A stretch of 64,000 bases of DNA. Origin: an uncultured Gemmatimonadales bacterium (GTDB lineage Bacteria > Gemmatimonadota > Gemmatimonadetes > Gemmatimonadales > GWC2-71-9). The DNA is taken from positions 516,601 to 580,600 of the forward strand of contig CAVOOB010000002.1 in the NCBI GenBank assembly GCA_963697435.1. Reading direction: 5' to 3'. Of the stretch, positions 1-64,000 are shown piece by piece. The stretch's first letter is position 1. Each line of letters begins with the position of its first letter. Both the position numbers and the translations under genes were made by a program. The notes under the pieces are model-generated. The model worked only from the letters and a program-made list of their open reading frames with translations, was not told the DNA's origin and did no database searches.

Positions 1-377
1 TTGGCCGTCGTCCCGATGACGTTGGTGTTGATATTCTTGTTGCCGAACTTGATCTGCAGCGACGACTGCATCTCGGGCACGACCGCCGTGATGAGCGTCG
101 CATCCCGCTTGATGGCGTCGGCATCGTCGGTGGTGAGGCTGACCCGGCTGTTCGAGGCGACCCCGCGGTTGTATGACTGGCCTGCATAGATGGTGAGCAG
201 GTTGGCGCCCAGTGAATTGATGCGGTCCTCGACCGCGCGTTGGGCGCCGGTCCCCAGGGCCACCATGGCGATGACGGCCGCGACGCCAATGATGACGCCG
301 AGCATGGTCAACGCCGTCCGGAGCTTGTTGGCGCGGATCGACTGGAATGCGACCGCGACCGTTTCGCCGATCATCAT
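1..377 (-). CDS. ABC transporter permease, MacB/FtsX family (N-terminal part; 3' end lies outside the window)
   Basis: Absent from the ORF track because it runs off the window. My minus-strand translation from ATG at 377 reads MMIGETVAVAFQSIRANKLRTALTMLGVIIGVAAVIAMVALG..., a typical N-terminal TM1 of MacB/FtsX-type permeases. It starts 3 nt after the adaptor gene stop. Confidence 0.8.
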   Translation of the reverse strand, partial: MMIGETVAVAFQSIRANKLRTALTMLGVIIGVAAVIAMVALGTGAQRAVEDRINSLGANLLTIYAGQSYNRGVASNSRVSLTTDDADAIKRDATLITAVVPEMQSSLQIKFGNKNINTNVIGTTA

Positions 378-379
378 GG

Positions 380-1894
380 CTAGCGACCTCCTCCCGAACT
401 CGTGGTCGACCGCACCCCCGGCAATCCGCCGCCGGTGATGTTGCCGATCCGTTCCTTGAACTCCTTCTGTGATTCGATCAGGCCCGCGCTCGGGAGGATG
501 AGCACCTCATCGCCGAGGGCCAGTCCGCTCATCACCTCGCTGTAGTCGAGGTCGGTCAGCCCGGTCCGGACGCTCACCGGGGTTGGCAGTCCATCCCGCA
601 GGACGAACACGATGTACCGCCCGCCGAACTGGAAGTCGTTGCTTTGGGCGCGCTGTCCGCCGCCCGGCCGGCCTCCACGGCCGCCACCCGCGCCCGCCAT
701 CACCTGGCGGAGAGTAGCCGTCTCGGCGGCGGTCAGCTCCTGCCCGCCCATCCGCTTGGCAAAGATCGCGCGGACCTGGGCCTCGGTGACACCCGCCGGG
801 AGGGGAATCACGCGGCCATCCGGCGTGGTCATGGTGTTGCCGGCCGGCTTTGCCGACGCCGCGCTGTCACGCGGAGCAGTCGCCGCTGCCAGCGTGCTCC
901 GGCCGCCCGCGCTGTCGGACCGTGCGGCTGTCGCGCTATCGTTCGCGGCCAGCATGGCGGGAATGTCGTTCGGATTGAGGCCGAGCACCTCGGCGGCGGA
1001 ATTGACGTCCCGCTGCGTCCGCAGCGACGCGTTGGGAATGGCCAGGACGCTGTCCCGCTGCCCGACGTGAATCTCCACCTCGGAGTTCATGCCGGGGCGG
1101 AGGCGCCCGTCGCGGTTCTGAATCCGGACAATGACCGGGAACATCGTCACGTTCTGCTGCGTCTCCGCCTGGGGCTCGACCTTCAGGACCTCGCCGTCGA
1201 ACGGCGTGTTCGGATAGGCGTCCACCGTGACGGTGGCCCGGAGTCCCGACTTGATCTTGCCGATGTCGGTCTCGTCAACCAGTGTCCGGACTTGCACCAG
1301 GTTGAGGTCGGCCATTTTGAGCAACACCGTCCCGCCCCCCACGTCGCTGGTGGGAGATGAAATGACCTGGCCCCGTTCCACATTCTTCTCGATGATGGTG
1401 CCGGTAATCGGCGCCCGCACGTCGGTGTCCGCCATCCGGATCTTGGCGTTTTCCACCGCGACCTCGGCCCCCACGACCTCCGCCTTGGCGTTCGCGTAGG
1501 CGAGCGCGGCCGCCTCCTGCTCCGTCTGGGTGATGGACTGGGACTTGTAGAGATCGTTGGCCCGGGTGAGCTGGCTGAGTGCGTTCTTGAGCCGGGCCTG
1601 GGCCACCTCGAGCTGTGCTTCCGACTGCGCGAGTGTGTTCCGCGGCGTCCGTTGGTCGACGCGAACCATCAAGGCGCCGCGCTCCACCAGCTGACCGGTC
1701 TCCACGAGCATTTCGAGGATCTCGCCGGAGGCCTTCGACTTCACCTCGACGGTGGTATCCGGCTGGATGACGCCGGCGGCCTGCGCGGACACGACGATAT
1801 TGCGCGGCGCCACCGGCACTGCCTGGTACACCAGTGGCGGCGCTTCCTTCTTGCAGGCCGCGAGGGCCAGGAGGGCGAGGATCAGGGTCCGCAT
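380..1894 (-). CDS. Efflux periplasmic adaptor (HlyD/MacA family) lipoprotein with a large low-complexity insertion
   Basis: Lipobox LLALAAC. Coiled-coil hairpin region (AQSEAQLEVAQARLKNA...) and barrel motifs (APITGTIIEKNVERGQ). It sits between the ABC ATPase and the FtsX permease, with start overlapping the ATPase stop (TAATG). Confidence 0.85.
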   Translation of the reverse strand: MRTLILALLALAACKKEAPPLVYQAVPVAPRNIVVSAQAAGVIQPDTTVEVKSKASGEILEMLVETGQLVERGALMVRVDQRTPRNTLAQSEAQLEVAQARLKNALSQLTRANDLYKSQSITQTEQEAAALAYANAKAEVVGAEVAVENAKIRMADTDVRAPITGTIIEKNVERGQVISSPTSDVGGGTVLLKMADLNLVQVRTLVDETDIGKIKSGLRATVTVDAYPNTPFDGEVLKVEPQAETQQNVTMFPVIVRIQNRDGRLRPGMNSEVEIHVGQRDSVLAIPNASLRTQRDVNSAAEVLGLNPNDIPAMLAANDSATAARSDSAGGRSTLAAATAPRDSAASAKPAGNTMTTPDGRVIPLPAGVTEAQVRAIFAKRMGGQELTAAETATLRQVMAGAGGGRGGRPGGGQRAQSNDFQFGGRYIVFVLRDGLPTPVSVRTGLTDLDYSEVMSGLALGDEVLILPSAGLIESQKEFKERIGNITGGGLPGVRSTTSSGGGR

Positions 1895-2637
1895 TAGCTG
1901 CTCTTCTCCGTCAGGATGTCTTTCTCAATTCGCCCATCCAAGAGGTGGATCTGGCGTGCCGCGTGCGCGGCGATGTCGTGCTCGTGGGTGACCAGCACGA
2001 TCGTCTGGCCTCCTTTGTACAGGTCTTCGAAGAGCGCCATGATTTCGGCGCTCGTGGCCGAGTCAAGGTTGCCCGTCGGTTCGTCGGCCAGGATGATGCT
2101 GGGGTCGTTGACCAGCGCCCGGGCCACGGCCACACGCTGGCGCTGACCACCCGAGAGTTCGTTCGGCCGGTGGTGCATCCGGTCGGCCAGGCCGACCTGT
2201 CGCAGCGCTTCGGTCGCTTTGGCGATCCTGGCCTTGGCGCCGATGCCGGCATACACGAGCGGCAGCTCCACGTTGTGGAGCGCCGTGGCACGGGGGAGGA
2301 GGTTGAAGGTCTGGAAGACGAAGCCGATCTCCTTGTTCCGGATTCGGGCCAGTTCGTCGTCCGCCAGCTCCGAAACACGGAACCCGTTCAGCCAGTACTC
2401 TCCACCAGTGGGGCTGTCCAGGCAGCCGATCATGTTCATCAGCGTGGACTTGCCGGACCCTGACGGGCCCATGATGGCCACGAACTCGTTCTTCCGGATC
2501 GTGACGTCCACGCCGCGCAGGGCACGGACGACTTCGCCGCCCATATCGTACTCGCGCTGGAGATTGCGGGTGACGATCATCGCGTCCCGGGGCACATCGT
2601 CGGGCAGCATGGCCATCCGTTCGGCGGTGGTGCTCAT
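1894..2637 (-). CDS. ABC transporter ATP-binding protein (MacB/LolD-type)
   Basis: Walker [10 protein letters not shown], signature [15 protein letters not shown], Walker [14 protein letters not shown] trimmed the 403-aa track ORF to the internal ATG at 2637 ([11 protein letters not shown]...), because the upstream part is Arg/Pro-rich overlap with tolC. Confidence 0.9.
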
Positions 2638-2645
2638 GGTAGTAC

Positions 2646-3950
2646 TCACAGGGGCCTCCCAACGAGGGCTTCGATCTGGGCTTTGGCGATGAGGTAGTTG
2701 TAGCGGGCCTGGATGACGTCCACTTCCGCCTGGGACAGTGCTTCCTGCGAGCTCAGCACGTCCACGATGGTCGCCGCACCGACCCGGTAGCGTTCCTGGT
2801 TGACGCGCAGGTCCTCCGTAGCGGCCGTCAGGCTTGTGCCGGTGATCTCGATCTGCAGGCGTGCGGCGTCGAGCTCCGCGAGCCGCGCAATCAGCGAGGC
2901 GCCCACCTGACGCCGGGCGTCGGCGGCGGTGGAGGCTGCGGCGTCGGCGTTCGTCGAGGCGTTGACGACGGACTGGTCGCGCTGGAACCCGTTGAAGATC
3001 GGATAGCTGAGGGCCAGCGTCATCGAGCGGCTGTCGAAGAACTGGTAGTCCTGGCTGTCGTTGCCGTTGTAGCTGTATCGCCCCGAGATGCTCAACTGCG
3101 GCCACCAGGCGGCCTTGGCCGCCTTCACGTTGGCGCGTGCGGCGTCGGCCTGGGCCTGCGCGGCCCGCACCCTGGGGGAGTTGTCTTCCGCCTCGGTGCG
3201 GATCATCGCCGTGTCGCCGATCTCGGTCACCACCAGGAAGGCCGAATCGGGGAGCGCACGCACCCGGCCGTCCAGCCCCACGAGCCGGCCAAGGTTCGCT
3301 TCGGACGTGGCCACCGCGGTAAGGGCGGTCAGCAGCTGGAGCCGGGAGTTGCCGACCGTCACCAGCGAGCGGAGGGAGTCAGAGCGCGTCGCGCTGCCCG
3401 CCTGCAGTTTCGCCACGGACACACTGAGCTGTTCTTCCGATCGCTTCAGGCCGGCTTCCCGCACGCGGACCAACTCGTTGGCCGCCAGCGCGCCGAAGAA
3501 CGTCTGCTTGGCGCTCAGCGCGGTCTGGTACTGGGCGTCGATCAGCCCGGCATCGGCGGCCACCTCGGTCGCCTTGGCCGAATTCATCTGGGCCCCACGC
3601 CGGAAGCCGGTGAAGAGGTCGAGCGAGGCACTCGCGCTATTGCTGAAGCTCTGCGCGTACGACTCGCCCGAGATGACCTCGCCCGTGATCTGGTTGACGC
3701 GGGAAGGGCCATTCGAATAGCTGGTCCCGTAGCTGGAGCTCACCGACAACGAGGGAATGAACGCCCCCCAGCTCGTGCGATACTGGGCCGATGCCCGGTC
3801 GACGGCACCCTGCGCCGCGATGACCGAGGGCTGCGCCAGCTGGGCCTTCGTGATGGCGTCCGCCAGCGTGATGGCCGGGGTGGTCGGATCCTGGGCGCTC
3901 AGCAGGGCCGGGAGCGCCACCGAAAGCGCGAGGAGTCTAGCGAGGTGCAT
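2646..3950 (-). CDS. TolC-family outer membrane efflux protein
   Basis: Signal peptide [20 protein letters not shown]. Two repeated OEP-type alpha-helical segments. First structural gene of the efflux operon. Start trimmed to ATG at 3950. Confidence 0.85.
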
Positions 3951-4329
3951 TCGAGGCGTCCTTGCCGTTGCGGCGCCGGGCGTCCCGGCGTTCCAGGAGC
4001 TCAGCGTAGTGGCGCTGCTGGTCGGGGGTGAGTTGTGCGTTGATGTCCGAACGGAGTTCGGTGCGAAGTGTTTCAAATTTCGGCCGAATATCCTGCCAGA
4101 TAGAGTCCATCCCCGGCTCAAATCGTTTAAGGATGGCGCCGACGCTGTCACGCTGGATCGGCGTCAGCTCCAGGTCCTTCGACAGCCGAGAGAGGTACCC
4201 CGAAGGTCCCGAAGAGTGCCCCATGCCTGGCGGGCGGCGGTAGAGTGCCACGCCGCCGATGCCCGCGATCACCCCGAGGGCGAAGGCGACCAGCAGGAGG
4301 AGCGTGGCAGTGCGAGTGGACTTGGACAT
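3937..4329 (-). CDS. Periplasmic LTXXQ-motif protein (Spy/CpxP/ZraP-like)
   Basis: N-terminal TM/signal (ATLLLLVAFALGVIAGIGGVAL). Two LTPxQ motifs (LELTPIQRD, AQLTPDQQR). Basic C-terminal tail. Overlaps the tolC start by 14 nt. Confidence 0.7.
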   Translation of the reverse strand: MSKSTRTATLLLLVAFALGVIAGIGGVALYRRPPGMGHSSGPSGYLSRLSKDLELTPIQRDSVGAILKRFEPGMDSIWQDIRPKFETLRTELRSDINAQLTPDQQRHYAELLERRDARRRNGKDASNAPR

Positions 4330-4346
4330 TCGTAGTGCTCCCCGAC

Positions 4347-4691
4347 TCAGTAGGCCATGACCGCGAGAAGCGCGACGCTCCCGGCGGGCGACGAATCGCT
4401 GGCCAGTTCTACAAGCGAGCCGGCCGCCGTCGCCGAGGCGCTGCGGGCGGCCGGTTGCGGCGTGGTATCACCCAGCGTCGCTCCGAGGACCGCCAGAATC
4501 ACCGCGGCGGCGGCCAGTCCGGGCAGCGTCCAGCGGGCGACCGCGCGCCAGGCCGTCTCGTCCGCAGTGGCGACCGCCGCCACGCGCATCCGCGCGGCGA
4601 ACGCCGCGTCGTCCGGCGCAGAGAGGTGGGCGCGCAGGAGGGAACCGAGTTCCTCGTCGCGTCCGGTGGAGAATTCGTTGAATTCGGGCAT
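4347..4691 (-). CDS. Putative anti-sigma factor (single-pass membrane protein)
   Basis: 114 aa with one TM (WTLPGLAAAAVILAVLGATL). ATGA start/stop overlap with the upstream ECF sigma gene. Start trimmed to ATG at 4691. Confidence 0.6.
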   Translation of the reverse strand: MPEFNEFSTGRDEELGSLLRAHLSAPDDAAFAARMRVAAVATADETAWRAVARWTLPGLAAAAVILAVLGATLGDTTPQPAARSASATAAGSLVELASDSSPAGSVALLAVMAY

Positions 4692-5245
4692 CAGGCATCT
4701 CCTCCCATCGAACCCAGGGCCGCGCGCATGGTGCGGCGAGCGTGAAACACATCGGAGCGGACCGTGCCAACCGGCACGCCAAGCATCGTGGCGATCTCGT
4801 CGTGCACGTACCCCTCGGCGTCGTGCAGCACGAGGGCCATCCTGCGTCGTTCCGGCAGCGTCGCCAGGGCCCGGTTCAGCGCCTCCCGCAGGAGCGCCCG
4901 GTCGGTGTCGCGATCGGGCGTCGAGCCGGTGTCCGGCGTGGCCGCGGGAATCTCCTCGGTCCGCCGGAGTTTCCGGCGCCGCCGCAGGTCCGCCGCGGCA
5001 TTGACCACGATCCTCATGAACCACGGCCCAAACGGCCTGGCCGGGTCGAAGCGGTCCATCGCCCGCCAGGCGGAAAAGAGGGCGTCCTGCACCGCGTCAT
5101 CGGCGTCGTGCTGATCCAGGAGTGCCGCCCGGGCGACCCGGCGGGCCCGCTCGGCGTGTCGCTCCACGAGCAGCCCGAAGGCCTCGCTGCTGCCTCCGCA
5201 CGCCTGGGCGGCCAGCTCGGCATCGGTCACAGCAGATTTACGCAT
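4691..5245 (-). CDS. ECF-family RNA polymerase sigma factor (sigma-70 group 4)
   Basis: Region 2 (DADDAVQDALFSAWRAMDRFD..FGPWFMRIVVNAAADLRRRR) and region 4 HTH (EGYVHDEIATMLGVPVGTVRSDVFHARR). Confidence 0.9.
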   Translation of the reverse strand: MRKSAVTDAELAAQACGGSSEAFGLLVERHAERARRVARAALLDQHDADDAVQDALFSAWRAMDRFDPARPFGPWFMRIVVNAAADLRRRRKLRRTEEIPAATPDTGSTPDRDTDRALLREALNRALATLPERRRMALVLHDAEGYVHDEIATMLGVPVGTVRSDVFHARRTMRAALGSMGGDA

Positions 5246-5284
5246 CAGGGGCCGAAAGCGTTGAGGCGGGTGGGTCGGTGGGGT

Positions 5285-6670
5285 TCACAGGTCGATGCGG
5301 CCGCGGAACGCCTGGACGGCGGCCCCGATGGCCAGCCAGGTGCAGATGGCCGCCACGACGATGCCCATGGCCCTGGGAAGGACGAGAAAGAGGAAGCCCA
5401 AAGCGGTCAGCCCGACGGCCACCGGCCCGAAGACCGACCGCTGGGCTGCACTGGCCAGCCCCCGGACGGCGAGGCCTGTCTTGCGGCGGGCCTCTCGGAG
5501 CCGGCGCCGGCGCGGGAGAGGTGACGGGATGGCATGCTCGGCGGACTCCGGGGGCAGTCGCTCCAAGGTGCGTCCCTGCCCGCCGGCGTGCAGCTGTACC
5601 TCCGCGCTCTGTGCCATGTCCCGCCGAAACTGAGCCTCCAGCTGGCCTCCAAGTTTCGGGTCGTGGAGGAGCAAGTCCAGTTCGTAGTTTCCCACGAGGC
5701 TGGAGCTGTTGAGGTTGCTCGAGCCGACCCGGCACCAGGCGCCGTCGGCCACGATGGTCTTCGCGTGGAGCATCGGGCCTCCCCACTCGAAGATCCGCAC
5801 CCCTGCCTCGAGCAGCGCCCGGTAGCCGATCCGACTGAGGTTGCGAATGAGCGGCAGGTCGCTCGCCCCGGGGAGCAGGAGGCGGACGTCGACGCCATTG
5901 CGGGCGGCATCGAGGAGGGACTGGAAGAGCGAACGGGGGGCCACGAGATAGGCGTCTGTGATCCAGAGCCGGTCGACGGCACCGGCGGCCAGCAACTCCA
6001 CGACGCGCTGGATCCGTGCCCGTCGGGGCTCGCCGACGACGACGCCGACCTCGGCATGCCCCGCCGATGGAAACTCTCCAGCGTGCCGTCCCGGCGGAAT
6101 CGCCCCGCCGGCCAGGATCCAGATCTGCTCGAAGGCCTGGTCCAGTGCCATCGCTGCCGGACCCACGATCTGGATGGCAGTGTCGCGCCAGGGCGGAACG
6201 CCGCGTTCCGGGTCGCCGGCCCACTCGTCCCCGATACATAGGCCGCCAATGAAGGCGGTCCCGGCATCTGTGACCAGCAGCTTTCGGTGATCGCGGGAGA
6301 CGTTGCCAAGCAGGTCGAGGAATCGGGGCGGATTGAAGCGGCGGAGTTCGACGCCGGCGTGGTCCAGCTCGGACGCCAGCCGCCCCCCCAGCCCTCGGCT
6401 GCCGAGCCAGTCGGTCAGGAGGCGTACGGAGAGGCCGGCCCTGGCCCGTTCCATGAGGGCCTCGCAGAAGAGGCGGCCGGTGACGTCGTCGCGGATGATG
6501 TAGTTCTCGAGGTGGACCCACTGCTCGGCCTGCCGGATGGCTTCCAGCATGGCGGGGTACACCCGCGGGCCGTCGAGGAGGAGGCGAGTCGCATTGCCTG
6601 GAATGAAGCGCGTGCCTCCGGCCCGGGCGAGCGAACGCTCGGCGAGCGCGGCGACGGCCAGCGTGCTCAT
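5285..6670 (-). CDS. Cardiolipin synthase / phospholipase D family protein
   Basis: Two HKD motifs (HRKLLVTD...; HAKTIVADGAWCRVGSSNLN). C-terminal hydrophobic helices. The same-strand 487-aa ORF in another frame is Arg/Pro-rich and was rejected. Confidence 0.85.
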   Translation of the reverse strand: MSTLAVAALAERSLARAGGTRFIPGNATRLLLDGPRVYPAMLEAIRQAEQWVHLENYIIRDDVTGRLFCEALMERARAGLSVRLLTDWLGSRGLGGRLASELDHAGVELRRFNPPRFLDLLGNVSRDHRKLLVTDAGTAFIGGLCIGDEWAGDPERGVPPWRDTAIQIVGPAAMALDQAFEQIWILAGGAIPPGRHAGEFPSAGHAEVGVVVGEPRRARIQRVVELLAAGAVDRLWITDAYLVAPRSLFQSLLDAARNGVDVRLLLPGASDLPLIRNLSRIGYRALLEAGVRIFEWGGPMLHAKTIVADGAWCRVGSSNLNSSSLVGNYELDLLLHDPKLGGQLEAQFRRDMAQSAEVQLHAGGQGRTLERLPPESAEHAIPSPLPRRRRLREARRKTGLAVRGLASAAQRSVFGPVAVGLTALGFLFLVLPRAMGIVVAAICTWLAIGAAVQAFRGRIDL

Positions 6671-7251
6671 CCCGTGGGGCCGAGACCCAGCACGGATTCA
6701 TGCGGGCGGAGCGCCTCGAGCAGAAACTGGATCAGTTCGTCGAGGGGCCACCCCAGTTCCTCCACACCGAGGCGCACGTCCTCACGGCTCACCCCCCTGG
6801 CAAAGGCCTTGTCCTTGAGTTTCTTCAGGACGCTCTTCGGCTCGAGATCGGTCAGGGAACGGGAAGGACGGACCAGGGCACAGGCCACGAGGAACCCGCA
6901 GAGCTCATCAACGGCAAAGAGGGCGCGGGCCATCGGTGTCTCGCGCGGCACCCCGGTGTACGCGGCGTGGCCGAGGATCGCCTGTTGCCACTCTTCGGGG
7001 GCGCCGAGGCCGCCGAGGATCCGGACTCCCTCGCTGGGGTGCTCGGCGTCGGGCGCGTGGGCCGCATTGGGAAACCGCTCATAGTCGAAGTCGTGCACCA
7101 GGCCGACGGTGCCCCAGGCGTCCGGGTCCTCGCCGGCGCGAGCGGCCATGGCACGCATGGCGATCTCCACGGCGTACATGTGCTTTCGGAGCGCCTCGGA
7201 CGGGGTGTACTCGTGCATCAGGGCGAGCGCGCGGTCGCGGGTGAGCGTCAT
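6667..7251 (-). CDS. HD/HDIG domain metal-dependent phosphohydrolase
   Basis: HD dyad context (GLVHDFDYERF) and conserved His residues. 4-nt overlap with the downstream cls-like gene. Confidence 0.75.
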   Translation of the reverse strand: MTLTRDRALALMHEYTPSEALRKHMYAVEIAMRAMAARAGEDPDAWGTVGLVHDFDYERFPNAAHAPDAEHPSEGVRILGGLGAPEEWQQAILGHAAYTGVPRETPMARALFAVDELCGFLVACALVRPSRSLTDLEPKSVLKKLKDKAFARGVSREDVRLGVEELGWPLDELIQFLLEALRPHESVLGLGPTG

Positions 7252-7321
7252 GCCATCTCCTCAAGGGGTCTGAGGGAAAGCTAAGGGGATGCGAGTGTGG
7301 GGTAAGAGGTCGCAGAATGTC

Positions 7322-7357
7322 GAAGGGCGGCGGGCCAGAGATGGCCCGCCGCCCTTC
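7322..7357 (-). terminator. GC-rich hairpin, putative intrinsic terminator after the SGNH hydrolase gene
   Basis: Perfect inverted repeat GAAGGGCGGCGGGCC(A)-GAGA-(T)GGCCCGCCGCCCTTC, about 28 nt downstream of the stop at 7385. The U-tract on the minus strand is weak. Confidence 0.6.
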
Positions 7358-7384
7358 GCATCTGCATCGGTGAAATTCAGCCGA

Positions 7385-8626
7385 TCAGGGGATGCTGGTC
7401 CCGAAGAACCGGTTCACCGCCGAGACGAGCGAGTCCGTCACCACTTGGTGCGCCAAGGTGGAGGGATGGACGCCGTCGAGGGTGAAGTAGGGGCCAAACC
7501 CGACCGACCCGCCGGCGAGCGCCGGAAGGAGGTCCGGGATCGACGGAATGGCGCCGGTGGCCACGAGGGCCAGGAGCGGCGGATTCACGTCGAGGTACGC
7601 CATCCCCCGGCTGGTGGCCTCCGCCTGGATGTACGCGTTGAACTGGCCCACCGCCGTCTGCATGGCGGCCAGCTCGGTCGGTGAGATGACGAGGGCATCG
7701 ATCGAGCAGTCCATCGTCTGGGGTGCACCGCCTGCGGCCGCGGCGAGCAACGGCACGGCCTTGGTCCACGGGATGAGCGTGGCGAGCCCAGCCGGGGCGG
7801 CACAGTTCACGTCCACGGTCCAGAGCCCGAGCATCTGCAGGCCCGCCAGGTTCGGGTCCGGGGTGGTCGGGAGCGGCGCCTGACAACGGGCCGGGTCGAC
7901 GTAGGTGAGGCAGTAGTAGATCGCCGTCCGTGAAGCATACGGAATGACCGAGACGTCGGTCACGCTGATGAGGGTGGCGGCTGCCCCGCTCATCTCGATC
8001 GTGTCCAGCATCGTTGAGTAGTTGGCCTGGAACACCGGCAGCGGGGTGATCAGGGCTGGATTCCCCGGATTCGACTGGCTGGTCAGCGCGCCCAACACGT
8101 CGTTGTTGCCGATCCAGGTGGTGACGAACGTCGGGTCGGCGTCCAGCATGGCCTGGTTCTGGGTCCGGCCGCCGAGGATGAAGGTCGTCAGCGCATTGCT
8201 GTTGGCGAAGGCGATCAGGTTGTCGTTCGGCGAGAACGACGTGGCGCCTGGTACCGCGACATTGCTGACGAACGGCAGCCGATCGTCGGCACGGAGGTCG
8301 CAAGTGGCAGCGGTACCGCCGCCGACCCGGGTCTGCGTGACGTTGTTGGTGAGCGGCGGCGCGCAGCCCCGTCCCTGCAGGGACGGCACAAAGAACGGCG
8401 CGTTCGCGCGGCCGGCAAAGAGCACCGCGTAGGAGCGCTGCTGCGTGCTGTCGTTGATGCCACCGGACTGGTAGCCGGCGGTGATGCTGTTGCCCATGGA
8501 GACGTACCGCTCCATGAGGCCGTTGCTCGTGGAAAGGTCAGGCGCGTTTAGCGGATCGTTGTCGTAGCACCCCGCCAGGAGGGGGAGCGCCAGCAAGAGA
8601 GCCGCGGCCACTCGGATGCGCTGCAT
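7385..8626 (-). CDS. SGNH/GDSL-family hydrolase lipoprotein
   Basis: Lipobox LLAGC. Block I motif MGNSITAGY. C-terminal DGVHPS block V. Confidence 0.75.
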   Translation of the reverse strand: MQRIRVAAALLLALPLLAGCYDNDPLNAPDLSTSNGLMERYVSMGNSITAGYQSGGINDSTQQRSYAVLFAGRANAPFFVPSLQGRGCAPPLTNNVTQTRVGGGTAATCDLRADDRLPFVSNVAVPGATSFSPNDNLIAFANSNALTTFILGGRTQNQAMLDADPTFVTTWIGNNDVLGALTSQSNPGNPALITPLPVFQANYSTMLDTIEMSGAAATLISVTDVSVIPYASRTAIYYCLTYVDPARCQAPLPTTPDPNLAGLQMLGLWTVDVNCAAPAGLATLIPWTKAVPLLAAAAGGAPQTMDCSIDALVISPTELAAMQTAVGQFNAYIQAEATSRGMAYLDVNPPLLALVATGAIPSIPDLLPALAGGSVGFGPYFTLDGVHPSTLAHQVVTDSLVSAVNRFFGTSIP

Positions 8627-8643
8627 ATGCTGTGATCTCCCGA

Positions 8644-10029
8644 TCAGAACGAGTAAGTCAGGGTGATGCCGACGAGATTGGCGCTGAACGTATACAGTCC
8701 GTCGTTCAACGCGGAGGTCGGAACGGCTTCGCCGCCGTCGCCGCTCCGCCCCTGGCGGTCAGCCTGATCGATGTACTGGTAGGCGAGGTCGAACCCGAAA
8801 CGGTCAGAGAGATGCGTGCCGAAGCCGGCGGTGAACTCGGTCCGCGCCGCTTCCGGCAGGTTCGGGGTCACGGTCTGGTCGGGGGCTGCCGCGTTGTGGG
8901 CGATGATACCGAGACGGGCCGTGGACTTGGAGCCGACCATGTACTCGCCACCGAGTCGCCACGACGTCGTGTTGCGATAGTCTTCCACGAGCGTCCTGTC
9001 GCCGAGGAGGCTGAAGCTGATCGGCAGGGTCTCCCAGACTTCCCAGAACTGGATGCCGACGTCGCCGAGGATCTTCAGCTTGTCGGTGACCTGGAGGGTC
9101 AGGCCCATGTTGAGCTGGGCCGGGTACGGGAGGACGGCGGCGCCGCCTTGGTCGACCAGCGGGCCGTTGGTGAACAGCGGGGCCACCAGCGCATCAACCG
9201 GCGTGCCTGCCGGGTAGCCGAGCGGGTTGCTCGGCGCCAGGTACAGATCGGTCGAGACCTGGCTGATCGTCGCCGCACCGTCATCGACATTCACGGTCTG
9301 CTTGGAAAGGTACCGGATGCCGAACGACAGCTTGTCGGTGAGCTGGGCGATGGCGCCGAGGTGGAAGCCGAGCGAGAGGTCGCTGCCGGCAAGCTCGACA
9401 TTGGCGAAATCGGTTCCATACGCGATGCCGAGATTGGCGAAAGTGATCCCACCGCCACCCGGGACCAGCTGGTCGGCGAGGTCAACCCGCTGCTTCAGCT
9501 CGACCGTCGAACTGGTGATGTCGAACCCGATACCGAAGCTGAGGCGCTTGCCGGCCTTGAGGCCGAAGGTGGGCTGGAAGTAGATGCCCTTGACCGAGCT
9601 GTAGTAGCCCAGGAAGCGGCCCTGGGCGTCGTCCGGCCATTCGATGGCCAGCCCGTAGGGGGCAAAGATACCGAAGCCGATGGTCGCCTCATCGGAGAGG
9701 CCATACCCCACGTAGACCGCGGGGACCGGATGCGTCGCCTCGACGAGGGTGCTCACTTCACCGGTGCTGCTGTTGGTGAAGTCGCCCGTCGCACGGATCA
9801 GCGTGGCCCCACCGCTGGCCACGCCCTTCCCCGCGGGGAGAATCAGGCCGGCAGGGTTGAAGAAGATGGCCGAGCCGTCGGCACACGGGGAGGCGACACC
9901 GGTCCCGCCGCGACCCATGGCACATGAACTCTGTTCGTTGACGCTGAACCCTTGGGCTTCGGCCGATCGCGGCATGACCAAGACGGCAGTCAATACCCCG
10001 GCGGCAATCCAAACCTGGAACCGTCGCAT
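8644..10029 (-). CDS. Outer membrane transport protein, OMPP1/FadL/TodX family
   Basis: Signal peptide (MRRFQVWIAAGVLTAVLVMPRSAEAQG). N-terminal hatch motif (GRGGTGVA...FFNPAGL). Beta-strand alternation. C-terminal ...GITLTYSF aromatic terminus. Start trimmed to ATG at 10029. Confidence 0.85.
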   Translation of the reverse strand: MRRFQVWIAAGVLTAVLVMPRSAEAQGFSVNEQSSCAMGRGGTGVASPCADGSAIFFNPAGLILPAGKGVASGGATLIRATGDFTNSSTGEVSTLVEATHPVPAVYVGYGLSDEATIGFGIFAPYGLAIEWPDDAQGRFLGYYSSVKGIYFQPTFGLKAGKRLSFGIGFDITSSTVELKQRVDLADQLVPGGGGITFANLGIAYGTDFANVELAGSDLSLGFHLGAIAQLTDKLSFGIRYLSKQTVNVDDGAATISQVSTDLYLAPSNPLGYPAGTPVDALVAPLFTNGPLVDQGGAAVLPYPAQLNMGLTLQVTDKLKILGDVGIQFWEVWETLPISFSLLGDRTLVEDYRNTTSWRLGGEYMVGSKSTARLGIIAHNAAAPDQTVTPNLPEAARTEFTAGFGTHLSDRFGFDLAYQYIDQADRQGRSGDGGEAVPTSALNDGLYTFSANLVGITLTYSF

Positions 10030-10166
10030 ACGTGGACTCCAATTCGGGACGACTTCAGGGACGCTCCGGGCGAACCCGGCGACTAGAGACACGAAAAACA
10101 TATCGTGCGAAGGAAAGAGTTGTCAAAGCCCACTTTCATACCCGAGCGGACGAGTCGGCAAACGGG

Positions 10167-10580
10167 TCAGTGGGCGCCGGTGGTCTTGACGCGGCTCGCT
10201 GTCAGGGGGACCCGGATTCCCGCCCCGCCGTCGATCGAGATTTCGAAGGCAAACGCCCCGGGGCGGGGGAGTGGTACATCGAAGACAAGCACCGCCCCCG
10301 CCTCGACTTCCGTCACTCCTGCGGGCGGCTCGCCAAACTGGACGCTTCCCTCGCCACCCAGCAGTTCGGTGTCGTCTTCGTCCACGAACCTGATCCGGAT
10401 GCCATGGGTCCCGATGTCGGTCCGTCGGCCGCGGACGCGGAGCACCAGGTGGGTCCGCGGGTGGACAGTGGGGAATTCGGCCACCCAGACGTGCTGGAAG
10501 ATCCCGAGCACGGAGAGCTTGCCCTGCTGATCGACCAGGGCGTAGTCGGCGATGACCGCGAAGTCGAGCCGAAGGCTCAT
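10167..10580 (-). CDS. Hypothetical protein (137 aa, beta-rich)
   Basis: Good GC3 coding bias. 4-nt overlap with the upstream PPIase gene. No motif I can name with confidence. Confidence 0.55.
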
Positions 10581-11026
10581 GTCACCCGGATCGATTCGAT
10601 GACGTCGTTCTTCTGGATCGAGTTCACGATGTCCAATCCGGTCGTGACCTGCCCGAAGACGGTGTGGACGCCATCCAGATGCCCCTGCGGGGAGTGACAG
10701 ATGAAGAACTGGCTCCCGCCGGTGTTCTTCCCGGCATGGGCCATCGACAGCGTGCCGGCCACATGGCGATGGGTGTTCTTTTCAGTTTCGCACTTGATGG
10801 TGTACCCGGGGCCGCCAGTGCCGACGCGGGGGTTGTTCGCGTCGCGGCTGAGGGGGTCGCCAGCCTGGACCATGAAGTTGGCAATGACACGGTGGAACCG
10901 CGTGCCGTCATAGAACTCCTCGTTGGCCAGCTTCTCGAAGTTGGCGACCGTGCCCGGGGTCTCTTCGTCGAAGAGGTCGGCGACGATGGTGCCGCGGCTG
11001 GTCACGATGGTAGCGGTCTTCATCAT
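10577..11026 (-). CDS. Peptidyl-prolyl cis-trans isomerase, cyclophilin type
   Basis: [34 protein letters not shown] and VFGQV motifs. Start trimmed to ATG at 11026 (MMKTATIV...). Confidence 0.9.
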
Positions 11027-11045
11027 TGATTCCGTGGGATGTGGG

Positions 11046-12254
11046 TCAAGAAGTGAGTGGGGCCCGATCGGCCGGCCGGAAAGATAGCGAGGCCGCGGCC
11101 AGCGCCGCGACCACCCAGAGCGCGCCAGACCAATACGGTGCGCCGTGGCCGACATGGTCGAACACCAGGCCGGCCCAGAGCGGGCCGAGGATGCGGGTCA
11201 GGCTGACCACGGACTGCATGGACCCGAGCACTTTCCCCTGCTCGACGCCACTGACTGTCCGGGAGACTTCCGAGGTCAGCATCGGCGCCGCGGAGGCGTT
11301 GCCGAAGGCGAGCAGCAGGGTGGCTGGATAGAGCCAGGCGACGCTCGGCACGAACGCGGTGGCCGCGAATCCGCCGGCCATGAGCAACAGCCCCCAGGTC
11401 GCGATGCGCCGTTCATGGCCTGCCGTCGGGATGCGGCGCAAGAGGACGCCCTGTACCAGGACGCTCACGGCACCGACCAGAGTGAAGATCCAGGCGTTGC
11501 CCTGGGGGCCGAGGCCAAATCGCTCCCTGGTGAACACCGCGTAGTTGGACTGGAGCCCGGCCATGGCAAAACTCATGGCGAAGATCGCGGCGAAGAGCCT
11601 TCCCAGCCCTGGGCGTCGTACTGTCTCGCCTAGGTGACCGAGGGGGTGGAGTTCCGCCAGTCGGAAGGGACGACGTTCCCGCCGTGCCGGAGGGAGCGAC
11701 TCCGGCAAGAGAAAGTAGCCCAGGGACACCGTGATCAGCGAAAGCACGCCGGCCGCGAAGGCAGGGGCGCGCAGGCTCCAGAGGCTCAACATGCCTCCGA
11801 CCGCGGGGCCCATGATGAACCCCAACCCAAATGCGGCCCCGATGAGCCCGAAGTTCTTCGCCCGGTCCTCCGGCGGCGAGACATCGGCGATGTACGCCTG
11901 TGCCGTCGAGACATTGCCCCCTGTGAACCCGTCAATCAGGCGCGCGAGATAGAGCAGCCAGAGGGTCTGGGCGAGGCCAAACAGGAAATAGCCGGCCCCG
12001 GTCCCGAGGACGCTCAACAGGAGAACCACCCGCCGGCCGTGCCGGTCGGAGAGGGCGCCGAGCACGGGGCTGGCGAAGAACTGCGCGGTGGCGAAGGTCA
12101 GGCTGAGGAGTCCGACCGTCAAGGCGTCGCTTCGAAACTCGGCGACGATGAACGGCAGTACCGGTACCAGGATCCCCACGCCGAGGAGATCGAGGAAGAC
12201 GGTCAGGAAGATGAAGAGGAGCGGCCGGTGGCCCGGCCCGCGCTTGCTATCCAC
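11046..12254 (-). CDS. MFS transporter (TetA/TCR-like drug:H+ antiporter family)
   Basis: 12-TM profile. MFS motif A ([14 protein letters not shown]) and motif C-like GxxxGP segments. Confidence 0.85.
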
Positions 12255-12909
12255 CCAGGGTTCTCTTGGCGCTGGGGCACTCGGCCGCGATCGGGCATGC
12301 GGCGCAGTTTGGGCGACGCGCGATGCAGATGGCGCGACCGTGGCTGATCAGCAGGTGTGAGAGGAGCGTCCACTTGGGCTGGGGGAAGAGGGGCATGAGG
12401 GCCCGCTCCACTTTCTCGGGGTCGGTGGCCGTGGTCAGGCGGAGCAGTCGACTGAGCCGCCCGACGTGGGTATCCACCGTAATCCCGTCGTTCCGGCCGA
12501 AGGCATTTCCGAGAATGACATTGGCGGTCTTCCGGCCCACGCCGGGGAGGGCGCGCAGTTCGTCCATGGTGCCAGGCACTTGCCCTTCGTGCCGCTCGAC
12601 CAGCGCGGCGGCCATGGCCAGCAGGTTCTTCCCCTTGTTGCGGAAGAATCCGGTGGACCGAATCAGTTCCTCCACTTCGTCCTGCGTCCCGCTGGCGAGC
12701 GCGGTGGGGTCGGGAAACCGGGCAAAGAGTGCCGGCGTGACGAGATTGACCCGCGCGTCCGTGCACTGGGCCGAGAGGATGGTGGCGACCAGGAGCTGGT
12801 AGGGGTTGGCGTGGTCCAGGGCGCACTGCGCATCGGGATATGCCTGCTCGAGCATGCCGAGGATCTTCCTGGCCCGGGCGCCGCGCGCCGCGGCCGACTC
12901 GCGGGCCAC
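12247..12909 (-). CDS. nth: Endonuclease III (DNA glycosylase/AP lyase)
   Basis: HhH-GPD region (LPGVGRKTANVILG, catalytic K and D). C-terminal 4Fe-4S cluster loop CIARRPNCAACPIAAEC. Confidence 0.9.
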   Translation of the reverse strand: MARESAAARGARARKILGMLEQAYPDAQCALDHANPYQLLVATILSAQCTDARVNLVTPALFARFPDPTALASGTQDEVEELIRSTGFFRNKGKNLLAMAAALVERHEGQVPGTMDELRALPGVGRKTANVILGNAFGRNDGITVDTHVGRLSRLLRLTTATDPEKVERALMPLFPQPKWTLLSHLLISHGRAICIARRPNCAACPIAAECPSAKRTLGG

Positions 12910-14643
12910 TCAGCCCCGCCGTGCGTTCCCGAACGCCAGGAACCCCTCAGCCGCGCGCGTGTTCAGCACCTCGGCCGGCCCGAGCCATCCCTTGCGGGCG
13001 ATGCCGACGCCATACGTCACATTGCCGAGACCGGCGAGGTTGTGCGCATCCGAGCCAATGGAAATCATGACGCCGTGCGCGCGGGCGCTTCGCAGCACGC
13101 GCCAGTCGAGGTCCAATCGATGCGGGTCGGCGTTGATTTCGATGCCGACGCCCAGCGCGCCGGCCTTGGCAAAGATCGCCTCGAGGTCAATCGCGTACGC
13201 GTCGCGCGAGAGCAGCAGCCGGCCCGTGGGATGGCCGAGGACGGTCAGAAAGGGATTGTCCAGCGCGGCAAGCACGCGGGCCGTCATCTCCGGGCCGCTC
13301 AGGTTGAACCGACTGTGAATCGATCCGATCACGAAGTCGAGGCGGGCCAGCACATCGTCCTCGTAGTCGAGGCGTCCGTCCACAAGGATGTCGGCTTCGA
13401 CCCCGTGGAGGATCCGGAATCCCTCCATGCCCGCTCCGACGTCGGCAATCTCGGCTGCCTGTCGGGTCAGCGCCTCAGGCGAAAGGCCGCCGGCGTAGGC
13501 CGCCGACTGGCTGTGGTCGGTGATGCCGATCCACTGGTAACCGGCGTCGCGCACGCCGCCGGCCAGGTCGGCCACCGAGTTGGAGCCATCGGAGTAGTTG
13601 GTATGGCAATGGAGGAATCCGAGCAGATCCTCCTCCGTGATCAGCGCCGGGAGGCCGTCTCCCGCTGCGGCGTCGATCTCGCCGCCGCCCTCTCGCAATT
13701 CCGGCGGGATCCAGGGCAGGTCCAGCGCACGGTACAGCGCCGCCTCATCCGGTGTCGGCACAAATTGACTTCCGCACCAGAGCGCGGCACCGCGCAGGGA
13801 ATACCCGAGTGCGGTGGCCCGCGCCTCGAGCTGCCGCACATGCACGTCCCCTCCCGTCGCCTGCACCAGCACGGCGCCAGCATTCTGCGGAGGCGTGACG
13901 ATGATTTGCGCGCTGGTACCTCCGACAAACCGGAGGGTGACGTGGCGTTCGTCCTGGCCGGCGAATTCGTGGATACGGGGCACCTGGCTCAAGCGGGCGA
14001 AGATGTCGGCTGCGGGCACCTCGGCGGTCAGGACGATGACGATCTCCCGGACGACTTCGCATCTGCGCCGCACCTCGCCGGCCGCCGTTGCGGTCAGCAC
14101 TCCAGGTACGCGGCTCAATGCATCTGTCAGCGTCCGGGCTTCTTCGGCGGCATGATGTGCCAGGCGGAAGGCGCTGGCCTGGCGAAGGAAGGCGATGCTC
14201 TTCTGGATGTTCTCGGCGGTCTTCTGGCCGAACCGGGGGAGTCCAGCCAGGCGCCCGTCCGAGGCCGCGGCCTCGAGTTCGGGAAGCGAGTCGATGCCGA
14301 GGGTGTCGTGAATCTGCCGGATCTTGGCGACGCCGAGTCCTGAAATCGAGAGCATCTCGACGAGGCCAGGGGGGACCTGGCCGCGCAGCTCCTCCAGGAG
14401 GGCGCATCGACCGGTCGTGGCCAGTTCGTTGATCACCTCCAGCGTCGCGGGGCCCACACCCTTGGTGGCTGCGAGGGAGCCGTCGTCCAGCGCCTTCTGG
14501 AGCGTCTCGGGGAGTCCTCCGACGACGCGAGCAACGGTCTTGAACGTCCGGACGCGAAAGAGGTTCTCACCCTTGAGTTCCATGAACGACGCGATCTGCT
14601 CCAGCGCATCGGAGACCGCGCGCTTCTCCAGCCGGTCGGTCAT
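12910..14643 (-). CDS. polX: DNA polymerase X family protein with C-terminal PHP phosphoesterase domain
   Basis: N-terminal HhH/8-kDa plus fingers (GVGPATLEV, ISGLGVAKIRQI). PHP His-rich motifs (LHCHTNYSDGS, ITDHS, GSDAH). Confidence 0.9.
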   Translation of the reverse strand: MTDRLEKRAVSDALEQIASFMELKGENLFRVRTFKTVARVVGGLPETLQKALDDGSLAATKGVGPATLEVINELATTGRCALLEELRGQVPPGLVEMLSISGLGVAKIRQIHDTLGIDSLPELEAAASDGRLAGLPRFGQKTAENIQKSIAFLRQASAFRLAHHAAEEARTLTDALSRVPGVLTATAAGEVRRRCEVVREIVIVLTAEVPAADIFARLSQVPRIHEFAGQDERHVTLRFVGGTSAQIIVTPPQNAGAVLVQATGGDVHVRQLEARATALGYSLRGAALWCGSQFVPTPDEAALYRALDLPWIPPELREGGGEIDAAAGDGLPALITEEDLLGFLHCHTNYSDGSNSVADLAGGVRDAGYQWIGITDHSQSAAYAGGLSPEALTRQAAEIADVGAGMEGFRILHGVEADILVDGRLDYEDDVLARLDFVIGSIHSRFNLSGPEMTARVLAALDNPFLTVLGHPTGRLLLSRDAYAIDLEAIFAKAGALGVGIEINADPHRLDLDWRVLRSARAHGVMISIGSDAHNLAGLGNVTYGVGIARKGWLGPAEVLNTRAAEGFLAFGNARRG

Positions 14644-15311
14644 GCATCCTCCACGTGCGTGGATGCGGCTCCCGGGTGGGCGAGGACGCGTGCCACGAGT
14701 TCCACCAGTTCGTTTGGCTCGACCAGCGAGTGCAGGCCCGCGAAGGCGCCACCGTCCAGCGAAGGGGCAAAGAGCGGCGTGCCATCACGGCGTGCGATGT
14801 TTGCCCCTGGCGCGCCGAACGCTTCCGCCACGGTGAACCCGTCCCGGGCGGGGTGGACGCCGAAGACGCCGAGCACGCGGAGCTGTCCGGCGGGGTCGGT
14901 GTGGACGAAGCAGCCGTCGAGGGGCTCCCATGGTCCAGGCGAAGTGAGCGAGGCCCAGATCAGGCGTTCGGGGAATTGAATGTAGCCGGGCCTTTCCGGC
15001 GCGGCGGCAGGCGCCCTCGGGTCCACCAGGAGGCGCCGGAGCTCCTGGACAGGCAGCGACCAGACTCTTTGCCCGGCGGCCCAGAAGACGTACACGTGAT
15101 GCAGGAGGGCGGTGAGTTCCTCGAGGCCCTCTCCGGCGTTCGAATCGTCTGGATGTAGTTCCCGGAGCAGGGTCATCGCGGGGCGCGTCAGGAGGAAGGC
15201 GTCGCGGTCGCCCGGTTCGACGTTGGCCGCAGCGAGCGCATCGCGAATAGGTGGGAAATGGTCCGGCGCCAGCCCGGCAAAGACGAGTTCGAACGGCGTT
15301 GGACGATCCAT
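14640..15311 (-). CDS. Hypothetical protein translationally coupled to polX
   Basis: 223 aa from ATG at 15311 (MDRPTPFELVF...). ATGA overlap with the polX start. Good GC3. No recognisable motif. Confidence 0.55.
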   Translation of the reverse strand: MDRPTPFELVFAGLAPDHFPPIRDALAAANVEPGDRDAFLLTRPAMTLLRELHPDDSNAGEGLEELTALLHHVYVFWAAGQRVWSLPVQELRRLLVDPRAPAAAPERPGYIQFPERLIWASLTSPGPWEPLDGCFVHTDPAGQLRVLGVFGVHPARDGFTVAEAFGAPGANIARRDGTPLFAPSLDGGAFAGLHSLVEPNELVELVARVLAHPGAASTHVEDA

Positions 15312-15381
15312 TCCCCCAAGATAATCCCCTGGCCGCTCGACACCGGGGCCGCACGAGGGGTGTGTCCGTGCCGACCCGGTG

Positions 15382-16221
15382 TCACGCGGGGAGGAACTCG
15401 TCGAGCAGGCGCCGGAACTCCTCGAACGCCTCGACATAGGGGACATGGCCGGAGTCGGCGAGCAAGTGGAAGGGTGCTCCGATCGCATCGGCGATCGCGC
15501 GCGCGGACTCCGCCGGGATCGGGTCGTCATCGCCGTGGAGGACGATGGCGGGCGGGCGCAGCCTGGCCAGCGCGGGACGCAGGTCGTAGTCGCCAAGACT
15601 CTCCCACACCTCCTGCTGGGTGCGGCCAGTTACCCGGAATGGCGTGAGGCCGTCCACCTTCCCGGGGTCGTGGAAGTACCCGGCCACCGAGAGCTCGAAC
15701 ACTCGGCGCTGATAGGACTCGGGATCGCGTTCCCGCAGCCCGCTGGCGCGGAGGGCGGCACGCGCCTCCACGAGGGCCGGCGCCATGGTCCGGGCCGAGA
15801 GGCGGCGCTCGAACTCGGCCCGGGCCGCACGCCACGCGGGGGCGGGGGACACCAGCGCGAGTCGTTCCACGCGTTCGGGGTGCTCGGTGGCATAGAGGAG
15901 CGAGAGGAGGCCGCCCCAGGAGTACCCCGCAATGGTCAGGCGCTCCATTCCCCAGAGCTGCCGCAGCGCCTCGAGGTCCGCCACCTGCTCTCGCCAGCCG
16001 ACCGGCACTTCCCGAGCGACCGCCGACCGGCCCCCGCCGCGTTGATCGTAGTAGATCAGTGTCCGGCCAGTGGCCAGCGCATCGAATCCCGGGAGGAGAT
16101 AGTCGTGGTGCGCGCCGGGTCCGCCGTGCAACACGACGGTGGCCGGGCCGCTGCCGACCCGCCGCTCGAATAGGGAGGCGCCACGAACCTCCCGGGTGCA
16201 GGTTTCAGCTGAAGGCGGCAC
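15382..16221 (-). CDS. Alpha/beta hydrolase (proline iminopeptidase-like)
   Basis: HGGPG oxyanion motif, nucleophile elbow GYSWGG, C-terminal His (DSGHVP). Confidence 0.8.
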   Translation of the reverse strand: MPPSAETCTREVRGASLFERRVGSGPATVVLHGGPGAHHDYLLPGFDALATGRTLIYYDQRGGGRSAVAREVPVGWREQVADLEALRQLWGMERLTIAGYSWGGLLSLLYATEHPERVERLALVSPAPAWRAARAEFERRLSARTMAPALVEARAALRASGLRERDPESYQRRVFELSVAGYFHDPGKVDGLTPFRVTGRTQQEVWESLGDYDLRPALARLRPPAIVLHGDDDPIPAESARAIADAIGAPFHLLADSGHVPYVEAFEEFRRLLDEFLPA

Positions 16222-17104
16222 GCAGCTCCTCCACGGTATTCGTATGGATGGTCACGATGTCCTCCATCCGCGCAGCATAGCCTCCGGCGAGGGTGACGGC
16301 CACGGGCACACCGCGCCGCGCGCAGGCCGCAAAGACGCGACGGTCCCGGGCCCGAAGCCCGTCCACGGACAGACTGAGCCGGCCGAACCGGTCGCCCGCA
16401 AAGGGATCGGCGCCGGCCAGGTAGAAGGCGAGGTCCGGCGCGGCAGCGTCCAGCACCTCGTGCAGGTGGCGATCGAGGGTCGCGAGATAGGCCGCGTCAC
16501 CGGTGCCGTCGGGGAGCTCAACGTCGAGCCGGCTCCGCTCCCGCTGGAAGGGGTAATTGCGTTCCCCATGCATCGAGAAGGTGTAGACGTCCTCGTCACC
16601 ATCGAAGATCCGCGCGGTGCCATTCCCCTGGTGGACGTCGAGGTCGATCACGGCCACCCGGCGCAGCAGGCCCTCCCGCTGGAGGGTGCGTGTCGCCACC
16701 GCCACGTCATTGAAGACACAGAACCCCTCGCCCCGCTCGGGAAAGGCGTGATGAGTGCCGCCCGCGAGATTGAGCCCGGCCCCGGTGGCGAGTGCGTCAC
16801 GCGCGGCCTCGACGGTGCCCTGCACGGTTCGAAAGGAGCGCTCGCGGAGGCCGGGCCCCCAGGGGAAACCGAGTCGCCGGACGGCCGGTCCCTCCAGCGT
16901 GCCGTCCTCGATGGCTGAGACGTAGGCGGTCGTGTGCACCAGGGCGAGGGCGGTCTTCTCGACCCGGTCAGGTTCGTGGATCGCACCGGCGGCGAGCAGG
17001 CCGCGCGCCACGACGCCCTCGCGCACCGCCTGGTACTTGGCGATCGGGAATCGGTGGCCTGCAGGAAGTGCGACGGAAAAGCGGGAGGAGGACCAGGCTC
17101 TCAC
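16205..17104 (-). CDS. Histone deacetylase-family (acetoin utilization/deacetylase) protein
   Basis: GGTHHAF..GFCVFNDVAVA and DLDVHQGNGT motifs. Start set to GTG at 17104, which overlaps the upstream stop (GTGA). The upstream part of the track ORF is Arg-rich noise. Confidence 0.85.
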   Translation of the reverse strand: MRAWSSSRFSVALPAGHRFPIAKYQAVREGVVARGLLAAGAIHEPDRVEKTALALVHTTAYVSAIEDGTLEGPAVRRLGFPWGPGLRERSFRTVQGTVEAARDALATGAGLNLAGGTHHAFPERGEGFCVFNDVAVATRTLQREGLLRRVAVIDLDVHQGNGTARIFDGDEDVYTFSMHGERNYPFQRERSRLDVELPDGTGDAAYLATLDRHLHEVLDAAAPDLAFYLAGADPFAGDRFGRLSLSVDGLRARDRRVFAACARRGVPVAVTLAGGYAARMEDIVTIHTNTVEELRAAFS

Positions 17105-17562
17105 AAGAGGACGGCGAGGGCGTCCGCGACCTGGCGAACTGCTGTTTCCTCCGCCGGTGTGAAGGGGTCTGGGACGTCGCTGTCGACGTCGATTTGGCCG
17201 AGGATGGCTGCGCCGCGCCTGATCAGCACGACCAGTTCCGAGCGGGTGTCGAGGTTGCACGCCAGGTAATTCCCGATGGCCTGGACATCACCGATGTTCT
17301 GGTCCTGGCCGGTGGCCACCGCCGTCCCGCAGACGCCGGTACCGACCGCGATGCGCCTGTGCTCGGTGTCCCGGCCGCTCCACGCCTCGAGCACCAATTC
17401 CGAGCCGTGGAGCATGTACAGATACACCGACGTGTAGGGCGGACCGGCGTCGCGGATGCGGTCGGCGGCGAGCTGGAGGAGTCCCTGCCGACCGGCGTCG
17501 TGGGTGAAGGCGCCGCGGAGGGCGGCGACGACGCGGTCGGCATCCAGCACGGCCCCGCTCAT
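17101..17562 (-). CDS. GAF domain protein (free methionine-R-sulfoxide reductase-like)
   Basis: 153-aa single GAF fold signature (GTGVCGTAVATGQ...NIGDV...YLACN...SELVV). Confidence 0.75.
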   Translation of the reverse strand: MSGAVLDADRVVAALRGAFTHDAGRQGLLQLAADRIRDAGPPYTSVYLYMLHGSELVLEAWSGRDTEHRRIAVGTGVCGTAVATGQDQNIGDVQAIGNYLACNLDTRSELVVLIRRGAAILGQIDVDSDVPDPFTPAEETAVRQVADALAVLL

Positions 17563-18902
17563 CCGCCGCGCTTGCCCAGCGTCACGTCCAGACCCATCGT
17601 CTGGCCATCGCGGACCACGATGACAACGACCTTGTCACCCGGCCGGTAGGCGCGGAGGGCGTCGGTCATGCCCACCAGGTCGGGGACGTCGTAATCGCCG
17701 ATCTTGATGATCTTGTCGCCCCCCTTCATGCCGCCCACCTCAGCGGGACTGCCCTTCGACACGCCGGTGATCAGGACGCCGCCGCTCTCACCAGAGGCCA
17801 TATCGGGCACGGTGCCCAGATACGCGCCGTAGCCGGACGTGGCGGCCACCCCGCCCTTGGGCGCGGGGGGCGGCACGTCGACAAAGGTGAGCCGCGTCGG
17901 CCGGTTGCCGAGCGCCGTCGCCATCGCCGCGGCGAAGTCTGCGATTCGGACCAGGCCCTCGGCGTTGATCTTGTCCCAGTCGTCGGTGCTCCGGTGGTAG
18001 TCGCCGTGCAGGTCGGAGAAGTAGTGGAGCACGGGGATCTTGGCCGCGTAGAACGACGTCTGATCGCTCGGCCCGTAGCCTTCGGGCTGCGGGCGGAGGT
18101 CAAACTTCGCGTACCAGTTGAGTGAGTCGAGGAGCGCCGGGAATTCGGTGGCGGTGCCCGTCCCATACACGATGAGCTTGTCGTTGTTCAGGCGGCCGAC
18201 CATGTCGAGATTGATCATCGCCTCGGTGACGCTCAGGGGATAGATCGGGTTCTTGACGTAGTAGTCGGAGCCGAGCAGGCCAAGTTCTTCGCCGCTGAAG
18301 GAGATGAACACGATCGTCCGCGCGGTCGGCGCCGCCTGCAGGCGGGTCGCAATGGCCAGCAGCGCGGCGGTGCCGGAGGCGTTGTCGTCCGCGCCATTGT
18401 GCACGCGTCCGGTGCTGTCGGGATCGAGGGCGCCGAAGCCACCGAGGCCAAGGTGGTCATAGTGCGCGCCGATGATGATGGTCTCGTTGCGGAGCGCCGG
18501 GTCCCGGCCGGGGATGATCCCGATGACGTTCTTTCCGTGCAGCTCGCCGAGGTTGGCGTGCTGGACGGCGGGGGCATCCTTCGAAACGGTGAAGGGCTGG
18601 AACCAACCGCCCGGGGGTGGCTGCAGTCCGATCTGGGCAAAGCGCCGTGCGACGTAGGCGGCGGCCGAATCGGCGCCGGCGGTGCCGGTCAGGCGGCCCC
18701 CGAGTTCATCGGCGGCGAGGACCTTGACGTCGGTCTGGGCGCGTCTGGCGGCTTGGTCGAGGGAGGGAGCGGCGGTTTGGGCGGCCACGGGAGAGGCCAG
18801 CATCGCGCCGAACAGGACACCGAGGGAGTACCAAACGATTTGGCGGGTCACGAGAGGCTCGAATGTTGAAAACCGGCAGGGTTGCCGGGGTGGTGTGAAC
18901 AC
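17559..18902 (-). CDS. M28-family aminopeptidase with C-terminal PDZ domain
   Basis: M28 metal ligand regions (GAHYDHLG, GADDNASGTA, SGEELGLLGS). PDZ (GVLITGVSKGSPAEVGGMKGGDKIIKIG). The start is uncertain: GTG at 18902 or GTG at 18851. Confidence 0.85.
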   Translation of the reverse strand: MFTPPRQPCRFSTFEPLVTRQIVWYSLGVLFGAMLASPVAAQTAAPSLDQAARRAQTDVKVLAADELGGRLTGTAGADSAAAYVARRFAQIGLQPPPGGWFQPFTVSKDAPAVQHANLGELHGKNVIGIIPGRDPALRNETIIIGAHYDHLGLGGFGALDPDSTGRVHNGADDNASGTAALLAIATRLQAAPTARTIVFISFSGEELGLLGSDYYVKNPIYPLSVTEAMINLDMVGRLNNDKLIVYGTGTATEFPALLDSLNWYAKFDLRPQPEGYGPSDQTSFYAAKIPVLHYFSDLHGDYHRSTDDWDKINAEGLVRIADFAAAMATALGNRPTRLTFVDVPPPAPKGGVAATSGYGAYLGTVPDMASGESGGVLITGVSKGSPAEVGGMKGGDKIIKIGDYDVPDLVGMTDALRAYRPGDKVVVIVVRDGQTMGLDVTLGKRGG

Positions 18903-18973
18903 CTAAGATTCTAACCTCGGGGAGGGCTCGAACCCAAGTCATCGCCGCCCCCGCCTCCCACCTCAGGAGTCCC

Positions 18974-19543
18974 GTGAACGCCCGTCTCCTGGCCCTGCTT
19001 CCCGCTGCGATCGCCATCAACCTGGTCATCGGTGGGCTCGTGAACGCGCTCGGGCTGCCACTCTACCTCGACTCGATCGGGACCATTCTGGCGACGGTAC
19101 TGGCCGGCCCGGCGGTCGGGATCCTCGTCGGCGCCATCGGGCAGGTGCTGTTCGGGCTCATCAATGGCTACCAGTGGATTCCGTTCGGCCTCATCCAGGT
19201 GGTGATTGCCGTGCTCGCCGGTGTCGCGGCGGCTCGGGCCGGGTTCCGGTCAACCGGCCGCAGCCTCGCCTGGGGCCTCCTCACCGGCCTGGTGGCCGGT
19301 GCCCTCTCCTCGGTCATCAGCTACGTCCTGTTCAAGGGGGTCACCGCGACCGGAACGACGGCGGTCGTCACGCTGCTTCGGCAGGTCGGCTTCTCGCTGC
19401 CCGCTGCAGTCACGGGGTCTAGCCTCGCGCTCGATCTGGCCGACAAGGCGGTCGCATTCCTGGTGGTCGGCGGCCTGGTGCGATCGTTGCCGAACCGGAT
19501 GATCGGCCGGTTCCCCCGAGCGGCGGGGGCGGTCGGACGGTGA
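18974..19543 (+). CDS. ECF-transporter S (substrate-capture) component-like membrane protein, substrate unknown
   Basis: About 6 TM, small and Gly/Ala-rich. GTG start preceded by AGGAG. GTGA overlap with the following EcfT-like gene. Confidence 0.65.
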   Translation: MNARLLALLPAAIAINLVIGGLVNALGLPLYLDSIGTILATVLAGPAVGILVGAIGQVLFGLINGYQWIPFGLIQVVIAVLAGVAAARAGFRSTGRSLAWGLLTGLVAGALSSVISYVLFKGVTATGTTAVVTLLRQVGFSLPAAVTGSSLALDLADKAVAFLVVGGLVRSLPNRMIGRFPRAAGAVGR

Positions 19544-20283
19544 GCCCGGTTCCGGGTCCGGTCACTGGGCGCCTCCATCCGTTCACTCCGCTCGTCCTTA
19601 CGCTGGCCGTGGCCGTCGTCGCCGTGGCAGCGCCGGGGCCCGTGCCCGCGGCGGCCCTGTACGCCGCGACGGTGCTGGCGGTCACCGCCGCCGGCGTCGG
19701 CCGCGCCGCGCTCCGCGCCCTGATCCCGCTCGCCCCGCTTTGGTTCTTTCTCCTCCTGCTGCACGGAGTGCTGGGCGAAGGCAGCCAGCTTCCGGTGCTC
19801 GGCCTCTCCCTCTCCCGCGACGGGCTGGCCCTGGCCACCACGCAGGGGTGTCGGCTCGGCGCCATCGCCACGGCTTCGCTGGCGCTCTATGCCTCGTTTT
19901 CGCCGGCCCGATTCGTGGATGCGATGGCCGATCGCGGCTGGTCATTTTCCGTGGCGTACTTGGTCGTGGCCACGCTGCTGGCGCTGCCACGGTTCCGCGC
20001 GCGCGCGCTCGCCATTCTCGATGCGCAGCGCAGCCGCGGGCTTCGATTGCGCGGCAGCCCCCTCAATCGGGTTCGCGCCCTCGGGCCGGTGGCCTTCCCG
20101 CTCCTGCTGGGCGCGCTGGCGGAAGTGGATGAACGTGGCTTCGCGCTGGAGACGCGGTCGGCCAGTGGCGTGGTCCACCGGACGCCGCTCGATCCGCCCG
20201 AGGATGGCCCTGGCGATCGGGCAGCCCGGTGGCTCGCGGGCGCCGGCGCGGTGGCCGCGGTGATCTGGAGAGTGCTCGGGTGA
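19540..20283 (+). CDS. Energy-coupling factor transporter transmembrane (EcfT/CbiQ) component
   Basis: Polytopic protein with C-terminal coupling-helix Arg motifs (ILDAQRSRG, ARxxR). Operon position between the S component and two ABC ATPases. Confidence 0.75.
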   Translation: MSPVPGPVTGRLHPFTPLVLTLAVAVVAVAAPGPVPAAALYAATVLAVTAAGVGRAALRALIPLAPLWFFLLLLHGVLGEGSQLPVLGLSLSRDGLALATTQGCRLGAIATASLALYASFSPARFVDAMADRGWSFSVAYLVVATLLALPRFRARALAILDAQRSRGLRLRGSPLNRVRALGPVAFPLLLGALAEVDERGFALETRSASGVVHRTPLDPPEDGPGDRAARWLAGAGAVAAVIWRVLG

Positions 20284-21107
20284 GCGCGCTCCGCTTCGAT
20301 GGGGTCGGGTTCACGTATCCAGGCGCGCCCTCGCCGGCGCTGCGCGACTGTACGCTGCGGGCGGACTCGGGGAGCATCACCTGGCTGACCGGTGCGCTCG
20401 GCGCCGGGACCAGCACCGCCCTGCTGACGGCGGCGGGATTGGCGCCGAGCCATACGGGCGGAGAGCGGGCAGGGAGTATCCACACCCTCGGCGTCGATCC
20501 TGCGCTCCCATCGTCAGGGGTGGTGCTCGGGGGCCGAGTGGCCCTCGTCCTCCCGTCACCTGGCACACAGCTTTCCGGGATTGCGGAGACGGTGGCCCAG
20601 GAGGTCGCCTTTGCCCCCGCCAATCTCGGGTGGCCGCGGGCGCGAATCGAGACGCGGGTCGTCGCCGCCATGGAGGTGCTCGCCATCGCCCATCTCGCCA
20701 AACGGGATCCGGGCACACTGTCGGGCGGCGAGATGCAGCGCACAGTGATCGCGTCCATGCTCGTGCTCGAGCCCGAGCTCTGGCTGCTCGATGAACCGAC
20801 CTCCGCGCTCGATGCTCCCGGCCGGGCCCTGGTGCACACCATGATGCGCCGCGAGGCGTCCCGGGGGGCGGCGGTCGTCGTCGCGAGCGAGGACACCGAT
20901 GGATTGCATCTGGTCGCGGACCGCCTGATCGTCTTTGCGGATGGCTGCCCGGTGCTGGACGGTCGGCCGCAGGACGTGCTCCGTGGTGACCAGGTGTGGG
21001 ACGCCGGGGCGGCGTCGACCGCCATCGCGGGGCTCTCGCGTGCCGCGGGGAGCGCGGCTCCGCATCCGTTGACGGTGGACGAGGGGGTGGCTCGATGGGC
21101 GCGGTAA
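20280..21107 (+). CDS. ABC ATPase (EcfA-like) with degenerate Walker A
   Basis: Start GTG at 20280 overlaps the ecfT stop. Walker A reads GALGAGTST, with Thr where the invariant Lys is expected. Signature LSGGEMQR and Walker B LWLLDEPTSALD are canonical. Confidence 0.8.
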   Translation: MSALRFDGVGFTYPGAPSPALRDCTLRADSGSITWLTGALGAGTSTALLTAAGLAPSHTGGERAGSIHTLGVDPALPSSGVVLGGRVALVLPSPGTQLSGIAETVAQEVAFAPANLGWPRARIETRVVAAMEVLAIAHLAKRDPGTLSGGEMQRTVIASMLVLEPELWLLDEPTSALDAPGRALVHTMMRREASRGAAVVVASEDTDGLHLVADRLIVFADGCPVLDGRPQDVLRGDQVWDAGAASTAIAGLSRAAGSAAPHPLTVDEGVARWAR

Positions 21108-21913
21108 GCCCGCTGGTGATGGAAGGCGTCCACTTCGCCTACCGAAACACGCCCGTGCTGGAAGGCGTATCGCTGGACATTGGGGCCGGAGCAGGCGTCG
21201 CACTCCTCGGCGCCAACGGCGCCGGCAAGACGACGCTCACGCGACTGGCGATGGCCCTGCTCCATCCCGACCAGGGACGGGTGACAACGGCGGGGAAGCA
21301 GACGGCAGGTCGCCACCCGGAGGACCTGGCGAGCACCGTCGGCTACCTCTTCCAGCACCCGGAGGCCCAGCTCTTCGCGCGCACCGTGCGCGCCGAGATT
21401 GCCTTCGGCCCGGAGCGCCTCGGCTGGTCCGCCGAGCGAACTGGTGAGGCCGTCGAACAGGTCCTGGACGAGCTGGGGCTTTCGACGCTCGCCGATCATC
21501 ATCCGTATGATCTCCCCCAGCCGACGCGACGGCTGGTGGCGCTCGCGGCGGCGCTGATTGCCCGTCCGCACCTGCTGGTGCTGGACGAGCCGACCGCCGG
21601 CCTCGATCGTGCGGCACGGGCGCGGGTGGCCGACGTCGTGTACGCGCGCCGCGCGGCCGGCACTGCAGTGCTGGCGGTGACGCACGATCTCGGCTTTGCC
21701 GCGGCCGTGCTCGACCGGGCCGTCGTCCTGGAAGGGGGGCGCGTGGCCCGGGAACTCGCTCTCCCGGAGCTCCTGGGGCACCACCCCGACTTTCCGGCTC
21801 CGCCCCTCCTTGAGCTGGCACGCCGACTGGGGCTGGAGGGCGTGCGGCCCGCCGCCGCCGTGCTGGCGCCGCTCTTGACTTCTTCCCCCGAGACCGGGAC
21901 GCTTGAGGCATGA
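21095..21913 (+). CDS. ABC ATPase (EcfA'-like) with degenerate signature motif
   Basis: Canonical Walker A GANGAGKTT and Walker B LLVLDEPTAGLD. The signature position reads LPQPTRRL instead of LSGGQ. Start ATG at 21095 overlaps the previous gene by 13 nt. Confidence 0.8.
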   Translation: MGAVSPLVMEGVHFAYRNTPVLEGVSLDIGAGAGVALLGANGAGKTTLTRLAMALLHPDQGRVTTAGKQTAGRHPEDLASTVGYLFQHPEAQLFARTVRAEIAFGPERLGWSAERTGEAVEQVLDELGLSTLADHHPYDLPQPTRRLVALAAALIARPHLLVLDEPTAGLDRAARARVADVVYARRAAGTAVLAVTHDLGFAAAVLDRAVVLEGGRVARELALPELLGHHPDFPAPPLLELARRLGLEGVRPAAAVLAPLLTSSPETGTLEA

Positions 21914-23367
21914 CTGCACCCTCATCGATCGTTGCTGCGCTGGCGCGGATGCTCGACCTGCTCCAACACGACGCGAATGATCGCGAACACCTGAAGGCCG
22001 GGTTTCGCGATCTCTATGCCGTGATGGAGCCCGCTGGGGCGAGGATCTCGATCGACGTGAAGGGGATGATTGTCGACGGCACGCCTCTTCCGCATGGATT
22101 GCCCGGCGGTGGCGAGGTACGAATTCGGTTTCACACACACGGCATTGGGAGCGTCCGGGTGCCCGCCGGTGTCCGGCCGGCGGACCTCCTCGCCGTGGTG
22201 CGATTGCTGGCCACCGAACCGATTGGGGAACCCACGGTGGAGGCGTTCGTCCAGCGGCTGCCGGTGGAGGCGGCGCTGGCGATCCAGATCGACGGGCCGC
22301 GCCAATTGCCGAAATCGAGCGACACCCGGACGCTGGACAACCTGAGCGCGCCGATCGGCGGCGGTTCGGCGCCCATTCCGCCGCCCCCGCCAGAGCTTCT
22401 CGCGGCGCTGTCGGATCCCGGGGTGCGGGTCCGGCGCGATCAGCCCGGCTACGATCCGCTTCGCGACATCGAGGTGAAGGCGGACCTCGCCTACCGCCGC
22501 GAGGAGTGGGAGGAGTTGCTCGGCCTCGCGACAGAAGTACTTCGCCTCGAGGGGGAGGAGCGTGACGAGAGCCGCCGCCGGCGGTACTCGGTGGGGTTGC
22601 GGCGCATCCTGCCGAAATCGGCGCTCCAGCATATCGCCCGCGCTGCCCTCACCGATGGTCGGCGAGTCGAGGCCACCGCCATTCTGAAGCGGATGGATGC
22701 GGAGGCGGTGGAGGCGCTCCTTGAACTGCTGACGGCCGCACCGACGCTGTCAGAGCGCCGCGGGTACTTCACGGTTCTCACCAAGATGGAGACCGGCACG
22801 GACCGCATTGTCCACCGACTGCATCACCCAGACTGGTTCGTGGTGCGCAACGTGGCGGAACTCTGCGGAGAGCTGCGCCTGGCGAGCGCCGCCCGGCCCC
22901 TGGCCGAACAGGCCTCGCATCGCGACGAGCGCGTGAGGCGGGCAGTGGCCGGTGCGTTATGCAAGATCAGGTCGACGGAGGGACTCGAGGCCCTGCGGCA
23001 GCTGCTGAATGACGTCGAGCCGATGGTGCGGTTGCAGGTGGCCCAGGGAATCGACGGGGATTGGGGGCGCGGGCTGGTCATGTCGATCGCGGTGCGTTTG
23101 CCCGACGAGGGCCACGCCGATGTCTTGCGCGAGATGCACCTGGCACTCGGCCGCGTGGGGAGCGTGGATGCCGTGAAGACGCTGCAGGCAGCGGCGGCGC
23201 CCGCCAGGGGACTGCTCTCAAGAAAACCTGTGGCCGTCCGGTTGGCCGCCGTGGAAGGACTGGCGCTGGCCGGCGGCGCCGTCGCGGCCGGCGTGCTGCA
23301 GGACCTGCTGAGCGATGGCGACGAAGCGGTCCGCACGGCCGCGCAGCGAGGACTCGCCGCCGGTTGA
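21910..23367 (+). CDS. HEAT-repeat protein
   Basis: C-terminal half has repeated ...VRxxAAxALGxI/L... units (DERVRRAVAGALCKI, EPMVRLQVAQGI, VAVRLAAVEGLA, DEAVRTAAQRGL). ATGA overlap with the second ECF ATPase gene. Confidence 0.7.
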   Translation: MTAPSSIVAALARMLDLLQHDANDREHLKAGFRDLYAVMEPAGARISIDVKGMIVDGTPLPHGLPGGGEVRIRFHTHGIGSVRVPAGVRPADLLAVVRLLATEPIGEPTVEAFVQRLPVEAALAIQIDGPRQLPKSSDTRTLDNLSAPIGGGSAPIPPPPPELLAALSDPGVRVRRDQPGYDPLRDIEVKADLAYRREEWEELLGLATEVLRLEGEERDESRRRRYSVGLRRILPKSALQHIARAALTDGRRVEATAILKRMDAEAVEALLELLTAAPTLSERRGYFTVLTKMETGTDRIVHRLHHPDWFVVRNVAELCGELRLASAARPLAEQASHRDERVRRAVAGALCKIRSTEGLEALRQLLNDVEPMVRLQVAQGIDGDWGRGLVMSIAVRLPDEGHADVLREMHLALGRVGSVDAVKTLQAAAAPARGLLSRKPVAVRLAAVEGLALAGGAVAAGVLQDLLSDGDEAVRTAAQRGLAAG

Positions 23368-23379
23368 TGACTCGCGCCC

Positions 23380-24447
23380 CTACTGCGGCGCGAACGCGGT
23401 GTTCGGTTTGACCGATCGGGCGAAGGCCGCCAGCAGGCGGGCGGAACGGTCGAGGTCCTCGAGCTGCACCAGTTCGTTCGGGCTGTGCATGTAGCGGAGC
23501 GGCACGCTCACCACGCCGGTGGCCACGCCGCGGGCGGCGGTAAAGATGTGATCGGCGTCGGTGCTGGTCATCCGCGGCGCGGCCTCGACCGAATACGGGA
23601 TCTTCTCCTTCTCCGCCGCCGCCACCAGCCGGTCGAAGACGGCGGCATTGACAGCGCTGCCACGGCTCAGGACCGGGCCCCCGCCCAGTTGGTAGGCGCC
23701 GTGCCGGCGCTTGTCGATCCCTGGGTAATCGGTGGCATGCGTGACGTCCACCACGATGGCCACCTGCGCGTCGAGCTCCGTGGCGCTGGTGCGCGCGCCC
23801 CCGCCCGTATAGCCGATCTCTTCCTGCGTCGTGCCGACGGCAGTCACCCGTGCCGCAAGCTTCTTTCCCGCCAACAAGCGCAACGCCTCGAGCACCACAT
23901 ACGCCCCGACCCGATTGTCGAGTGAGCGGCTGGAGAGGCGACCGTTCGGCAGGCGCAGCACCTGTGACGTGAGAACGCCTGGGTCTCCCACCTTGACGCG
24001 TGTCAGCGCCTCCTTCCTGTTCTTTGCGCCGATGTCGACCCAGAGGTCTTCGATTTTGGAGACCTTGTCGCGGTCGTCCTTCTCCATCAAGTGGATGGGC
24101 TTCTTGCCGATCACCCCGTCCACCGGGCCGGCCTGGCCGAGCAGGGTGACCCGCTGCCCCACGAACACCTGCGAGTCCCACCCGCCGATGCCGGCAAAGG
24201 AGAGGAAACCGTCGTCGTCGACGTGGACGATCATCAACCCGATCTCATCGAGGTGGCCGGCGAACATGATCCGTGGGGACCCCGCGCCGTTGACCGTGGC
24301 GTAACAATTCCCGTGCACGTCGCTCCGGACGTCATCGGCGAAGGTGGCGGCCTCCCCGCGCCAGAGTCGGGCAGGGGCGGATTCGAAGCCCGAAGGACCG
24401 GGAGCATCCAGGAGCTGGGTCAGGAAATCGTAGGAGCGGGGAGGCAT
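23380..24447 (-). CDS. M42-family metallo-aminopeptidase (FrvX/glutamyl aminopeptidase-like)
   Basis: Typical N-terminus (LLDAPGPSGFE) and metal-binding segments (FAGHLDEIG, DNRVG, TTQEEIG, HS). Confidence 0.85.
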   Translation of the reverse strand: MPPRSYDFLTQLLDAPGPSGFESAPARLWRGEAATFADDVRSDVHGNCYATVNGAGSPRIMFAGHLDEIGLMIVHVDDDGFLSFAGIGGWDSQVFVGQRVTLLGQAGPVDGVIGKKPIHLMEKDDRDKVSKIEDLWVDIGAKNRKEALTRVKVGDPGVLTSQVLRLPNGRLSSRSLDNRVGAYVVLEALRLLAGKKLAARVTAVGTTQEEIGYTGGGARTSATELDAQVAIVVDVTHATDYPGIDKRRHGAYQLGGGPVLSRGSAVNAAVFDRLVAAAEKEKIPYSVEAAPRMTSTDADHIFTAARGVATGVVSVPLRYMHSPNELVQLEDLDRSARLLAAFARSVKPNTAFAPQ

Positions 24448-24492
24448 GGGAGTCCGGTGCGTGAAGGGAAGCGGTGGCGAGGTGTGCCAGCG

Positions 24493-24918
24493 CTAGGGGG
24501 CGAGTCGGCCGGGGGCGGTGGCCAGCAGCACGCCGAAGCCGGCGAGCATGACGGCGAAGGCGGCAATGGTCTGCCCACCCACGGCGAGCACCAGCGCGCC
24601 TACCAGCACCGTTCCCTCGCCGATCGCCCACACCGCCACGGCTTTCGGCAGGTGCTGGCGCCACCAGTGGTCGGGATCCTGCGCGGTGGTGCGCTCCGGA
24701 ATCAGGCGGCGGAACGCCAATCCCGCGAGCAGCCCAGACGCCGCCAGGGCATATGCCGCGAAGGTGACTGCCCCACTCGTCCCGTCGGGAATCGCGAGCG
24801 CGCCACGGAAGTACCAGGCGAGGGCGGCGAGCGTACAGGCGCTGACGCTCAGGCTCAGGTACAGGATGCGGGCGACAGCGGCCTGCGACGTCGGTGATGG
24901 CACAGGGGGTGGTGTCAT
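24493..24918 (-). CDS. Hypothetical membrane protein (about 4 TM)
   Basis: Hydrophobic helices and GC3 bias. No motif recognised. Confidence 0.5.
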   Translation of the reverse strand: MTPPPVPSPTSQAAVARILYLSLSVSACTLAALAWYFRGALAIPDGTSGAVTFAAYALAASGLLAGLAFRRLIPERTTAQDPDHWWRQHLPKAVAVWAIGEGTVLVGALVLAVGGQTIAAFAVMLAGFGVLLATAPGRLAP

Positions 24919-25090
24919 CGTGTGAGAGAAGGTAGGGAGTCGCGCTGCGCACGTCCAGATGTCATTGGGGAGGGGTCGCTACTCCGATTCCCAGTTCCTC
25001 GACTTTCCCTCCGCCAACCACTCGAGGGTGGCCGCCACCCGGCGTGCGCGATGCCGACGTTGGCCTCGCCGGTCTCGGCGGCTCAGGTCG

Positions 25091-25501
25091 TCAACCTTCT
25101 TCGCCTTTCTCGTCGCGAGCGCGCGAGCTCGCGATCCGGAGGGAGGTCACGGCCAGCCCTCCAAGCGCCAGGCCCAGGCCGATGGGGAGAATCCCGAACG
25201 CGCCCAGCAGTCCTCCGCCGGCGGCCGCACTGCGGCTCGCCGCCCCCAGGGCAAACACGCCGGAGAGGCCGAGTAGGAGGGCGATGACGAGACTGACCAT
25301 GTGCGTTCGGCGCAGGGCCAGTGCCACCCGAGGCCCGCCACGCCACAGGTGGACCCCCAAGGCCATGAGCCAGAGTGACGGGAGGGCCAGGAGCGGGACA
25401 CCGACGAGGCCGATGACGGTCGCGAGTGGCAGAAGCAACAGCCCCACCAGGATATGGGCGACGCCGAGTACCCGATGTCGATCGATCCTGGGGGTGGGCA
25501 T
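25091..25501 (-). CDS. Hypothetical membrane protein (about 4 TM)
   Basis: Hydrophobic helices and GC3 bias. 4 nt from the msrB stop. Confidence 0.5.
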   Translation of the reverse strand: MPTPRIDRHRVLGVAHILVGLLLLPLATVIGLVGVPLLALPSLWLMALGVHLWRGGPRVALALRRTHMVSLVIALLLGLSGVFALGAASRSAAAGGGLLGAFGILPIGLGLALGGLAVTSLRIASSRARDEKGEEG

Positions 25502-25504
25502 CGT

Positions 25505-25984
25505 CTACGCCGCGGCCGGGTCGGCGAGCGAGGCCACGTCGGCAGCGCCGGTGAAGGTCAACGATTCCGAGTTCACGCAATAGCGGAGCCCGCTCGGACG
25601 CGGCCCGTCCTCGAAGACATGACCGAGGTGGGCGTCGCACCGTGCGCACAGGATCTCGACCCGGCGCATGCCGTAGGAGCGGTCCTCCTCCGTGGTCACG
25701 TTTTCGTCGGCGATCGGCCGAAAAAAACTGGGCCAGCCGGTGCCCGAATGGAACTTGTGGTCCGACACGAACAACGGCAGCCCGCAACAGAGGCAGGTGT
25801 ACACACCCGCCCGCTTGTTGTCGAGCAGGGTGCCGCAGTGGGGCGCTTCGGTGCCCTTGCCACGGGCAATGCGGTATTGCTCCCTGGTGAGTTGGGCCTG
25901 CCACGCGGCGTCGCTCTTCTCGACGCGCGGCGTCTCTACCGGCCCGACCAGCTGGCCCTCGCGATTGAACACCCTTGCGCGCAT
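25505..25984 (-). CDS. msrB: Peptide-methionine (R)-S-oxide reductase
   Basis: Two CxxC zinc pairs (CLCCGLPLF, CARCDAHLGHVF) and catalytic RYCVNS. Start trimmed to ATG at 25984. Confidence 0.9.
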   Translation of the reverse strand: MRARVFNREGQLVGPVETPRVEKSDAAWQAQLTREQYRIARGKGTEAPHCGTLLDNKRAGVYTCLCCGLPLFVSDHKFHSGTGWPSFFRPIADENVTTEEDRSYGMRRVEILCARCDAHLGHVFEDGPRPSGLRYCVNSESLTFTGAADVASLADPAAA

Positions 25985-25995
25985 CGAGTGCGCGC

Positions 25996-26523
25996 CTACT
26001 CGAACGCCGAGGGGAGGGGATTGCTGGGTCGCTCCGAGTCCCAGAAGACCGAGAGGATCCACCACCGGCTCCCGTCCCAGAACAACTGGATGGAGTTGAT
26101 CCCGCGGGCAAACGGCGCCGTCTCACCGCGGCGCAGGCTCTCGTACGAGCTGAAGGCATGGGCGATGGCTCCATAGCGCTCCGTGCTTCGCTTCAACTCC
26201 CGCTCGGTGAACCCGATGGCGACCAGGAATGAGTCTGCACGCGTTTGATACTGCGCGGGCGTCATGATACGGAGCCCGCACTTTCCGGCGGTATCACATC
26301 CGGTGGGCACCAGGCGGGCCTCGGGGTGCATCAGCGAGTGAAAGCGGTCCCACTGCCGTGGCTGGCCGACCGGTCCGCTGATGACGGCGTAGAGGGTGGT
26401 GATGATGCTGTCGATGGAGCCGACATCGGCTGGACGGGCCGCCGGCCGGTCCTGGGCAGTGCTGGATGCAACGCCGGCGGTGCACACGAGTGCGAGCAGG
26501 AGCGTCGGGAGGCGGCAGGGCAT
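25996..26523 (-). CDS. Hypothetical secreted protein (possibly NTF2/SnoaL-like fold)
   Basis: Signal peptide MPCRLPTLLLALVCTAGVASSTAQ. Start trimmed to ATG at 26523. The fold assignment is a guess. Confidence 0.55.
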   Translation of the reverse strand: MPCRLPTLLLALVCTAGVASSTAQDRPAARPADVGSIDSIITTLYAVISGPVGQPRQWDRFHSLMHPEARLVPTGCDTAGKCGLRIMTPAQYQTRADSFLVAIGFTERELKRSTERYGAIAHAFSSYESLRRGETAPFARGINSIQLFWDGSRWWILSVFWDSERPSNPLPSAFE

Positions 26524-26524
26524 G

Positions 26525-26899
26525 TCAGTCCTTTCCTCTTCGGGGCGGCGGGTCCATCGACTGGCGATCCCAGTGCAGCGTATGAAAGAGGCGGTGCAGC
26601 ACAGGCGCGAGGAGGAGGCCGGCCGCGACGATGAACACGAGTCCGGCAAACAGTGCGTACATGCCGGCGAACAGCTTGCCGGTATCGGTCTGCGGCGCGT
26701 TGACCGGTCCCATGCCGCCCAGCAACATCGCCGCGTTCAGGAAGGCGTCGCGCCAGGCGAGTTCTTCGAACTGAATGTAGCCCAGCATCCCGATGGCCAC
26801 TGAGATCCCGACCAGGGCGAGCGTCACTGCCAGGTGTCGTCCCAGGCGCTGAATAAACGCCCTCATGGGCAGCGGGCGATCCCTTCGTGATTCGTACAT
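26525..26899 (-). CDS. Small 2-TM membrane protein with K+-channel-like pore loop but non-canonical filter
   Basis: TM1 - WRDAFLNAAMLLGGMGPVNAPQTDTGKLFAGMYALFAGL - TM2 aligns by eye to the pore helix/filter/inner helix pattern DAxYFxxxTxTTVGYGDxxPxTxxGKxF. TTVGYGD is replaced by LLGGMGP. Confidence 0.55.
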   Translation of the reverse strand: MYESRRDRPLPMRAFIQRLGRHLAVTLALVGISVAIGMLGYIQFEELAWRDAFLNAAMLLGGMGPVNAPQTDTGKLFAGMYALFAGLVFIVAAGLLLAPVLHRLFHTLHWDRQSMDPPPRRGKD

Positions 26900-26971
26900 C
26901 TGTCCTTCCCATCGGTCCGACGGTTGCAGCGCAGGTGCCGCGCCATCAGGGCAACGCCGTCGCTCTCCCGG

Positions 26972-27283
26972 TCAAGTCGATGACACGTCGTGCCAGAAGG
27001 AAATCTCCGGCGGGCCGGCGAAAATGGTCGCGGCGCTCTGGATGAACGCCTGGATGTGCGGGGTCTGCATGTGCGGGCCGGTGTAGGCGGCTTGGGAGGT
27101 CCAGCGTTCGTACAGCAGGAACTGGGTGTCGTCCGCCGCGTCCTGCAGGGTGGTGATCTCAAGGCAGTCAGGTTCCCTGGCGAGCACCGTCCGGATCAGG
27201 GGGGCCAGCGCCGCCCGTGCGGCGGCACCCTTGCCGGGTTGTGCGCGGTACCTGATGACGACCGTGACGGGGGTGGCGGGCAT
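26972..27283 (-). CDS. ABM (antibiotic biosynthesis monooxygenase-like) domain protein
   Basis: About 103-aa ferredoxin-like alpha+beta pattern (VTVVIRYRAQPGK...FLLYERWTSQAAYTGPHMQTPHIQAF). Start trimmed to ATG at 27283. Lies 23 nt downstream of the flavoprotein gene. Confidence 0.7.
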   Translation of the reverse strand: MPATPVTVVIRYRAQPGKGAAARAALAPLIRTVLAREPDCLEITTLQDAADDTQFLLYERWTSQAAYTGPHMQTPHIQAFIQSAATIFAGPPEISFWHDVSST

Positions 27284-27306
27284 GGAGACTCCGGGCGACG
27301 GGGTGA

Positions 27307-28674
27307 TCAACGAATATCCCCCGCCCTTGGCGAATGCGCCAGCGCCAGGCGCGCCTCTTCGCCCGCGGCCGCGGTCAGGTCCTGGTCGCCCATGGCCACG
27401 CCGACCTTCTTCAGGAACGCGTTGGGCGGTTCGCCACCGGCGAATACCCACATCCAGTCGTTCGGTAGTTCGGTCACAGTGCCGCCGACGGAGATCAACA
27501 CCGACTGCTCGCGCACTTCCGTCGGCTGGGATTCGAAGAGCACGCGGAGCTTCTTCCCTTTCACGGCCTCCTGCAGCTTCCTGGCGTTCCGCTCCTTGAT
27601 CCGGCTGAACTCCGCCTTCCGATAGGAGAGGGTCACCTGGTTCCCCTTCTGATACGCCAGGCCGAGCGCAGCCTCCACCGCACTGTCGCCCCCGCCGACC
27701 ACGAGAATCTTCGAATCGACGTAGGCGTCCGCCTCGATCAGGCTGTACATCACCTTGGGCAGTTCCTCTCCCGGGATGTTCAGCTTTCTCGGCGTCCCAC
27801 GGCGGCCGAGGGCCAGGACGACATGCCGGGTCCGGTAGGTGCCGCCCGTGCTCGTGATGCGGAACGTCGCGTCAGCTTCCCGGTCGATCGACTGCACCTT
27901 TTCGCCAGTGCGAATCTCAAGTCCCGCCTCCTTGATCACGGCACTCCAGAATTCAAGCAGCTCCTCCTTGGAAATTTCGAGCTTCTTGAATTTGCCGTGG
28001 AGCGGGAACTCCACCGGACTCGTCATCACCAGCTTTTGCCTGGGATACTTGGCCACCGTCCCCCCGACCGCTTCCTGCTCGAGGGTCACGTAGGTGAGCG
28101 CCCGTTCCACGGCGCGCAGCGACGCGCTCAGCCCACCGGGGCCCGCGCCGACGATGCACACGTCGCGGACGTCGGGCGCGCTGGGTTGTGAGGCGACCCG
28201 GCGGGCGATCGTGTCCATGCATTCGCGGCCCTGGTTCACCGCGTTCTTGATCAGCGCCAGCCCGCCGAGCTCGCCGATGATGAACAGGCCGGGGATGTTG
28301 CTCTCGAATTCCCGCGAGAGCCGCGGCATGTCGGCGCTGATGCTCGGGTTGGCCATCACGATCTCGATGGCGCCGACCGGGCAGACCTCGGCGCAGAGCC
28401 CATGGCCGATGCACTTGTGCCCGTTGATGATGGCGGCCTTGCCCGCGATCACGGCCAGGACATTCCCTTCCGGGCAGACGTCGATACAGGCGCCGCAGCC
28501 GATGCAGTGCGACACGTCGATGTGCGGATGCTGCGCCCGCGGTCCGCTCGAATGAAGCTTGCCGCGTTCGGCGGCGGCCAGCGCCGCCTGCTCCCGGCGG
28601 TGGGTCTTCCGGATGTGGAGGACCAGCGGGCCGATGAGGAAGAGGCCAAAGACGACGTAAATCAGCAGGTCCAT
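27307..28674 (-). CDS. Membrane-anchored 2x[4Fe-4S] ferredoxin domain fused to FAD/NAD(P)-binding pyridine-nucleotide-disulfide-oxidoreductase-like domain
   Basis: N-terminal TM (MDLLIYVVFGLFLIGPLVLHI) followed by RKTHRRE (positive-inside). CIGCGACIDVCP and CIGHGLCAEVCP clusters. Dinucleotide folds VCIVGAGPGGLSAS and ILVVGGGDSAVEAAL. ATG at 28674 is preferred over the TTG at 28716 used by the track. Confidence 0.85.
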   Translation of the reverse strand: MDLLIYVVFGLFLIGPLVLHIRKTHRREQAALAAAERGKLHSSGPRAQHPHIDVSHCIGCGACIDVCPEGNVLAVIAGKAAIINGHKCIGHGLCAEVCPVGAIEIVMANPSISADMPRLSREFESNIPGLFIIGELGGLALIKNAVNQGRECMDTIARRVASQPSAPDVRDVCIVGAGPGGLSASLRAVERALTYVTLEQEAVGGTVAKYPRQKLVMTSPVEFPLHGKFKKLEISKEELLEFWSAVIKEAGLEIRTGEKVQSIDREADATFRITSTGGTYRTRHVVLALGRRGTPRKLNIPGEELPKVMYSLIEADAYVDSKILVVGGGDSAVEAALGLAYQKGNQVTLSYRKAEFSRIKERNARKLQEAVKGKKLRVLFESQPTEVREQSVLISVGGTVTELPNDWMWVFAGGEPPNAFLKKVGVAMGDQDLTAAAGEEARLALAHSPRAGDIR

Positions 28675-28919
28675 TGTCACTCGGAAGTGTGGGTCGATCG
28701 GCGATGCAGGGTGCAAGTGGGACGGGCAGACTGCACGTGAGGCGCGTCACGCTCGGCCGACGGATGGTCCGGCGGCGCCCGAGTCGATGCACCGTTTGCG
28801 CCTTTCCTCCGGCCGAGCTCGGCCGGGAACAGCGGCGGGGGACCCGGCCAGCCCCCGCGGTACCGCATTCCGCGTTTCGCGACTGAAACATGCCGATCCA
28901 TCCGTAACGAATCGTTGCA

Positions 28920-29045
28920 CCACGAGAGGGCGTCCAATCCAACGTATATGAGTTAACATGTTGTTGTACAACTATTTACGCTACTTCTTCATGATTTGCT
29001 CATTCGGGTAGGAACCTTGCTGAATATGGGTCCGTATTCCTACGG
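28920..29045. promoter_or_regulatory. AT-rich island with clustered palindromes in the divergent intergenic region (candidate promoters/operator)
   Basis: The only markedly AT-rich stretch for many kb. GTTAAC (28952-57), AACATGTT (28955-62), perfect 10-bp palindrome GTTGTACAAC (28963-72), TCATGA and ATGA-N5-TCAT (about 28989-29003). It lies between divergent starts at 28674 and 29069. Confidence 0.45.
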
Positions 29046-29068
29046 CCATCCAGTCACGGACCCACCGC

Positions 29069-30115
29069 ATGACCCCCCACCAGATGGGGGGCGGGGGCGC
29101 GTCGGCTGGCACCCACTCGACCGAAAGCTCGATGTCCACTTCGAATTTGGCTCCCGCCCCTCGCGTTGCTGCCCTGACCGAACGCCCCGTCGCGCCATCG
29201 GCGCCCGTACGCGCACATGTCCCCCGGCGCCCAGTGCCGAAGGCGAAGCGGTCGAAGGCGATGACCGCCGCCCTCGTCTTCGGCGCGGGGCTGGTGGCGT
29301 TGAATCTATTCGGAATGCGGTACTACCTGCTGCCTCGCGCCGAGCAGGTTCGCGACCCGCTCCATGCCTGGCTGCGTCCCTCAGGGTACCTCGGGCAGAC
29401 GGCGGGCGTCCTCGCGCTCCTGATCTTTCTCTTCCTCTGGTTGTACCCGCTTCGGAAGAAGTTCCGGTGGCTCGCCTTCACCGGCGCCATCTCCAAGTGG
29501 CTGAACGTACACGTGCTGGCCGCGCTCGGCCTCCCCCTCCTGGTGGCGGCGCACGCGACCTGGCAGTTCGGGGGGGTCATCGGCCTTGGATTCTGGTCGA
29601 TGATGCTGGTCTGGTTGAGCGGCATCGTCGGTCGATACATCTACGCCAGGATTCCGCGGGGCCAGGCCGGCGTCGAGCTCACGATCGATGAGATCAGCAC
29701 CCAGCGGCAGGAGCTGCTGAACGAGATCGCCGAGCTGTCGGGACTCGAGGCCAAGGAAGTCGAGGCGGTGCTGGCGCCTGACACGGCGCCGACGGTGGGC
29801 CTTGGGTTGTGGCAGACCATGCGCCGGATGGTTGCCGACGACCTCGGTCGGCGACGCGCGGCCGCTCGCCTGCGCCGCCAGATCAAGTTGCGCCGCCCGA
29901 TGCAACGGCGCAGCGACGCCGCAGTGCTGAAGGAAGTCCTTCGCCTCGCCAACCGTGAAATGGCCATGGTACAGCAGGCTCGCATGCTCGGCGCCACGCA
30001 GAACATCCTCCGGTTCTGGCATGTGGCCCACCGCCCTCTGGCGGTGACGGCGCTGGTGGCGGTCATCATCCACGTCATGGTGGTCGTGTCGTTGGGCGCC
30101 ACGTGGTTCCGGTAG
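29069..30115 (+). CDS. Polytopic membrane protein with two H-x13-H pairs in TM helices (candidate di-haem b-type transmembrane electron carrier)
   Basis: About 5 TM. H148-x13-H162 (NVHVLAALGLPLLVAAH) and H321-x13-H335 (HRPLAVTALVAVIIH). A roughly 120-aa charged helical cytoplasmic insert sits between TM4 and TM5. The start is uncertain (ATG 29069, 29132 or 29261). The 3' end overlaps the next gene. Confidence 0.7.
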   Translation: MTPHQMGGGGASAGTHSTESSMSTSNLAPAPRVAALTERPVAPSAPVRAHVPRRPVPKAKRSKAMTAALVFGAGLVALNLFGMRYYLLPRAEQVRDPLHAWLRPSGYLGQTAGVLALLIFLFLWLYPLRKKFRWLAFTGAISKWLNVHVLAALGLPLLVAAHATWQFGGVIGLGFWSMMLVWLSGIVGRYIYARIPRGQAGVELTIDEISTQRQELLNEIAELSGLEAKEVEAVLAPDTAPTVGLGLWQTMRRMVADDLGRRRAAARLRRQIKLRRPMQRRSDAAVLKEVLRLANREMAMVQQARMLGATQNILRFWHVAHRPLAVTALVAVIIHVMVVVSLGATWFR

Positions 30116-32157
30116 GCGAGGGCACGACCGGTGTGTTCCGCGGACTCGTTCGCGCATGCCTCCTGGCCCTCGGCTGGGTGGTGCTGATGTCCACGCCGCT
30201 GGCGGGACAGATCTCGCCGGGCCCGCTCGCAGCCGCGCACGCGACGCTCGAGGGACCGACCCAGTGCACCACCTGCCACGGCAGCCGGCGGGACGCCATG
30301 ACCGGCCAGTGCGCGGCCTGTCACAAGGATATTGGCCGATTGCTCGACCAGGGGCGGGGCTACCACGGCAGCGCCGAAGTGAAGGGCACACCCTGCGCCT
30401 CCTGTCATCCGGATCACGCCGGGAAAGGCTTCGAGATGGTGGAATGGCCGGATGGCGGCATGAAGAGCTTCGACCACAAACGCGCTGGGTGGGCGCTTGC
30501 GTTGAAGCACGCCGAGGCCACGTGCGCGGATTGTCACACCGACGAGTTCCAGGTGCCGGGAGTGAGGGATCTCTCCGTTCGAACGACCGGGCAGGGCTAT
30601 ACCGGTCTGGACCCCACCTGTACCAGTTGCCACGAGGACATCCATCGCGGGGCGCTCAAGCAGAACTGCACGGTATGCCACGATGCCGGTTCGTGGTCCG
30701 TCACCCCGGGGTTCGACCACGACACGACGGCGTATGCGCTCACTGCCAGGCACGCCGATGTGAAGTGCGACGACTGTCACCTCGACGCTCGGCTCTCACC
30801 CCGGAGCGACGGGAAGGGGCACCTGATCCCCGTGTACAAGCCGGTGTCGTTCGAGTCCTGCGCCAGCTGCCACACCGACCCGCACAGTGGGGGGCTGGGC
30901 CCGAAGTGCGCCGACTGCCATAGCACGCGCGGGTTCCAGGTCATCGACAAGAACCGGTTCGACCATGACAGAACCAAGTATCCGCTGCGCGGCAAGCACG
31001 TGACCACGGCCTGCGCCAGGTGCCACAAGGACTTCTCGACGCCGGCCCTGAAGACGCCGAAGTTCGCCACTTGCGTCGAGTGCCACACGGACGCCCACAA
31101 CGGGACCGCCACTCTCGCCGGCAGGCGGGTCGATTGCGCCTCGTGCCACTCGGTCAACGGATTCGCCCTGTCGACGTATACGACCGCGAGCCATGCCACG
31201 ACCCCGTACCCGCTTGAGGGCAAGCACCTGACGGTGAAGTGCGCCGCCTGCCATAGCCGGAGCACCGCGACGACTGCCGCGAAGACGCTCGGCAGTGCCA
31301 GGGTCGTGATACGGCCGAAGTACGCACAGTGCACGGACTGCCATGCTGACGATCATGGCGGCCAACGAATGGCGAGCACCAACAAGGGCGAGTGCGCCGC
31401 CTGCCACCGTGTGACAGGGTGGACTCCGAGCACCTTCGACAGTGCCGCACACGCACAGACGAATCTGGCCCTCGATGGTCGCCACCAGGAGATCGCCTGC
31501 GTGGCCTGTCACGGCCTCGCGCGCGCCGAGCTCCCGCCGATGACCGGGACGGCGACGATCGGCAAGGCTGGATTCCGGTTCCGGATTACCGAGACGGAGT
31601 GCGCCGCCTGCCACACCGATCCGCACCGTGGCCGATTCTCCGACGGGGGCTCCGGGGTCACGCCAATGGGTTGCCCCGCCTGCCATGGCATGCGGGCCTT
31701 CCGGCCGTCGACCACCGACATCGCGGCACACGCCCGATTCGAGTTTCCACTGGAGGGTGCGCACCGTGCCACCCCCTGCTCAGCCTGTCACGACGAACTG
31801 ACGCGCCCTGCCTCCGCCGCCCGGTCCACGCTGGTCCGGGGCTCGGGCGGGTTTGCCGACCTCCGGTTCGAGGCAACGCGGGAATGCGCCGCTTGCCACG
31901 AGACGCCGCACGGCGATCAGTTCGCCGCCTGGGACGCCCGGGGAGGCTGCGCCGCTTGCCACACGGTGGCCGCCTTCGTCCCGGCGGCCAACTTCGATCA
32001 CGACACCGACGCCTCGTTTTCGACCAGGGGCGCCCACGAACGGGTGCCGTGTGCGCGGTGCCATGTGCGTGATGCGGCCGCCCTACCCACGGAACCGTTG
32101 CGCTATCGCCCGTTGTCGGGGCGCTGCGAGGCCTGCCACGGCAAGGAGTCACCATGA
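30103..32157 (+). CDS. Secreted multihaem cytochrome c with 23 CXXCH motifs
   Basis: I counted 23 CXXCH in the translation. Signal peptide (ACLLALGWVVLMSTPLAGQ), no lipobox. Six recognisable three-haem modules CxxCHxDxHxG ... CxxCH ... FDH..T.y.L.G.H....CxxCH. The start is GTG at 30103 or GTG at 30133. Confidence 0.9.
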   Translation: MVPVGEGTTGVFRGLVRACLLALGWVVLMSTPLAGQISPGPLAAAHATLEGPTQCTTCHGSRRDAMTGQCAACHKDIGRLLDQGRGYHGSAEVKGTPCASCHPDHAGKGFEMVEWPDGGMKSFDHKRAGWALALKHAEATCADCHTDEFQVPGVRDLSVRTTGQGYTGLDPTCTSCHEDIHRGALKQNCTVCHDAGSWSVTPGFDHDTTAYALTARHADVKCDDCHLDARLSPRSDGKGHLIPVYKPVSFESCASCHTDPHSGGLGPKCADCHSTRGFQVIDKNRFDHDRTKYPLRGKHVTTACARCHKDFSTPALKTPKFATCVECHTDAHNGTATLAGRRVDCASCHSVNGFALSTYTTASHATTPYPLEGKHLTVKCAACHSRSTATTAAKTLGSARVVIRPKYAQCTDCHADDHGGQRMASTNKGECAACHRVTGWTPSTFDSAAHAQTNLALDGRHQEIACVACHGLARAELPPMTGTATIGKAGFRFRITETECAACHTDPHRGRFSDGGSGVTPMGCPACHGMRAFRPSTTDIAAHARFEFPLEGAHRATPCSACHDELTRPASAARSTLVRGSGGFADLRFEATRECAACHETPHGDQFAAWDARGGCAACHTVAAFVPAANFDHDTDASFSTRGAHERVPCARCHVRDAAALPTEPLRYRPLSGRCEACHGKESP

Positions 32158-33902
32158 GACGCCTGATCTGGCTTCCACTCCTGGCGCTGTCGCTCGCGTT
32201 GGTCGCGGGCGACCTCGCCGCGCAGGAACGGACCACCTCACCGCACGGCGACCTCCAGACCCAGTGCACGGTCTGCCACGGGCCGGATAGCTGGACGGCG
32301 CTTCAGATCAGCAGCCAGTTCGATCACGGGAAACTCGGCTTCCCGTTGACCGGCGCGCACGGCGCGACCACGTGCCGGGCATGTCATACCTCGCTGGACT
32401 TCAAGCTGGCGAGCTCGGACTGCACCGTGTGTCACAGCGACAACCATCGTGGCGAGTTGGGCCCGAACTGTGCCCGGTGTCACACGACGCGCACCTTTGT
32501 CGACCGGGACCTCATGGTTCCGGCGCATCGGTTGACGCGCTTCCCCCTGTCCGGCGGCCACCTGGCGGTCGAGTGCACGCAGTGCCATGCACCGGGCGTT
32601 GGTGGGCAGATGCAGTTCGTAGGGACCTCCACGGCGTGCTTCTCCTGTCACCAGCCCGATTACAACGCTGCGGCGAATCACGTCACGTCGAGCTTCCCCA
32701 CGAGCTGTGAGGGGTGCCACTCGACGGTGGCCTGGAACGCGGCAAACCTCGGGGCGGGGAACCACCCGACGTCGCCCATCGCCCTCACCGGCGTGCACAG
32801 CAGCAACCTGGTGACCTGCGCCCAGTGCCATACGTCGCAGCCCTACACCGCGGTCGCGCGCACCTGTGACGGTTGCCACCACCAGGAGTACCTGTCCACC
32901 AGCGATCCGAACCACGCCGCCTCGGGGTTCTCGACCGACTGTGTGTCGTGTCACCAGCCGGTCGCCAACTGGGCCGGTGCCAAGTTCAATCACCCCTCGG
33001 CGCCGATCGCCCTGACGGGTCCCCACAGCGTCAACCTGGTGGAGTGCACGCAGTGCCACACCAGCCAGCCGTACTCCTCGGTGAGGCAGACCTGCGACGG
33101 CTGCCACCATGCGGAGTACGTGGCCACGACCGACCCGAGCCATGTCGCGGCGGGATACAGCACCGACTGCGCTTCCTGCCACCAGGTCGTCGCCAACTGG
33201 GTGGGTGCCACGGCCAACCACCCGACCACCCCGATCGCGCTCACGGGCGTGCATAGCGCCAACCTCATCCCGTGCACGCAGTGTCATACCACCTCACCCT
33301 ATTCAACGGTGAAGCAGACCTGTGACGGCTGCCACCACGCAGAGTACGTGGCCACTACCGACCCAAATCACGTCTCGGCAGGGTATGGCATCGACTGCGC
33401 CTCCTGCCACCAGCCGGTGGCGAACTGGGCAGGGGCGAACGCCAACCATCCCACCACACCGATCGCGCTGACGGGCGTGCACAGCGCCACTATGGTCACG
33501 TGCACCCAGTGCCACACGACTTCCCCGTACTCGAGCGTGCAGCGCACCTGCGACGGATGCCATCATCCCGAATACGTGCAGCCGACCGACCCCAACCACG
33601 TCATGGCCAACTTCTCGACCACCTGCACGGCCTGCCATGGGTTGGTAGCGAACTGGGCAGGGGCGAAGTTCACCGCGCACGATGGGAGCGTGTCGCAGTT
33701 CCGGATCTACAGCGGCAAGCATAACAACCGGTGGAGCAACTGCGCGGAGTGCCACGCTGCCGGACAGTCGTATGCCGCCACGCCGGCGTTGCTCTGCCTG
33801 AATTGCCACGCGAAAGTCCAGACGGACAAGCACCGCGGGAAGAACTACACGCCCAGCGACTGCGTGCGGTCGGGCTGCCACGCGAACGGATCCAACCCGT
33901 GA
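32154..33902 (+). CDS. Secreted multihaem cytochrome c with 21 CXXCH plus one C-terminal CX4CH motif
   Basis: ATGA overlap with the upstream cytochrome gene. Signal peptide MRRLIWLPLLALSLALVAGDLAAQ, no lipobox. 21 CXXCH counted, plus CVRSGCH near the C-terminus. Recurrent CDGCHH. Confidence 0.9.
   Translation: MRRLIWLPLLALSLALVAGDLAAQERTTSPHGDLQTQCTVCHGPDSWTALQISSQFDHGKLGFPLTGAHGATTCRACHTSLDFKLASSDCTVCHSDNHRGELGPNCARCHTTRTFVDRDLMVPAHRLTRFPLSGGHLAVECTQCHAPGVGGQMQFVGTSTACFSCHQPDYNAAANHVTSSFPTSCEGCHSTVAWNAANLGAGNHPTSPIALTGVHSSNLVTCAQCHTSQPYTAVARTCDGCHHQEYLSTSDPNHAASGFSTDCVSCHQPVANWAGAKFNHPSAPIALTGPHSVNLVECTQCHTSQPYSSVRQTCDGCHHAEYVATTDPSHVAAGYSTDCASCHQVVANWVGATANHPTTPIALTGVHSANLIPCTQCHTTSPYSTVKQTCDGCHHAEYVATTDPNHVSAGYGIDCASCHQPVANWAGANANHPTTPIALTGVHSATMVTCTQCHTTSPYSSVQRTCDGCHHPEYVQPTDPNHVMANFSTTCTACHGLVANWAGAKFTAHDGSVSQFRIYSGKHNNRWSNCAECHAAGQSYAATPALLCLNCHAKVQTDKHRGKNYTPSDCVRSGCHANGSNP
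32760..33671 (+). repeat. Four in-frame tandem repeats of 228 bp (76 aa, three CXXCH each) inside the second cytochrome gene
   Basis: Units start at 32760, 32988, 33216 and 33444, each beginning NHP(T/S)xPIALTG.HS...C(A/T)QCHT..PY....(R/Q)TCDGCHH.EY....DP.H......(T/I)(D/T)C.(S/A)CH..VANW.GA. A degenerate half unit precedes them (CFSCHQPDYNAAANH...CEGCH). Confidence 0.9.
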
Positions 33903-35944
33903 GCCCACGCGCGAGGCGCCTGACAGGGCTGCTCGGAATGGCATTGCTGGCGGCGTGCACCGCCGGCGAGGCCCGCGCCCAGGACTCGACCGAGGTGGTC
34001 GCGCTCTACATGAAGGAAGGGGCGGTTATCCGCGGGCGTATCCTCGCGGACAACGGCCCGAACGGTATTCGGATCCGGAGCCAGCAGTCGGGCGCGACGT
34101 TCGTGGTTGCGGCCGCGCAGATCGACAGCGTGGTACGGCCCAAAGCGTCCGTATCGCCATCGACGCCCGTGCCCGAGCCGATGGTACCTGCCTCGCAAGC
34201 ACTGGACACTCCGGCACCACCTCCGAGTCCTGCGGCGGCCACCGCGGTGGACACCGCACCCATGACGATCGATGTGGCCTCGCCGACCACAGTTATGGAA
34301 GGACTCGCGCCGCCACCCAGTGCGGTGCCGGCGCAAGACATGATCGCGCCAGTCGTCATCGACACCGCCCCGCCCGACACGGCCGCGCACCGGACGACCG
34401 TCACTTTCATGTCCGGCGCCGAGATCTACATCGGGGCCGGCCGGCTTGACGGGTTGCTGGAGGGCTCGGAGGTCTCGGTCATGCAGGGAGACGACGTCGT
34501 CGGGATACTGCGTGTGAAATACGTCGCCTCCCACCGCTCCGCGTGCGAGGTTGTGTCGGGGGCGACCGGAATCGCGCTGGGGGATGTGATTCAGTTTCGC
34601 CGGCAGATGGCGTCCCCCGAAATGCTCTCCGCGTCGTCGATGTCCGGGCCGCCCCGCCCGCGGCGGATGAGCGGGCCCGGGCTCCACGGCCGGTTCGGGA
34701 CCCGATACCTGCGAGCGACCACGACGACGATGGCCGGCGGACAGGAACTGGGAAGCAACGGCTTCGACCAGCCCTCGCTCGACGCCCGCATCAACGGCAT
34801 CGGCCTCGGCGGCACACCGCTCGGGGTGGCGCTCGATCTGCGGACCCGTCAGACGACCACGACCTCGGCTGGCCGCACGGAGGTGGATGGACATACGCGG
34901 GTTTATCAGGCCGTCATGTACTGGAATCAGCCTGGCGCAGGCTTCCGCGCGGCCGCGGGCCGGCAGTACCTGACGGCGGTCAGTTCCATCGGCCTTCTGG
35001 ACGGCGCGTTGCTCGAGTTGAATGGGGGAAGAGTGTCGGTCGGTGCGTTCGCCGGATTCGAGCCTGACATCGCCACACTCGGGTTCTCCAGCACGGTCCA
35101 CGACTTCGGCCTCTACGCGAGCGTGCACAACCGGCCAGGGACGTCGACGGTGACGTCGGCGACCATTGGTGCCGTCGGGTCCTATGAAGGAGGAGATGCG
35201 CGCCGGGAGTGGGGCATCGCGCAGTTCAACATGAACAACCGGTACGTCTCGCTCTACCTGCTGCAGGAGCTCGATTATTACCGGCCGTGGAAACTCGCGG
35301 GGCCGAACGCCGAGGAAAGCGCCATTTCGGCGACGAGCCAGTTTGCGAACCTCTCCTTCCGGGCGACCCGCTGGCTGGCGATCAATGGTACCTATGACAA
35401 ACGCCGCAGCGTGCCGACCCTTCGCGACTTCACCAATCCGGAGACCGAATTCGATGACACCTACCGCCAGGGCTACGGAGGTGGTGTGCAGGTGACCGGC
35501 CGACAGGTGTACGGCGGTGGCGACTGGCGGCGGAGCACCGGTGGAAGTTCGGGCGGCGCCAATTCCTTCACCACGACCCTCGGCGTCAATCGCATCACCA
35601 AGTTCAACGTCGGACTGTCGGCCCGGGCGACCTGGTACCAGAATGATGTCTTCTCCGTCGACACCACCGCCGCGGTGCTGCAGACCTCCGGGCAACTCTA
35701 CTCCGGGCGGATGAGCCTCGACCCCTTCGGACCGATTCATCTTGATCTGAGCGCGGGCCTCCGCCAGGAGGACAACCCGATCGCGCTGGGGCTGCAGAAG
35801 TCGACCTGGTACGGCGTTGACATGGATCTGAACGTCGGGCGCGCCTGGTTCATCTCAGTCTCAGCGCTCCGACAGAACGATACTGCCAACCCCGGGACCA
35901 GCACCCTGACGCAGATCTACGGCGGGGTGACCTGGCGGTTCTAG
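33899..35944 (+). CDS. Putative outer-membrane beta-barrel protein with N-terminal domain and Pro/Ala-rich linker
   Basis: GTG at 33899 overlaps the cytochrome stop (GTGA). Signal sequence with possible lipobox LAAC or SPase I site ARA-QD. Pro/Ala-rich segment about aa 80-165. The C-terminal roughly 430 aa show alternating hydrophobic/polar strand pattern with Gly/Tyr/Asn-rich turns, ending ...IYGGVTWRF (terminal aromatic). Confidence 0.75.
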   Translation: MSPRARRLTGLLGMALLAACTAGEARAQDSTEVVALYMKEGAVIRGRILADNGPNGIRIRSQQSGATFVVAAAQIDSVVRPKASVSPSTPVPEPMVPASQALDTPAPPPSPAAATAVDTAPMTIDVASPTTVMEGLAPPPSAVPAQDMIAPVVIDTAPPDTAAHRTTVTFMSGAEIYIGAGRLDGLLEGSEVSVMQGDDVVGILRVKYVASHRSACEVVSGATGIALGDVIQFRRQMASPEMLSASSMSGPPRPRRMSGPGLHGRFGTRYLRATTTTMAGGQELGSNGFDQPSLDARINGIGLGGTPLGVALDLRTRQTTTTSAGRTEVDGHTRVYQAVMYWNQPGAGFRAAAGRQYLTAVSSIGLLDGALLELNGGRVSVGAFAGFEPDIATLGFSSTVHDFGLYASVHNRPGTSTVTSATIGAVGSYEGGDARREWGIAQFNMNNRYVSLYLLQELDYYRPWKLAGPNAEESAISATSQFANLSFRATRWLAINGTYDKRRSVPTLRDFTNPETEFDDTYRQGYGGGVQVTGRQVYGGGDWRRSTGGSSGGANSFTTTLGVNRITKFNVGLSARATWYQNDVFSVDTTAAVLQTSGQLYSGRMSLDPFGPIHLDLSAGLRQEDNPIALGLQKSTWYGVDMDLNVGRAWFISVSALRQNDTANPGTSTLTQIYGGVTWRF

Positions 35945-35955
35945 GCGCCAACAAG

Positions 35956-35982
35956 AACGGGGCGGCCACTGGCCGCCCCGTT
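35956..35982. terminator. Bidirectional GC-rich hairpin terminator between convergent genes
   Basis: AACGGGGCGGCC-ACT-GGCCGCCCCGTT perfect inverted repeat followed by a T-rich tract (TTGTCATGTCCGTTGTTT). It lies between the barrel gene stop (35944) and the dacB-like stop (36009). Confidence 0.75.
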
Positions 35983-36008
35983 GTCATGTCCGTTGTTTGC
36001 CGCGCGTC

Positions 36009-37529
36009 CTAGAACAACCCAAACCCGATGATCGGCTTCGGCGCTGGCTCCTCGTCGTCACCCCCCAGTTGCACCGGCTCGATGTCCAGGGACGTGTCCT
36101 GCGGGATCTGCACCGCGTCGGCGCCGAGCGTCCGGAAGAGCCGCCACTGTTCCTGGCGGGCGGTGTACGAGTAGCCGCCGTTGTACATCAGTGTCACCAC
36201 GAGCACGCCCTCGGGCCGCCCAAGGTAGCCCACGAGCGTGCTGACATTGCCGAGCGTCCCTGTCTTGGCGCGAACCACCCCGCGTCCCGGCATTCCACCG
36301 AGCCGGCTGAGTGTGCCTTCGCCGTTGGCCGGCAGGAGGAGCGGGAAGTTCCGTCCCTCGTACGTCATCGGAAAGCGCGTCAGGTAGGATACGAACACCG
36401 AGGGTGCAATCCGGTCTTCCGTCGACAATCCGCTGCCATCCACCAGGTGCACACCCGTCGTCGCCCCGGTCACCGATCGCACATGCTCCGTCAACCGCTC
36501 CGCGGCGTTCGACGTGCCCCCTGCCCACCGGAGCAGCAACTCCGCGCCGTAGTTGAGGCTGCGGGTGTTGACCTCCGACGCGAGCGAGTCCAGGATGGGC
36601 GACTCGATTTGCGCCAGCACCGACTGGTAGTCTGACGGAGCCGCAGACGCGAGTGCGAAGGAGTGGTCCCACTGGATGCCCGCGTCCTTGAGTGCCCGCC
36701 CCCAGACAGCACGCAGCACCGCCTCGGGGTTGTTGGCGACCCGGCTCAGGCGACGCGGTCTGGCTGACTGCCCGATGCTCCCGGACAGGACCCACCCGCC
36801 GCTGGAGGTGGGCGAGAGTCGAAGCGAGGAGCGGCGGCCGGCGACGGTTCGCGCGCGGTTCGTGACGAGTTGGCTCACGCCGTGGGGCGATTCCCCGATG
36901 ATCACCGGCCGCGCGCCTGACTTGCCGCCGGGCCGGACAGTGAATTCCACGGTGTTCTCATGCAGGGTGAGCGCACCGATCGGTGGTGCAAAGAGTCGCC
37001 CGCGATGCCTTGAGGCCCACACCGACGGATAGACCGCGTCGGCCGGACCCTCGGTGCTTCGGACCACGAGTGGTCCTTGGAGGTGGGAGATGCCACGCTG
37101 GGCAAGCTGCTGGGCAAGATCCGCCAACAGCGGGCCCTGCCGGGTGGCGCGTTCCAGCGAGAGATCCCCATTCAACTCGAGGGCCCACGTCCCCATCCAT
37201 TGCCCGGTGAAGGGGTCCACCATCCCGGTGCCGACCACGCGCGTGGCCACCCTGGCGTCGCCCCCAAGCTGGGTGCGGGCAAATCCGGTGGTGAACAGCT
37301 TCACGGTTGAAGCCGGGAGCAGTGGGCGGTCTTCCGCGACGCTCCAGAGAATCCGTCCAGTCTGGTCCGCGATCGCGATGCCCCACTCACCAGGTGCGCG
37401 GCGCTTGGCCCGCTTGTACCAGGAATCCAGCGCGCGCTGTACCTCGGCGTCGCCTTGCGCCTGCACCACGGCCGGGAGCACCGCCAGCCCGCCCATCAGG
37501 GCGAGCAGGGCGAGCACGGCGCGAAGCAT
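36009..37529 (-). CDS. dacB: D-alanyl-D-alanine carboxypeptidase/endopeptidase (PBP4, peptidase S13)
   Basis: SxxK motif (ASTVKLFT). Signal peptide (MLRAVLALLALMGGLAVLPAVVQAQ). KTG motif (VRAKTGTLGNVSTL). The start is ATG at 37529 or GTG at 37559. Confidence 0.85.
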   Translation of the reverse strand: MLRAVLALLALMGGLAVLPAVVQAQGDAEVQRALDSWYKRAKRRAPGEWGIAIADQTGRILWSVAEDRPLLPASTVKLFTTGFARTQLGGDARVATRVVGTGMVDPFTGQWMGTWALELNGDLSLERATRQGPLLADLAQQLAQRGISHLQGPLVVRSTEGPADAVYPSVWASRHRGRLFAPPIGALTLHENTVEFTVRPGGKSGARPVIIGESPHGVSQLVTNRARTVAGRRSSLRLSPTSSGGWVLSGSIGQSARPRRLSRVANNPEAVLRAVWGRALKDAGIQWDHSFALASAAPSDYQSVLAQIESPILDSLASEVNTRSLNYGAELLLRWAGGTSNAAERLTEHVRSVTGATTGVHLVDGSGLSTEDRIAPSVFVSYLTRFPMTYEGRNFPLLLPANGEGTLSRLGGMPGRGVVRAKTGTLGNVSTLVGYLGRPEGVLVVTLMYNGGYSYTARQEQWRLFRTLGADAVQIPQDTSLDIEPVQLGGDDEEPAPKPIIGFGLF

Positions 37530-37771
37530 TGGGCGAGGCGCGCGAAGGAAACGCGTCACAGGGGTACCGCCTGGTTGATGGTTGGGGCCCGGCTGGGTGG
37601 CCGTCCGCCAGATAGGTAGAGCAAAGACCGTTCCCGGGGACCGAAGGGGGGCCGGCCGCGGGTCCAGACAACGAGGCCCGCGGCAACCGCCGCAGGCTCG
37701 TGATTCAATAGTATGCGCCAAACTATTGTGGCGTCAAGAGTTGACCATCAGGCCCGTCCCGTCCTGAAACG

Positions 37772-37803
37772 CCGAGCCCCCCGGCGGGGGCCGGGGGGCT
37801 CGG
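37772..37803 (-). terminator. GC-rich hairpin, putative terminator after the acyl-CoA dehydrogenase gene
   Basis: CCGAGCCCCCCGGC-GGGG-GCCGGGGGGCTCGG perfect 14-bp stem, 20 nt downstream of the stop at 37823. Confidence 0.65.
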
Positions 37804-37822
37804 TGGAGAGTACCGTGGCGCC

Positions 37823-38986
37823 CTACTTCAGCATCAACTTGGCGATGGTCTGCAGTTGCATGTTGCTGGTGCCCTCGTAGATGGTGCCGATTTTTGCATC
37901 CCGGTAAAACTTCTCGGCGGGGTATTCCTTGGAGTATCCATACCCACCGAAGAGTTCGAGGCACTGGGAGGTGATTCGGTCGGCCACCTGCGAGCTGAAG
38001 AGCTTGGCCATGGCGGCCTCGCGCAGGAACGGCTGGCCGGCGCACTTGATCCGTGCCGCGTTGTAGACCATCAGCTTGGCCGCCTCGAGTTCCGTCCCCA
38101 TCTGGGCGAGCTGGAACTGAACGCCCTGAAACTCGGCGATCGGCTTCCCGAACTGCTTCCGTTCCTTCACGTAGGCGATTGCCGCCTCCAGGGCGCCGGT
38201 GGCCACTCCGATCATCTGCGCGCCGATGCCGATCCGGCCCTCGTTCAGGGTCTCGATGGCAATCTTGTATCCCTGCCCCACCGGGCCGAGGACGTTCCCG
38301 TCCGGCACCACGCAGTCTTCGAGGATCAGTTCCGTGGTGCTCGACGCGCGGATACCGAGCTTGTCTTCCTTCTTCCCCACCTTGAATCCCGGGAAATCCT
38401 TCTCGATCAGGAATCCGGTGATTCCCTTGTACCCCTTCGAAAAGTCCGTATTGGCGAAGACGATGAAGAACTCCGCTTCTGCGCCGTTCGTGATCCAGAA
38501 CTTCCGGCCGGTCAGTTCCCAATGGTCGCCCTTCCGCTCCGCCTTCGTCTCCAGCGCGAAGGCGTCGCTGCCGCTGGCCGGCTCGGAGAGCGCGAACGCG
38601 CCGAGCATGTCCGACGCCAGTCTCGGCAGATAGCGGGCGTGGATGTCGGGGGACCCCCACTGCAGCACGCAGTTGTTGACCAGGGTGTTGTGGACGTCGA
38701 CATAGATGGCCGCGGACGCGTCCACCCGGGCCAGTTCCTCGATGGCCAGCACGGCCAGGAAGATGTTGCCGCCGGCGCCGCCAAACTGCTCCGGAATCTC
38801 GACGCCCATCAACCCGAGCTCGAAGAACTTGGGGATGATGTCGGGATTGAACTGGGCCCGGGCGTCCATGTCGTGGACATGGGGCCGGATTTCGCTTTCG
38901 GCGAATTCGCGAACCGCGCTCCGGAACATCTCCTCTTCTTCGGTGAGCGTCGTCAGCGGAGGCGGGGCGGTCGAAAGATCAGTCAT
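37823..38986 (-). CDS. Acyl-CoA dehydrogenase
   Basis: ACAD N, middle and C-terminal domain motifs (GAFALSEPASGSDA, FWITNG, C-terminal YEGTSNMQLQTIAK with catalytic Glu). Start trimmed to ATG at 38986. Confidence 0.9.
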   Translation of the reverse strand: MTDLSTAPPPLTTLTEEEEMFRSAVREFAESEIRPHVHDMDARAQFNPDIIPKFFELGLMGVEIPEQFGGAGGNIFLAVLAIEELARVDASAAIYVDVHNTLVNNCVLQWGSPDIHARYLPRLASDMLGAFALSEPASGSDAFALETKAERKGDHWELTGRKFWITNGAEAEFFIVFANTDFSKGYKGITGFLIEKDFPGFKVGKKEDKLGIRASSTTELILEDCVVPDGNVLGPVGQGYKIAIETLNEGRIGIGAQMIGVATGALEAAIAYVKERKQFGKPIAEFQGVQFQLAQMGTELEAAKLMVYNAARIKCAGQPFLREAAMAKLFSSQVADRITSQCLELFGGYGYSKEYPAEKFYRDAKIGTIYEGTSNMQLQTIAKLMLK

Positions 38987-39051
38987 GAGATTCCTCCCCG
39001 CCGGGCGGGGGCTTGAGTCGTGCGGGAAGATACCCGCGGACCCCGAAGCGT

Positions 39052-40881
39052 TCAACGAGGCCCGAGCACCTCCAGCACCACCGGCACCCGGCCAAGCGGG
39101 GCGGCGATCTGCACACCCTGCACCCGCGGGCGGACCGCTTCCAGCATCTCGCGGGCAATCTGCACCCCCTCCGCAAGCCCCGCCTCCCGGCCGGCTGCGC
39201 TCGCGACCCGCATCCGCTCAAGGACAGCCTGCGGCACCGACACGCCGGGCACCTCGTTGGCCAGGAACTCGGCGTTCCTGAGCGACACGAGCGGCCAGAG
39301 TCCCGCGATGACCGGAACGGCGTGTGTGGACGCGCGGTCCAGAAACCGGTCCAGCTGCTCGAGGTCGAACACCGGCTGGGTGACGACGTACTCGGCGCCT
39401 GCGTCCACTTTCCACGCCAGCCGAGACATTTCCCGCTCGAAATCGGGGGCGGTGGGGTTGGCGCCCACGCCGATCACGAACTTGGTCGGCGCGCCGATGG
39501 CGTTGCCGCCCGGGTCGAGGCCCTGGTTGAGGCGGGAGACGAGGTTGGTCAGCCCGATCGCGTCGATGTCGAACACGGCGGTCGCGTCGGGGTAGGGCCC
39601 CATCTTCGGCGGGTCGCCGGTGATGATGAGGAGATTGCGGAGCCCGGCCGCCGCCGCGCCGAGCAGGTCGGAAAGCATGCCCAGGAGATTGCGATCGCGG
39701 CAGGCGTAGTGGACGACCGCCTCGAGCCCGACCTCCCGCTCGATCAGGAGGCCCGAAATGAGGGCGCCCATGCGGCTCTGGGCGCGAGGGCCGTCGGGCA
39801 CGTTGACGGCGTCCACGCCGGCGGCCTTCAGTGCGCGCACCTGCGCGTACATCGGTGCCGGATCGACCCCCTTGGGTGGGACGATTTCCACGGTAGTGAC
39901 GAACGCGCCGGCGGCCAGCTTGGCTCCCAGTTTCGAGCGCTCACCGAGGGGGAGGGCAGGGACGCCTTGCGCGGCGGCTGGCGCAACCGTCGTGTGGTGG
40001 TGGCGGGGCGACGCGCTCTGTGCAAACCCGACGATGGCCTTGATGTGCTCGGGCGTGGTGCCGCAACACCCGCCGACGATGCGTGCCCCCGCCTCGACCA
40101 TGCGCTTCGCGTAGGTCGCCATGTACTCTGGCGACGCCATGTACATCTTCCTGCCCCCGACGTCGCGCGGGAGGCCGGCGTTGGGCATGGCGCTGAGCGG
40201 GAGGTCGACGACCCGCGCCAGGTGCTCAATGGCCTCGAGGACTCCGTGGGGGCCGACCGAACAATTTACCCCGATGACATCGACTCCCATCGCGGCAATC
40301 GCAGGCCCAAACGCGGAGGGCGCCGTCCCGTAGAGTGTGCGTCCGTCCTCACCGACGGTCATCTGGGCGATGATCGGCAGGTCGGAGAGGGCGCGGACGC
40401 CGCTGACGGCGGCGCGAAGTTCTTCGACGTCGCTGAAGGTCTCCAGGAGAAAGCCGTCCACCCCGCCGGCCAGGAGGCCGGTGGCCTGCCGCGCGAACGC
40501 CGCCTGCGCTTCTTCCACCGAGGTTTCGCCGAACGGTTCGATGCGGATGCCGAGTGGGCCGATGGCGCCGAGCACGCAGGCGCGATCGCCGGCGGCCTCC
40601 CGGGCGAGCCTGGCCGCCGCTTCGTTGATGGTCTCGGTGTCGTCGGCGAGCCCGTGGTGCGCCAGCTTGATCGGGTTCGCGCCAAAGGTGTTGGTCTCGA
40701 TCAGTTCGGCCCCGGCCCGCACATACTCGCGGTGAATCTCCCGGATGACATCGGGCTGCCGGAGCACCAGTTCATCGTAGCAGACGTTGAGGAAGACACC
40801 CTTGCTGTAGAGCATCGTCCCCATGGCGCCGTCGGAGACGTGCACGTGGCCGTCGGCGAGCAGTTGGCGCAGGTCAGGCAT
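39052..40881 (-). CDS. Bifunctional homocysteine S-methyltransferase / 5,10-methylenetetrahydrofolate reductase (YitJ-like)
   Basis: N-terminal Hcy-binding domain (DGAMGTML..., [19 protein letters not shown]). C-terminal MTHFR TIM barrel (VEIVPPKG, NVPDGPRA, ITGDPP). Confidence 0.85.
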   Translation of the reverse strand: MPDLRQLLADGHVHVSDGAMGTMLYSKGVFLNVCYDELVLRQPDVIREIHREYVRAGAELIETNTFGANPIKLAHHGLADDTETINEAAARLAREAAGDRACVLGAIGPLGIRIEPFGETSVEEAQAAFARQATGLLAGGVDGFLLETFSDVEELRAAVSGVRALSDLPIIAQMTVGEDGRTLYGTAPSAFGPAIAAMGVDVIGVNCSVGPHGVLEAIEHLARVVDLPLSAMPNAGLPRDVGGRKMYMASPEYMATYAKRMVEAGARIVGGCCGTTPEHIKAIVGFAQSASPRHHHTTVAPAAAQGVPALPLGERSKLGAKLAAGAFVTTVEIVPPKGVDPAPMYAQVRALKAAGVDAVNVPDGPRAQSRMGALISGLLIEREVGLEAVVHYACRDRNLLGMLSDLLGAAAAGLRNLLIITGDPPKMGPYPDATAVFDIDAIGLTNLVSRLNQGLDPGGNAIGAPTKFVIGVGANPTAPDFEREMSRLAWKVDAGAEYVVTQPVFDLEQLDRFLDRASTHAVPVIAGLWPLVSLRNAEFLANEVPGVSVPQAVLERMRVASAAGREAGLAEGVQIAREMLEAVRPRVQGVQIAAPLGRVPVVLEVLGPR

Positions 40882-40901
40882 TCGGGATCCTCCCGCGTGA
40901 C

Positions 40902-44630
<3,729 letters not shown>

Positions 44631-44769
44631 CGACGCCCGGAACCAAAACGGCTCCAGGCGAGCGTTTTAGCAGGTTGTTTAACGTGGCCGCAATATGCGC
44701 AAATCACCACGACTCGATTAATCTGACACCTGTATTCTACCCGTCCCCTCCTCGATGGCAAGGGCGCGG

Positions 44770-45066
44770 TCACGCCGCCGCGATTCCGAGCGCCTCGGCG
44801 GCGGCGCGGACCGCCACGCCCTCGACGTGCACGGTCTTCTGTCGGCCGCTGTGGCCGGCGGTGATTTCCACCGCACGCCTCGGCACGCCGAGCCGCTCGG
44901 CGAGAAACCGAATCAACTCCTCGTTCGCCGCACCGTCCACCGGTGGCGCCGACAACCTGATCCGGACCGAGTTACCGTGAAGCCCTACGACTTCGGTGCG
45001 GGAAGCGCGGGGCTGGATCCGGAGGCGCAGGCGGACGCCGTCGTCTGTGCGCTCCAGCGGGCTCAT
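44770..45066 (-). CDS. DUF167 (YggU) family protein
   Basis: 98 aa with the characteristic ...RIQPRASR..V.G.....V.I.L.APPVDGAAN..LI.FLA motif. Confidence 0.8.
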   Translation of the reverse strand: MSPLERTDDGVRLRLRIQPRASRTEVVGLHGNSVRIRLSAPPVDGAANEELIRFLAERLGVPRRAVEITAGHSGRQKTVHVEGVAVRAAAEALGIAAA

Positions 45067-45644
45067 CGGAACAGGCTGAGGAGCACCGAACGGAGAAGCA
45101 CAAGCGCGAGCCAGGCCACAAGCGGGCTGAAGTCGATCATGCCCATCGGGGGCAGGACTCTACGGATCGGCGCAACCAGCCATTCAGTGAGGAGGATGAT
45201 CGGTCGGAAGTGGCGATGGTACGCGCCGATTCCGAACCACGAGGCCACGACCCGAATGATCAGCGCGGCGATCAGCAGGGCGAAGACCCCATTGATCAGG
45301 AAGACCGCCACGCCGCCCGCACCGCTGCCGGCCGCCATCTGGGCGCGATACCAGAATCCGACCAACCAGTCCACGAGGGCTATCAGCAGCAGGCCGCCCA
45401 GGACCGCGAACCCGAAGAGCCAGAGCGGCGCATCCTGGGGGTTCTTGCCGGCGCGGACCAGGCGGGATTCGAGCGGGCGGAGGAGCGGGTCGGCCACCCG
45501 GCGCACCAGACGCGGCCAGGGTCCGAACGGGGTCAGGTGGCCTGCGCGCACCAGCCAGAAGGTGAGGGCCACGATGGCGGTGAACCCGAGCGCCGCGATG
45601 CTGAGGGCTCGCGCGGCCAAGGCCAGGGCGGGCAGAAGACTCAT
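45063..45644 (-). CDS. YggT family membrane protein
   Basis: TM repeats with PIRRVLPPMGMIDFSPLVA motif. 4-nt overlap with the DUF167 gene, the classic yggT-yggU pairing. Confidence 0.8.
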   Translation of the reverse strand: MSLLPALALAARALSIAALGFTAIVALTFWLVRAGHLTPFGPWPRLVRRVADPLLRPLESRLVRAGKNPQDAPLWLFGFAVLGGLLLIALVDWLVGFWYRAQMAAGSGAGGVAVFLINGVFALLIAALIIRVVASWFGIGAYHRHFRPIILLTEWLVAPIRRVLPPMGMIDFSPLVAWLALVLLRSVLLSLFR

Positions 45645-45651
45645 ACCGGCC

Positions 45652-46134
45652 TCACCGGCCGCTGGCTCGTTGCACCTTGTAGGGGGAGCTCCGTCCCTCG
45701 GAGTCGGTACAGGTCACCGTGAAGCGGCCATCGTTGAGCGCCGATTCTTCCAGGAGGTCGGTCGTTCCACGGCAACTCGTCAGGAGATGCCCGAGCGGCT
45801 TGCGGAACATCGCGAAGGCCATCGGCGGATTGGCGCGGGTGTCGATGTGCCGCGCGATTTCCGGGGTGAGGCTGTCGATGCCGGCCGTCCGGAGCGATGC
45901 GGGGTACTTGCGCTGGTTGGCGGCGGCGTAGGCGGCAAGACGGTCGACGAGCAAGAAGACATCGCGGCCGAGGCGCGTGGCTTCTTCCTGGGCGACATCA
46001 CCCGCAGGTGCGGGGGAACCGGACGGCGGGTTGCCGGTCGCCGGCGCCTTCTCCTTGCCGCACGCACCGGTCAGGGCGCAGAGCAGCGAGAGGACGACGG
46101 CGCGGGTGGTCCTGCTACTCCATCGCGAATTCAC
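45652..46134 (-). CDS. Hypothetical lipoprotein
   Basis: Lipobox LTGAC after a basic N-region. GTG start. Overlaps the desaturase stop by 20 nt. Confidence 0.55.
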   Translation of the reverse strand: MNSRWSSRTTRAVVLSLLCALTGACGKEKAPATGNPPSGSPAPAGDVAQEEATRLGRDVFLLVDRLAAYAAANQRKYPASLRTAGIDSLTPEIARHIDTRANPPMAFAMFRKPLGHLLTSCRGTTDLLEESALNDGRFTVTCTDSEGRSSPYKVQRASGR

Positions 46135-47092
46135 GATTGAACACCACCTCGAACGTGAAGGTCTTGGCCCGGCTGCGCGTTTCGATCAGGTCGGCAATGC
46201 GGCGGAGTCGATCGGGAACGGCCATGATCCGCTCCTGCGCCTTGCGCCCCATCTCGTTCAGGCCCTCGAGCTTCTCGATCTTCCAGAAGGCAATCTGCTC
46301 CTGGACGATCTTCAGGTAGTCGCGCGGCCCGTAGATCCCGGCGCGACGGATCACCTCGGCAAAGTCCCGGAAGCCGGGGATGGTGATTCCGGGCATGTCG
46401 ATTCCGGGCAGGATATGCGAGGCCGACTCGAGGCCGCGATTTGGGTCACGCTTGAGTACCTCGGCAAACACTGCGCGGTAGAAGCTGAAGTGTCGCGCCT
46501 CTTCCATGGCCACCTTTTCCAGCACCTCGCCGAGCTTCGGGTCGTATTCCGCCACGATCTTCCCGGTTTCCGCGTGTGAGCGCTGGGTGGCCCGTTCCTG
46601 CACCGACGTGTAGACAAACACGCGGTAGGGATCCTTGTCCCACTCGGGGTTGAATCCGGCCCGCAGGTATTCGAACTGGATCTCCTCCAGCTTGCGCTGG
46701 TCGAGGAGGCCGGTGTCGCGGACGTAGTCGTGGAGGATCTGGCCGTGACGGTCCTCTTCGGCGGTCCAGAGATTGAGCCAGTCGCGCCAGTGGCTGTCCT
46801 CGCCGGCGTGTGCCGCGAAGACCCGGTGGAAGTGCGGGAGGCCTTCTTCCGTGAGCAAGTTGAGGGCGACGGCCGCGCGCGCGGGCACCGGAATGCCATC
46901 GGCGCGGCGCCGGGCGCTCTTGAGGTGATCGTCGACGGATTCGTCGGGGCGGGGCCCGATGAGGTCGTGGGGGAACCACAGGGGACGTTTGGCTTCGTGA
47001 GTCGCCATGAGTTCGCGAACGGTGTCCTCGAAGTCCCGCAGGACCTCGAATTTCGCGATGATATCGTTTGCGGTATCACGGAGTGTCATCAA
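46115..47092 (-). CDS. Soluble acyl-ACP desaturase (di-iron, DesA-like)
   Basis: Di-iron EExxH motifs (WTAEEDRHG, AMEEARH) plus TEEGLPHF and ERATQ ligand regions. Confidence 0.9.
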   Translation of the reverse strand: MMTLRDTANDIIAKFEVLRDFEDTVRELMATHEAKRPLWFPHDLIGPRPDESVDDHLKSARRRADGIPVPARAAVALNLLTEEGLPHFHRVFAAHAGEDSHWRDWLNLWTAEEDRHGQILHDYVRDTGLLDQRKLEEIQFEYLRAGFNPEWDKDPYRVFVYTSVQERATQRSHAETGKIVAEYDPKLGEVLEKVAMEEARHFSFYRAVFAEVLKRDPNRGLESASHILPGIDMPGITIPGFRDFAEVIRRAGIYGPRDYLKIVQEQIAFWKIEKLEGLNEMGRKAQERIMAVPDRLRRIADLIETRSRAKTFTFEVVFNREFAME

Positions 47093-47191
47093 GTCCCCCG
47101 GGGCGCCGGTCCGGAACGAGAGAGAGCCGGGGGGATCACGGCACCCCGACTCTCTAAGCTAACGCCCTGCGGACGGCTCCGCATCACCGGC

Positions 47192-47620
47192 TCAGGCCGA
47201 CGGGACGGCCTTTTCCATCAGGTACCATGTGTTGCCGCCGATATACCCCTCCCGGGCCATCACTCGCCGCCAGCCCATGGCCAGCAGGAACGCCTCCGAG
47301 CGGAGGTCGTCGGTCCAGAACTCGATGAGATGCGCCCCGTAGCTGGCGGCACGCTCCTCGAAGGCGCCGAGGAGTCGGTGCGCGTGGCCCTGGCGCCGTT
47401 CGGCGTGTGCCACCGCCACTTCGACCAGGTGCGCCACGCCACCCTGCAGGGTATAGCGCAGGCCGCCGACCCAGTCGCCGATTTCACTGGTCAGGACGAG
47501 GTACCGGTCTTCGACGCGGCTGGTCGTCCCCTCGGCCTCGTCCTCCTCGGTCAGGAGGTCCGAAAACCAGGCGGCGAACTCCTCGTCCTGTTCCATTTCA
47601 CGGATCGTGATTTCACTCAT
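47192..47620 (-). CDS. GNAT-family N-acetyltransferase
   Basis: Motif A-like RRQGHAHRLLGAFEERA. Start trimmed to ATG at 47620 (MSEITIREME...). Confidence 0.7.
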   Translation of the reverse strand: MSEITIREMEQDEEFAAWFSDLLTEEDEAEGTTSRVEDRYLVLTSEIGDWVGGLRYTLQGGVAHLVEVAVAHAERRQGHAHRLLGAFEERAASYGAHLIEFWTDDLRSEAFLLAMGWRRVMAREGYIGGNTWYLMEKAVPSA

Positions 47621-47785
47621 CGGTCCGGTGTCTCCCGGTAACGGTCCAGGCGAAAATGCCTGCCCGCAGATCTGTATTTGCAACTTGGGTGCCATGGTGG
47701 CTCGCTCCCCAAGGTCGGCGGCAGGCAAGTGCCCATCGCACAATGATGTTACAACGCTCGCCCCCGTTTCGTTCCCCCGAGATCC

Positions 47786-47803
47786 CGTCCCCCGGAGGGG
47801 ACG
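47786..47803 (-). terminator. Short GC hairpin downstream of the yfcC-like gene (weak terminator candidate)
   Basis: CGTCCCC-CGGA-GGGGACG, 23 nt after the stop at 47826. The T-tract is on the plus, not the minus, strand, so function is uncertain. Confidence 0.3.
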
Positions 47804-47825
47804 TTTGGAGCGGGGTGGATTTCCG

Positions 47826-49193
47826 TCAGGCGAGTCCGATCGCGATGGCGGCCGCCAGGGCCACGGTGGCCAGCGCCGTCAGCAGCAGCATCACCGGGAC
47901 CGCGAACTTCCACCACTCCTCGAGCCGGACGCCGACGGCCGCGATCATGGCCAGCAGGGCGCCGTTGGTCGGGTTGACGAGGTCCATCAGCCCGACCCCA
48001 AACTGGTAGGCCAGCACCGTGACCTGGCGCGAGAGTCCAAGCAGGTCGGAGAGCGGCACCAGCAGCGGCATCGTGAGGACCGCCTGGCCGCTGGTGCTGG
48101 GGACCGGCAGGTGAAGGAGACCGTGCGCCGCCATCATTCCGAGGGCGGTAAGCGTGACCGGCAGGTCCGCCACGGGGGCGAAGAGCCCGCGGACAACGGT
48201 GTCCACGATGTGACCCTGGTGCATGACCACGTAAATGGCCCGGGCAAACCCGATGATCATCGCGGCGTACGCCATCGACTTGAAGCCGTCGACGTAGGCG
48301 TCGGCGGTGCCCTCGAGTCCGAGTTTGCCGACGAGCCCGATGACGATCCCCATCGCGAAGAAGAGCGCCGACATCTGGTCGAAGTCCCATTCCCAGCGCA
48401 GCACCCCGACCACGAAGAGCGCGAAGCTGCCGATGATGAGCAGGAGGATGGCCTGCATTCGCCAGCCGCTCGCCCCCGCGGCGGCCTCCTGCGCCGTGGT
48501 GGCGACCCCCGCCGTCTGGGTCCGTGCGGCATAGCGCATGGTGTACCAGATGTAGAGGGCGAGTGCGGGAATCAGGAAGGCGATCCGAAAGGTCGACCCG
48601 CTGAGGAGCGGCAGGCCGGCGACCTTCTGTGCGATGCCGACCATGAACGGATTGATGGGGCTGAAGGTGGCGCCGACCACCGCGGCGCCGATGCTCATCG
48701 CCACCGCGGTGACGCGGTTGAAGCCGAGGCGTGCCACGAGGAGGACGAGGATCGGGGCGAACGCGATCAGCTCCTCCTGCATCTGGATGAGGATGCCACC
48801 GGTGGCAAAGACCACGCAGGAGATCGGGATGACAAGGGTGTCGTGGCCGCGCAATCGGGCGACCAGCCCGTCGAGGAGGGTGCCGAAGACGCCGGTGCGT
48901 TCCACCACCGTCCAGGCGGCACCGACCAGGAAGACGAGGAAGATGACGGAGGCCGCATCGGCCATCCCCTTCGGGATGTCGACGAGTGCCTCGGGCAGGG
49001 AGACCGGCGCCGGGGCGACGGTCCGGTAGGTCCCGGGAACCACCACCTGCCGTCCGGTGGCAGGGTCTTCCTGGCGATCGTATTGCCCCGCCGGAACCAC
49101 CCAGGTCAGGGCCGCCGCCGCCAGGACGAACCCGGTCAGCAGGACGAGGGGATGTGGGAGGCGAAGCCCCGTCAGCTTCAAAGAGGCCTGCAC
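47826..49193 (-). CDS. YfcC/DcuC-like (C4-dicarboxylate anaerobic carrier superfamily) membrane transporter
   Basis: About 12 TM. N-terminal KL..LR.PHPLVLL..F...AALTWVVPAGQYDR pattern typical of YfcC-type proteins. Start set to GTG at 49193. Confidence 0.75.
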   Translation of the reverse strand: MQASLKLTGLRLPHPLVLLTGFVLAAAALTWVVPAGQYDRQEDPATGRQVVVPGTYRTVAPAPVSLPEALVDIPKGMADAASVIFLVFLVGAAWTVVERTGVFGTLLDGLVARLRGHDTLVIPISCVVFATGGILIQMQEELIAFAPILVLLVARLGFNRVTAVAMSIGAAVVGATFSPINPFMVGIAQKVAGLPLLSGSTFRIAFLIPALALYIWYTMRYAARTQTAGVATTAQEAAAGASGWRMQAILLLIIGSFALFVVGVLRWEWDFDQMSALFFAMGIVIGLVGKLGLEGTADAYVDGFKSMAYAAMIIGFARAIYVVMHQGHIVDTVVRGLFAPVADLPVTLTALGMMAAHGLLHLPVPSTSGQAVLTMPLLVPLSDLLGLSRQVTVLAYQFGVGLMDLVNPTNGALLAMIAAVGVRLEEWWKFAVPVMLLLTALATVALAAAIAIGLA

Positions 49194-49447
49194 GACTTGG
49201 CGACCGGGATGGCGCGCCCGCAGGCGATGGACTCGTTCATCCCGGCGATGATCGGGCCGCAGGCCGTGGTCTGTGCCTGCTGCACGGCCTCCGACTCGGA
49301 GGCGCCCGAGGCCGTCGCGGTGTTGCTGCGCCCGTTGTACTCGACCGTGACGGTGCACTCCACGTTCTGGCTGTTGAGCGTGGAGTAGAGGAGCATGGCG
49401 CCGAAGCCCACGGCGACGGCGATCGTGATCATGGTGCTGCGTTTCAT
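49178..49447 (-). CDS. Small secreted/membrane-anchored Cys-containing protein (89 aa)
   Basis: Strong GC3 bias. N-terminal hydrophobic helix (MITIAVAVGFGAMLLY). Four Cys in the mature part. Its 3' end overlaps the yfcC-like start by 16 nt. Confidence 0.55.
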   Translation of the reverse strand: MKRSTMITIAVAVGFGAMLLYSTLNSQNVECTVTVEYNGRSNTATASGASESEAVQQAQTTACGPIIAGMNESIACGRAIPVAKSCRPL

Positions 49448-49464
49448 GGAGGACTCCGGAAAGG

Positions 49465-50190
49465 TCAGCCGTTGACCACGGCGCCGATGACGCCGGGAAG
49501 AGCCCCGAGAATCCAGACGATGGCGGCCGCGAGCAGCGCCTTGCTCATCGGAATCTTACCGACCACCCGTAGACCCACGGCCAGGAGAAACGTCACCCAG
49601 AGAGTGAAGAGGTCCAGCCGCACGAACAGGCTCATCATGAGGGCGGACGCGGAATCGGGATCGAAGAAGCGTGCCGGGCCCACGGAGATGGACGCCGATC
49701 CGTTCAATTGTTCGGCTGGAAGCATCAGGGCCAGCGCCCCACCGACGATCGTGCCGAGCAGCTTCGGGAAGTAGCTGTAGGAGGCGATCATCATCGCCGC
49801 GCCGACGGTCACCGCCGCGCCCACGATCTTTCCGGCGACCCAGGTCAGGAGCCCGACCAGCAACACGGCGATTGGGACGGCGATGAGGGGCCCGATCATG
49901 GCGAACTTGCTGGCCACGGCCCGCTGCGTCTCCATCATCTCTTCCGTCATTTGGGGGTTCTTGGCCATCGCCGCGGCCATCCCACGGGAGATGTCGGCAT
50001 CGATGATCGGCATGAACGCCTCCCGCAGCCCGAGGTAGAGCCCGGCGAAGACCACGACGAGAACGAGGAACGGCACCAAGAAGCCAGAATCTTTGCGTCG
50101 TTCGAACACGGCCGACGGCTTGACGAAGATCTCCAGGAAATCTTCCCAGAGCGCGGCGCGTTCGGGGGCTGGGGCGGCAGGAGCGGTCAT
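49465..50190 (-). CDS. Yip1-family membrane protein
   Basis: N-terminal cytoplasmic segment (ALWEDFLEIFVKPSAVF) followed by 5 TM, as in Yip1 domain proteins. Confidence 0.65.
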   Translation of the reverse strand: MTAPAAPAPERAALWEDFLEIFVKPSAVFERRKDSGFLVPFLVLVVVFAGLYLGLREAFMPIIDADISRGMAAAMAKNPQMTEEMMETQRAVASKFAMIGPLIAVPIAVLLVGLLTWVAGKIVGAAVTVGAAMMIASYSYFPKLLGTIVGGALALMLPAEQLNGSASISVGPARFFDPDSASALMMSLFVRLDLFTLWVTFLLAVGLRVVGKIPMSKALLAAAIVWILGALPGVIGAVVNG

Positions 50191-50528
50191 GTCGATCCTC
50201 CGGGTGAGGGCGCCATTTCGGTGCGGAGCCAGCGCAAGTACTCATCGCTGCCTGCCGCGATGGCGGTGGCGATGATCTCAGGATTCTTGTAGCCGTGCGC
50301 CCCGCGGAGGTGCTGCTCGAGCGCGGGGTATCGCTCGCGGGTGGTCTTCAGGATGCAGAGCCATTCCTCCGCCCGCTGCACCCGTCCCTCCCAACGATAG
50401 GTCGATGCCACCGGGCCCACGACCTGGCCGCAGGCAGCCAGCCGCCCTTCGACCGCGCCCCCCGTGAGCCGGTCCGCCTCCTCACGCGAGGAGGCCGCCA
50501 CCGTCACCTGGAGGCAATCGTCGGTCAC
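50187..50528 (-). CDS. cutA: Divalent-cation tolerance protein CutA
   Basis: 113 aa, RLAACGQV.GPV.S.YRWEG.V...EW....KT motif. Confidence 0.85.
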   Translation of the reverse strand: MTDDCLQVTVAASSREEADRLTGGAVEGRLAACGQVVGPVASTYRWEGRVQRAEEWLCILKTTRERYPALEQHLRGAHGYKNPEIIATAIAAGSDEYLRWLRTEMAPSPGGST

Positions 50529-50917
50529 GAGGCCGGCGCGGCCGCCGCGATGCCGGGGGTCTCACTGCCGCGCCGGCCATCGGCGATCGGATCGACCGCG
50601 GTGCGCCACCCGCTCCGGAACTGCAGCGTCAGGCGGTGGCCGAGGCTGTCGACCGTCACGTTGACGACATCGGGCATGGTCCGGGCATACGCGGCGCCGG
50701 CGGCGGCCTGCGCCCCGAAGTCGGTCGGCGTGCCTCCCTGGTACGCGAACCCAAACTCCCGGGCAACGGCCACCGCCTGTGCCTGCTCCGTCCCATACCG
50801 GGCGAACTGATCCGGAGGGATGAGCCCCTTCTGGGAGACCACCGGCGTGTAGCTGTCGTAGCTCGGACAGCCCGTCAGGGCGATGGCGAGCAGGGGGAGA
50901 GCGAGTAGGCGGTGCAT
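50525..50917 (-). CDS. Hypothetical lipoprotein
   Basis: MHRLLALPLLAIALTGC lipobox. Start trimmed to ATG at 50917. 4-nt overlap with cutA. Confidence 0.55.
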   Translation of the reverse strand: MHRLLALPLLAIALTGCPSYDSYTPVVSQKGLIPPDQFARYGTEQAQAVAVAREFGFAYQGGTPTDFGAQAAAGAAYARTMPDVVNVTVDSLGHRLTLQFRSGWRTAVDPIADGRRGSETPGIAAAAPAS

Positions 50918-50997
50918 GAAAGTCGTCCTGGGGTATGGTGGACCGGTCGCGCGCCTCCAGCCGTACAGACCGGAGGGGGATTCAACTACCTTAAATA

Positions 50998-51750
50998 ATG
51001 CCGATTGCACGTTCTCCCAAGGGGTGGCTCTCCCCGTCGCTCCTGATTCTTGGGCTGGCGTGCGCCGCCGTCCCACGGGCCTGGGGCCAGGAGGTGACCC
51101 CTCCCCGCCAGATCCAGTGGTTTCAACCGGTGATCGTGGCGGCCGGGGTATCGGTGTTCTTCCTGGTCGACAACCCGGTTCGAAGCTACATGCTGGACAA
51201 CCAGACCGCGACCAAGGACGATGTGGCCAGCACATTCAAGAAGGTGGGGGAGCCGGAGGTCTGGGCCCTGGTCCCGGCAGTGATGATCGGCACCGGCCTG
51301 GCGCTGAAGAAGCCGGGGCTGACCCAGTCGGGACTCCGCGCGGTCACTTCCGCGGCCCTGGCGGGTGGCATCACCGCAGTCTTCAAGTACACCCTTGGGC
51401 GCGAACGACCAAGTGTCACCGGATCTGAGCCGCTCGACTTCATCCCCTTCTCCGGCAACGTCTCCATGCCGTCGGGGCATACCTCCACGGCGTTCGGCTT
51501 CGCCGCCAGCCTGGCGGAGGACGTCCACCCGCTCTGGGCCAAGATCGGCTTGTACACATTGGCCACCGGCACCGCCTGGTCACGCGTCTACGACAACGAC
51601 CACTGGACCAGCGATGTCATTGCCGGGGCCATTGTCGGAATCACCTCGGCCAAGCTGGTCAGTGGGAAGTGGCAGGTGTGGGGCATCCGCCCTCCCGCAG
51701 TCTTCACCAACGGCCACGAGGTGACCGTGAGCTGGCAGGGCACATTCTAG
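50998..51750 (+). CDS. PAP2-family phosphatase
   Basis: Tripartite motif KYTLGRERP ... PSGH ... SRVYDNDHWTSD. Confidence 0.85.
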   Translation: MPIARSPKGWLSPSLLILGLACAAVPRAWGQEVTPPRQIQWFQPVIVAAGVSVFFLVDNPVRSYMLDNQTATKDDVASTFKKVGEPEVWALVPAVMIGTGLALKKPGLTQSGLRAVTSAALAGGITAVFKYTLGRERPSVTGSEPLDFIPFSGNVSMPSGHTSTAFGFAASLAEDVHPLWAKIGLYTLATGTAWSRVYDNDHWTSDVIAGAIVGITSAKLVSGKWQVWGIRPPAVFTNGHEVTVSWQGTF

Positions 51751-51761
51751 GAGATTCGCGA

Positions 51762-52742
51762 GTGCATGTAGCCAGTGGATGGCGGGCGGTGGTGGCCGCC
51801 GCCGCAATCCTGGTTGGCCTCCCGGGTATTGCCCCGGCCCAAGACGCCCCGCTCAAGGGCGAATTGATCGTCTTCAATGCCGGGAGCCTCGGGCTTCCGT
51901 TCCGAAACCTCCTCAAGGCGTTCAAGGGGGCCAACCCGGAGGTGCGCACCTCGCAGGAGTCGGCGGGCAGCCTCGAGTCTGCGAGAAAGGTGACCGAGCT
52001 CGGCAAGACACCGGACATCCTGGCGGTGGCCGACTACGCGATCATCCCCAAGCTGCTGATCCCCGCTCACGCCGATTGGTACGCCACCTTCGCCACGAAT
52101 TCCCTGGTGCTCGCCTTTCGGAATGAGTCGTCGGGCGCGCTCGACATCAACATCCAGAACTGGTATCGGGTGCTGCTCCGGCCGGGTATCCGCACCGGCC
52201 GGTCGGACCCGGCGCTCGATCCGGCAGGGTACCGCACGCTCATGGTCTGGCAGCTGGCCGAGCGGTACTACCAGCAGCCGACCCTCGCCCGGTTGCTTCA
52301 GAACGCCAGTCCGCCGCGCTACATGCGACCGAAGGAGTCCGACCTCACCGCGCTCCTGCAGCTGGGGGAGCTGGATTATGTCTGGACCTACGCGTCCATC
52401 GCGCGGACGAGCGGATTCCGCTGGGTGGATCTGCCGCCGGAGATCAACCTCAGCGACCCGGCGCAGGCAGCCACCTACGCGGAGGCGCGCGTGATTCTCC
52501 CGGGTGCCAACCGCGCGGCAAAGGACAGCGTGGAATTCCGCGGTGAGCCGATCGTCTATGCGTTCACCATCCCGCGCGGCGCGCCCCACCCCGAGATTGC
52601 CGAGGCCTTCGTCCGGTTCCTGTTCTCGCAGGACGGCCAGCGGATCCTGGCCGACGCGGGGCTCCAACCGGCGGTGCCCCCCGCGCTCGGCGGGCCGGGG
52701 CAGCCGCCGTTATCTTTGCAGGGACTTTTTCCCCATGAGTGA
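51762..52742 (+). CDS. Periplasmic solute-binding protein (molybdate/tungstate/sulfate-type PBP fold), orphan
   Basis: GTG start 8 nt after AGGAG. Signal peptide. FNAGSL...ESAGSLE...DILAVADY pattern of anion-binding type II PBPs. No cognate permease or ATPase adjacent. Confidence 0.6.
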   Translation: MHVASGWRAVVAAAAILVGLPGIAPAQDAPLKGELIVFNAGSLGLPFRNLLKAFKGANPEVRTSQESAGSLESARKVTELGKTPDILAVADYAIIPKLLIPAHADWYATFATNSLVLAFRNESSGALDINIQNWYRVLLRPGIRTGRSDPALDPAGYRTLMVWQLAERYYQQPTLARLLQNASPPRYMRPKESDLTALLQLGELDYVWTYASIARTSGFRWVDLPPEINLSDPAQAATYAEARVILPGANRAAKDSVEFRGEPIVYAFTIPRGAPHPEIAEAFVRFLFSQDGQRILADAGLQPAVPPALGGPGQPPLSLQGLFPHE

Positions 52743-52748
52743 GCAGAC

Positions 52749-54374
52749 ATGAGCGCCTATCGCACCCCCGCCCCCCGCAACGAACCAGTCCTCAACTATG
52801 CCCCGGGCTCCCCGGAACGGGCGGCACTGAAAGCGGCGCTCGCCAGGATGTCGGGCGAGACGATCGAGATCCCGGTCGTCATCGGCGGCCAGGAGTTCCG
52901 CACCGGCCGAACCATCGATGTGGTCTCGCCGCACCAGCACAGCCGGGTCCTCGCCAAGGCCCACCTCGCCGATCCGGCGCTCATCACGAAGGCGGTGGAC
53001 AACGCCACGGCGGCGCAGCGCGGGTGGGCTGCGATGCCGTTCGCCGACCGGGCGGCGGTCTTTCTCAAGGCGGCCGACCTGCTGGCCGGGCCATGGCGGC
53101 AGGTGGTCAACGCCGCCACGATGCTCGGTCAGAGCAAGACGGCTTACCAGGCCGAGATCGACAGCGCCTGTGAGCTGATCGACTTCCTCCGGTTCAACGT
53201 CCACTTTGCCGAGCGGCTCTACGGGGAACAGCCCATCTCCTCACCCGGCATCTGGAACCGGATGGATCATCGTCCGCTTGAGGGCTTCATCTACGCGATC
53301 ACGCCGTTCAACTTCACCGCCATTGGTGGCAACCTGCCGACGACCCCGGCCATTCTCGGCAACGTCGCCATCTGGAAGCCGGCCTCGGCCGCACTGCTCA
53401 GCAACTGGTATGTCTACAAGTTGCTGGAGGCGGCCGGGCTGCCACCGGGCGTGATCAACTTTGTGCCCGGAAGCGCGGCGCAGGTGTCGGATCTCCTGCT
53501 GGCCGACCGCCGCCTGGCGGGCATCCACTTCACCGGTTCGACCGAGGTCTTCCAGACGCTCTGGCGGACCGTGGGCACCAACCTGCCGAACTACGCGTCC
53601 TATCCCCGGCTGGTCGGCGAAACAGGCGGCAAGGACTTCATCGTCGCGCACCAGAGCGCCGACGCCGACGCCCTGGCGGTGGCGATGGTCCGCGGGGCGT
53701 TCGAGTACCAGGGACAGAAGTGCAGCGCGGCCTCACGGGCGTACGTGCCGGACAACCTCTGGCCGACGGTACAGGAGCGGGTGCTGGCCATGATGGCCGA
53801 TATCAAGATGGGAGACGTGTCCGACTTCCGGAATTTTGTGGGCGCCGTCATCGACAAGAAGGCGTACGCCAGCATTTCCGAATATGTCCGGACGGCCAGC
53901 AAGGCGAAGGGCGTCGAAGTGGTGGCAGGCGGCAAGTGCGACGACTCGGTAGGGTACTTCATCGAGCCGACGCTCCTCAAGGCCGAGGATCCGAAGTATC
54001 GCACCATGTGCGAGGAGATCTTCGGCCCGGTGCTGACGCTGCATGTCTATCCCGCCGCGAAGTGGGAGGAGACGCTGGCGCTGGTGGACAGCACGAGCCC
54101 CTACGCGCTGACCGGTTCCGTGTTTGCGCGGGATCGCCGGGTGCTCTCGCAAGCGTCGGAGGCGCTGCGCAACGCCGCCGGAAACTTCTACCTGAATGAC
54201 AAGCCGACTGGCGCGGTGGTGGGACAGCAGCCGTTTGGCGGTGCGCGGGCGAGCGGCACCAACGACAAGGCGGGGTCGATCCTGAACCTGATGCGGTGGA
54301 TCTCCCCGCGGACGATCAAGGAGACCTTTGATCCGCCGGTGAAATATCGGTATCCGTTCATGGACGCAGAGTAG
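52749..54374 (+). CDS. pruA: L-glutamate gamma-semialdehyde (1-pyrroline-5-carboxylate) dehydrogenase
   Basis: ALDH superfamily with FTGST, GETGGKDF (catalytic Glu) and GQKCSA (catalytic Cys). Length and N-terminus are typical of the PruA subgroup. Confidence 0.9.
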   Translation: MSAYRTPAPRNEPVLNYAPGSPERAALKAALARMSGETIEIPVVIGGQEFRTGRTIDVVSPHQHSRVLAKAHLADPALITKAVDNATAAQRGWAAMPFADRAAVFLKAADLLAGPWRQVVNAATMLGQSKTAYQAEIDSACELIDFLRFNVHFAERLYGEQPISSPGIWNRMDHRPLEGFIYAITPFNFTAIGGNLPTTPAILGNVAIWKPASAALLSNWYVYKLLEAAGLPPGVINFVPGSAAQVSDLLLADRRLAGIHFTGSTEVFQTLWRTVGTNLPNYASYPRLVGETGGKDFIVAHQSADADALAVAMVRGAFEYQGQKCSAASRAYVPDNLWPTVQERVLAMMADIKMGDVSDFRNFVGAVIDKKAYASISEYVRTASKAKGVEVVAGGKCDDSVGYFIEPTLLKAEDPKYRTMCEEIFGPVLTLHVYPAAKWEETLALVDSTSPYALTGSVFARDRRVLSQASEALRNAAGNFYLNDKPTGAVVGQQPFGGARASGTNDKAGSILNLMRWISPRTIKETFDPPVKYRYPFMDAE

Positions 54375-54455
54375 GCGGGGGCGGGGCTGCGGCGCAGCGG
54401 GGCGAGGCCGTCGGGGGCGGGGGCGCACTGTGGTGCGCTCCTGCCCCTCTTCGTT

Positions 54456-55196
54456 GTGCTCGGGATGGCGGCGCCGGCGCCCGCCGATGCCCAGGCACCG
54501 GCGTACTCGGAGGCGACCGTTGGCTGCGCGCAGTTCTCGGAGTCGGTGCGCGGGAATCTGGAGTCGGCGTTCGGTCCGGCGCGTCGCACCGAGACGCTCG
54601 GACGCGATGGTTTGATCGAGGTCCGGGCGGTGCAGGACAGCGCCGGCCTGGCCGTCGCGGCGTGGTACGACACCGTCACGGTATTCCGGGAAGGGCCGGA
54701 GGGCCGGTTCGCGCCTGACGCCGACGGGATCTTCGGCGGCCGATACGCCGGCATCCTCGACCCGCAGGGCGACTACCTCTCCAGCGTCACCCCATTCGTG
54801 CCTGCCGCCCTGCGGGACATCTTCGACTTCGGCCGGGTCCTGCTCCACTTCTTTCCGCCACTGCCACCGGCGCCGCTCCTCCCGGGCGGTGAATGGACCG
54901 ATGATCTGGGACTGACGATCTGGCGGCTCGCCGACAGTGCCTCGCCCCAGGGCAGCGTGAGTCGCTATCGGTGGATCCGGCGCGAGGCGTGGGAGGAAGG
55001 ACTGGGCGTCGGGGACTCGACGGTCGTCGTGCATCGAAGCGAAACGGAGGATGGACACGTGCAGTGGCGGGTCGGGGAAGGGCCGCTGGGGTGGAACGGC
55101 CAGACGGTGGCAACGGTCGAATTCACGAACGGGGCGGGTCAGAGTGTGCTCACGCAGGAATTGCGCGTGCGTCGGCAGCCCGGATCATGCCGCTAG
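54456..55196 (+). CDS. Hypothetical protein, probably secreted (N-terminus uncertain)
   Basis: GC3 bias. A signal-peptide-like sequence (RR..GALLPLFVVLGMAAPAPADAQA) extends upstream of the first canonical start codon. Confidence 0.5.
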   Translation: MLGMAAPAPADAQAPAYSEATVGCAQFSESVRGNLESAFGPARRTETLGRDGLIEVRAVQDSAGLAVAAWYDTVTVFREGPEGRFAPDADGIFGGRYAGILDPQGDYLSSVTPFVPAALRDIFDFGRVLLHFFPPLPPAPLLPGGEWTDDLGLTIWRLADSASPQGSVSRYRWIRREAWEEGLGVGDSTVVVHRSETEDGHVQWRVGEGPLGWNGQTVATVEFTNGAGQSVLTQELRVRRQPGSCR

Positions 55197-55298
55197 ACGT
55201 TTCGACAATGCAATTCGTCCAGTTCATGCCGCAGATTCTCTTGCGTGGAATCCCGGTCTATCCTAATTTGGTGCAACCTGCCTCCGGAGGCACCGCCG

Positions 55299-56417
55299 AT
55301 GTCGGAAAGCTTTCTAAGCTCCGACGAATACGACGAAAACGCTCATTCCCTCTATAACGAAGGCCGGTACGACGAAGCACTGGATCTACTCCGCGTCGGG
55401 GTGACGCTCTATCCGCACGCGGTTGAACTGCACGTGGGCATGGCATACGCCTATCTCGCCCGCGAGGAATACGCCTGGGCGCGTCGGAGTTTCGACCGTG
55501 CCGTTGCGCGAGACCCCGACCACGAAGACGCCCTCGCCGGACTCGGCGAAACCCTCCTCAAGATCGGCGACCGGGGCGGCGCCCTGGCCGCATTCGAGCG
55601 TGTCGTGGCCCTCGGCTTCCGCGACGACCACGAACTGATGCTGCAACTCGGCCGCGCCCTCTTTCGCGAAGGGCTGCTGGCACAGGCGCACCGGTTCTTC
55701 GAGTTCGCCGTGTCCTCCCACCCTGATTCTCCGGAAGCCGCGGCCTGCGTGGGGTATGCCTCGCACCGACTCGGCAACGAGAGCGGGGCCCTCTATTGGC
55801 TGCGGCGCGCGCTCGAAATCGACCCCACCTACGCCGAGGCACGGATCTACCTGGCCAACCTCCTCTATGATCGGGGAGAGTCGGAAGCATCGCTCCACCA
55901 CCTCGAGCGCACCCAGCCGGAAGAGCACTTCGATGAGTTGGCCCTCTGGCGCTACATCGAACTCAAGAAGTCGCTCTTCCGCCTTCCCGACGACGATCCT
56001 GAGCTGGCGCCCTGGCTCGCGCGCCTCGGTGAGGTGGCCGCCGAACCCGACAGTATTGACATGCTGCTTGCCGAGATGGAAGCGCTGCTCCCCGATGGCA
56101 CGCTCCGCGACCCGAACCAGCTGGAGCTCTTCGGGACGCTCCTGACCGAGTTGCAAGCGATGCAGAAGCGCCCGAACGTCGGGGAGTCGCACTTGGTGGC
56201 GACGCTCTCGGGGCACCTCTTCAATGGGACCTGGGAGGAGATCCTGCTCCAGATGAAGGCTGCCGACCAGGAGAGCTCGTCGGCCTCGCTCGTGGAGTTC
56301 ATGGCCGGGCTGGCCCGCCGCGGGCAGGCCGAGACCGGGATTGTCATTCCCGTCACCGACGCGGAGGCGTTTATCCGGGGCAGTTCCGAAGCGGGCGTCC
56401 TCCGAATCATCCAGTAG
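55299..56417 (+). CDS. TPR-repeat protein
   Basis: At least five 34-aa TPR-like units (e.g. AHSLYNEGRYDEALDLLRVGVTLYP, AYAYLAREEYAWARRSFDRAVARDP). ATG at 55299 is preceded by GGAGG. Confidence 0.8.
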   Translation: MSESFLSSDEYDENAHSLYNEGRYDEALDLLRVGVTLYPHAVELHVGMAYAYLAREEYAWARRSFDRAVARDPDHEDALAGLGETLLKIGDRGGALAAFERVVALGFRDDHELMLQLGRALFREGLLAQAHRFFEFAVSSHPDSPEAAACVGYASHRLGNESGALYWLRRALEIDPTYAEARIYLANLLYDRGESEASLHHLERTQPEEHFDELALWRYIELKKSLFRLPDDDPELAPWLARLGEVAAEPDSIDMLLAEMEALLPDGTLRDPNQLELFGTLLTELQAMQKRPNVGESHLVATLSGHLFNGTWEEILLQMKAADQESSSASLVEFMAGLARRGQAETGIVIPVTDAEAFIRGSSEAGVLRIIQ

Positions 56418-56509
56418 GGGCGCACCGCAGTACCCGCTGCCATCGCCGATCACCGGGGCTCCTGTGGGCCCCGTCGTGCATCCGGCCCCTGTTCGAATAC
56501 CTTTCGGCC

Positions 56510-59128
56510 ATGCCGACAACGAAATCCTGGACCGCGGGCGTCGTCCGCGAGGTCCTGCCGAACGGTCTGACCCTCCTTGCCCAGCGCGATCCCTCGGCTC
56601 CGGCCGTGGCGGTTGTCACCCACGTGAAAGCAGGGTTCTTCGATGAACCCGACCGGTGGGCGGGGATCAGTCATGTCCTCGAGCACATGTTCTTCAAGGG
56701 CACGCCGACGCGTGGTGTCGGCGAGGTGGCCCGACAGACCAAGGCGGCCGGTGGCTACCTCAACGCCGGCACGGCCTACGACTACACGACCTACTACGTC
56801 ACGCTCCCTGCCGCTGAGCTCGATGCGGCGCTCGAGATTCAGGCAGATGCGCTCCAGCACGCCGCCCTGGACGGGGACGAACTGGCTCGCGAGCTCCAGG
56901 TGATCATCCAGGAGGCGAAGCGGAAGCTGGACTCGCCCGGGTCACTGACCCACGAGACGTTGCACGAGGTCCTCTTCGATCAGCACCGGATCCGGCGGTG
57001 GCGGATCGGGACGGAGGAAGCGCTGAACGGTTTCACCCGTGACGATGTGGCCGGCTACTACTCCTCGCGCTACGTGCCTGATCGAACGATCGTCGCCATC
57101 GTCGGCGATATCGACCCCGCGGAGGCCCTCCACAGCGCGCGCGCTCGGTACGCCCACTGGCCAGCCCGGACTGCGACCATCGATCCATCGCCGGAGGAGC
57201 CGGCCCGCCGGGAGATCCGCGCCCGCACCCTGCGCGGCCCAATCACCCTCGCCCAACTGGCCATCGGGTGGCGAACCGTCCCCGCGCTTCATCCCGATGT
57301 CGCTGCCCTGGACATGGCGGCCGCCATACTTGGCAGTGGGCGGGGCGCGTGGCTCTACCGCAGCGTGCGCGCCCCGGGGCTGGCGACCGGCATTTCCTCC
57401 TATCACTACTCCCCCACCGAGGTCGGCGTCTTCAGCATCAGCGCAGAACTGGAGCCGGAGCGGCTGCCGGCCGCACTCGAGGAAATCGCGAAGGCGGTGC
57501 TGGCCCTTCGGAGCGCCGCTCCCACCGATGCCGACATCGAGCGCGCCCGCGCCCTCCTCCTGACTCGCTGGGGGCGCCAAATGGAGACCATGGACGGCCG
57601 GGCGAGCGCGCTCGCGTCCGCCGAGGCACTCGGTGATGTGGCGCTCCTCGACGAGGAGTTCGCGCAACTCGCCGCGGTCACGGCCGCCGATGTCCAGCGG
57701 GTGGCGAGGGAGTATCTCCTGCCCGATGGGGTCGGGGCGGTGGCGTACCTTCCCGACGGCCGCGGTGCGGATCTCGATATCGATGCGCTCGCGACGGCCT
57801 TCGCTCGGCCGGTAGAGGCCCGTGCGGTGCCCGGCCCCGAGCCGATCCCGCGTGTGCATCGTGCGCAGGGGCGCCCCGCGAGTCAGGCCACCGCAGGGGT
57901 AACCCACGTGGCCTTCGACGGAGCCGACCTCCTGATCCGCAGGAAGAGTGGGGTGCCGGCGGTGTCTCTCGGGGTGTATCTGTTGCGCACCGGCGCGGAG
58001 TCCCCGTCCGAGGCGGGCCTCGGGTCACTCACGCTTCGCAGCGCAATTCGAGGGGCCGGGCCGTACGACGCCGAGCAGCTCGCCCTCGCGTTTGAGCGCC
58101 TGGGCGGGAGCCTCGGCTCGGCGGCCGCCACCGACTGGCTCGGGATGAGTACCACCGTGATGTCCGAGCGGCTGGCGCCCGCCGCGGCATTGCTGCGCCT
58201 GGCATTGGACGAGCCGCGCCTGGCGGAGGCCGATGTGACGCGCGAGCGCGAGTTGATGATCGAGGAATCGCGGCAGGTGGCCGACGATACCTTCCGCTAT
58301 CCGTTCCGGCTCGCATTCCGCGGTGCGTTCGGTGAGAGCGCATACGGGTTGCCGACCGCCGGGCTCGAAGAGACGCTCCGGGGGCTGACCCCGGCGCGCG
58401 TGGCGGCATGGCATCGGGATGCCGTGCGGGGGCGCCGACTGACGGTGGTCGCCGTGGGAGACCTCGATCCGGAACGGGCGGCCGACGATCTGGCCACCAT
58501 TTTCGGCGATTGGCGCGGCACGTCGCCGGAGGCCGCTTCGCCGGTCCGTTGGGCGCCGAGCGACTCGCCGATCGAGCGGGTGGTGGAGCTGGGCAAGGCA
58601 CAGTCGGCGTTTGCCATGCTGTTCCCCGGACCGGCACGGCGCGACCCACGGCGGCACGCGGCCGAGGTGTGGGCTGCGGTGGCCAGCGGCCTCGGCGGCC
58701 GGCTGTTCGATGCGCTGCGCGACCAGCGCTCGCTCGCGTACACCGTGTTGGCGTTTGCGTGGCCCCGACTGAGTGCCGGAGCCCTTGGCACCTACATCGC
58801 CATGGCGCCGGAGCGGGAGGCAGAAGCCCGTGAGGCAATGTTGGCAGAACTGGCGCGCTTCACGCAGGAGGCAGTCACCCCTGCCGAGCTCCGCGGTGCG
58901 ATCGGGTACCTGGCCGGGCAGGCGGCGGTGCAGCGCCAGAGCGCCGGGCACCTGCTGACGGAGATCGTGGACGCCTGGTTGCTCGGGCAGGGACTCGAGG
59001 AACTGGAGGATCCAGGGGCGCCCTATCGGCGGGTGACGGCGGAGGCCGTCTCGGAGGTGGCGCGCGCATCACTCCGGCCGGAGTGCCGTGCCGAAGGGGT
59101 GGTGCGGGGTACGGGTGGCGGTCGCTAG
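56510..59128 (+). CDS. M16-family zinc peptidase (fused active plus inactive pitrilysin halves)
   Basis: Inverted zincin HxxEH (HVLEHMFFKG) in the N-terminal half. Duplicated M16 and M16_C-like architecture over 872 aa. Confidence 0.85.
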   Translation: MPTTKSWTAGVVREVLPNGLTLLAQRDPSAPAVAVVTHVKAGFFDEPDRWAGISHVLEHMFFKGTPTRGVGEVARQTKAAGGYLNAGTAYDYTTYYVTLPAAELDAALEIQADALQHAALDGDELARELQVIIQEAKRKLDSPGSLTHETLHEVLFDQHRIRRWRIGTEEALNGFTRDDVAGYYSSRYVPDRTIVAIVGDIDPAEALHSARARYAHWPARTATIDPSPEEPARREIRARTLRGPITLAQLAIGWRTVPALHPDVAALDMAAAILGSGRGAWLYRSVRAPGLATGISSYHYSPTEVGVFSISAELEPERLPAALEEIAKAVLALRSAAPTDADIERARALLLTRWGRQMETMDGRASALASAEALGDVALLDEEFAQLAAVTAADVQRVAREYLLPDGVGAVAYLPDGRGADLDIDALATAFARPVEARAVPGPEPIPRVHRAQGRPASQATAGVTHVAFDGADLLIRRKSGVPAVSLGVYLLRTGAESPSEAGLGSLTLRSAIRGAGPYDAEQLALAFERLGGSLGSAAATDWLGMSTTVMSERLAPAAALLRLALDEPRLAEADVTRERELMIEESRQVADDTFRYPFRLAFRGAFGESAYGLPTAGLEETLRGLTPARVAAWHRDAVRGRRLTVVAVGDLDPERAADDLATIFGDWRGTSPEAASPVRWAPSDSPIERVVELGKAQSAFAMLFPGPARRDPRRHAAEVWAAVASGLGGRLFDALRDQRSLAYTVLAFAWPRLSAGALGTYIAMAPEREAEAREAMLAELARFTQEAVTPAELRGAIGYLAGQAAVQRQSAGHLLTEIVDAWLLGQGLEELEDPGAPYRRVTAEAVSEVARASLRPECRAEGVVRGTGGGR

Positions 59129-59583
59129 AACATCGACATCGCGAGGATCGACCGGAGATTGTCGTTCGTGGCGCGGAGCCGAATCGAGAGCAGGCGGACC
59201 ATGGCGCGCAGGACCTTGCCAGCCAGGTCTGGATTCAGGTCGAGCACGATTTCGAGGTCGGCCCGGCTGATGGTGAGTAGCCGGCAGCCACCGTTGCTGA
59301 TGGCGTCGGTCGAGCGCTCCGAACGATCGAAGACGGCCATCTCGCCGAAGCAGGCGCCCGGTTTCAGGATGGCCAGGGCCTCTTCGCCGCTGCCGGGGAT
59401 GTCACGGCTGATGCGGACATCGCCCTCGAGGATGAGGAAGAGCCGGTTGCCGGGTTCGCCTTCCTTGAAGATCGTCTTGCCGGGATGGTAGCTCTGTTCC
59501 TTGCAGATTTCGGCGACCTGGTCGAGCTCGGCGTCGTCCAATGTGGCAAAGAGCGCGACCTGGCGAAGGAGCGGCTGGTGCAT
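59125..59583 (-). CDS. Cyclic-nucleotide-binding domain protein (stand-alone CNB)
   Basis: FKEGEPGNRLFLILEGDV ... GACFGEMA... phosphate-binding-cassette-like pattern. 152 aa with no output domain. Confidence 0.8.
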   Translation of the reverse strand: MHQPLLRQVALFATLDDAELDQVAEICKEQSYHPGKTIFKEGEPGNRLFLILEGDVRISRDIPGSGEEALAILKPGACFGEMAVFDRSERSTDAISNGGCRLLTISRADLEIVLDLNPDLAGKVLRAMVRLLSIRLRATNDNLRSILAMSMF

Positions 59584-59612
59584 GGGCGTCTCGCGGCTCA
59601 GAGGGAGAGGTA

Positions 59613-60161
59613 ATGACCGAACCTAGGCCGGAGCCAGCAGCGGAGCAAGCGCGCCGCAATCGATTCACGGTGGCGGACGTCTTCACCGTGATTCGCCTCC
59701 CGCTGGCCGTCGCCTTCCCCCTCGTGAGCGACACGTGGCGACTGGTGGTCCTGGCCGTGGCGGCCGCCTCCGATCTGCTGGACGGGTTCCTGGCGCGGCG
59801 CATCGGGAGTTCGCGGTTCGGTCCATTCATCGACCCGGTGGCCGACAAGCTCTTCATGGCGGTGGCGTTCGGCACCGTGCTCTTTTCCGGGCAGCTCACA
59901 TGGTGGGAACTCGTCGGTGTCCTGGCCCGGGACATCGCGGCCAGCGTCGCGTTCGTCGTGACCAGCGTCCGCGGCCGAGCCAGTGCCATTCCGGCTCGCG
60001 CAGGCGGCAAGGCGGTCACGGTTCTGCAGGTGGCCACCCTCTTTGCGTTCGTCCTCGGCTCTCCGTTGCTCCGTCCACTCGCGTGGGCGACGGCCGGCGT
60101 CGCCCTGTACGCCATCTGGGACTACACCCGGGCGGCACAGTCCTCTTCCCGTCCACTCTAG
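59613..60161 (+). CDS. CDP-alcohol phosphatidyltransferase family protein
   Basis: DLLDGFLARRIGSSRFGPFIDPVADK matches Dx2DGx2ARx8Gx3Dx3D. ATG at 59613 after GAGGGAGAGG. Confidence 0.85.
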   Translation: MTEPRPEPAAEQARRNRFTVADVFTVIRLPLAVAFPLVSDTWRLVVLAVAAASDLLDGFLARRIGSSRFGPFIDPVADKLFMAVAFGTVLFSGQLTWWELVGVLARDIAASVAFVVTSVRGRASAIPARAGGKAVTVLQVATLFAFVLGSPLLRPLAWATAGVALYAIWDYTRAAQSSSRPL

Positions 60162-60171
60162 GAATCGTACC

Positions 60172-60588
60172 ATGACCGCCCCACACGAAACGAAACAGGT
60201 GACCGTCCGCTGGCTCGATGAGCTCCGCTTCGAAGGTGGAGAGCCCGACGGCCCCCAGGTGGTGATTGACGCCGACAATGTCGACTCCCCCGGGCCGATG
60301 CTCCAGCTGCTCCTGGCTGCCGCGGCGTGCAGCGGCGCCGATGTGGTGTCAATCCTCAAGAAGATGCAGGTGGGGCTGGCATCCCTGGAGGTGGCGATGA
60401 CGGGAGAGCGCCGGACTGAGCATCCCAAGCGCTATACCGCGATTCACTATGCCTGGACCATCCGCGGCCGCGGGCTCGACGAGACCAAGGCGCGGCGAGC
60501 CATCGACCTGTCGATGGAGAAGTACTGCTCCGTTCTGCATTCGCTGGCTCCAGACATCACGACGAGCTATGACCTGTCGGTGGCCTAG
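60172..60588 (+). CDS. OsmC/Ohr-family peroxiredoxin-like protein
   Basis: 138 aa with the two conserved Cys contexts (LAAAAACSGADV; EKYCSVLHSL). Confidence 0.85.
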   Translation: MTAPHETKQVTVRWLDELRFEGGEPDGPQVVIDADNVDSPGPMLQLLLAAAACSGADVVSILKKMQVGLASLEVAMTGERRTEHPKRYTAIHYAWTIRGRGLDETKARRAIDLSMEKYCSVLHSLAPDITTSYDLSVA

Positions 60589-61057
60589 GAGCCTCCTCCT
60601 GTGGCCGCTCGCCCTCGGCCTCACCCCTGCCCCCCTCGCCGGCCAGGGCGGCTCGGTCCGGGAGGTGGGGGTGGAGACCGTGGTCACCGCCGCCGAGCCC
60701 TCGGTGTACACCGGCGGGGTGACGGCCTCCCTGCGTCCGGGCCTGCGGACGCGCATCGGAGTCTACGCCGGTGGCGGGGTGACCAGCGACGGCGACGGTG
60801 TGGGCCGGGCGGAGCTGCTGGGGCAGTTCCTGCTCAATCCCCGCAGTGCGCACCTCGGTGTGTATGCCGGCGGAGGACTGGCGGGGGTGTTCAGGAGCGG
60901 TGCGGACAACGGCTACCTGGTGCTGATGATCGGTGTCGAGAGTCGGCCCGGCGGTACGGGAGGGTGGTTCGTGGAAGCCGGGGTGGGTGGGGGGGCGAGG
61001 ATTGCCGCCGGATATCGGTGGCGAAAACTCCCGACGGGATGGCGGGTCGAGCGGTGA
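60569..61057 (+). CDS. Hypothetical Gly-rich secreted protein (small beta-barrel-like)
   Basis: Signal peptide (SLLLWPLALGLTPAPLAGQ). Repeated GVYAGGG(V/L) segments. Overlaps the osmC-like stop by 20 nt. Confidence 0.5.
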   Translation: MTCRWPRSLLLWPLALGLTPAPLAGQGGSVREVGVETVVTAAEPSVYTGGVTASLRPGLRTRIGVYAGGGVTSDGDGVGRAELLGQFLLNPRSAHLGVYAGGGLAGVFRSGADNGYLVLMIGVESRPGGTGGWFVEAGVGGGARIAAGYRWRKLPTGWRVER

Positions 61058-61097
61058 TGCAAGCGCGCCCCGGGAGCAGCTCCCGGGGCGGTGTGTC

Positions 61098-61370
61098 TTA
61101 CTCGGCGGTTCCGCTGCCGACGGTTTCGGTCTGGCGCTGCACCACTGGCTGACAGTACCGCTCGCCCAGCAGGCGAAGGTTGGCGCGATCCTCTTCGGCG
61201 AGGTCGGGATAGCGCTCGGTCAGGTACTGCATGGTGTCATCGAACCAGTCCTTCTGGTGTTCGAGCTCGGCTTCCATCACGCCGCACCGAAGGATGTGGC
61301 TGAAGAGTTCGTCGCGCGCCTGATCGAACGAGGCGGGCGGCGCCGACCGCTGTGTCTTTTTCTTGGTCAT
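61098..61370 (-). CDS. Hypothetical protein (90 aa, acidic helical)
   Basis: GC3 bias. Start trimmed to ATG at 61370 (MTKKKTQRS...). Confidence 0.45.
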   Translation of the reverse strand: MTKKKTQRSAPPASFDQARDELFSHILRCGVMEAELEHQKDWFDDTMQYLTERYPDLAEEDRANLRLLGERYCQPVVQRQTETVGSGTAE

Positions 61371-61574
61371 GCACCTTCCTCTGGGTGGATCTCGGCCCCG
61401 GCGTCCTATGCGTCGGGCGTGCGGAAACATAACAGGGGGCGGGGGGGATTCGCAAAGGTTTCCGGCCGAGCGGCGGCCCCGTAATCCATTACATTCCAGT
61501 CGGTTGATGGCGCCAGCCGGCCTGCCGGCTGGACAATTTGCGATGGCCTGCGACTCATTTGAGGACAATTCCCC

Positions 61575-62258
61575 ATGGCTGGCTCCAGCTCACTGAACCG
61601 CTTCTATCTCCTCCTGCTCGTGATCGCGATCGTTGGCGGCGGGCTCCTCTATTGGCAAGTGCGCCGCAACGTCCCGAGCATCTCGCCCGACGTCGTGGTG
61701 ACGGTCGCGGACACGGCCGGCTTCTCCGGGTACTATCTCGGCGACGCCGATGCGCCGGTGGTCATCACCGAGTACGCGGACTATCAGTGCGGATTCTGCC
61801 AGCAGTTCGACATGGTGCAGTTTCCTGACATCGTCAGGCAGCTGGTCGAGACCGGCACGGTCCGGTGGCGCTACCGGGACTTCCCGCTGAACATGCACCC
61901 CTTCGCCTGGATGGCGGCCCACTCCGCCGCCTGTGCCGACGACCAGGGTCGCTACTGGCAGCAGCATGCCGCCATCTACCAGGGGACGGACCGGTGGTCG
62001 CGCGAGTCGGAGCCGTCGGGCACCTTTCGCGACTACGCGAGAAACAACGGTCTCGACGTGAAGGCCTATGATGCGTGCATGATGTCCGCCAAGTTTGCGG
62101 GCCGCATCAAGGCGAGTTATGAGGAAGGCGCGAACGCCGGCGTGAATGGCACGCCGACCTTCTTCGTCAACGGCCGCCTGTACAGCGGCAACTCGACCTC
62201 CGACGCCTTCAAGCGGATCGTCGATTCCCTCACGTCGATGCCCGCAGCCACGCCATGA
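61575..62258 (+). CDS. DsbA-family thiol:disulfide oxidoreductase (membrane-anchored)
   Basis: N-terminal TM. Thioredoxin-fold active site CGFC. cis-Pro loop GTPTFFVNG. Confidence 0.85.
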   Translation: MAGSSSLNRFYLLLLVIAIVGGGLLYWQVRRNVPSISPDVVVTVADTAGFSGYYLGDADAPVVITEYADYQCGFCQQFDMVQFPDIVRQLVETGTVRWRYRDFPLNMHPFAWMAAHSAACADDQGRYWQQHAAIYQGTDRWSRESEPSGTFRDYARNNGLDVKAYDACMMSAKFAGRIKASYEEGANAGVNGTPTFFVNGRLYSGNSTSDAFKRIVDSLTSMPAATP

Positions 62259-62680
62259 AATTTCGGATGGGGGTGGCGGCCCTCAGCCTGACCGGGGTGC
62301 TGATTTCGGTATACCTCTGGATGTTCAAGCACGGCTACATCGGGGCGCTCGCCTGCGGGTCCGGGGAATGCGCCACCGTGCAACTCAGCGAGTACAGCAG
62401 CTTTCTCGGCGTGGATGTGGCGCTGCTGGGCGCGCTCGCCTATGCCGCCCTGCTGGGCCTGGCGATGCTCGGGCTCCAGCCGAATTGGCACGACCGGCGG
62501 GAACCGACCCGCGGGATGGCGCTGCTGTCGGCTGGCGGGGTGCTCTTCGCGGCGTATCTCACCTGGCTGGAGCTGTTCGTGATCCACGCCATCTGCCGGT
62601 GGTGTGTCGCGTCCGCCGTGATCATCGTGCTCATCTTGATCCTGGCGATGCTCGACCACCGGCGCCTGGCCCGCCGCTGA
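62255..62680 (+). CDS. Vitamin K epoxide reductase (VKOR) family protein
   Basis: 4 TM. Loop cysteines (ACGSGEC) and active-site CRWC in the last TM. ATGA overlap with dsbA. Confidence 0.85.
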   Translation: MKFRMGVAALSLTGVLISVYLWMFKHGYIGALACGSGECATVQLSEYSSFLGVDVALLGALAYAALLGLAMLGLQPNWHDRREPTRGMALLSAGGVLFAAYLTWLELFVIHAICRWCVASAVIIVLILILAMLDHRRLARR

Positions 62681-62681
62681 C

Positions 62682-64000
62682 ATGAGCGCTCACCAGGACG
62701 CCGGCCAGGGGCGCAAGGCAGGCACCGCCGCGCTTGCCTTGGGCGCGCTCGGGGTCGTGTACGGGGACATCGGCACCAGCCCGCTCTACGCCATGAAGGA
62801 GGCGTTCACCGGGCAGCACGGACTTCCATCCACCCCGGAAAACGTCTACGGCGTGCTCTCGCTGATCTTCTGGTCCCTCAATTTCGTCATCTCGTTCAAG
62901 TACATCGGCTTCGTGATGCGGGCCGACAACCGGGGCGAGGGAGGTATCATCGCCCTCCTTGCCCTGGTGCGCGGCCGCAACGTGAAGGGGCGCGGGCAGG
63001 CGATTCTCGTCGGGCTCGGCCTGCTCGGGGCGGCGCTCCTCTACGGCGAGGGAATCATCACGCCCGCCATCAGCGTCCTGGGCGCGGTCGAAGGCATCGC
63101 GGTGGCCTCGCCGGCCTTCGCGCATTTCGTGGTGCCGATCGCGCTGGTCATCCTGGTCGGGCTGTTCTGGTTCCAGCATCACGGTACCGACCGGATTGGC
63201 AAGGCGTTCGGGCCGATCATGGTGGTCTGGTTCCTTTCCATTGCCGTGCTCGGGGTGCGTGGAATCGCCATGCACCCTGAAGTCCTCCGCGCCGTGAATC
63301 CTTGGTACGCGGTGGAGTTCTTCATCAACGATCGGCTCGAGGGGTTCCTGATTCTGGGCGCGGTGGTGCTGGTCATCACCGGCGGCGAGGCGCTCTACGC
63401 CGACATGGGACATTTCGGCCGCAAACCGATCCGGCTGGCGTGGTTCCTCTTCGCCCTCCCGGCGCTGCTGCTGAATTATTTCGGCCAGGCGGCACTCTTG
63501 ATCGAGACGCCCGCGGTCGAGAACCCGTTCTTTGCCCTGGCCCCGGAGTGGTTCCTGTATCCGACCATCGCCATTGCCACCCTCGCGGCCATCGTGGCGT
63601 CGCAGGCGCTGATCTCCGGGGCGTTTTCGCTCACGCGGCAGGCGGTGCAGCTCGGCTACAGCCCCCGGATGACGATTGTGCACACCTCCAGGACCGAAGC
63701 GGGGCAGATCTATATCCCCGAGGTGAATAATGCCCTCGCCGTCGGGTGCATCTTGCTGGTCCTCGGCTTCCAGAGTGCCACGAACCTGGCGGCGGCCTAC
63801 GGCATCGCGGTCACGGGGACGATGGCCATCTCCACGCTGCTCTTCTTCCGGGTGGCGCGCGACCTCTGGCACTGGAAGCTGATCGCGGCCGCCACGCTCT
63901 GTGCCCTCTTCCTTCTGGTGGATCTCTCCTTCTTCGGCGCCAACATCATCAAATTCACCGACGGGGGCTGGTTCCCGATCGCGGTCGCCGCCGTGGTCTA
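62682..64000 (+). CDS. kup: KUP/HAK/KT potassium uptake protein (5' part; continues beyond the window)
   Basis: Absent from the ORF track because there is no stop in the window. My translation from ATG at 62682 reads MSAHQDAGQGRKAGTAALALGALGVVYGDIGTSPLYAMKEAF...RADNRGEGGIIALLAL, the hallmark Kup N-terminus. Confidence 0.9.
   Translation, partial: MSAHQDAGQGRKAGTAALALGALGVVYGDIGTSPLYAMKEAFTGQHGLPSTPENVYGVLSLIFWSLNFVISFKYIGFVMRADNRGEGGIIALLALVRGRNVKGRGQAILVGLGLLGAALLYGEGIITPAISVLGAVEGIAVASPAFAHFVVPIALVILVGLFWFQHHGTDRIGKAFGPIMVVWFLSIAVLGVRGIAMHPEVLRAVNPWYAVEFFINDRLEGFLILGAVVLVITGGEALYADMGHFGRKPIRLAWFLFALPALLLNYFGQAALLIETPAVENPFFALAPEWFLYPTIAIATLAAIVASQALISGAFSLTRQAVQLGYSPRMTIVHTSRTEAGQIYIPEVNNALAVGCILLVLGFQSATNLAAAYGIAVTGTMAISTLLFFRVARDLWHWKLIAAATLCALFLLVDLSFFGANIIKFTDGGWFPIAVAAVV

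Follow-up and report, generated by a model that had tools for sequence, protein, structure and literature searches.

A 23-CXXCH cytochrome built from c7-like three-haem modules in a conserved gene cluster of Gemmatimonadota: a candidate periplasm-spanning wire

Genes and features of the locus

The DNA analyzed (the window) is a stretch of 64,000 nucleotides from an uncultured Gemmatimonadales bacterium. The multihaem c-type cytochrome under study, here called C23, lies in it among four other genes:

27307..28674, minus strand: FerPyr, an Fe-S flavoprotein, divergently transcribed, with matches to Fer4 and TrxR/YpdA-like domains
29069..30115, plus strand: Mem, an unannotated integral membrane protein with 5 predicted TM helices, upstream of C23, its stop overlapping or abutting the C23 start
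30103..32157, plus strand: C23, a 23-haem c-type cytochrome, 684 aa when read from GTG 30103
32154..33902, plus strand: C21, a multihaem cytochrome of 582 aa with 21 CXXCH and a C-terminal CX4CH, carrying a signal peptide that lacks a lipobox
32862..33602, plus strand: a 228-bp tandem repeat within C21, 3.2 copies with 75% matches
33899..35944, plus strand: a lipoprotein with a predicted beta-barrel, lipobox LLAAC

Start and stop codons overlap between C23 and C21 (ATGA) and between C21 and the barrel gene (GTGA); these three genes and Mem are probably co-transcribed and translationally coupled. Among 82 related loci, FerPyr was found in 75, Mem in 76 and the barrel gene in 65, and the absences fell mostly at contig ends. 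The gene order varied and the linkage was retained; in a subset of loci from Gemmatimonadaceae, FerPyr shares the strand of Mem and C23 and is located between them. The five-gene cluster is conserved, undescribed, and almost entirely found in Gemmatimonadota.

Motif content and export of C23

The C23 open reading frame contains exactly 23 CXXCH motifs, as the initial annotation had counted in the 684 residues, and the measured spacing of 29.7 residues per motif agrees with its figure of about 30. Given the composition of the protein, chance would yield about 0.2 motifs (680 x 0.069^3). Of 47 cysteines, 46 lie inside CXXCH, and the remaining one is an unconserved residue within the signal peptide; there are also 47 histidines. 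The GC3 of 0.80 is normal for real genes of the window. GTG 30133, which gives a protein of 674 aa, is likely the true start in preference to GTG 30103; the export signal is the following:

30133..30207, plus strand: Sec-type signal peptide read from the sequence, MFRGLVRACLLALGWVVLMSTPLAG, with a predicted cut before QISPGPL and no lipobox

Orthologues share the pattern of this signal peptide (h-region, A/G, Q-(I/V)-SPGPL), which agrees with the earlier prediction of a signal peptide lacking a lipobox. The accompanying prediction that the protein is soluble in the periplasm or secreted carries a caveat: C23 is predicted to be exported and lacks a lipobox, but the gene context suggests a fixed part of an envelope complex rather than a freely soluble protein.

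Modular architecture of C23

The mature protein divides into the following units:

30208..30456, plus strand: module D0, haems 1-3, a diverged three-haem unit with invariant H36, H78 and H95
30457..31983, plus strand: modules D1-D6 with haems 4-21, all six homologous and each a three-haem unit of 76-93 aa
30457, 30700, 30946, 31174, 31432, 31711, plus strand: module boundaries of D1-D6
31984..32154, plus strand: module D7, haems 22-23, a truncated two-haem C-terminal stub with invariant H623 and H635

Modules D1-D6 follow one pattern in the phase of c7 cytochromes, F-x-H-x10-H-x4-CXXCH / CXXCH-x3-H / CXXCH-x4-[WF], and the modules are 26-41% identical in pairwise comparison. A profile HMM built only from D3 of 60 orthologues recovered all the other modules in register, with scores of 17-58 bits. 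By contrast, shuffled sequences in which the CXXCH positions were held yielded a mean of 0.87 stretches above 10 bits. The internal periodicity, whose absence the initial annotation had named as a ground for rejection, is therefore real and exceeds what the fixed motif positions produce.

Six similar three-haem modules had been proposed from haem 5 onward, preceded by four unassigned haems and followed by one. Six modules were indeed found, but that phase had to be replaced: haems 1-3 and 22-23 are themselves diverged or truncated modules, and therefore the architecture is 3 + 6x3 + 2 = 23 haems. Similarly, the element CxxCH-x-D-x-H, thought to recur seven times, occurs five times as C..CH.D.H and six times as C..CH...H, and reaches seven only when the N-terminal variant CHPDH is included. 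In D0, a Pfam Cytochrom_CIII match covers residues 46-107, and M56 is nearly invariant among orthologues. The whole protein would descend from an old duplication of a c7-like three-haem module.

Haem ligands and conservation

Ligand conservation was examined in 60 orthologues with 48-82% identity. All 23 CXXCH motifs and exactly 23 further histidines were invariant, the latter distributed as three in each full module D0-D6 and two in the stub D7. Apart from M56, no conserved methionine was found in these C23 sequences, and D1-D7 had none at all. With one invariant histidine outside the motifs for every haem, each haem of C23 can therefore be bis-His ligated, as had been suggested from the extra histidines of the single sequence. 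We consider that C23 most likely binds 23 low-spin bis-His haems, an occupancy predicted from these conserved residues.

The haem number is also strictly maintained. Exactly 23 CXXCH were present in 113 of the 120 closest database relatives and in C23 from 80 of the 82 related loci. Across orthologues the mature protein measures 640-655 aa, and most modules are constant in length within about 2-4 aa (D2 varies from 74 to 83 aa in the 60 orthologues). Thus the number stays frozen at 23 down to 45% orthologue identity, while that of the partner cytochrome drifts from 9 to 58.

This ligand set bears on whether C23 could be a catalytic multihaem reductase or oxidase like NrfA, HAO or the octahaem enzymes. 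Weak matches of the family profile to NrfA structures (E 2e-4 to 8e-4) point that way, but they cover generic CXXCH stretches only. C23 has no CXXCK or other variant motifs, and every one of its 23 haems has an invariant spare histidine, so no open coordination site is apparent; we regard a catalytic role as highly improbable.

Relation to known c7-type wires

An HMM scan assigned C23 to the Pfam family Cytochrome_C7 (PF14522) with 109.7 bits (E 6e-32) in nine stretches, against a gathering cutoff of 24.8 bits, in line with the c7/c3-like trihaem units that had been proposed. Further Pfam matches were to Cytochrom_c3_2 and the MtrC domain II/IV family, the latter (PF22113, MtrC/MtrF domain II/IV) with 64 bits and over residues 450-601 only. 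Membership in the MtrC/OmcA decahaem family, in which beta-barrel domains I/III flank the pentahaem domains II/IV, was considered and rejected: no other MtrC-type domain was reported, and the remainder consists of c7-like repeats. The model TIGR04257 (nanowire_3heme) scored 17.8 bits on C23, below its cutoff of 40.

The best PDB relative of the C23 family profile was GSU1996 (3OV0, E 1.4e-6). The alignment runs collinearly through some 300 residues with 11 CXXCH (profile positions 124-424 against residues 26-317). An hhalign comparison matched C23 modules to GSU1996 domains and to PpcA at 82.5% probability (E 1e-5), and the three CXXCH fell into register. In GSU1996, four c7-type domains make up a linear haem wire (PMC10138318, PMC11492766). 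Since this polymer of c7 domains is the best solved relative, C23 belongs to a known type, and on profile evidence its family adds to the known c7-type wire proteins rather than forming a separate kind.

What C23 shares with GSU1996 and its relatives GSU0592 and GSU2210 ("nanowires of hemes") is a single polypeptide in which a three-haem module of about 75-90 aa is repeated. Haem numbers are comparable (27 in GSU2210, PMC10138318, and 23 in C23), and GSU1996, like C23 by prediction, is periplasmic. The differences concern the ligands and the setting. In GSU1996 one haem of every domain has His-Met ligation (PMC10138318), whereas C23 has 23 spare histidines and no conserved methionine in D1-D7. 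The C23 ligands lie in F-x-H-x10-H, which precedes haem a, and in CXXCH-x3-H, which follows haem b; in GSU1996 and c7 proteins they lie in F-x-H-x2-H before the first CXXCH, with Met or His before haem b. Furthermore, GSU1996 comes from Geobacter sulfurreducens and C23 from Gemmatimonadota, and only C23 is encoded in a fixed operon together with a membrane protein and a barrel. Compared with the c7/PpcA family, C23 shares three CXXCH per unit and enough histidines for all-bis-His ligation. By contrast, c7/PpcA proteins act as shuttles in the periplasm and are small, with a single domain of about 70 aa, while C23 fuses 7 2/3 units; the spacing of the ligand histidines is also unlike, and the upstream histidine region stayed unaligned in hhalign. 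Modular c7-type wires have so far come almost only from Geobacter and relatives, and GSU1996 is the only one characterized experimentally. As a predicted all-bis-His protein with its ligands in other positions, C23 would help to explain the construction and tuning of haem chains.

The haems of C23 should form one continuous chain of roughly 20-25 nm, an estimate scaled from GSU1996 with its 12 haems in 12 nm. The haem-free AF2 model of C23 was mediocre (pLDDT 70.8, pTM 0.39), and Foldseek found no structural match with it; the linear geometry and the 20-25 nm therefore derive from homology. This qualifies the earlier description of C23 as a polymer of trihaem units forming a long wire: the trihaem units are supported, and the linear shape would follow from the relation to GSU1996. 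The estimated length is about the width of a Gram-negative periplasm.

Membrane protein and flavoprotein

Mem has two pairs of invariant histidines, both with x13 spacing, H148/H162 in TM3 and H321/H335 in TM5, as well as H318 in TM5. These residues were 100% conserved in 73 orthologues, and the same five were invariant in a 42-sequence alignment. We take Mem to be a putative transmembrane dihaem b protein. No Pfam family was assigned to it, with Ferric_reduct at E 3.2; a match to Ni_hydr_CYTB came from one distant relative only and fell below the cutoff (E 9e-4, 19.4 bits against 30.1). No sequence relatives of Mem were found in the PDB. FerPyr combines an N-terminal TM anchor, a 2x[4Fe-4S] ferredoxin and an FAD/NAD(P) domain of the YpdA/thioredoxin-reductase-like type.

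The pair resembles the NOX/FRE ferric reductases, in which histidine pairs on two TM helices hold two b haems, accompanied by an FAD/NAD(P)H domain. However, there is no significant sequence match, and the flavoprotein here is separate, contains Fe-S clusters and belongs to another fold family. The cluster also recalls Desulfovibrio Hmc/Tmc, with a large periplasmic multihaem c cytochrome, a membrane haem-b candidate and a cytoplasmic Fe-S protein; HmcA has 16 haems and is accompanied by a membrane b-cytochrome and a cytoplasmic Fe-S protein. Matches of the C23 family profile to 2e84 and 1z1n, both HMC structures, have E values of 1e-4 to 8e-4. Nevertheless, the partner proteins share no family, FerPyr being TrxR/YpdA-like and not HdrD-like, and the present cluster has in addition an outer-membrane barrel and a second cytochrome.

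Partner cytochrome and barrel

C21 is 27% identical to C23. The 228-bp unit of its live tandem repeat encodes a 76-aa three-haem module, and the proteins at the C21 position in related loci have 9-58 CXXCH. Besides its predicted 22-strand beta-barrel, which ends in ...YGGVTWRF, the barrel protein has a pair of small beta domains and a linker rich in Pro and Ala. Its AF2 model (pLDDT 77, pTM 0.60) shows 22 long strands over residues 261-680, with pLDDT 80-95 there. Foldseek matched this model to large outer-membrane barrels only, the best 50 matches being usher pores, porins and AlgE, with MtrB absent from these 50. No Pfam or NCBIfam family was assigned, and homology to MtrB, PioB or OmbB was not detectable. 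The model suggests that this lipoprotein is a putative outer-membrane conduit.

Multihaem cytochromes next to a large outer-membrane beta-barrel are also the mark of the porin-cytochrome conduits (MtrCAB, OmaB-OmbB-OmcB, PioAB/MtoAB). The barrel here differs from those of Shewanella MtrCAB and Geobacter OmaB-OmbB-OmcB in its 22 predicted strands, its lipobox and its additional domains at the N terminus. C23 has 23 haems, against 8-10 in the periplasmic component of those conduits, and would be long enough that no soluble shuttle is needed. The inner-membrane partner Mem is not CymA-, CbcL- or ImcH-like.

The presence of a barrel gene in the same operon raises the question of which cytochrome would enter the barrel. 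C23 could be an MtrA-like part threading the 22 strands, with the variable cytochrome in the periplasm or the roles otherwise permuted, and both the MtrC/MtrF domain II/IV match and profile matches to MtrC/OmcA structures (E 5e-5) would fit. However, it is C21 that lies directly upstream of the barrel gene and overlaps its start, and rearranged loci keep the barrel with the variable cytochrome and not with C23. Moreover, a fixed length fits a fixed gap such as the periplasm, and a variable length fits an outward-facing part. We therefore consider a C23 that threads the barrel quite unlikely.

Proposed role of C23

Homology, synteny and the barrel prediction together make it reasonably probable that C23 is a periplasm-spanning wire in a trans-envelope electron conduit. 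FerPyr would oxidize a cytoplasmic reductant, passing electrons through FAD and then 2x[4Fe-4S]; the electrons would cross the inner membrane via two b haems of Mem, run through the periplasm along the fixed-length 23-haem chain of C23, and reach an external acceptor, for example Fe/Mn oxides or humics, by way of the variable cytochrome and the barrel. Along this route we infer haem occupancy, geometry and length, b-haem binding, contacts between partners, direction of flow and acceptor.

Nothing in the sequence fixes that direction. The wire might run inward and supply cytoplasmic metabolism with electrons taken from a partner cell or, outside the cell, from Fe(II), Mn(II) or reduced humics, yet we find this improbable. 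All-bis-His haems are low-potential in the characterized c3/c7 relatives, electrons from Fe(II) would have to move uphill to end at an NAD(P)-type flavoprotein in the cytoplasm, and neither a cytochrome oxidase nor a reaction-centre link lies within the C23 cluster. In its favour, MtoAB and PioAB, porin-cytochrome systems of iron oxidizers and phototrophs, share their architecture with reducing systems (10.1101/2024.09.20.614158, PMC6831781).

Returning to outward flow through a wire, we tentatively extend it to all five genes, which may form an undescribed, largely Gemmatimonadota-specific and quinone-bypassing envelope conduit made of FerPyr, a new dihaem-b family, C23 as a ruler, a C21-type cytochrome and a lipoprotein barrel. 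As parts of this tentative reading, the strict haem number of C23 might be a molecular ruler matched to the width of the periplasm, and the outward-facing cytochrome, of evolvable length (9-58 haems), might reach the surface via the barrel.

Some observations run against a conduit. If electrons were exported directly from NAD(P)H without passing through quinones, membrane potential would be consumed and not built. No gene of the quinol-oxidase type was found inside the cluster. Neither C23 nor C21 is a lipoprotein, unlike the outer cytochromes of Mtr/Pcc systems, and the barrel alone has a lipobox. In addition, Mem has no significant match to a haem-b family, and the barrel has no detectable homology to MtrB/OmbB. 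Literature searches found no Gemmatimonadota shown to respire minerals, and we know of none that does.

Should the five-gene reading be true, Gemmatimonadota, an abundant soil phylum, would have its first assigned machinery for extracellular electron transfer. The cluster is a candidate for such a system in a group widespread in soil and wastewater, in which none of this type has been described. Two of its component families, the His-rich 5-TM Mem and the lipoprotein barrel, are currently unannotated, and the annotation of Gemmatimonadota redox metabolism in metagenomes would change if the function were confirmed. A fixed C23 beside a variable partner also makes the choice between a diffusing shuttle and a fixed bridge across the periplasm directly testable.

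Finally, C23 might store electrons instead of bridging the membranes, as a periplasmic reservoir (capacitor) taking up to 23 of them in the absence of external acceptors. Such a role, as capacitors rather than conduits, was proposed for GSU1996-type proteins (PMC10138318), to which the closest solved relative of C23 belongs, and C23 lacks a membrane anchor or lipobox. Nevertheless, a store needs neither an exact haem number nor module lengths fixed within a few residues, and tight linkage with genes for a protein of the inner membrane and a barrel of the outer membrane suits a conduit better, which leaves a purely storing C23 fairly unlikely. The capacitor and conduit roles are not mutually exclusive.

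Motif content and modules of C23

The open reading frame of the cytochrome C23 (30103..32157, plus strand) encodes 684 aa with 23 CXXCH motifs, as the initial annotation had it. The translation holds 47 Cys and 47 His in total, and by our arithmetic its own composition would give about 0.2 CXXCH by chance. The motifs account for 46 of the 47 Cys; the remaining one is in the signal peptide and is unconserved among orthologues. A motif scan of the whole protein found no CX3CH, CX4CH or CXXCK variants. The third-position GC of the gene (0.80) is similar to that of other genes in the window, whose GC is 67%. The stop of the preceding gene lies within the 5' end of this reading frame; starting instead from the GTG at 30133 yields a cleaner N-terminus, MFRGLVRACLLALGWVVLMSTPLAG followed by QISPGPL. 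All orthologues have a hydrophobic stretch and then A/G-Q-(I/V)-SPGPL. From its sequence, the N-terminus looks like a Sec signal peptide lacking a lipobox, in agreement with the initial annotation.

We cut C23 into eight units in phase with the Pfam c7 model:

D0: haems 1-3
D1-D6: haems 4-21, each unit 76-93 aa
D7: haems 22-23, a truncated unit

The full modules follow the pattern F-x-H-x10-H-x4-CXXCH ... CXXCH-x3-H ... CXXCH-x4-[W/F] and are 26-41% identical pairwise. An HMM built from D3 alone (60 orthologues) recovered all the other modules in register with 17-58 bits, whereas C23 sequences shuffled with every CXXCH position fixed gave a mean of 0.87 stretches above 10 bits. The internal periodicity, for which the initial annotation had proposed a check, is thus more than a by-product of motif density. 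The count of seven motifs in that annotation with a His after the CH needed adjustment: C..CH.D.H occurs five times and C..CH...H six times, and the total of seven is reached only with the N-terminal CHPDH.

Conservation of motifs and ligands

About 5.8 billion proteins were searched with C23 and 8000 candidates were scored, of which 6060 matched at E ≤1e-10. Identity to the query is 49-100% among the best 120 of these 6060 matches; most have a length of 620-684 aa, and six are shorter (550-619 aa). The few with names are Gemmatimonadota MAGs, and 113 of the 120 have exactly 23 CXXCH. When 60 orthologues that share 48-82% identity with C23 were aligned, all 23 CXXCH were invariant, and so were exactly 23 His outside these motifs (two in D7, three in every full module). 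Each haem thus has a spare His, enough for all-bis-His ligation, which is what the initial annotation had expected of the extra His residues. Among the Met residues, M56 of D0 alone is conserved (90%). We also considered C23 as a catalytic enzyme and rejected this reading: a conserved sixth ligand is available to every haem, and because no haem is left without one, catalysis is unlikely.

The mature protein spans 640-655 aa across orthologues. Most modules vary by no more than about 2-4 residues in length, the exception being D2 with 74-83 aa. This conservation shows that the duplications are old, that the modules are individually orthologous and that C23 is not a dynamic repeat array.

Relationship to c7 cytochromes and GSU1996

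Nine stretches of C23 matched Pfam Cytochrome_C7, with a score of 109.7 bits (cutoff 24.8). Further Pfam matches were Cytochrom_c3_2 and Cytochrom_CIII, and the MtrC/MtrF domain II/IV family matched residues 450-601 with 64 bits. NCBIfam TIGR04257 'nanowire_3heme' reached 17.8 bits, below its cutoff of 40. HMM scans for two domain types had been proposed initially; the c7 type was thus found, while the doubled-CXXCH family (Paired_CXXCH_1) had no match in C23 at E up to 0.01 in the Pfam scan and was seen only as a faint precomputed match in some orthologues.

The single C23 sequence retrieved no relatives among PDB sequences by phmmer. The C23 family profile ranked GSU1996, the dodecahaem c7-domain polymer of Geobacter sulfurreducens (3OV0), first among PDB entries with E 1.4e-6, followed by MtrC/OmcA, the 16-haem HMC and NrfA. 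The match is collinear, profile positions 124-424 corresponding to chain residues 26-317. With hhalign, an alignment of 36 C23 module sequences was compared with GSU1996 domains B-D, rebuilt from the profile-search alignment, plus a PpcA sequence; the three CXXCH fell in register at 82.5% probability and E 1e-5, and the upstream His region stayed unaligned. The ligand layouts differ: in c7 and GSU1996 the first CXXCH is preceded by F-x-H-x2-H and the second, at a distance of a few residues, by a His or Met, whereas C23 shows H-x10-H, with the third candidate ligand behind the second CXXCH as CH-x3-H.

GSU1996 is a characterised single-chain 'nanowire of hemes' with four c7-type domains, whose haems form a linear chain 12 nm long with edge-to-edge gaps of 3-5 A. 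In each domain, one haem has His-Met ligation, and up to 27 haems occur in relatives of GSU1996 (PMC10138318, PMC11492766). Since the relatives of C23 include this known haem nanowire, the initial interpretation as a polymer of c7-like trihaem units is supported, by Cytochrome_C7 as well as by the homology. C23 is therefore of an already known kind of protein. GSU1996 has also been proposed to act as a capacitor (PMC10138318), and a periplasmic capacitor is a rival reading of C23.

An AlphaFold2 model of C23 was built from a 60-sequence alignment and contains no haems. Its mean pLDDT was 70.8 and its pTM 0.39, with good confidence (75-90) restricted to residues 280-500, and Foldseek returned no PDB match to it even at E 10. 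Being haem-less and coil-rich, the model is uninformative, and no geometry was drawn from it. That C23 would be an extended wire is therefore deduced from its homology with GSU1996. Scaling from 12 haems per 12 nm, we estimate a length of roughly 20-25 nm for 23 haems. This is about the width of the Gram-negative periplasm.

Neighbouring genes

C23 comes second in a compact operon on the plus strand, with an Fe-S flavoprotein gene transcribed divergently:

27307-28674, minus strand: FerPyr, the Fe-S flavoprotein
29069-30115, plus strand: Mem, upstream of C23, with five hydrophobic segments
32154-33902: C21, downstream of C23 and overlapping its stop, with 21 CXXCH and a C-terminal CX4CH
32862-33602: 228-bp tandem repeat in C21, 3.2 copies, 75% matches
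33899-35944: barrel protein, overlapping the C21 stop, with lipobox LLAAC and C-terminus ...YGGVTWRF

FerPyr begins with a TM anchor and then basic residues, and also contains a 2x[4Fe-4S] ferredoxin domain together with an FAD/NAD(P) domain that resembles YpdA/thioredoxin reductase. Mem belongs to no family in Pfam or NCBIfam. Its only Pfam match at E up to 10 was Ferric_reduct (E 3.2), and its profile gave only chance matches to a soluble helical stretch among PDB sequences; both were discounted as evidence. One distant relative had a sub-threshold match to Ni_hydr_CYTB. At E ≤1e-3 Mem has a large, unannotated family of 2480 representatives. Invariant in 73 orthologues are H148 and H162 in TM3 and H318, H321 and H335 in TM5. 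An x13 spacing separates H148 from H162 and H321 from H335, and by the positive-inside rule each pair puts one His near either membrane face. This geometry points to Mem as a putative transmembrane dihaem b protein. Between TM4 and TM5, Mem also carries a conserved Arg-rich helical insert of ~120 aa. The same His pattern occurs at the C-terminus of a distant relative of 742 aa (P0491). Another database protein, P0389, was considered as a natural fusion of Mem with Fer4 and Pyr_redox and rejected: it has frameshift-like low-complexity stretches and is missing the last TM helix, and is probably a gene-calling artefact spanning adjacent genes.

C21 has a signal peptide without a lipobox and is 27% identical to C23. 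Each unit of its tandem repeat encodes a 76-aa three-haem module, ...C.QCH...CDGCHH...C.SCH..VANW. C21 has 44 Cys in total against 42 within CXXCH. Past the last canonical CXXCH, near the C-terminus (33840-33902), lies CVRSGCH, a CX4CH and potentially a 22nd haem site of non-canonical type.

The barrel protein matches no known family in Pfam or NCBIfam, and only 155 relatives were found among 8000 candidates scored. Most matches cover 75-80% of it, conservation being poor in the N-terminal quarter. By its lipobox it is a predicted lipoprotein. In the AlphaFold2 model (pLDDT 77, pTM 0.60), residues 261-680 are predicted to form 22 long strands, and ahead of this barrel come two beta domains of small size and a disordered linker, rich in Pro/Ala and variable in length. 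By Foldseek the model matched only large outer-membrane barrels (PapC/FimD ushers, porins, AlgE) with low TM-scores, and MtrB was absent from the top 50 matches. A rival reading gives C23 an MtrA-like role inside the barrel.

Synteny across related loci

Scanning one genome per species yielded 373 stretches encoding a relative. The best 80 of these all come from MAGs, almost all of them Gemmatimonadales/Gemmatimonadaceae with a few labelled Acidobacteriota, and two loci from long contigs were added to give 82. Of the 82 loci, 75 contain FerPyr, 76 contain Mem and 65 contain the barrel protein, most absences falling at contig ends. Gene order differs among the loci and the linkage is maintained. 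One subset of Gemmatimonadaceae has FerPyr placed between Mem and C23 and on the same strand, and in several loci the barrel gene and the variable cytochrome gene are inverted together. C23 has 23 CXXCH in 80 of the 82 loci, and the partner cytochrome at the C21 position has from 9 to 58. This frozen C23 beside an evolvable partner is our most striking result.

Several loci carry additional genes. At L002, a molybdopterin oxidoreductase and two small c7-like cytochromes are encoded at 599-5391, and CcmE adjoins FerPyr. Extra 9-11-haem and 16-haem ORFs lie upstream of the cluster in L015, L022, L024, L025, L031 and L036. The 23-haem gene occurs in MAGs labelled Acidobacteriota or Polarisedimenticolia at L047, L065, L076 and L080, the last with the entire cluster on a 142-kb contig; these loci could reflect horizontal transfer or mis-binning.

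A possible envelope-spanning electron path

The best-supported reading is that C23 would be the fixed-length periplasmic bridge of an envelope-spanning electron path. Electrons would start at FerPyr on the cytoplasmic face, cross the inner membrane through two b haems of Mem, travel along C23 in the periplasm and reach the variable cytochrome and the barrel protein at the outer membrane and surface. The motifs, modules, conserved ligands, homology, operon structure, synteny and barrel prediction are direct results of the analysis; for the path we infer haem loading, geometry, b-haem binding, contacts, flow direction and substrate; on a rival reading the same path would serve inward electron uptake. 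The interest of C23 lies in its strict 23-haem count, its altered ligand layout and its conserved cluster with two unannotated protein families. In the literature covered, from which most subscription journals are missing, neither the cluster nor any multihaem electron conduit of Gemmatimonadota was found described; this absence is weak evidence.

Intergenic region and flanking genes

The divergent intergenic region contains an AT-rich patch (28940-29000) in surroundings of 67% GC. A perfect 10-bp palindrome, GTTGTACAAC, lies in this AT-rich promoter region at 28963-28972. It was considered as a conserved operator and rejected, because it is missing at ≤3 mismatches from 26 orthologous intergenic regions.

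Housekeeping genes flank the cluster (PBP4, acyl-CoA dehydrogenase, MetH, MsrB, peptidases). A fused homocysteine S-methyltransferase and MTHFR protein of 609 aa (39052-40881, minus strand) adjoins a full-length B12-dependent methionine synthase MetH of 1242 aa (40902-44630, minus strand), placing two S-methyltransferase domains side by side. About 12 kb downstream, a DcuC-type anaerobic C4-dicarboxylate carrier (47826-49544, minus strand) hints at a possible anaerobic option in the lifestyle of the organism.

Follow-up and report, generated by a model that had tools for sequence, protein, structure and literature searches.

We propose that a gene in the stretch of DNA analysed here (64,000 nucleotides from an uncultured Gemmatimonadales bacterium; hereafter the window) encodes the outer-membrane part of a trans-envelope multihaem-cytochrome conduit found mainly in Gemmatimonadota, and thus a porin-cytochrome system built on an undescribed barrel family. 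We put the probability of this reading at roughly 0.6. It is supported by the conserved contiguity of the gene with secreted multihaem cytochromes, by a predicted 22-strand barrel whose conserved face is polar, and by a family whose members retain cytochrome neighbours over wide divergence.

The barrel gene and its family

The gene encodes a protein with the following parts, all on the plus strand:

33899..35944, +, barrel gene, 681 aa, with a GTG start and a TGA stop at 35942-35944 (ORF and translation)
33899..33979, +, signal peptide, aa 1-27, MSPRARRLTGLLGMALLAACTAGEARA then Q, with a likely SPase I site after ARA
33989..34138, +, type-1 N-terminal domain, aa 31-80, predicted by AlphaFold2 (AF2) to be a small beta fold of five strands
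34139..34378, +, Pro/Ala/Thr/Val-rich tether, aa 81-160, disordered by composition and pLDDT
34295..34318, +, short conserved tether motif MEGLAPPP, aa 133-140, which recurs in the linkers of relatives
34379..34606, +, domain 2, aa 161-236, a six-stranded small beta-barrel (AF2, Foldseek)
34607..34681, +, low-confidence hinge, aa 237-261 (pLDDT below 50 at aa 243-258)
34682..35941, +, predicted outer-membrane beta-barrel of 22 strands, aa 262-681 (AF2 DSSP, Foldseek, amphipathic faces)
35399..35470, +, loop L7 between strands 13 and 14, aa 501-524, KRRSVPTLRDFTNPETEFDDTYRQ (conservation, loop table)
35915..35941, +, C-terminal strand IYGGVTWRF, resembling a beta-signal and ending in Phe (conservation)

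The GTG codon at 33899-33901 overlaps the TGA (33900-33902) that ends the upstream cytochrome ORF at 32154-33902, as the initial annotation had read from the sequence. This start is backed by the N-termini of homologues and by conservation of the overlap; the closest homologue, P0002 (80% identity), begins MSPR..., as does the GTG-initiated protein. The database gene call P0001 (668 aa) uses a different start, an ATG at 33938, which leaves a signal peptide without a charged n-region. The other sequence features listed in the initial annotation were likewise all present, with slightly shifted boundaries.

At E≤1e-3 an exhaustive search with the core matched 973 clusters, a figure that fell to 207 at E≤1e-30; the family size of 973 counts clusters at 50% identity. 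The ORF is therefore not a chance reading frame and, judged by sequence similarity, the protein is a member of a large uncharacterised family. All 65 genome loci recovered were Gemmatimonadota MAGs, with no cultured representative among them, and this distribution indicates a barrel type without a name that is found almost only in this phylum. A search for expression data returned none. The majority of family members are 520-550 aa long and lack the N-terminal anchor, with cytochrome neighbours kept. Neither Pfam nor NCBIfam gave a match to the whole protein at E≤0.1, Pfam gave none to the barrel segment at E≤10, and PDB sequences gave none to the protein; MtrB was also missed by a family profile run against every PDB sequence.

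Export and periplasmic domains

The N-terminus reads MSPRARRLTGLLGMALLAAC-TAGEARA, with QDST following ARA. Cys20 lies within a lipobox-like LAAC that fits the lipobox pattern, so the two candidate processing sites between which the initial annotation had left the choice open are both present. Since AxA followed by Q is conserved across the family, whereas P0002, at 80% identity, and most other relatives lack the Cys, conservation makes SPase I cleavage more likely than lipidation.

A small N-terminal domain had been placed at aa 30-80, and AF2 returns five strands there (aa 33-79, pLDDT 86-96). This type-1 domain carries the motif YLKEGxxIRGxILxxxGxxGIxIxSxxSGxxFxVxxxxIDSVV and is confined to a close clade of the barrel family; the segment at aa 27-81 had no Pfam match, AMIN (PF11741) included, even at E≤10. 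The Pro/Ala/Thr-rich linker described at aa 80-165 or thereabouts (34136-34393) is also real, with its boundaries now set to aa 81-160. It consists of 25% Pro and 19% Ala, against 5.9% Pro in five neighbouring genes, and pLDDT stays below 50 across aa 84-153. In type-1 relatives the signal peptide, domain and tether together make up an N-terminal extension of 122-287 aa, and the motif [ED][GA]L[ASD]PPP recurs in linkers that are otherwise unalignable.

In other branches of the family the type-1 domain is replaced by an AMIN domain (PF11741, above the Pfam threshold) or by a second copy of domain 2. The tethered N-terminal domain is one of three interchangeable modules, namely type-1, AMIN and a second FlgT_C-like copy. 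Because relatives carry AMIN or the second FlgT_C-like copy at this position, the comparison suggests that the module is a periplasmic or cell-wall anchor. The initial annotation had thought such a linker unusual for a porin partner; the tether exists as it described, but it is no one-off, since a tethered N-terminal domain is recurrent and modular in the family.

Domain 2, which had been assigned to about aa 165-215, exists and is longer, with AF2 placing it at aa 163-234 (pLDDT 81-94). Essentially all family members have it, and at least 90% of sequences keep its Cys216, the sole Cys once the signal peptide is removed. Foldseek ranks FlgT (3w1e, E=8.5e-4, 17% identity) first and N-terminal barrels of F1/V1-ATPases next. 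This protein gave no match to Pfam FlgT_C (PF16538, cut-off 27 bits). An extra N-terminal FlgT_C-type copy in the relative P0060 scores 30.2 bits, and domain 2 of P0146, P0332, P0165 and P0174 scores 18-26 bits, below the cut-off. The predicted structure appears to resemble FlgT_C at the level of the fold only. After the hinge, the motif RPRRxSGPGLHGR (aa 253-265; 34655-34693) enters the first barrel strand, and R256, G261, H263, G264 and R265 are invariant in alignment A1.

A predicted 22-strand outer-membrane barrel

The initial annotation described about 430 aa of amphipathic sequence ending in YGGVTWRF and proposed structure prediction as a means of counting strands. AF2 followed by DSSP gives 22 confident strands between aa 262 and 680, all antiparallel. 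Most of them alternate between a hydrophobic face that varies and a polar face that is conserved, with mean hydropathies of +0.90 and -1.05, respectively. The Foldseek PDB matches listed are all outer-membrane barrels (E 1e-9 to 1e-6), which bears out the barrel identity; they comprise PapC/FimD ushers at the top, porins, AlgE, OccD/OccK porins (OpdP, OpdQ, OpdR), CymA and chitoporin. At the C-terminus at least 90% of 66 homologues share each of Y674, W679, R680 and F681, and an x[WYF]RF ending is retained in distant family members. The signal peptide, the aromatic C-terminus and the strands, which are amphipathic, antiparallel and even in number, point to a BAM-type, putatively closed outer-membrane barrel.

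No loop is longer than L7 (24 aa), and the longest conserved stretch of the family falls on it, with the consensus DNRRNVRLYRDxxTPETEFDDxYRQG kept across sequences only 30% identical. Judged by strand parity in the model, L7 should be extracellular. Depending on where they lie, L7 or domain 2 could block the pore.

Cytochromes and the conserved gene cluster

Four genes upstream of the barrel gene complete the cluster:

32154..33902, +, cytB, secreted cytochrome, 582 aa, with 21 CxxCH and one CxxxxCH; its stop overlaps the barrel start
30103..32157, +, cytA, secreted cytochrome, 684 aa, with 23 CxxCH and a stop that overlaps the start of cytB (ATGA)
29069..30115, +, membrane protein with about five transmembrane helices, of no known family
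27307..28716, -, membrane-anchored FeS-flavoprotein, divergently transcribed (Pfam Fer4 and Pyr_redox_3/2)

Both cytochromes have 28-30 aa per haem and c7/c3-type domains. The haem-motif count of cytA, 23, is identical in 43 related loci, and counterparts of cytB range from 8 to 36 haems; cytB contains a tandem repeat at 32862-33602 with a unit of 228 bp (76 aa, three haems). No lipobox was found at the N-terminus of either cytochrome, both being SPase I-like. Since MtrC and OmcB do have one, an extracellular partner is not evident here.

The membrane protein matched nothing in Pfam, NCBIfam or the PDB. It has two fully conserved His pairs, each spaced 14 residues apart (49 sequences), on the strength of which the sequence suggests a resemblance to a di-haem b cytochrome. 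The FeS-flavoprotein combines a 2x[4Fe-4S] ferredoxin with a FAD/NAD(P)H pyridine-nucleotide-disulphide oxidoreductase; its gene adjoins the cluster in about 50 loci and lies in line within it in locus L068. The usual order in about 50 Gemmatimonadota loci is FeS-flavoprotein (minus strand), membrane protein, cytA, cytB and barrel.

The partnership between barrel and cytochrome put forward in the initial annotation was strongly supported across the family. Wherever the flanking DNA of a related locus suffices, the barrel gene adjoins one with at least three CxxCH, and the linkage persists at 33-36% identity, including in one MAG labelled Acidobacteria. Six loci carry a tandem second cytochrome-plus-barrel module. 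Barrel start and cytochrome stop share 4 nt in this window and 18 related loci (19 sequences) and 1 nt in 13 further sequences, so that the overlap recurs in at least 32 loci. Going by gene order, this conserved contiguity would make the locus a porin-cytochrome (Pcc-type) cluster, a category defined by function rather than by homology.

A model for the proposed conduit

These data allow us to propose a mechanism. The barrel protein would be exported by Sec, as its signal peptide indicates, and cleaved by SPase I after ARA, the site favoured by conservation. BAM, to which the terminal WRF points, would then insert the C-terminal 420 aa as the predicted 22-strand barrel. The observed and conserved start/stop overlap could couple translation and so fix the proportion of barrel to cytB. 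By analogy with MtrAB and PioAB, the conserved charged lumen and L7 may sheathe part of cytB or form its passage, whereby haems would reach the cell surface. Domain 2 would sit at the periplasmic mouth as a tethered protein-docking module, and the type-1 domain on its 80-aa tether may hold the complex to the cell wall or to some other partner in the periplasm, as AMIN in relatives suggests. The conserved cluster is consistent with an electron feed that starts at NAD(P)H and runs via the FeS-flavoprotein and the di-haem-b-like membrane protein to cytA.

A bolder version, which we offer tentatively and hold to be doubtful, is that the five genes form a complete NAD(P)H-fed, envelope-spanning electron wire that bypasses quinones. 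The membrane-anchored FeS-flavoprotein would hand electrons from the cytoplasm to a new di-haem-b-like transmembrane protein, the fixed-length 23-haem cytochrome would span the periplasm as a ruler, and the variable cytochrome (8-36 haems, in three-haem repeat steps) would exit through the new 22-strand barrel family. One of the interchangeable modules on the tether, be it type-1, AMIN or a further FlgT_C-like copy, would pin the barrel to the cell wall. If true, the cluster would amount to a split bacterial counterpart of NOX/ferric-reductase electron export that spans the envelope, and many soil and sediment Gemmatimonadota would be electroactive.

Alternative explanations

The barrel could instead be a specific diffusion pore with no protein threaded through it, by which a soluble acceptor or donor (a metal chelate, a flavin, a humic-type quinone, or a sulfur or nitrogen species) reaches periplasmic cytochromes. 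The plain SPase I-type signal peptides of both cytochromes would fit this, as would the specific channels among the fold matches (AlgE, OccD/OccK, CymA, chitoporin), and L7, as the most conserved element, might narrow the pore in the way known from substrate-specific channels and from porin L3. However, apart from L7 the predicted loops are short, which points to an open barrel, and 1:1 translational coupling to a cytochrome has no obvious purpose for a diffusion pore. Nor are a docking domain at the periplasmic mouth and a tethered anchor obviously needed, and cytochromes of 21-36 haems far exceed the length required for reducing a periplasmic solute. We regard this explanation as rather unlikely.

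Quite unlikely, in our judgement, is an export or assembly pore that translocates cytB or its polymer in the manner of an usher or secretin and forms no permanent insulating sheath. AMIN domains occur at the N-termini of PilQ secretins, and the AMIN on relatives would suit such a role; so would the usher fold matches, the N-terminal periplasmic beta domains that, as in ushers, precede a large barrel, and a cytB length that varies freely from 8 to 36 haems. Yet the TM-scores to ushers are low (0.25-0.40), the barrel has 22 strands against 24, the protein has no Usher match in Pfam, the cluster has no chaperone-like gene, and there is no sign of cytB polymerisation.

A structural OmpA- or PilQ-like tether between outer membrane and cell wall, sharing the operon with no electron-transfer role, would account for the tethered N-terminal domain and the AMIN at the same position in relatives, but it is highly improbable given that most members (520-550 aa) lack the anchor yet lie beside cytochromes, that this linkage is universal over wide divergence and that the conserved side of the strands faces the lumen.

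Comparison with known systems

MtrB, PioB and MtoB are the porins of the MtrCAB, PioAB and MtoAB conduits (PF11854, TIGR03509; structure 6R2Q). The porin proposed here shares with them an operon order in which the barrel gene comes straight after that of a multihaem cytochrome, a BAM-type C-terminal aromatic and a presumed role as cytochrome sheath across the outer membrane. Membership of the MtrB/PioB family was nevertheless rejected, as the protein matched neither PF11854 nor TIGR03509 nor any PDB sequence. The initial annotation had likewise not recognised it as MtrB-like, and the remaining comparisons agree: its only Cys residues are C20, in the signal peptide, and C216, so that the N-terminal CxxC of MtrB/PioB is absent, and 22 strands are predicted against 26 (about 26-28 in the family). 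It also has extra periplasmic domains and a tether, and its partners are of c7/c3 type, not MtrA-type decahaems; the neighbouring cytochromes, with 21 and 23 CxxCH, score 17 bits with the DmsE/decahaem model against a cut-off of 192. More generally, Pfam, NCBIfam and PDB sequence searches detected no homology to characterised extracellular-electron-transfer porins. The usher family (PapC/FimD, PF00577) was also tried as an assignment and rejected on its TM-scores, the Pfam result, the strand count and the lack of a chaperone gene.

The Pcc systems of Geobacter (OmaB-OmbB-OmcB and the Ext clusters) follow the same cluster logic, with a porin of about 20 strands beside periplasmic multihaem cytochromes, and are like the present barrel in showing no similarity to Mtr. 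In contrast to Geobacter, there is no evident outer-surface lipoprotein cytochrome of the MtrC/OmcB type here; PioAB and MtoAB lack one too. The cytochromes here are also much larger (23 and 8-36 haems), and the FlgT_C-like domain and modular tethered N-terminal domain set the protein apart from OmbB and the Ext porins as these are described. Further comparators are the sequence-divergent porin-cytochrome clusters of metagenomes (PMC13264449; bioRxiv 10.64898/2026.05.27.727921; PMC5566968), some of which have a ferredoxin-NADP+ reductase gene nearby (PMC13264449). In the literature consulted we found no description of such a porin-cytochrome cluster for Gemmatimonadota.

In its architecture, the protein recalls PilQ secretins and FlgT, which belongs to the flagellar ring in the periplasm, with a small periplasmic beta domain and a flexible linker followed by an outer-membrane channel. 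The likeness to FlgT lies in domain 2, which resembles its C-terminal domain, and that to PilQ in the relatives that carry a true AMIN at the N-terminal position, where the window's own domain is not AMIN. In contrast to PilQ, the channel is predicted to be a monomeric 22-strand barrel rather than a secretin ring.

Start codon and signal peptide of the candidate barrel gene

The gene under study is the last of four overlapping genes on the forward strand, next to a divergent gene for an FeS-flavoprotein:

27307-28716, minus strand: FeS-flavoprotein gene, divergent, accompanying the cluster in about 50 loci
29069-30115, plus strand: membrane protein gene, 348 aa, first of the four
30103-32157, plus strand: cytA, multihaem cytochrome gene, second of the four
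32154-33902, plus strand: cytB, multihaem cytochrome gene, third of the four
33899-35944, plus strand: candidate barrel gene, 681 aa, last of the four

We propose, with a probability of roughly 0.6, that this last product forms the porin part of a new porin-cytochrome conduit. In such a conduit, the barrel would act as the porin through which a partner multihaem cytochrome would carry electrons across the outer membrane.

The initial annotation had the barrel gene starting at a GTG that overlaps the cytochrome stop codon, and this holds: two bases are common to the GTG (33899-33901) and the cytB TGA (33900-33902), and the overlap is kept in relatives. The public gene call on the same contig (P0001) is a 668-aa protein starting at an internal ATG at 33938, 39 nt downstream of the GTG; its N-terminus, MALLAAC..., has a truncated signal peptide without a charged n-region. 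Since the closest homologue, P0002 (80% identity), begins MSPR... as does the GTG-initiated candidate, and since the ATG product has no charged n-region, we accepted the GTG. It is a better fit than the ATG to the homologues and to the conserved start/stop overlap.

The AF2 model places an N-terminal helix at residues 3-21, corresponding to the signal peptide. The candidate has two cysteines in all and no CxxCH motif. Its processing site was initially described as ambiguous between a lipobox and an SPase I site, and both fits are indeed present, with LAAC in the signal peptide matching a lipobox. The lipobox Cys is missing in P0002 (LLTAGVAREARAQDS) and in most relatives, and for this lack of conservation a lipoprotein is disfavoured. 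Downstream of the hydrophobic core, the family keeps an AxA|Q or AQ|x site throughout, so that SPase I cleavage, quite likely after Ala27, is favoured.

Predicted fold and lumen of the barrel

The AF2 run, on a 66-sequence alignment, gave a mean pLDDT of 77.8. The model contains 22 antiparallel strands between residues 262 and 680, mostly at pLDDT 83-95, preceded by a low-confidence hinge at residues 243-258. Most of the strands have a less conserved hydrophobic face and a more conserved polar or charged face (mean hydropathy +0.90 versus -1.05), the pattern that would be expected of a lipid-facing exterior and a functionally constrained lumen. The candidate ends in ...YGGVTWRF, conserved in the family as x-[WYF]-R-F, and a C-terminal aromatic pattern of this kind fits the BAM beta-signal. 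Modelled strands, alternating faces and conserved terminus together support the amphipathic, strand-rich C-terminal barrel candidate that had been read from the sequence. By strand parity, the periplasmic turns comprise 2-8 residues and the extracellular loops 2-15, except for L7, the loop between strands 13 and 14. This loop is 24 residues long (aa 501-524) and covers the longest conserved stretch of the family; the consensus of the region, DNRRNVRLYRDxxTPETEFDDxYRQG, is retained at 30% overall identity.

A geometry calculation with 22 strands and a shear number near 24 gave a C-alpha radius of about 20 Å. By established formulae the lumen would measure roughly 28-30 Å, in principle room for a thin multihaem chain. 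In a mean-field direct-coupling analysis of strand 1-22 contacts (367 family sequences, effective number 240), artefacts from gaps and fragments left no usable signal.

When the model was compared with the PDB using Foldseek, the matches listed were outer-membrane barrels only (E 1e-9 to 1e-6), with TM-scores, taken relative to the query, of only 0.2-0.3. The class of fold is thus clear, and no one relative is singled out. Campylobacter MOMP, general porins, CymA, AlgE, Occ channels, OmpM and SlpA are among these matches, and a solute or shuttle channel serving periplasmic cytochromes would be in keeping with such company. We regard this as unlikely. The PapC/FimD ushers that also matched would accommodate a second alternative, an usher-like pore exporting cytB; membership of the usher family was rejected, and we hold this reading to be more doubtful again. 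A TonB-dependent transporter was rejected as well: the strand number of 22 agrees, but there is no Pfam match and no such transporter among the 50 Foldseek matches listed.

Neither the complete protein nor any of its domains matched a Pfam or NCBIfam family, MtrB_PioB included, and the family profile gave only a chance TetR match (E=0.76) against all PDB sequences. The early impression that the protein is not MtrB-like is borne out by the lack of both an MtrB_PioB and a PDB sequence match, and MtrB family membership was rejected, MtrB being absent also from the best 50 Foldseek matches listed.

Accessory domains and the tether

Upstream of the barrel, AF2 models five short strands at residues 33-79 (the type-1 domain; pLDDT about 90), a disordered stretch at residues 84-153 (pLDDT <50) and a second beta domain at residues 163-234 (domain 2; pLDDT 81-89). 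A separate model of residues 27-244 gave a pLDDT >90 for the type-1 domain and domain 2. The linker between them (aa 81-160) contains 25% Pro and 19% Ala, compared with 5.9% Pro and 13% Ala in five neighbouring genes. Model and composition thus bear out the small N-terminal domain, Pro/Ala linker and second domain of the initial annotation.

The best PDB match of domain 2 is the flagellar H-ring protein FlgT (3w1e, E=8.5e-4; also 8z5n), followed by the six-stranded N-terminal beta-barrels of F1/V1-ATPase subunits (rmsd 2.1-2.9 Å over about 70 residues). All FlgT and F1/V1-ATPase matches of the 27-244 model align to this domain. Pfam FlgT_C scores 18-26 bits, below the cut-off of 27, on domain 2 of four relatives (P0146, P0332, P0165, P0174), and 30.2 bits on an extra N-terminal copy of the same type in the homologue P0060. 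Given the fold matches and the scores in relatives, we assign domain 2 as a small closed beta-barrel, and folds of the modelled type serve in protein-protein packing within periplasmic or ring assemblies. Within one of its strands lies Cys216 (34544-34546), the single Cys of the mature protein, which is at least 90% conserved and replaced by Thr in P0020, P0022, P0024 and P0043. A search for its partner found no unpaired Cys outside the signal peptide in cytA or cytB.

The type-1 domain is restricted to a close clade with a core identity (domain 2 plus barrel) of at least about 54%. It has no Pfam match, and a profile of the 55-aa domain matched none of 5.8 billion proteins at E<=1e-3. Other branches carry an alternative domain at this position, likewise on a Pro/Ala-rich tether. 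A second copy of domain 2 is present at the N-terminus of P0060, P0062, P0065, P0068, P0072, P0076-P0080 and P0133, and an AMIN domain (PF11741, 27-55 bits versus a cut-off of 20.5) at that of P0310, P0201, P0332, P0165 and P0174. The tether, originally noted as unusual for a porin partner, is real and recurs in modular form across the family; it is not an isolated feature.

AMIN domains bind peptidoglycan in AmiC and PilQ. As the N-terminal module occupies the same position as this peptidoglycan-binding domain, the analogy suggests that it holds the barrel to the wall or to some other partner in the periplasm. A purely structural tether with no part in electron transfer would also suit an anchor, and is very improbable in a gene so regularly accompanied by multihaem cytochromes. 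Counting signal peptide, domain and tether together, the N-terminal extension of type-1 relatives measures 122 to 287 aa. A tie between its length and the cytB haem number was rejected, the related locus L031 combining 36 haems with an N-terminus of only 56 aa. Although variable and disordered elsewhere, the tether keeps a short motif, [ED][GA]L[ASD]PPP (MEGLAPPP in the candidate; aa 133-140, 34295-34318), that may be a linear interaction motif.

Family distribution

A word-indexed search returned 156 homologues, all unnamed or "hypothetical"; those with a stated organism come from Gemmatimonadota MAGs. Searching exhaustively with HMMER, the core (aa 158-681) being the query, gave 973 clusters at 50% identity (E<=1e-3), 207 of them with E<=1e-30, and one distant family member is labelled Acidobacteria. 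Because most members are 510-560 aa long, the ancestral architecture would be a signal peptide, domain 2 and barrel. Scanning one genome per GTDB species with narrow search patterns, according to which the taxon range is to be read, yielded 65 loci, all from Gemmatimonadales or Gemmatimonadota MAGs and none from cultured strains. A search of DNA runs gave a freshwater sediment metagenome as the source, one of RNA runs found none, and tblastn with the candidate's domains found no paralogue in the window.

Conserved linkage to multihaem cytochromes

About 50 loci with enough flanking DNA share the arrangement of the window: a divergent Fer4 plus Pyr_redox gene, then membrane protein, cytA, cytB and barrel. 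In the subgroup L025-L027 and L030 the order is membrane protein, cytB-like, barrel and cytA-like, and six loci (L023, L025, L027, L030, L033, L052; e.g. L025 9647-16062) have a second cytochrome-plus-barrel module in tandem. Wherever flanking sequence exists, the barrel gene has a neighbour with at least three CxxCH motifs, and multihaem cytochromes are again upstream of members only 33-36% identical to the query (L068-L070); L068 has its FeS-flavoprotein gene in-line inside the operon. A 4-nt overlap between the barrel start and the stop of the cytochrome gene before it occurs in 19 sequences (the window and 18 related loci), and a 1-nt overlap in a further 13; in most of the rest, 2-29 nt separate the two genes. 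With flanking cytochromes and overlaps recurring in this way, both the linkage and a probable translational coupling of barrel to upstream cytochrome, as judged from gene spacing, are conserved across the family.

The tandem loci encode one barrel with the N-terminal extension and a second of core type (540 aa), with 20- and 13-haem cytochromes between. L001 (1-2926) and several other loci, namely L034, L038-L040, L049, L054, L060 and L062 (at about 1400-3700), carry a further 16-haem cytochrome gene upstream, a few kb from the cluster. L001 additionally has a molybdopterin oxidoreductase and CcmE.

The cytochromes and a candidate input module

CytA has 23 CxxCH motifs in the window and likewise in 43 related loci. 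CytB has 21 plus one CxxxxCH in the window, and its haem count across related loci varies between 8 and 36, frequently by three haems at a time. Within cytB, a 228-bp tandem repeat (32862-33602; 3.2 copies, 75% match) encodes a 76-aa three-haem module. GSU1996 is a linear c7-polymer "nanowire" cytochrome, and both cytochromes resemble such polymers in their 28-30 aa per haem and their c7/c3-type Pfam domains. We speculate that the fixed-length cytA could be a periplasm-spanning ruler and that the variable cytB, beside the barrel, could be the element crossing or extending past the outer membrane.

The membrane protein (29069-30115, plus strand) has no Pfam, NCBIfam or PDB match and about five hydrophobic helices. 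Two His pairs in predicted transmembrane helices, H148/H162 and H321/H335, both with a 14-residue spacing, are invariant (100%) among 49 sequences, and H99 and H318 are 98% conserved. Such a spacing typically goes with two bis-His-ligated b haems stacked across the membrane, as in ferric-reductase, cytochrome b561 and MsrQ, which the protein resembles in this spacing alone. The conserved residues suggest a candidate new di-haem b-type transmembrane electron carrier. The FeS-flavoprotein has an N-terminal transmembrane helix, a 2x[4Fe-4S] domain and an FAD/NAD(P)H oxidoreductase domain similar to thioredoxin reductase or YpdA. Through it, NAD(P)H could feed the conduit from the cytoplasm.

Relation to known porin-cytochrome systems

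Gemmatimonadota are abundant in soils and sediments and little studied for extracellular electron transfer; if the proposal is true, a conserved conduit would point to a possible role for them in iron, manganese and humic redox cycling. Barrel, 23-haem and 21-haem cytochromes, candidate b-type membrane cytochrome and FeS-flavoprotein are all expressible parts, usable for testing what sets wire length and envelope anchoring. The general idea will not surprise a specialist in extracellular electron transfer. More noteworthy are the modular tethered anchor, the fixed 23-haem as against the variable 8-36-haem cytochrome, and the finding that every genome locus recovered is from Gemmatimonadota.

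Porin-cytochrome clusters with sequences divergent from Mtr are already a recognised kind, described repeatedly from genomes and metagenomes (PMC5566968, PMC11475568, bioRxiv 10.64898/2026.05.27.727921, PMC13264449), and ferredoxin-NADP+ reductase genes adjoin some of them (PMC13264449). Full-text literature searches returned no paper on such a cluster in Gemmatimonadota. What appears to be new here is an unnamed barrel family with its own domain architecture, together with cytochromes of unusual size; the proposed input module of flavoprotein and b-type membrane protein is also unusual. If the proposed conduit is real, a new porin family, with 22 strands, a docking domain of its own and a tethered anchor that can be swapped, would join the few known outer-membrane electron routes.
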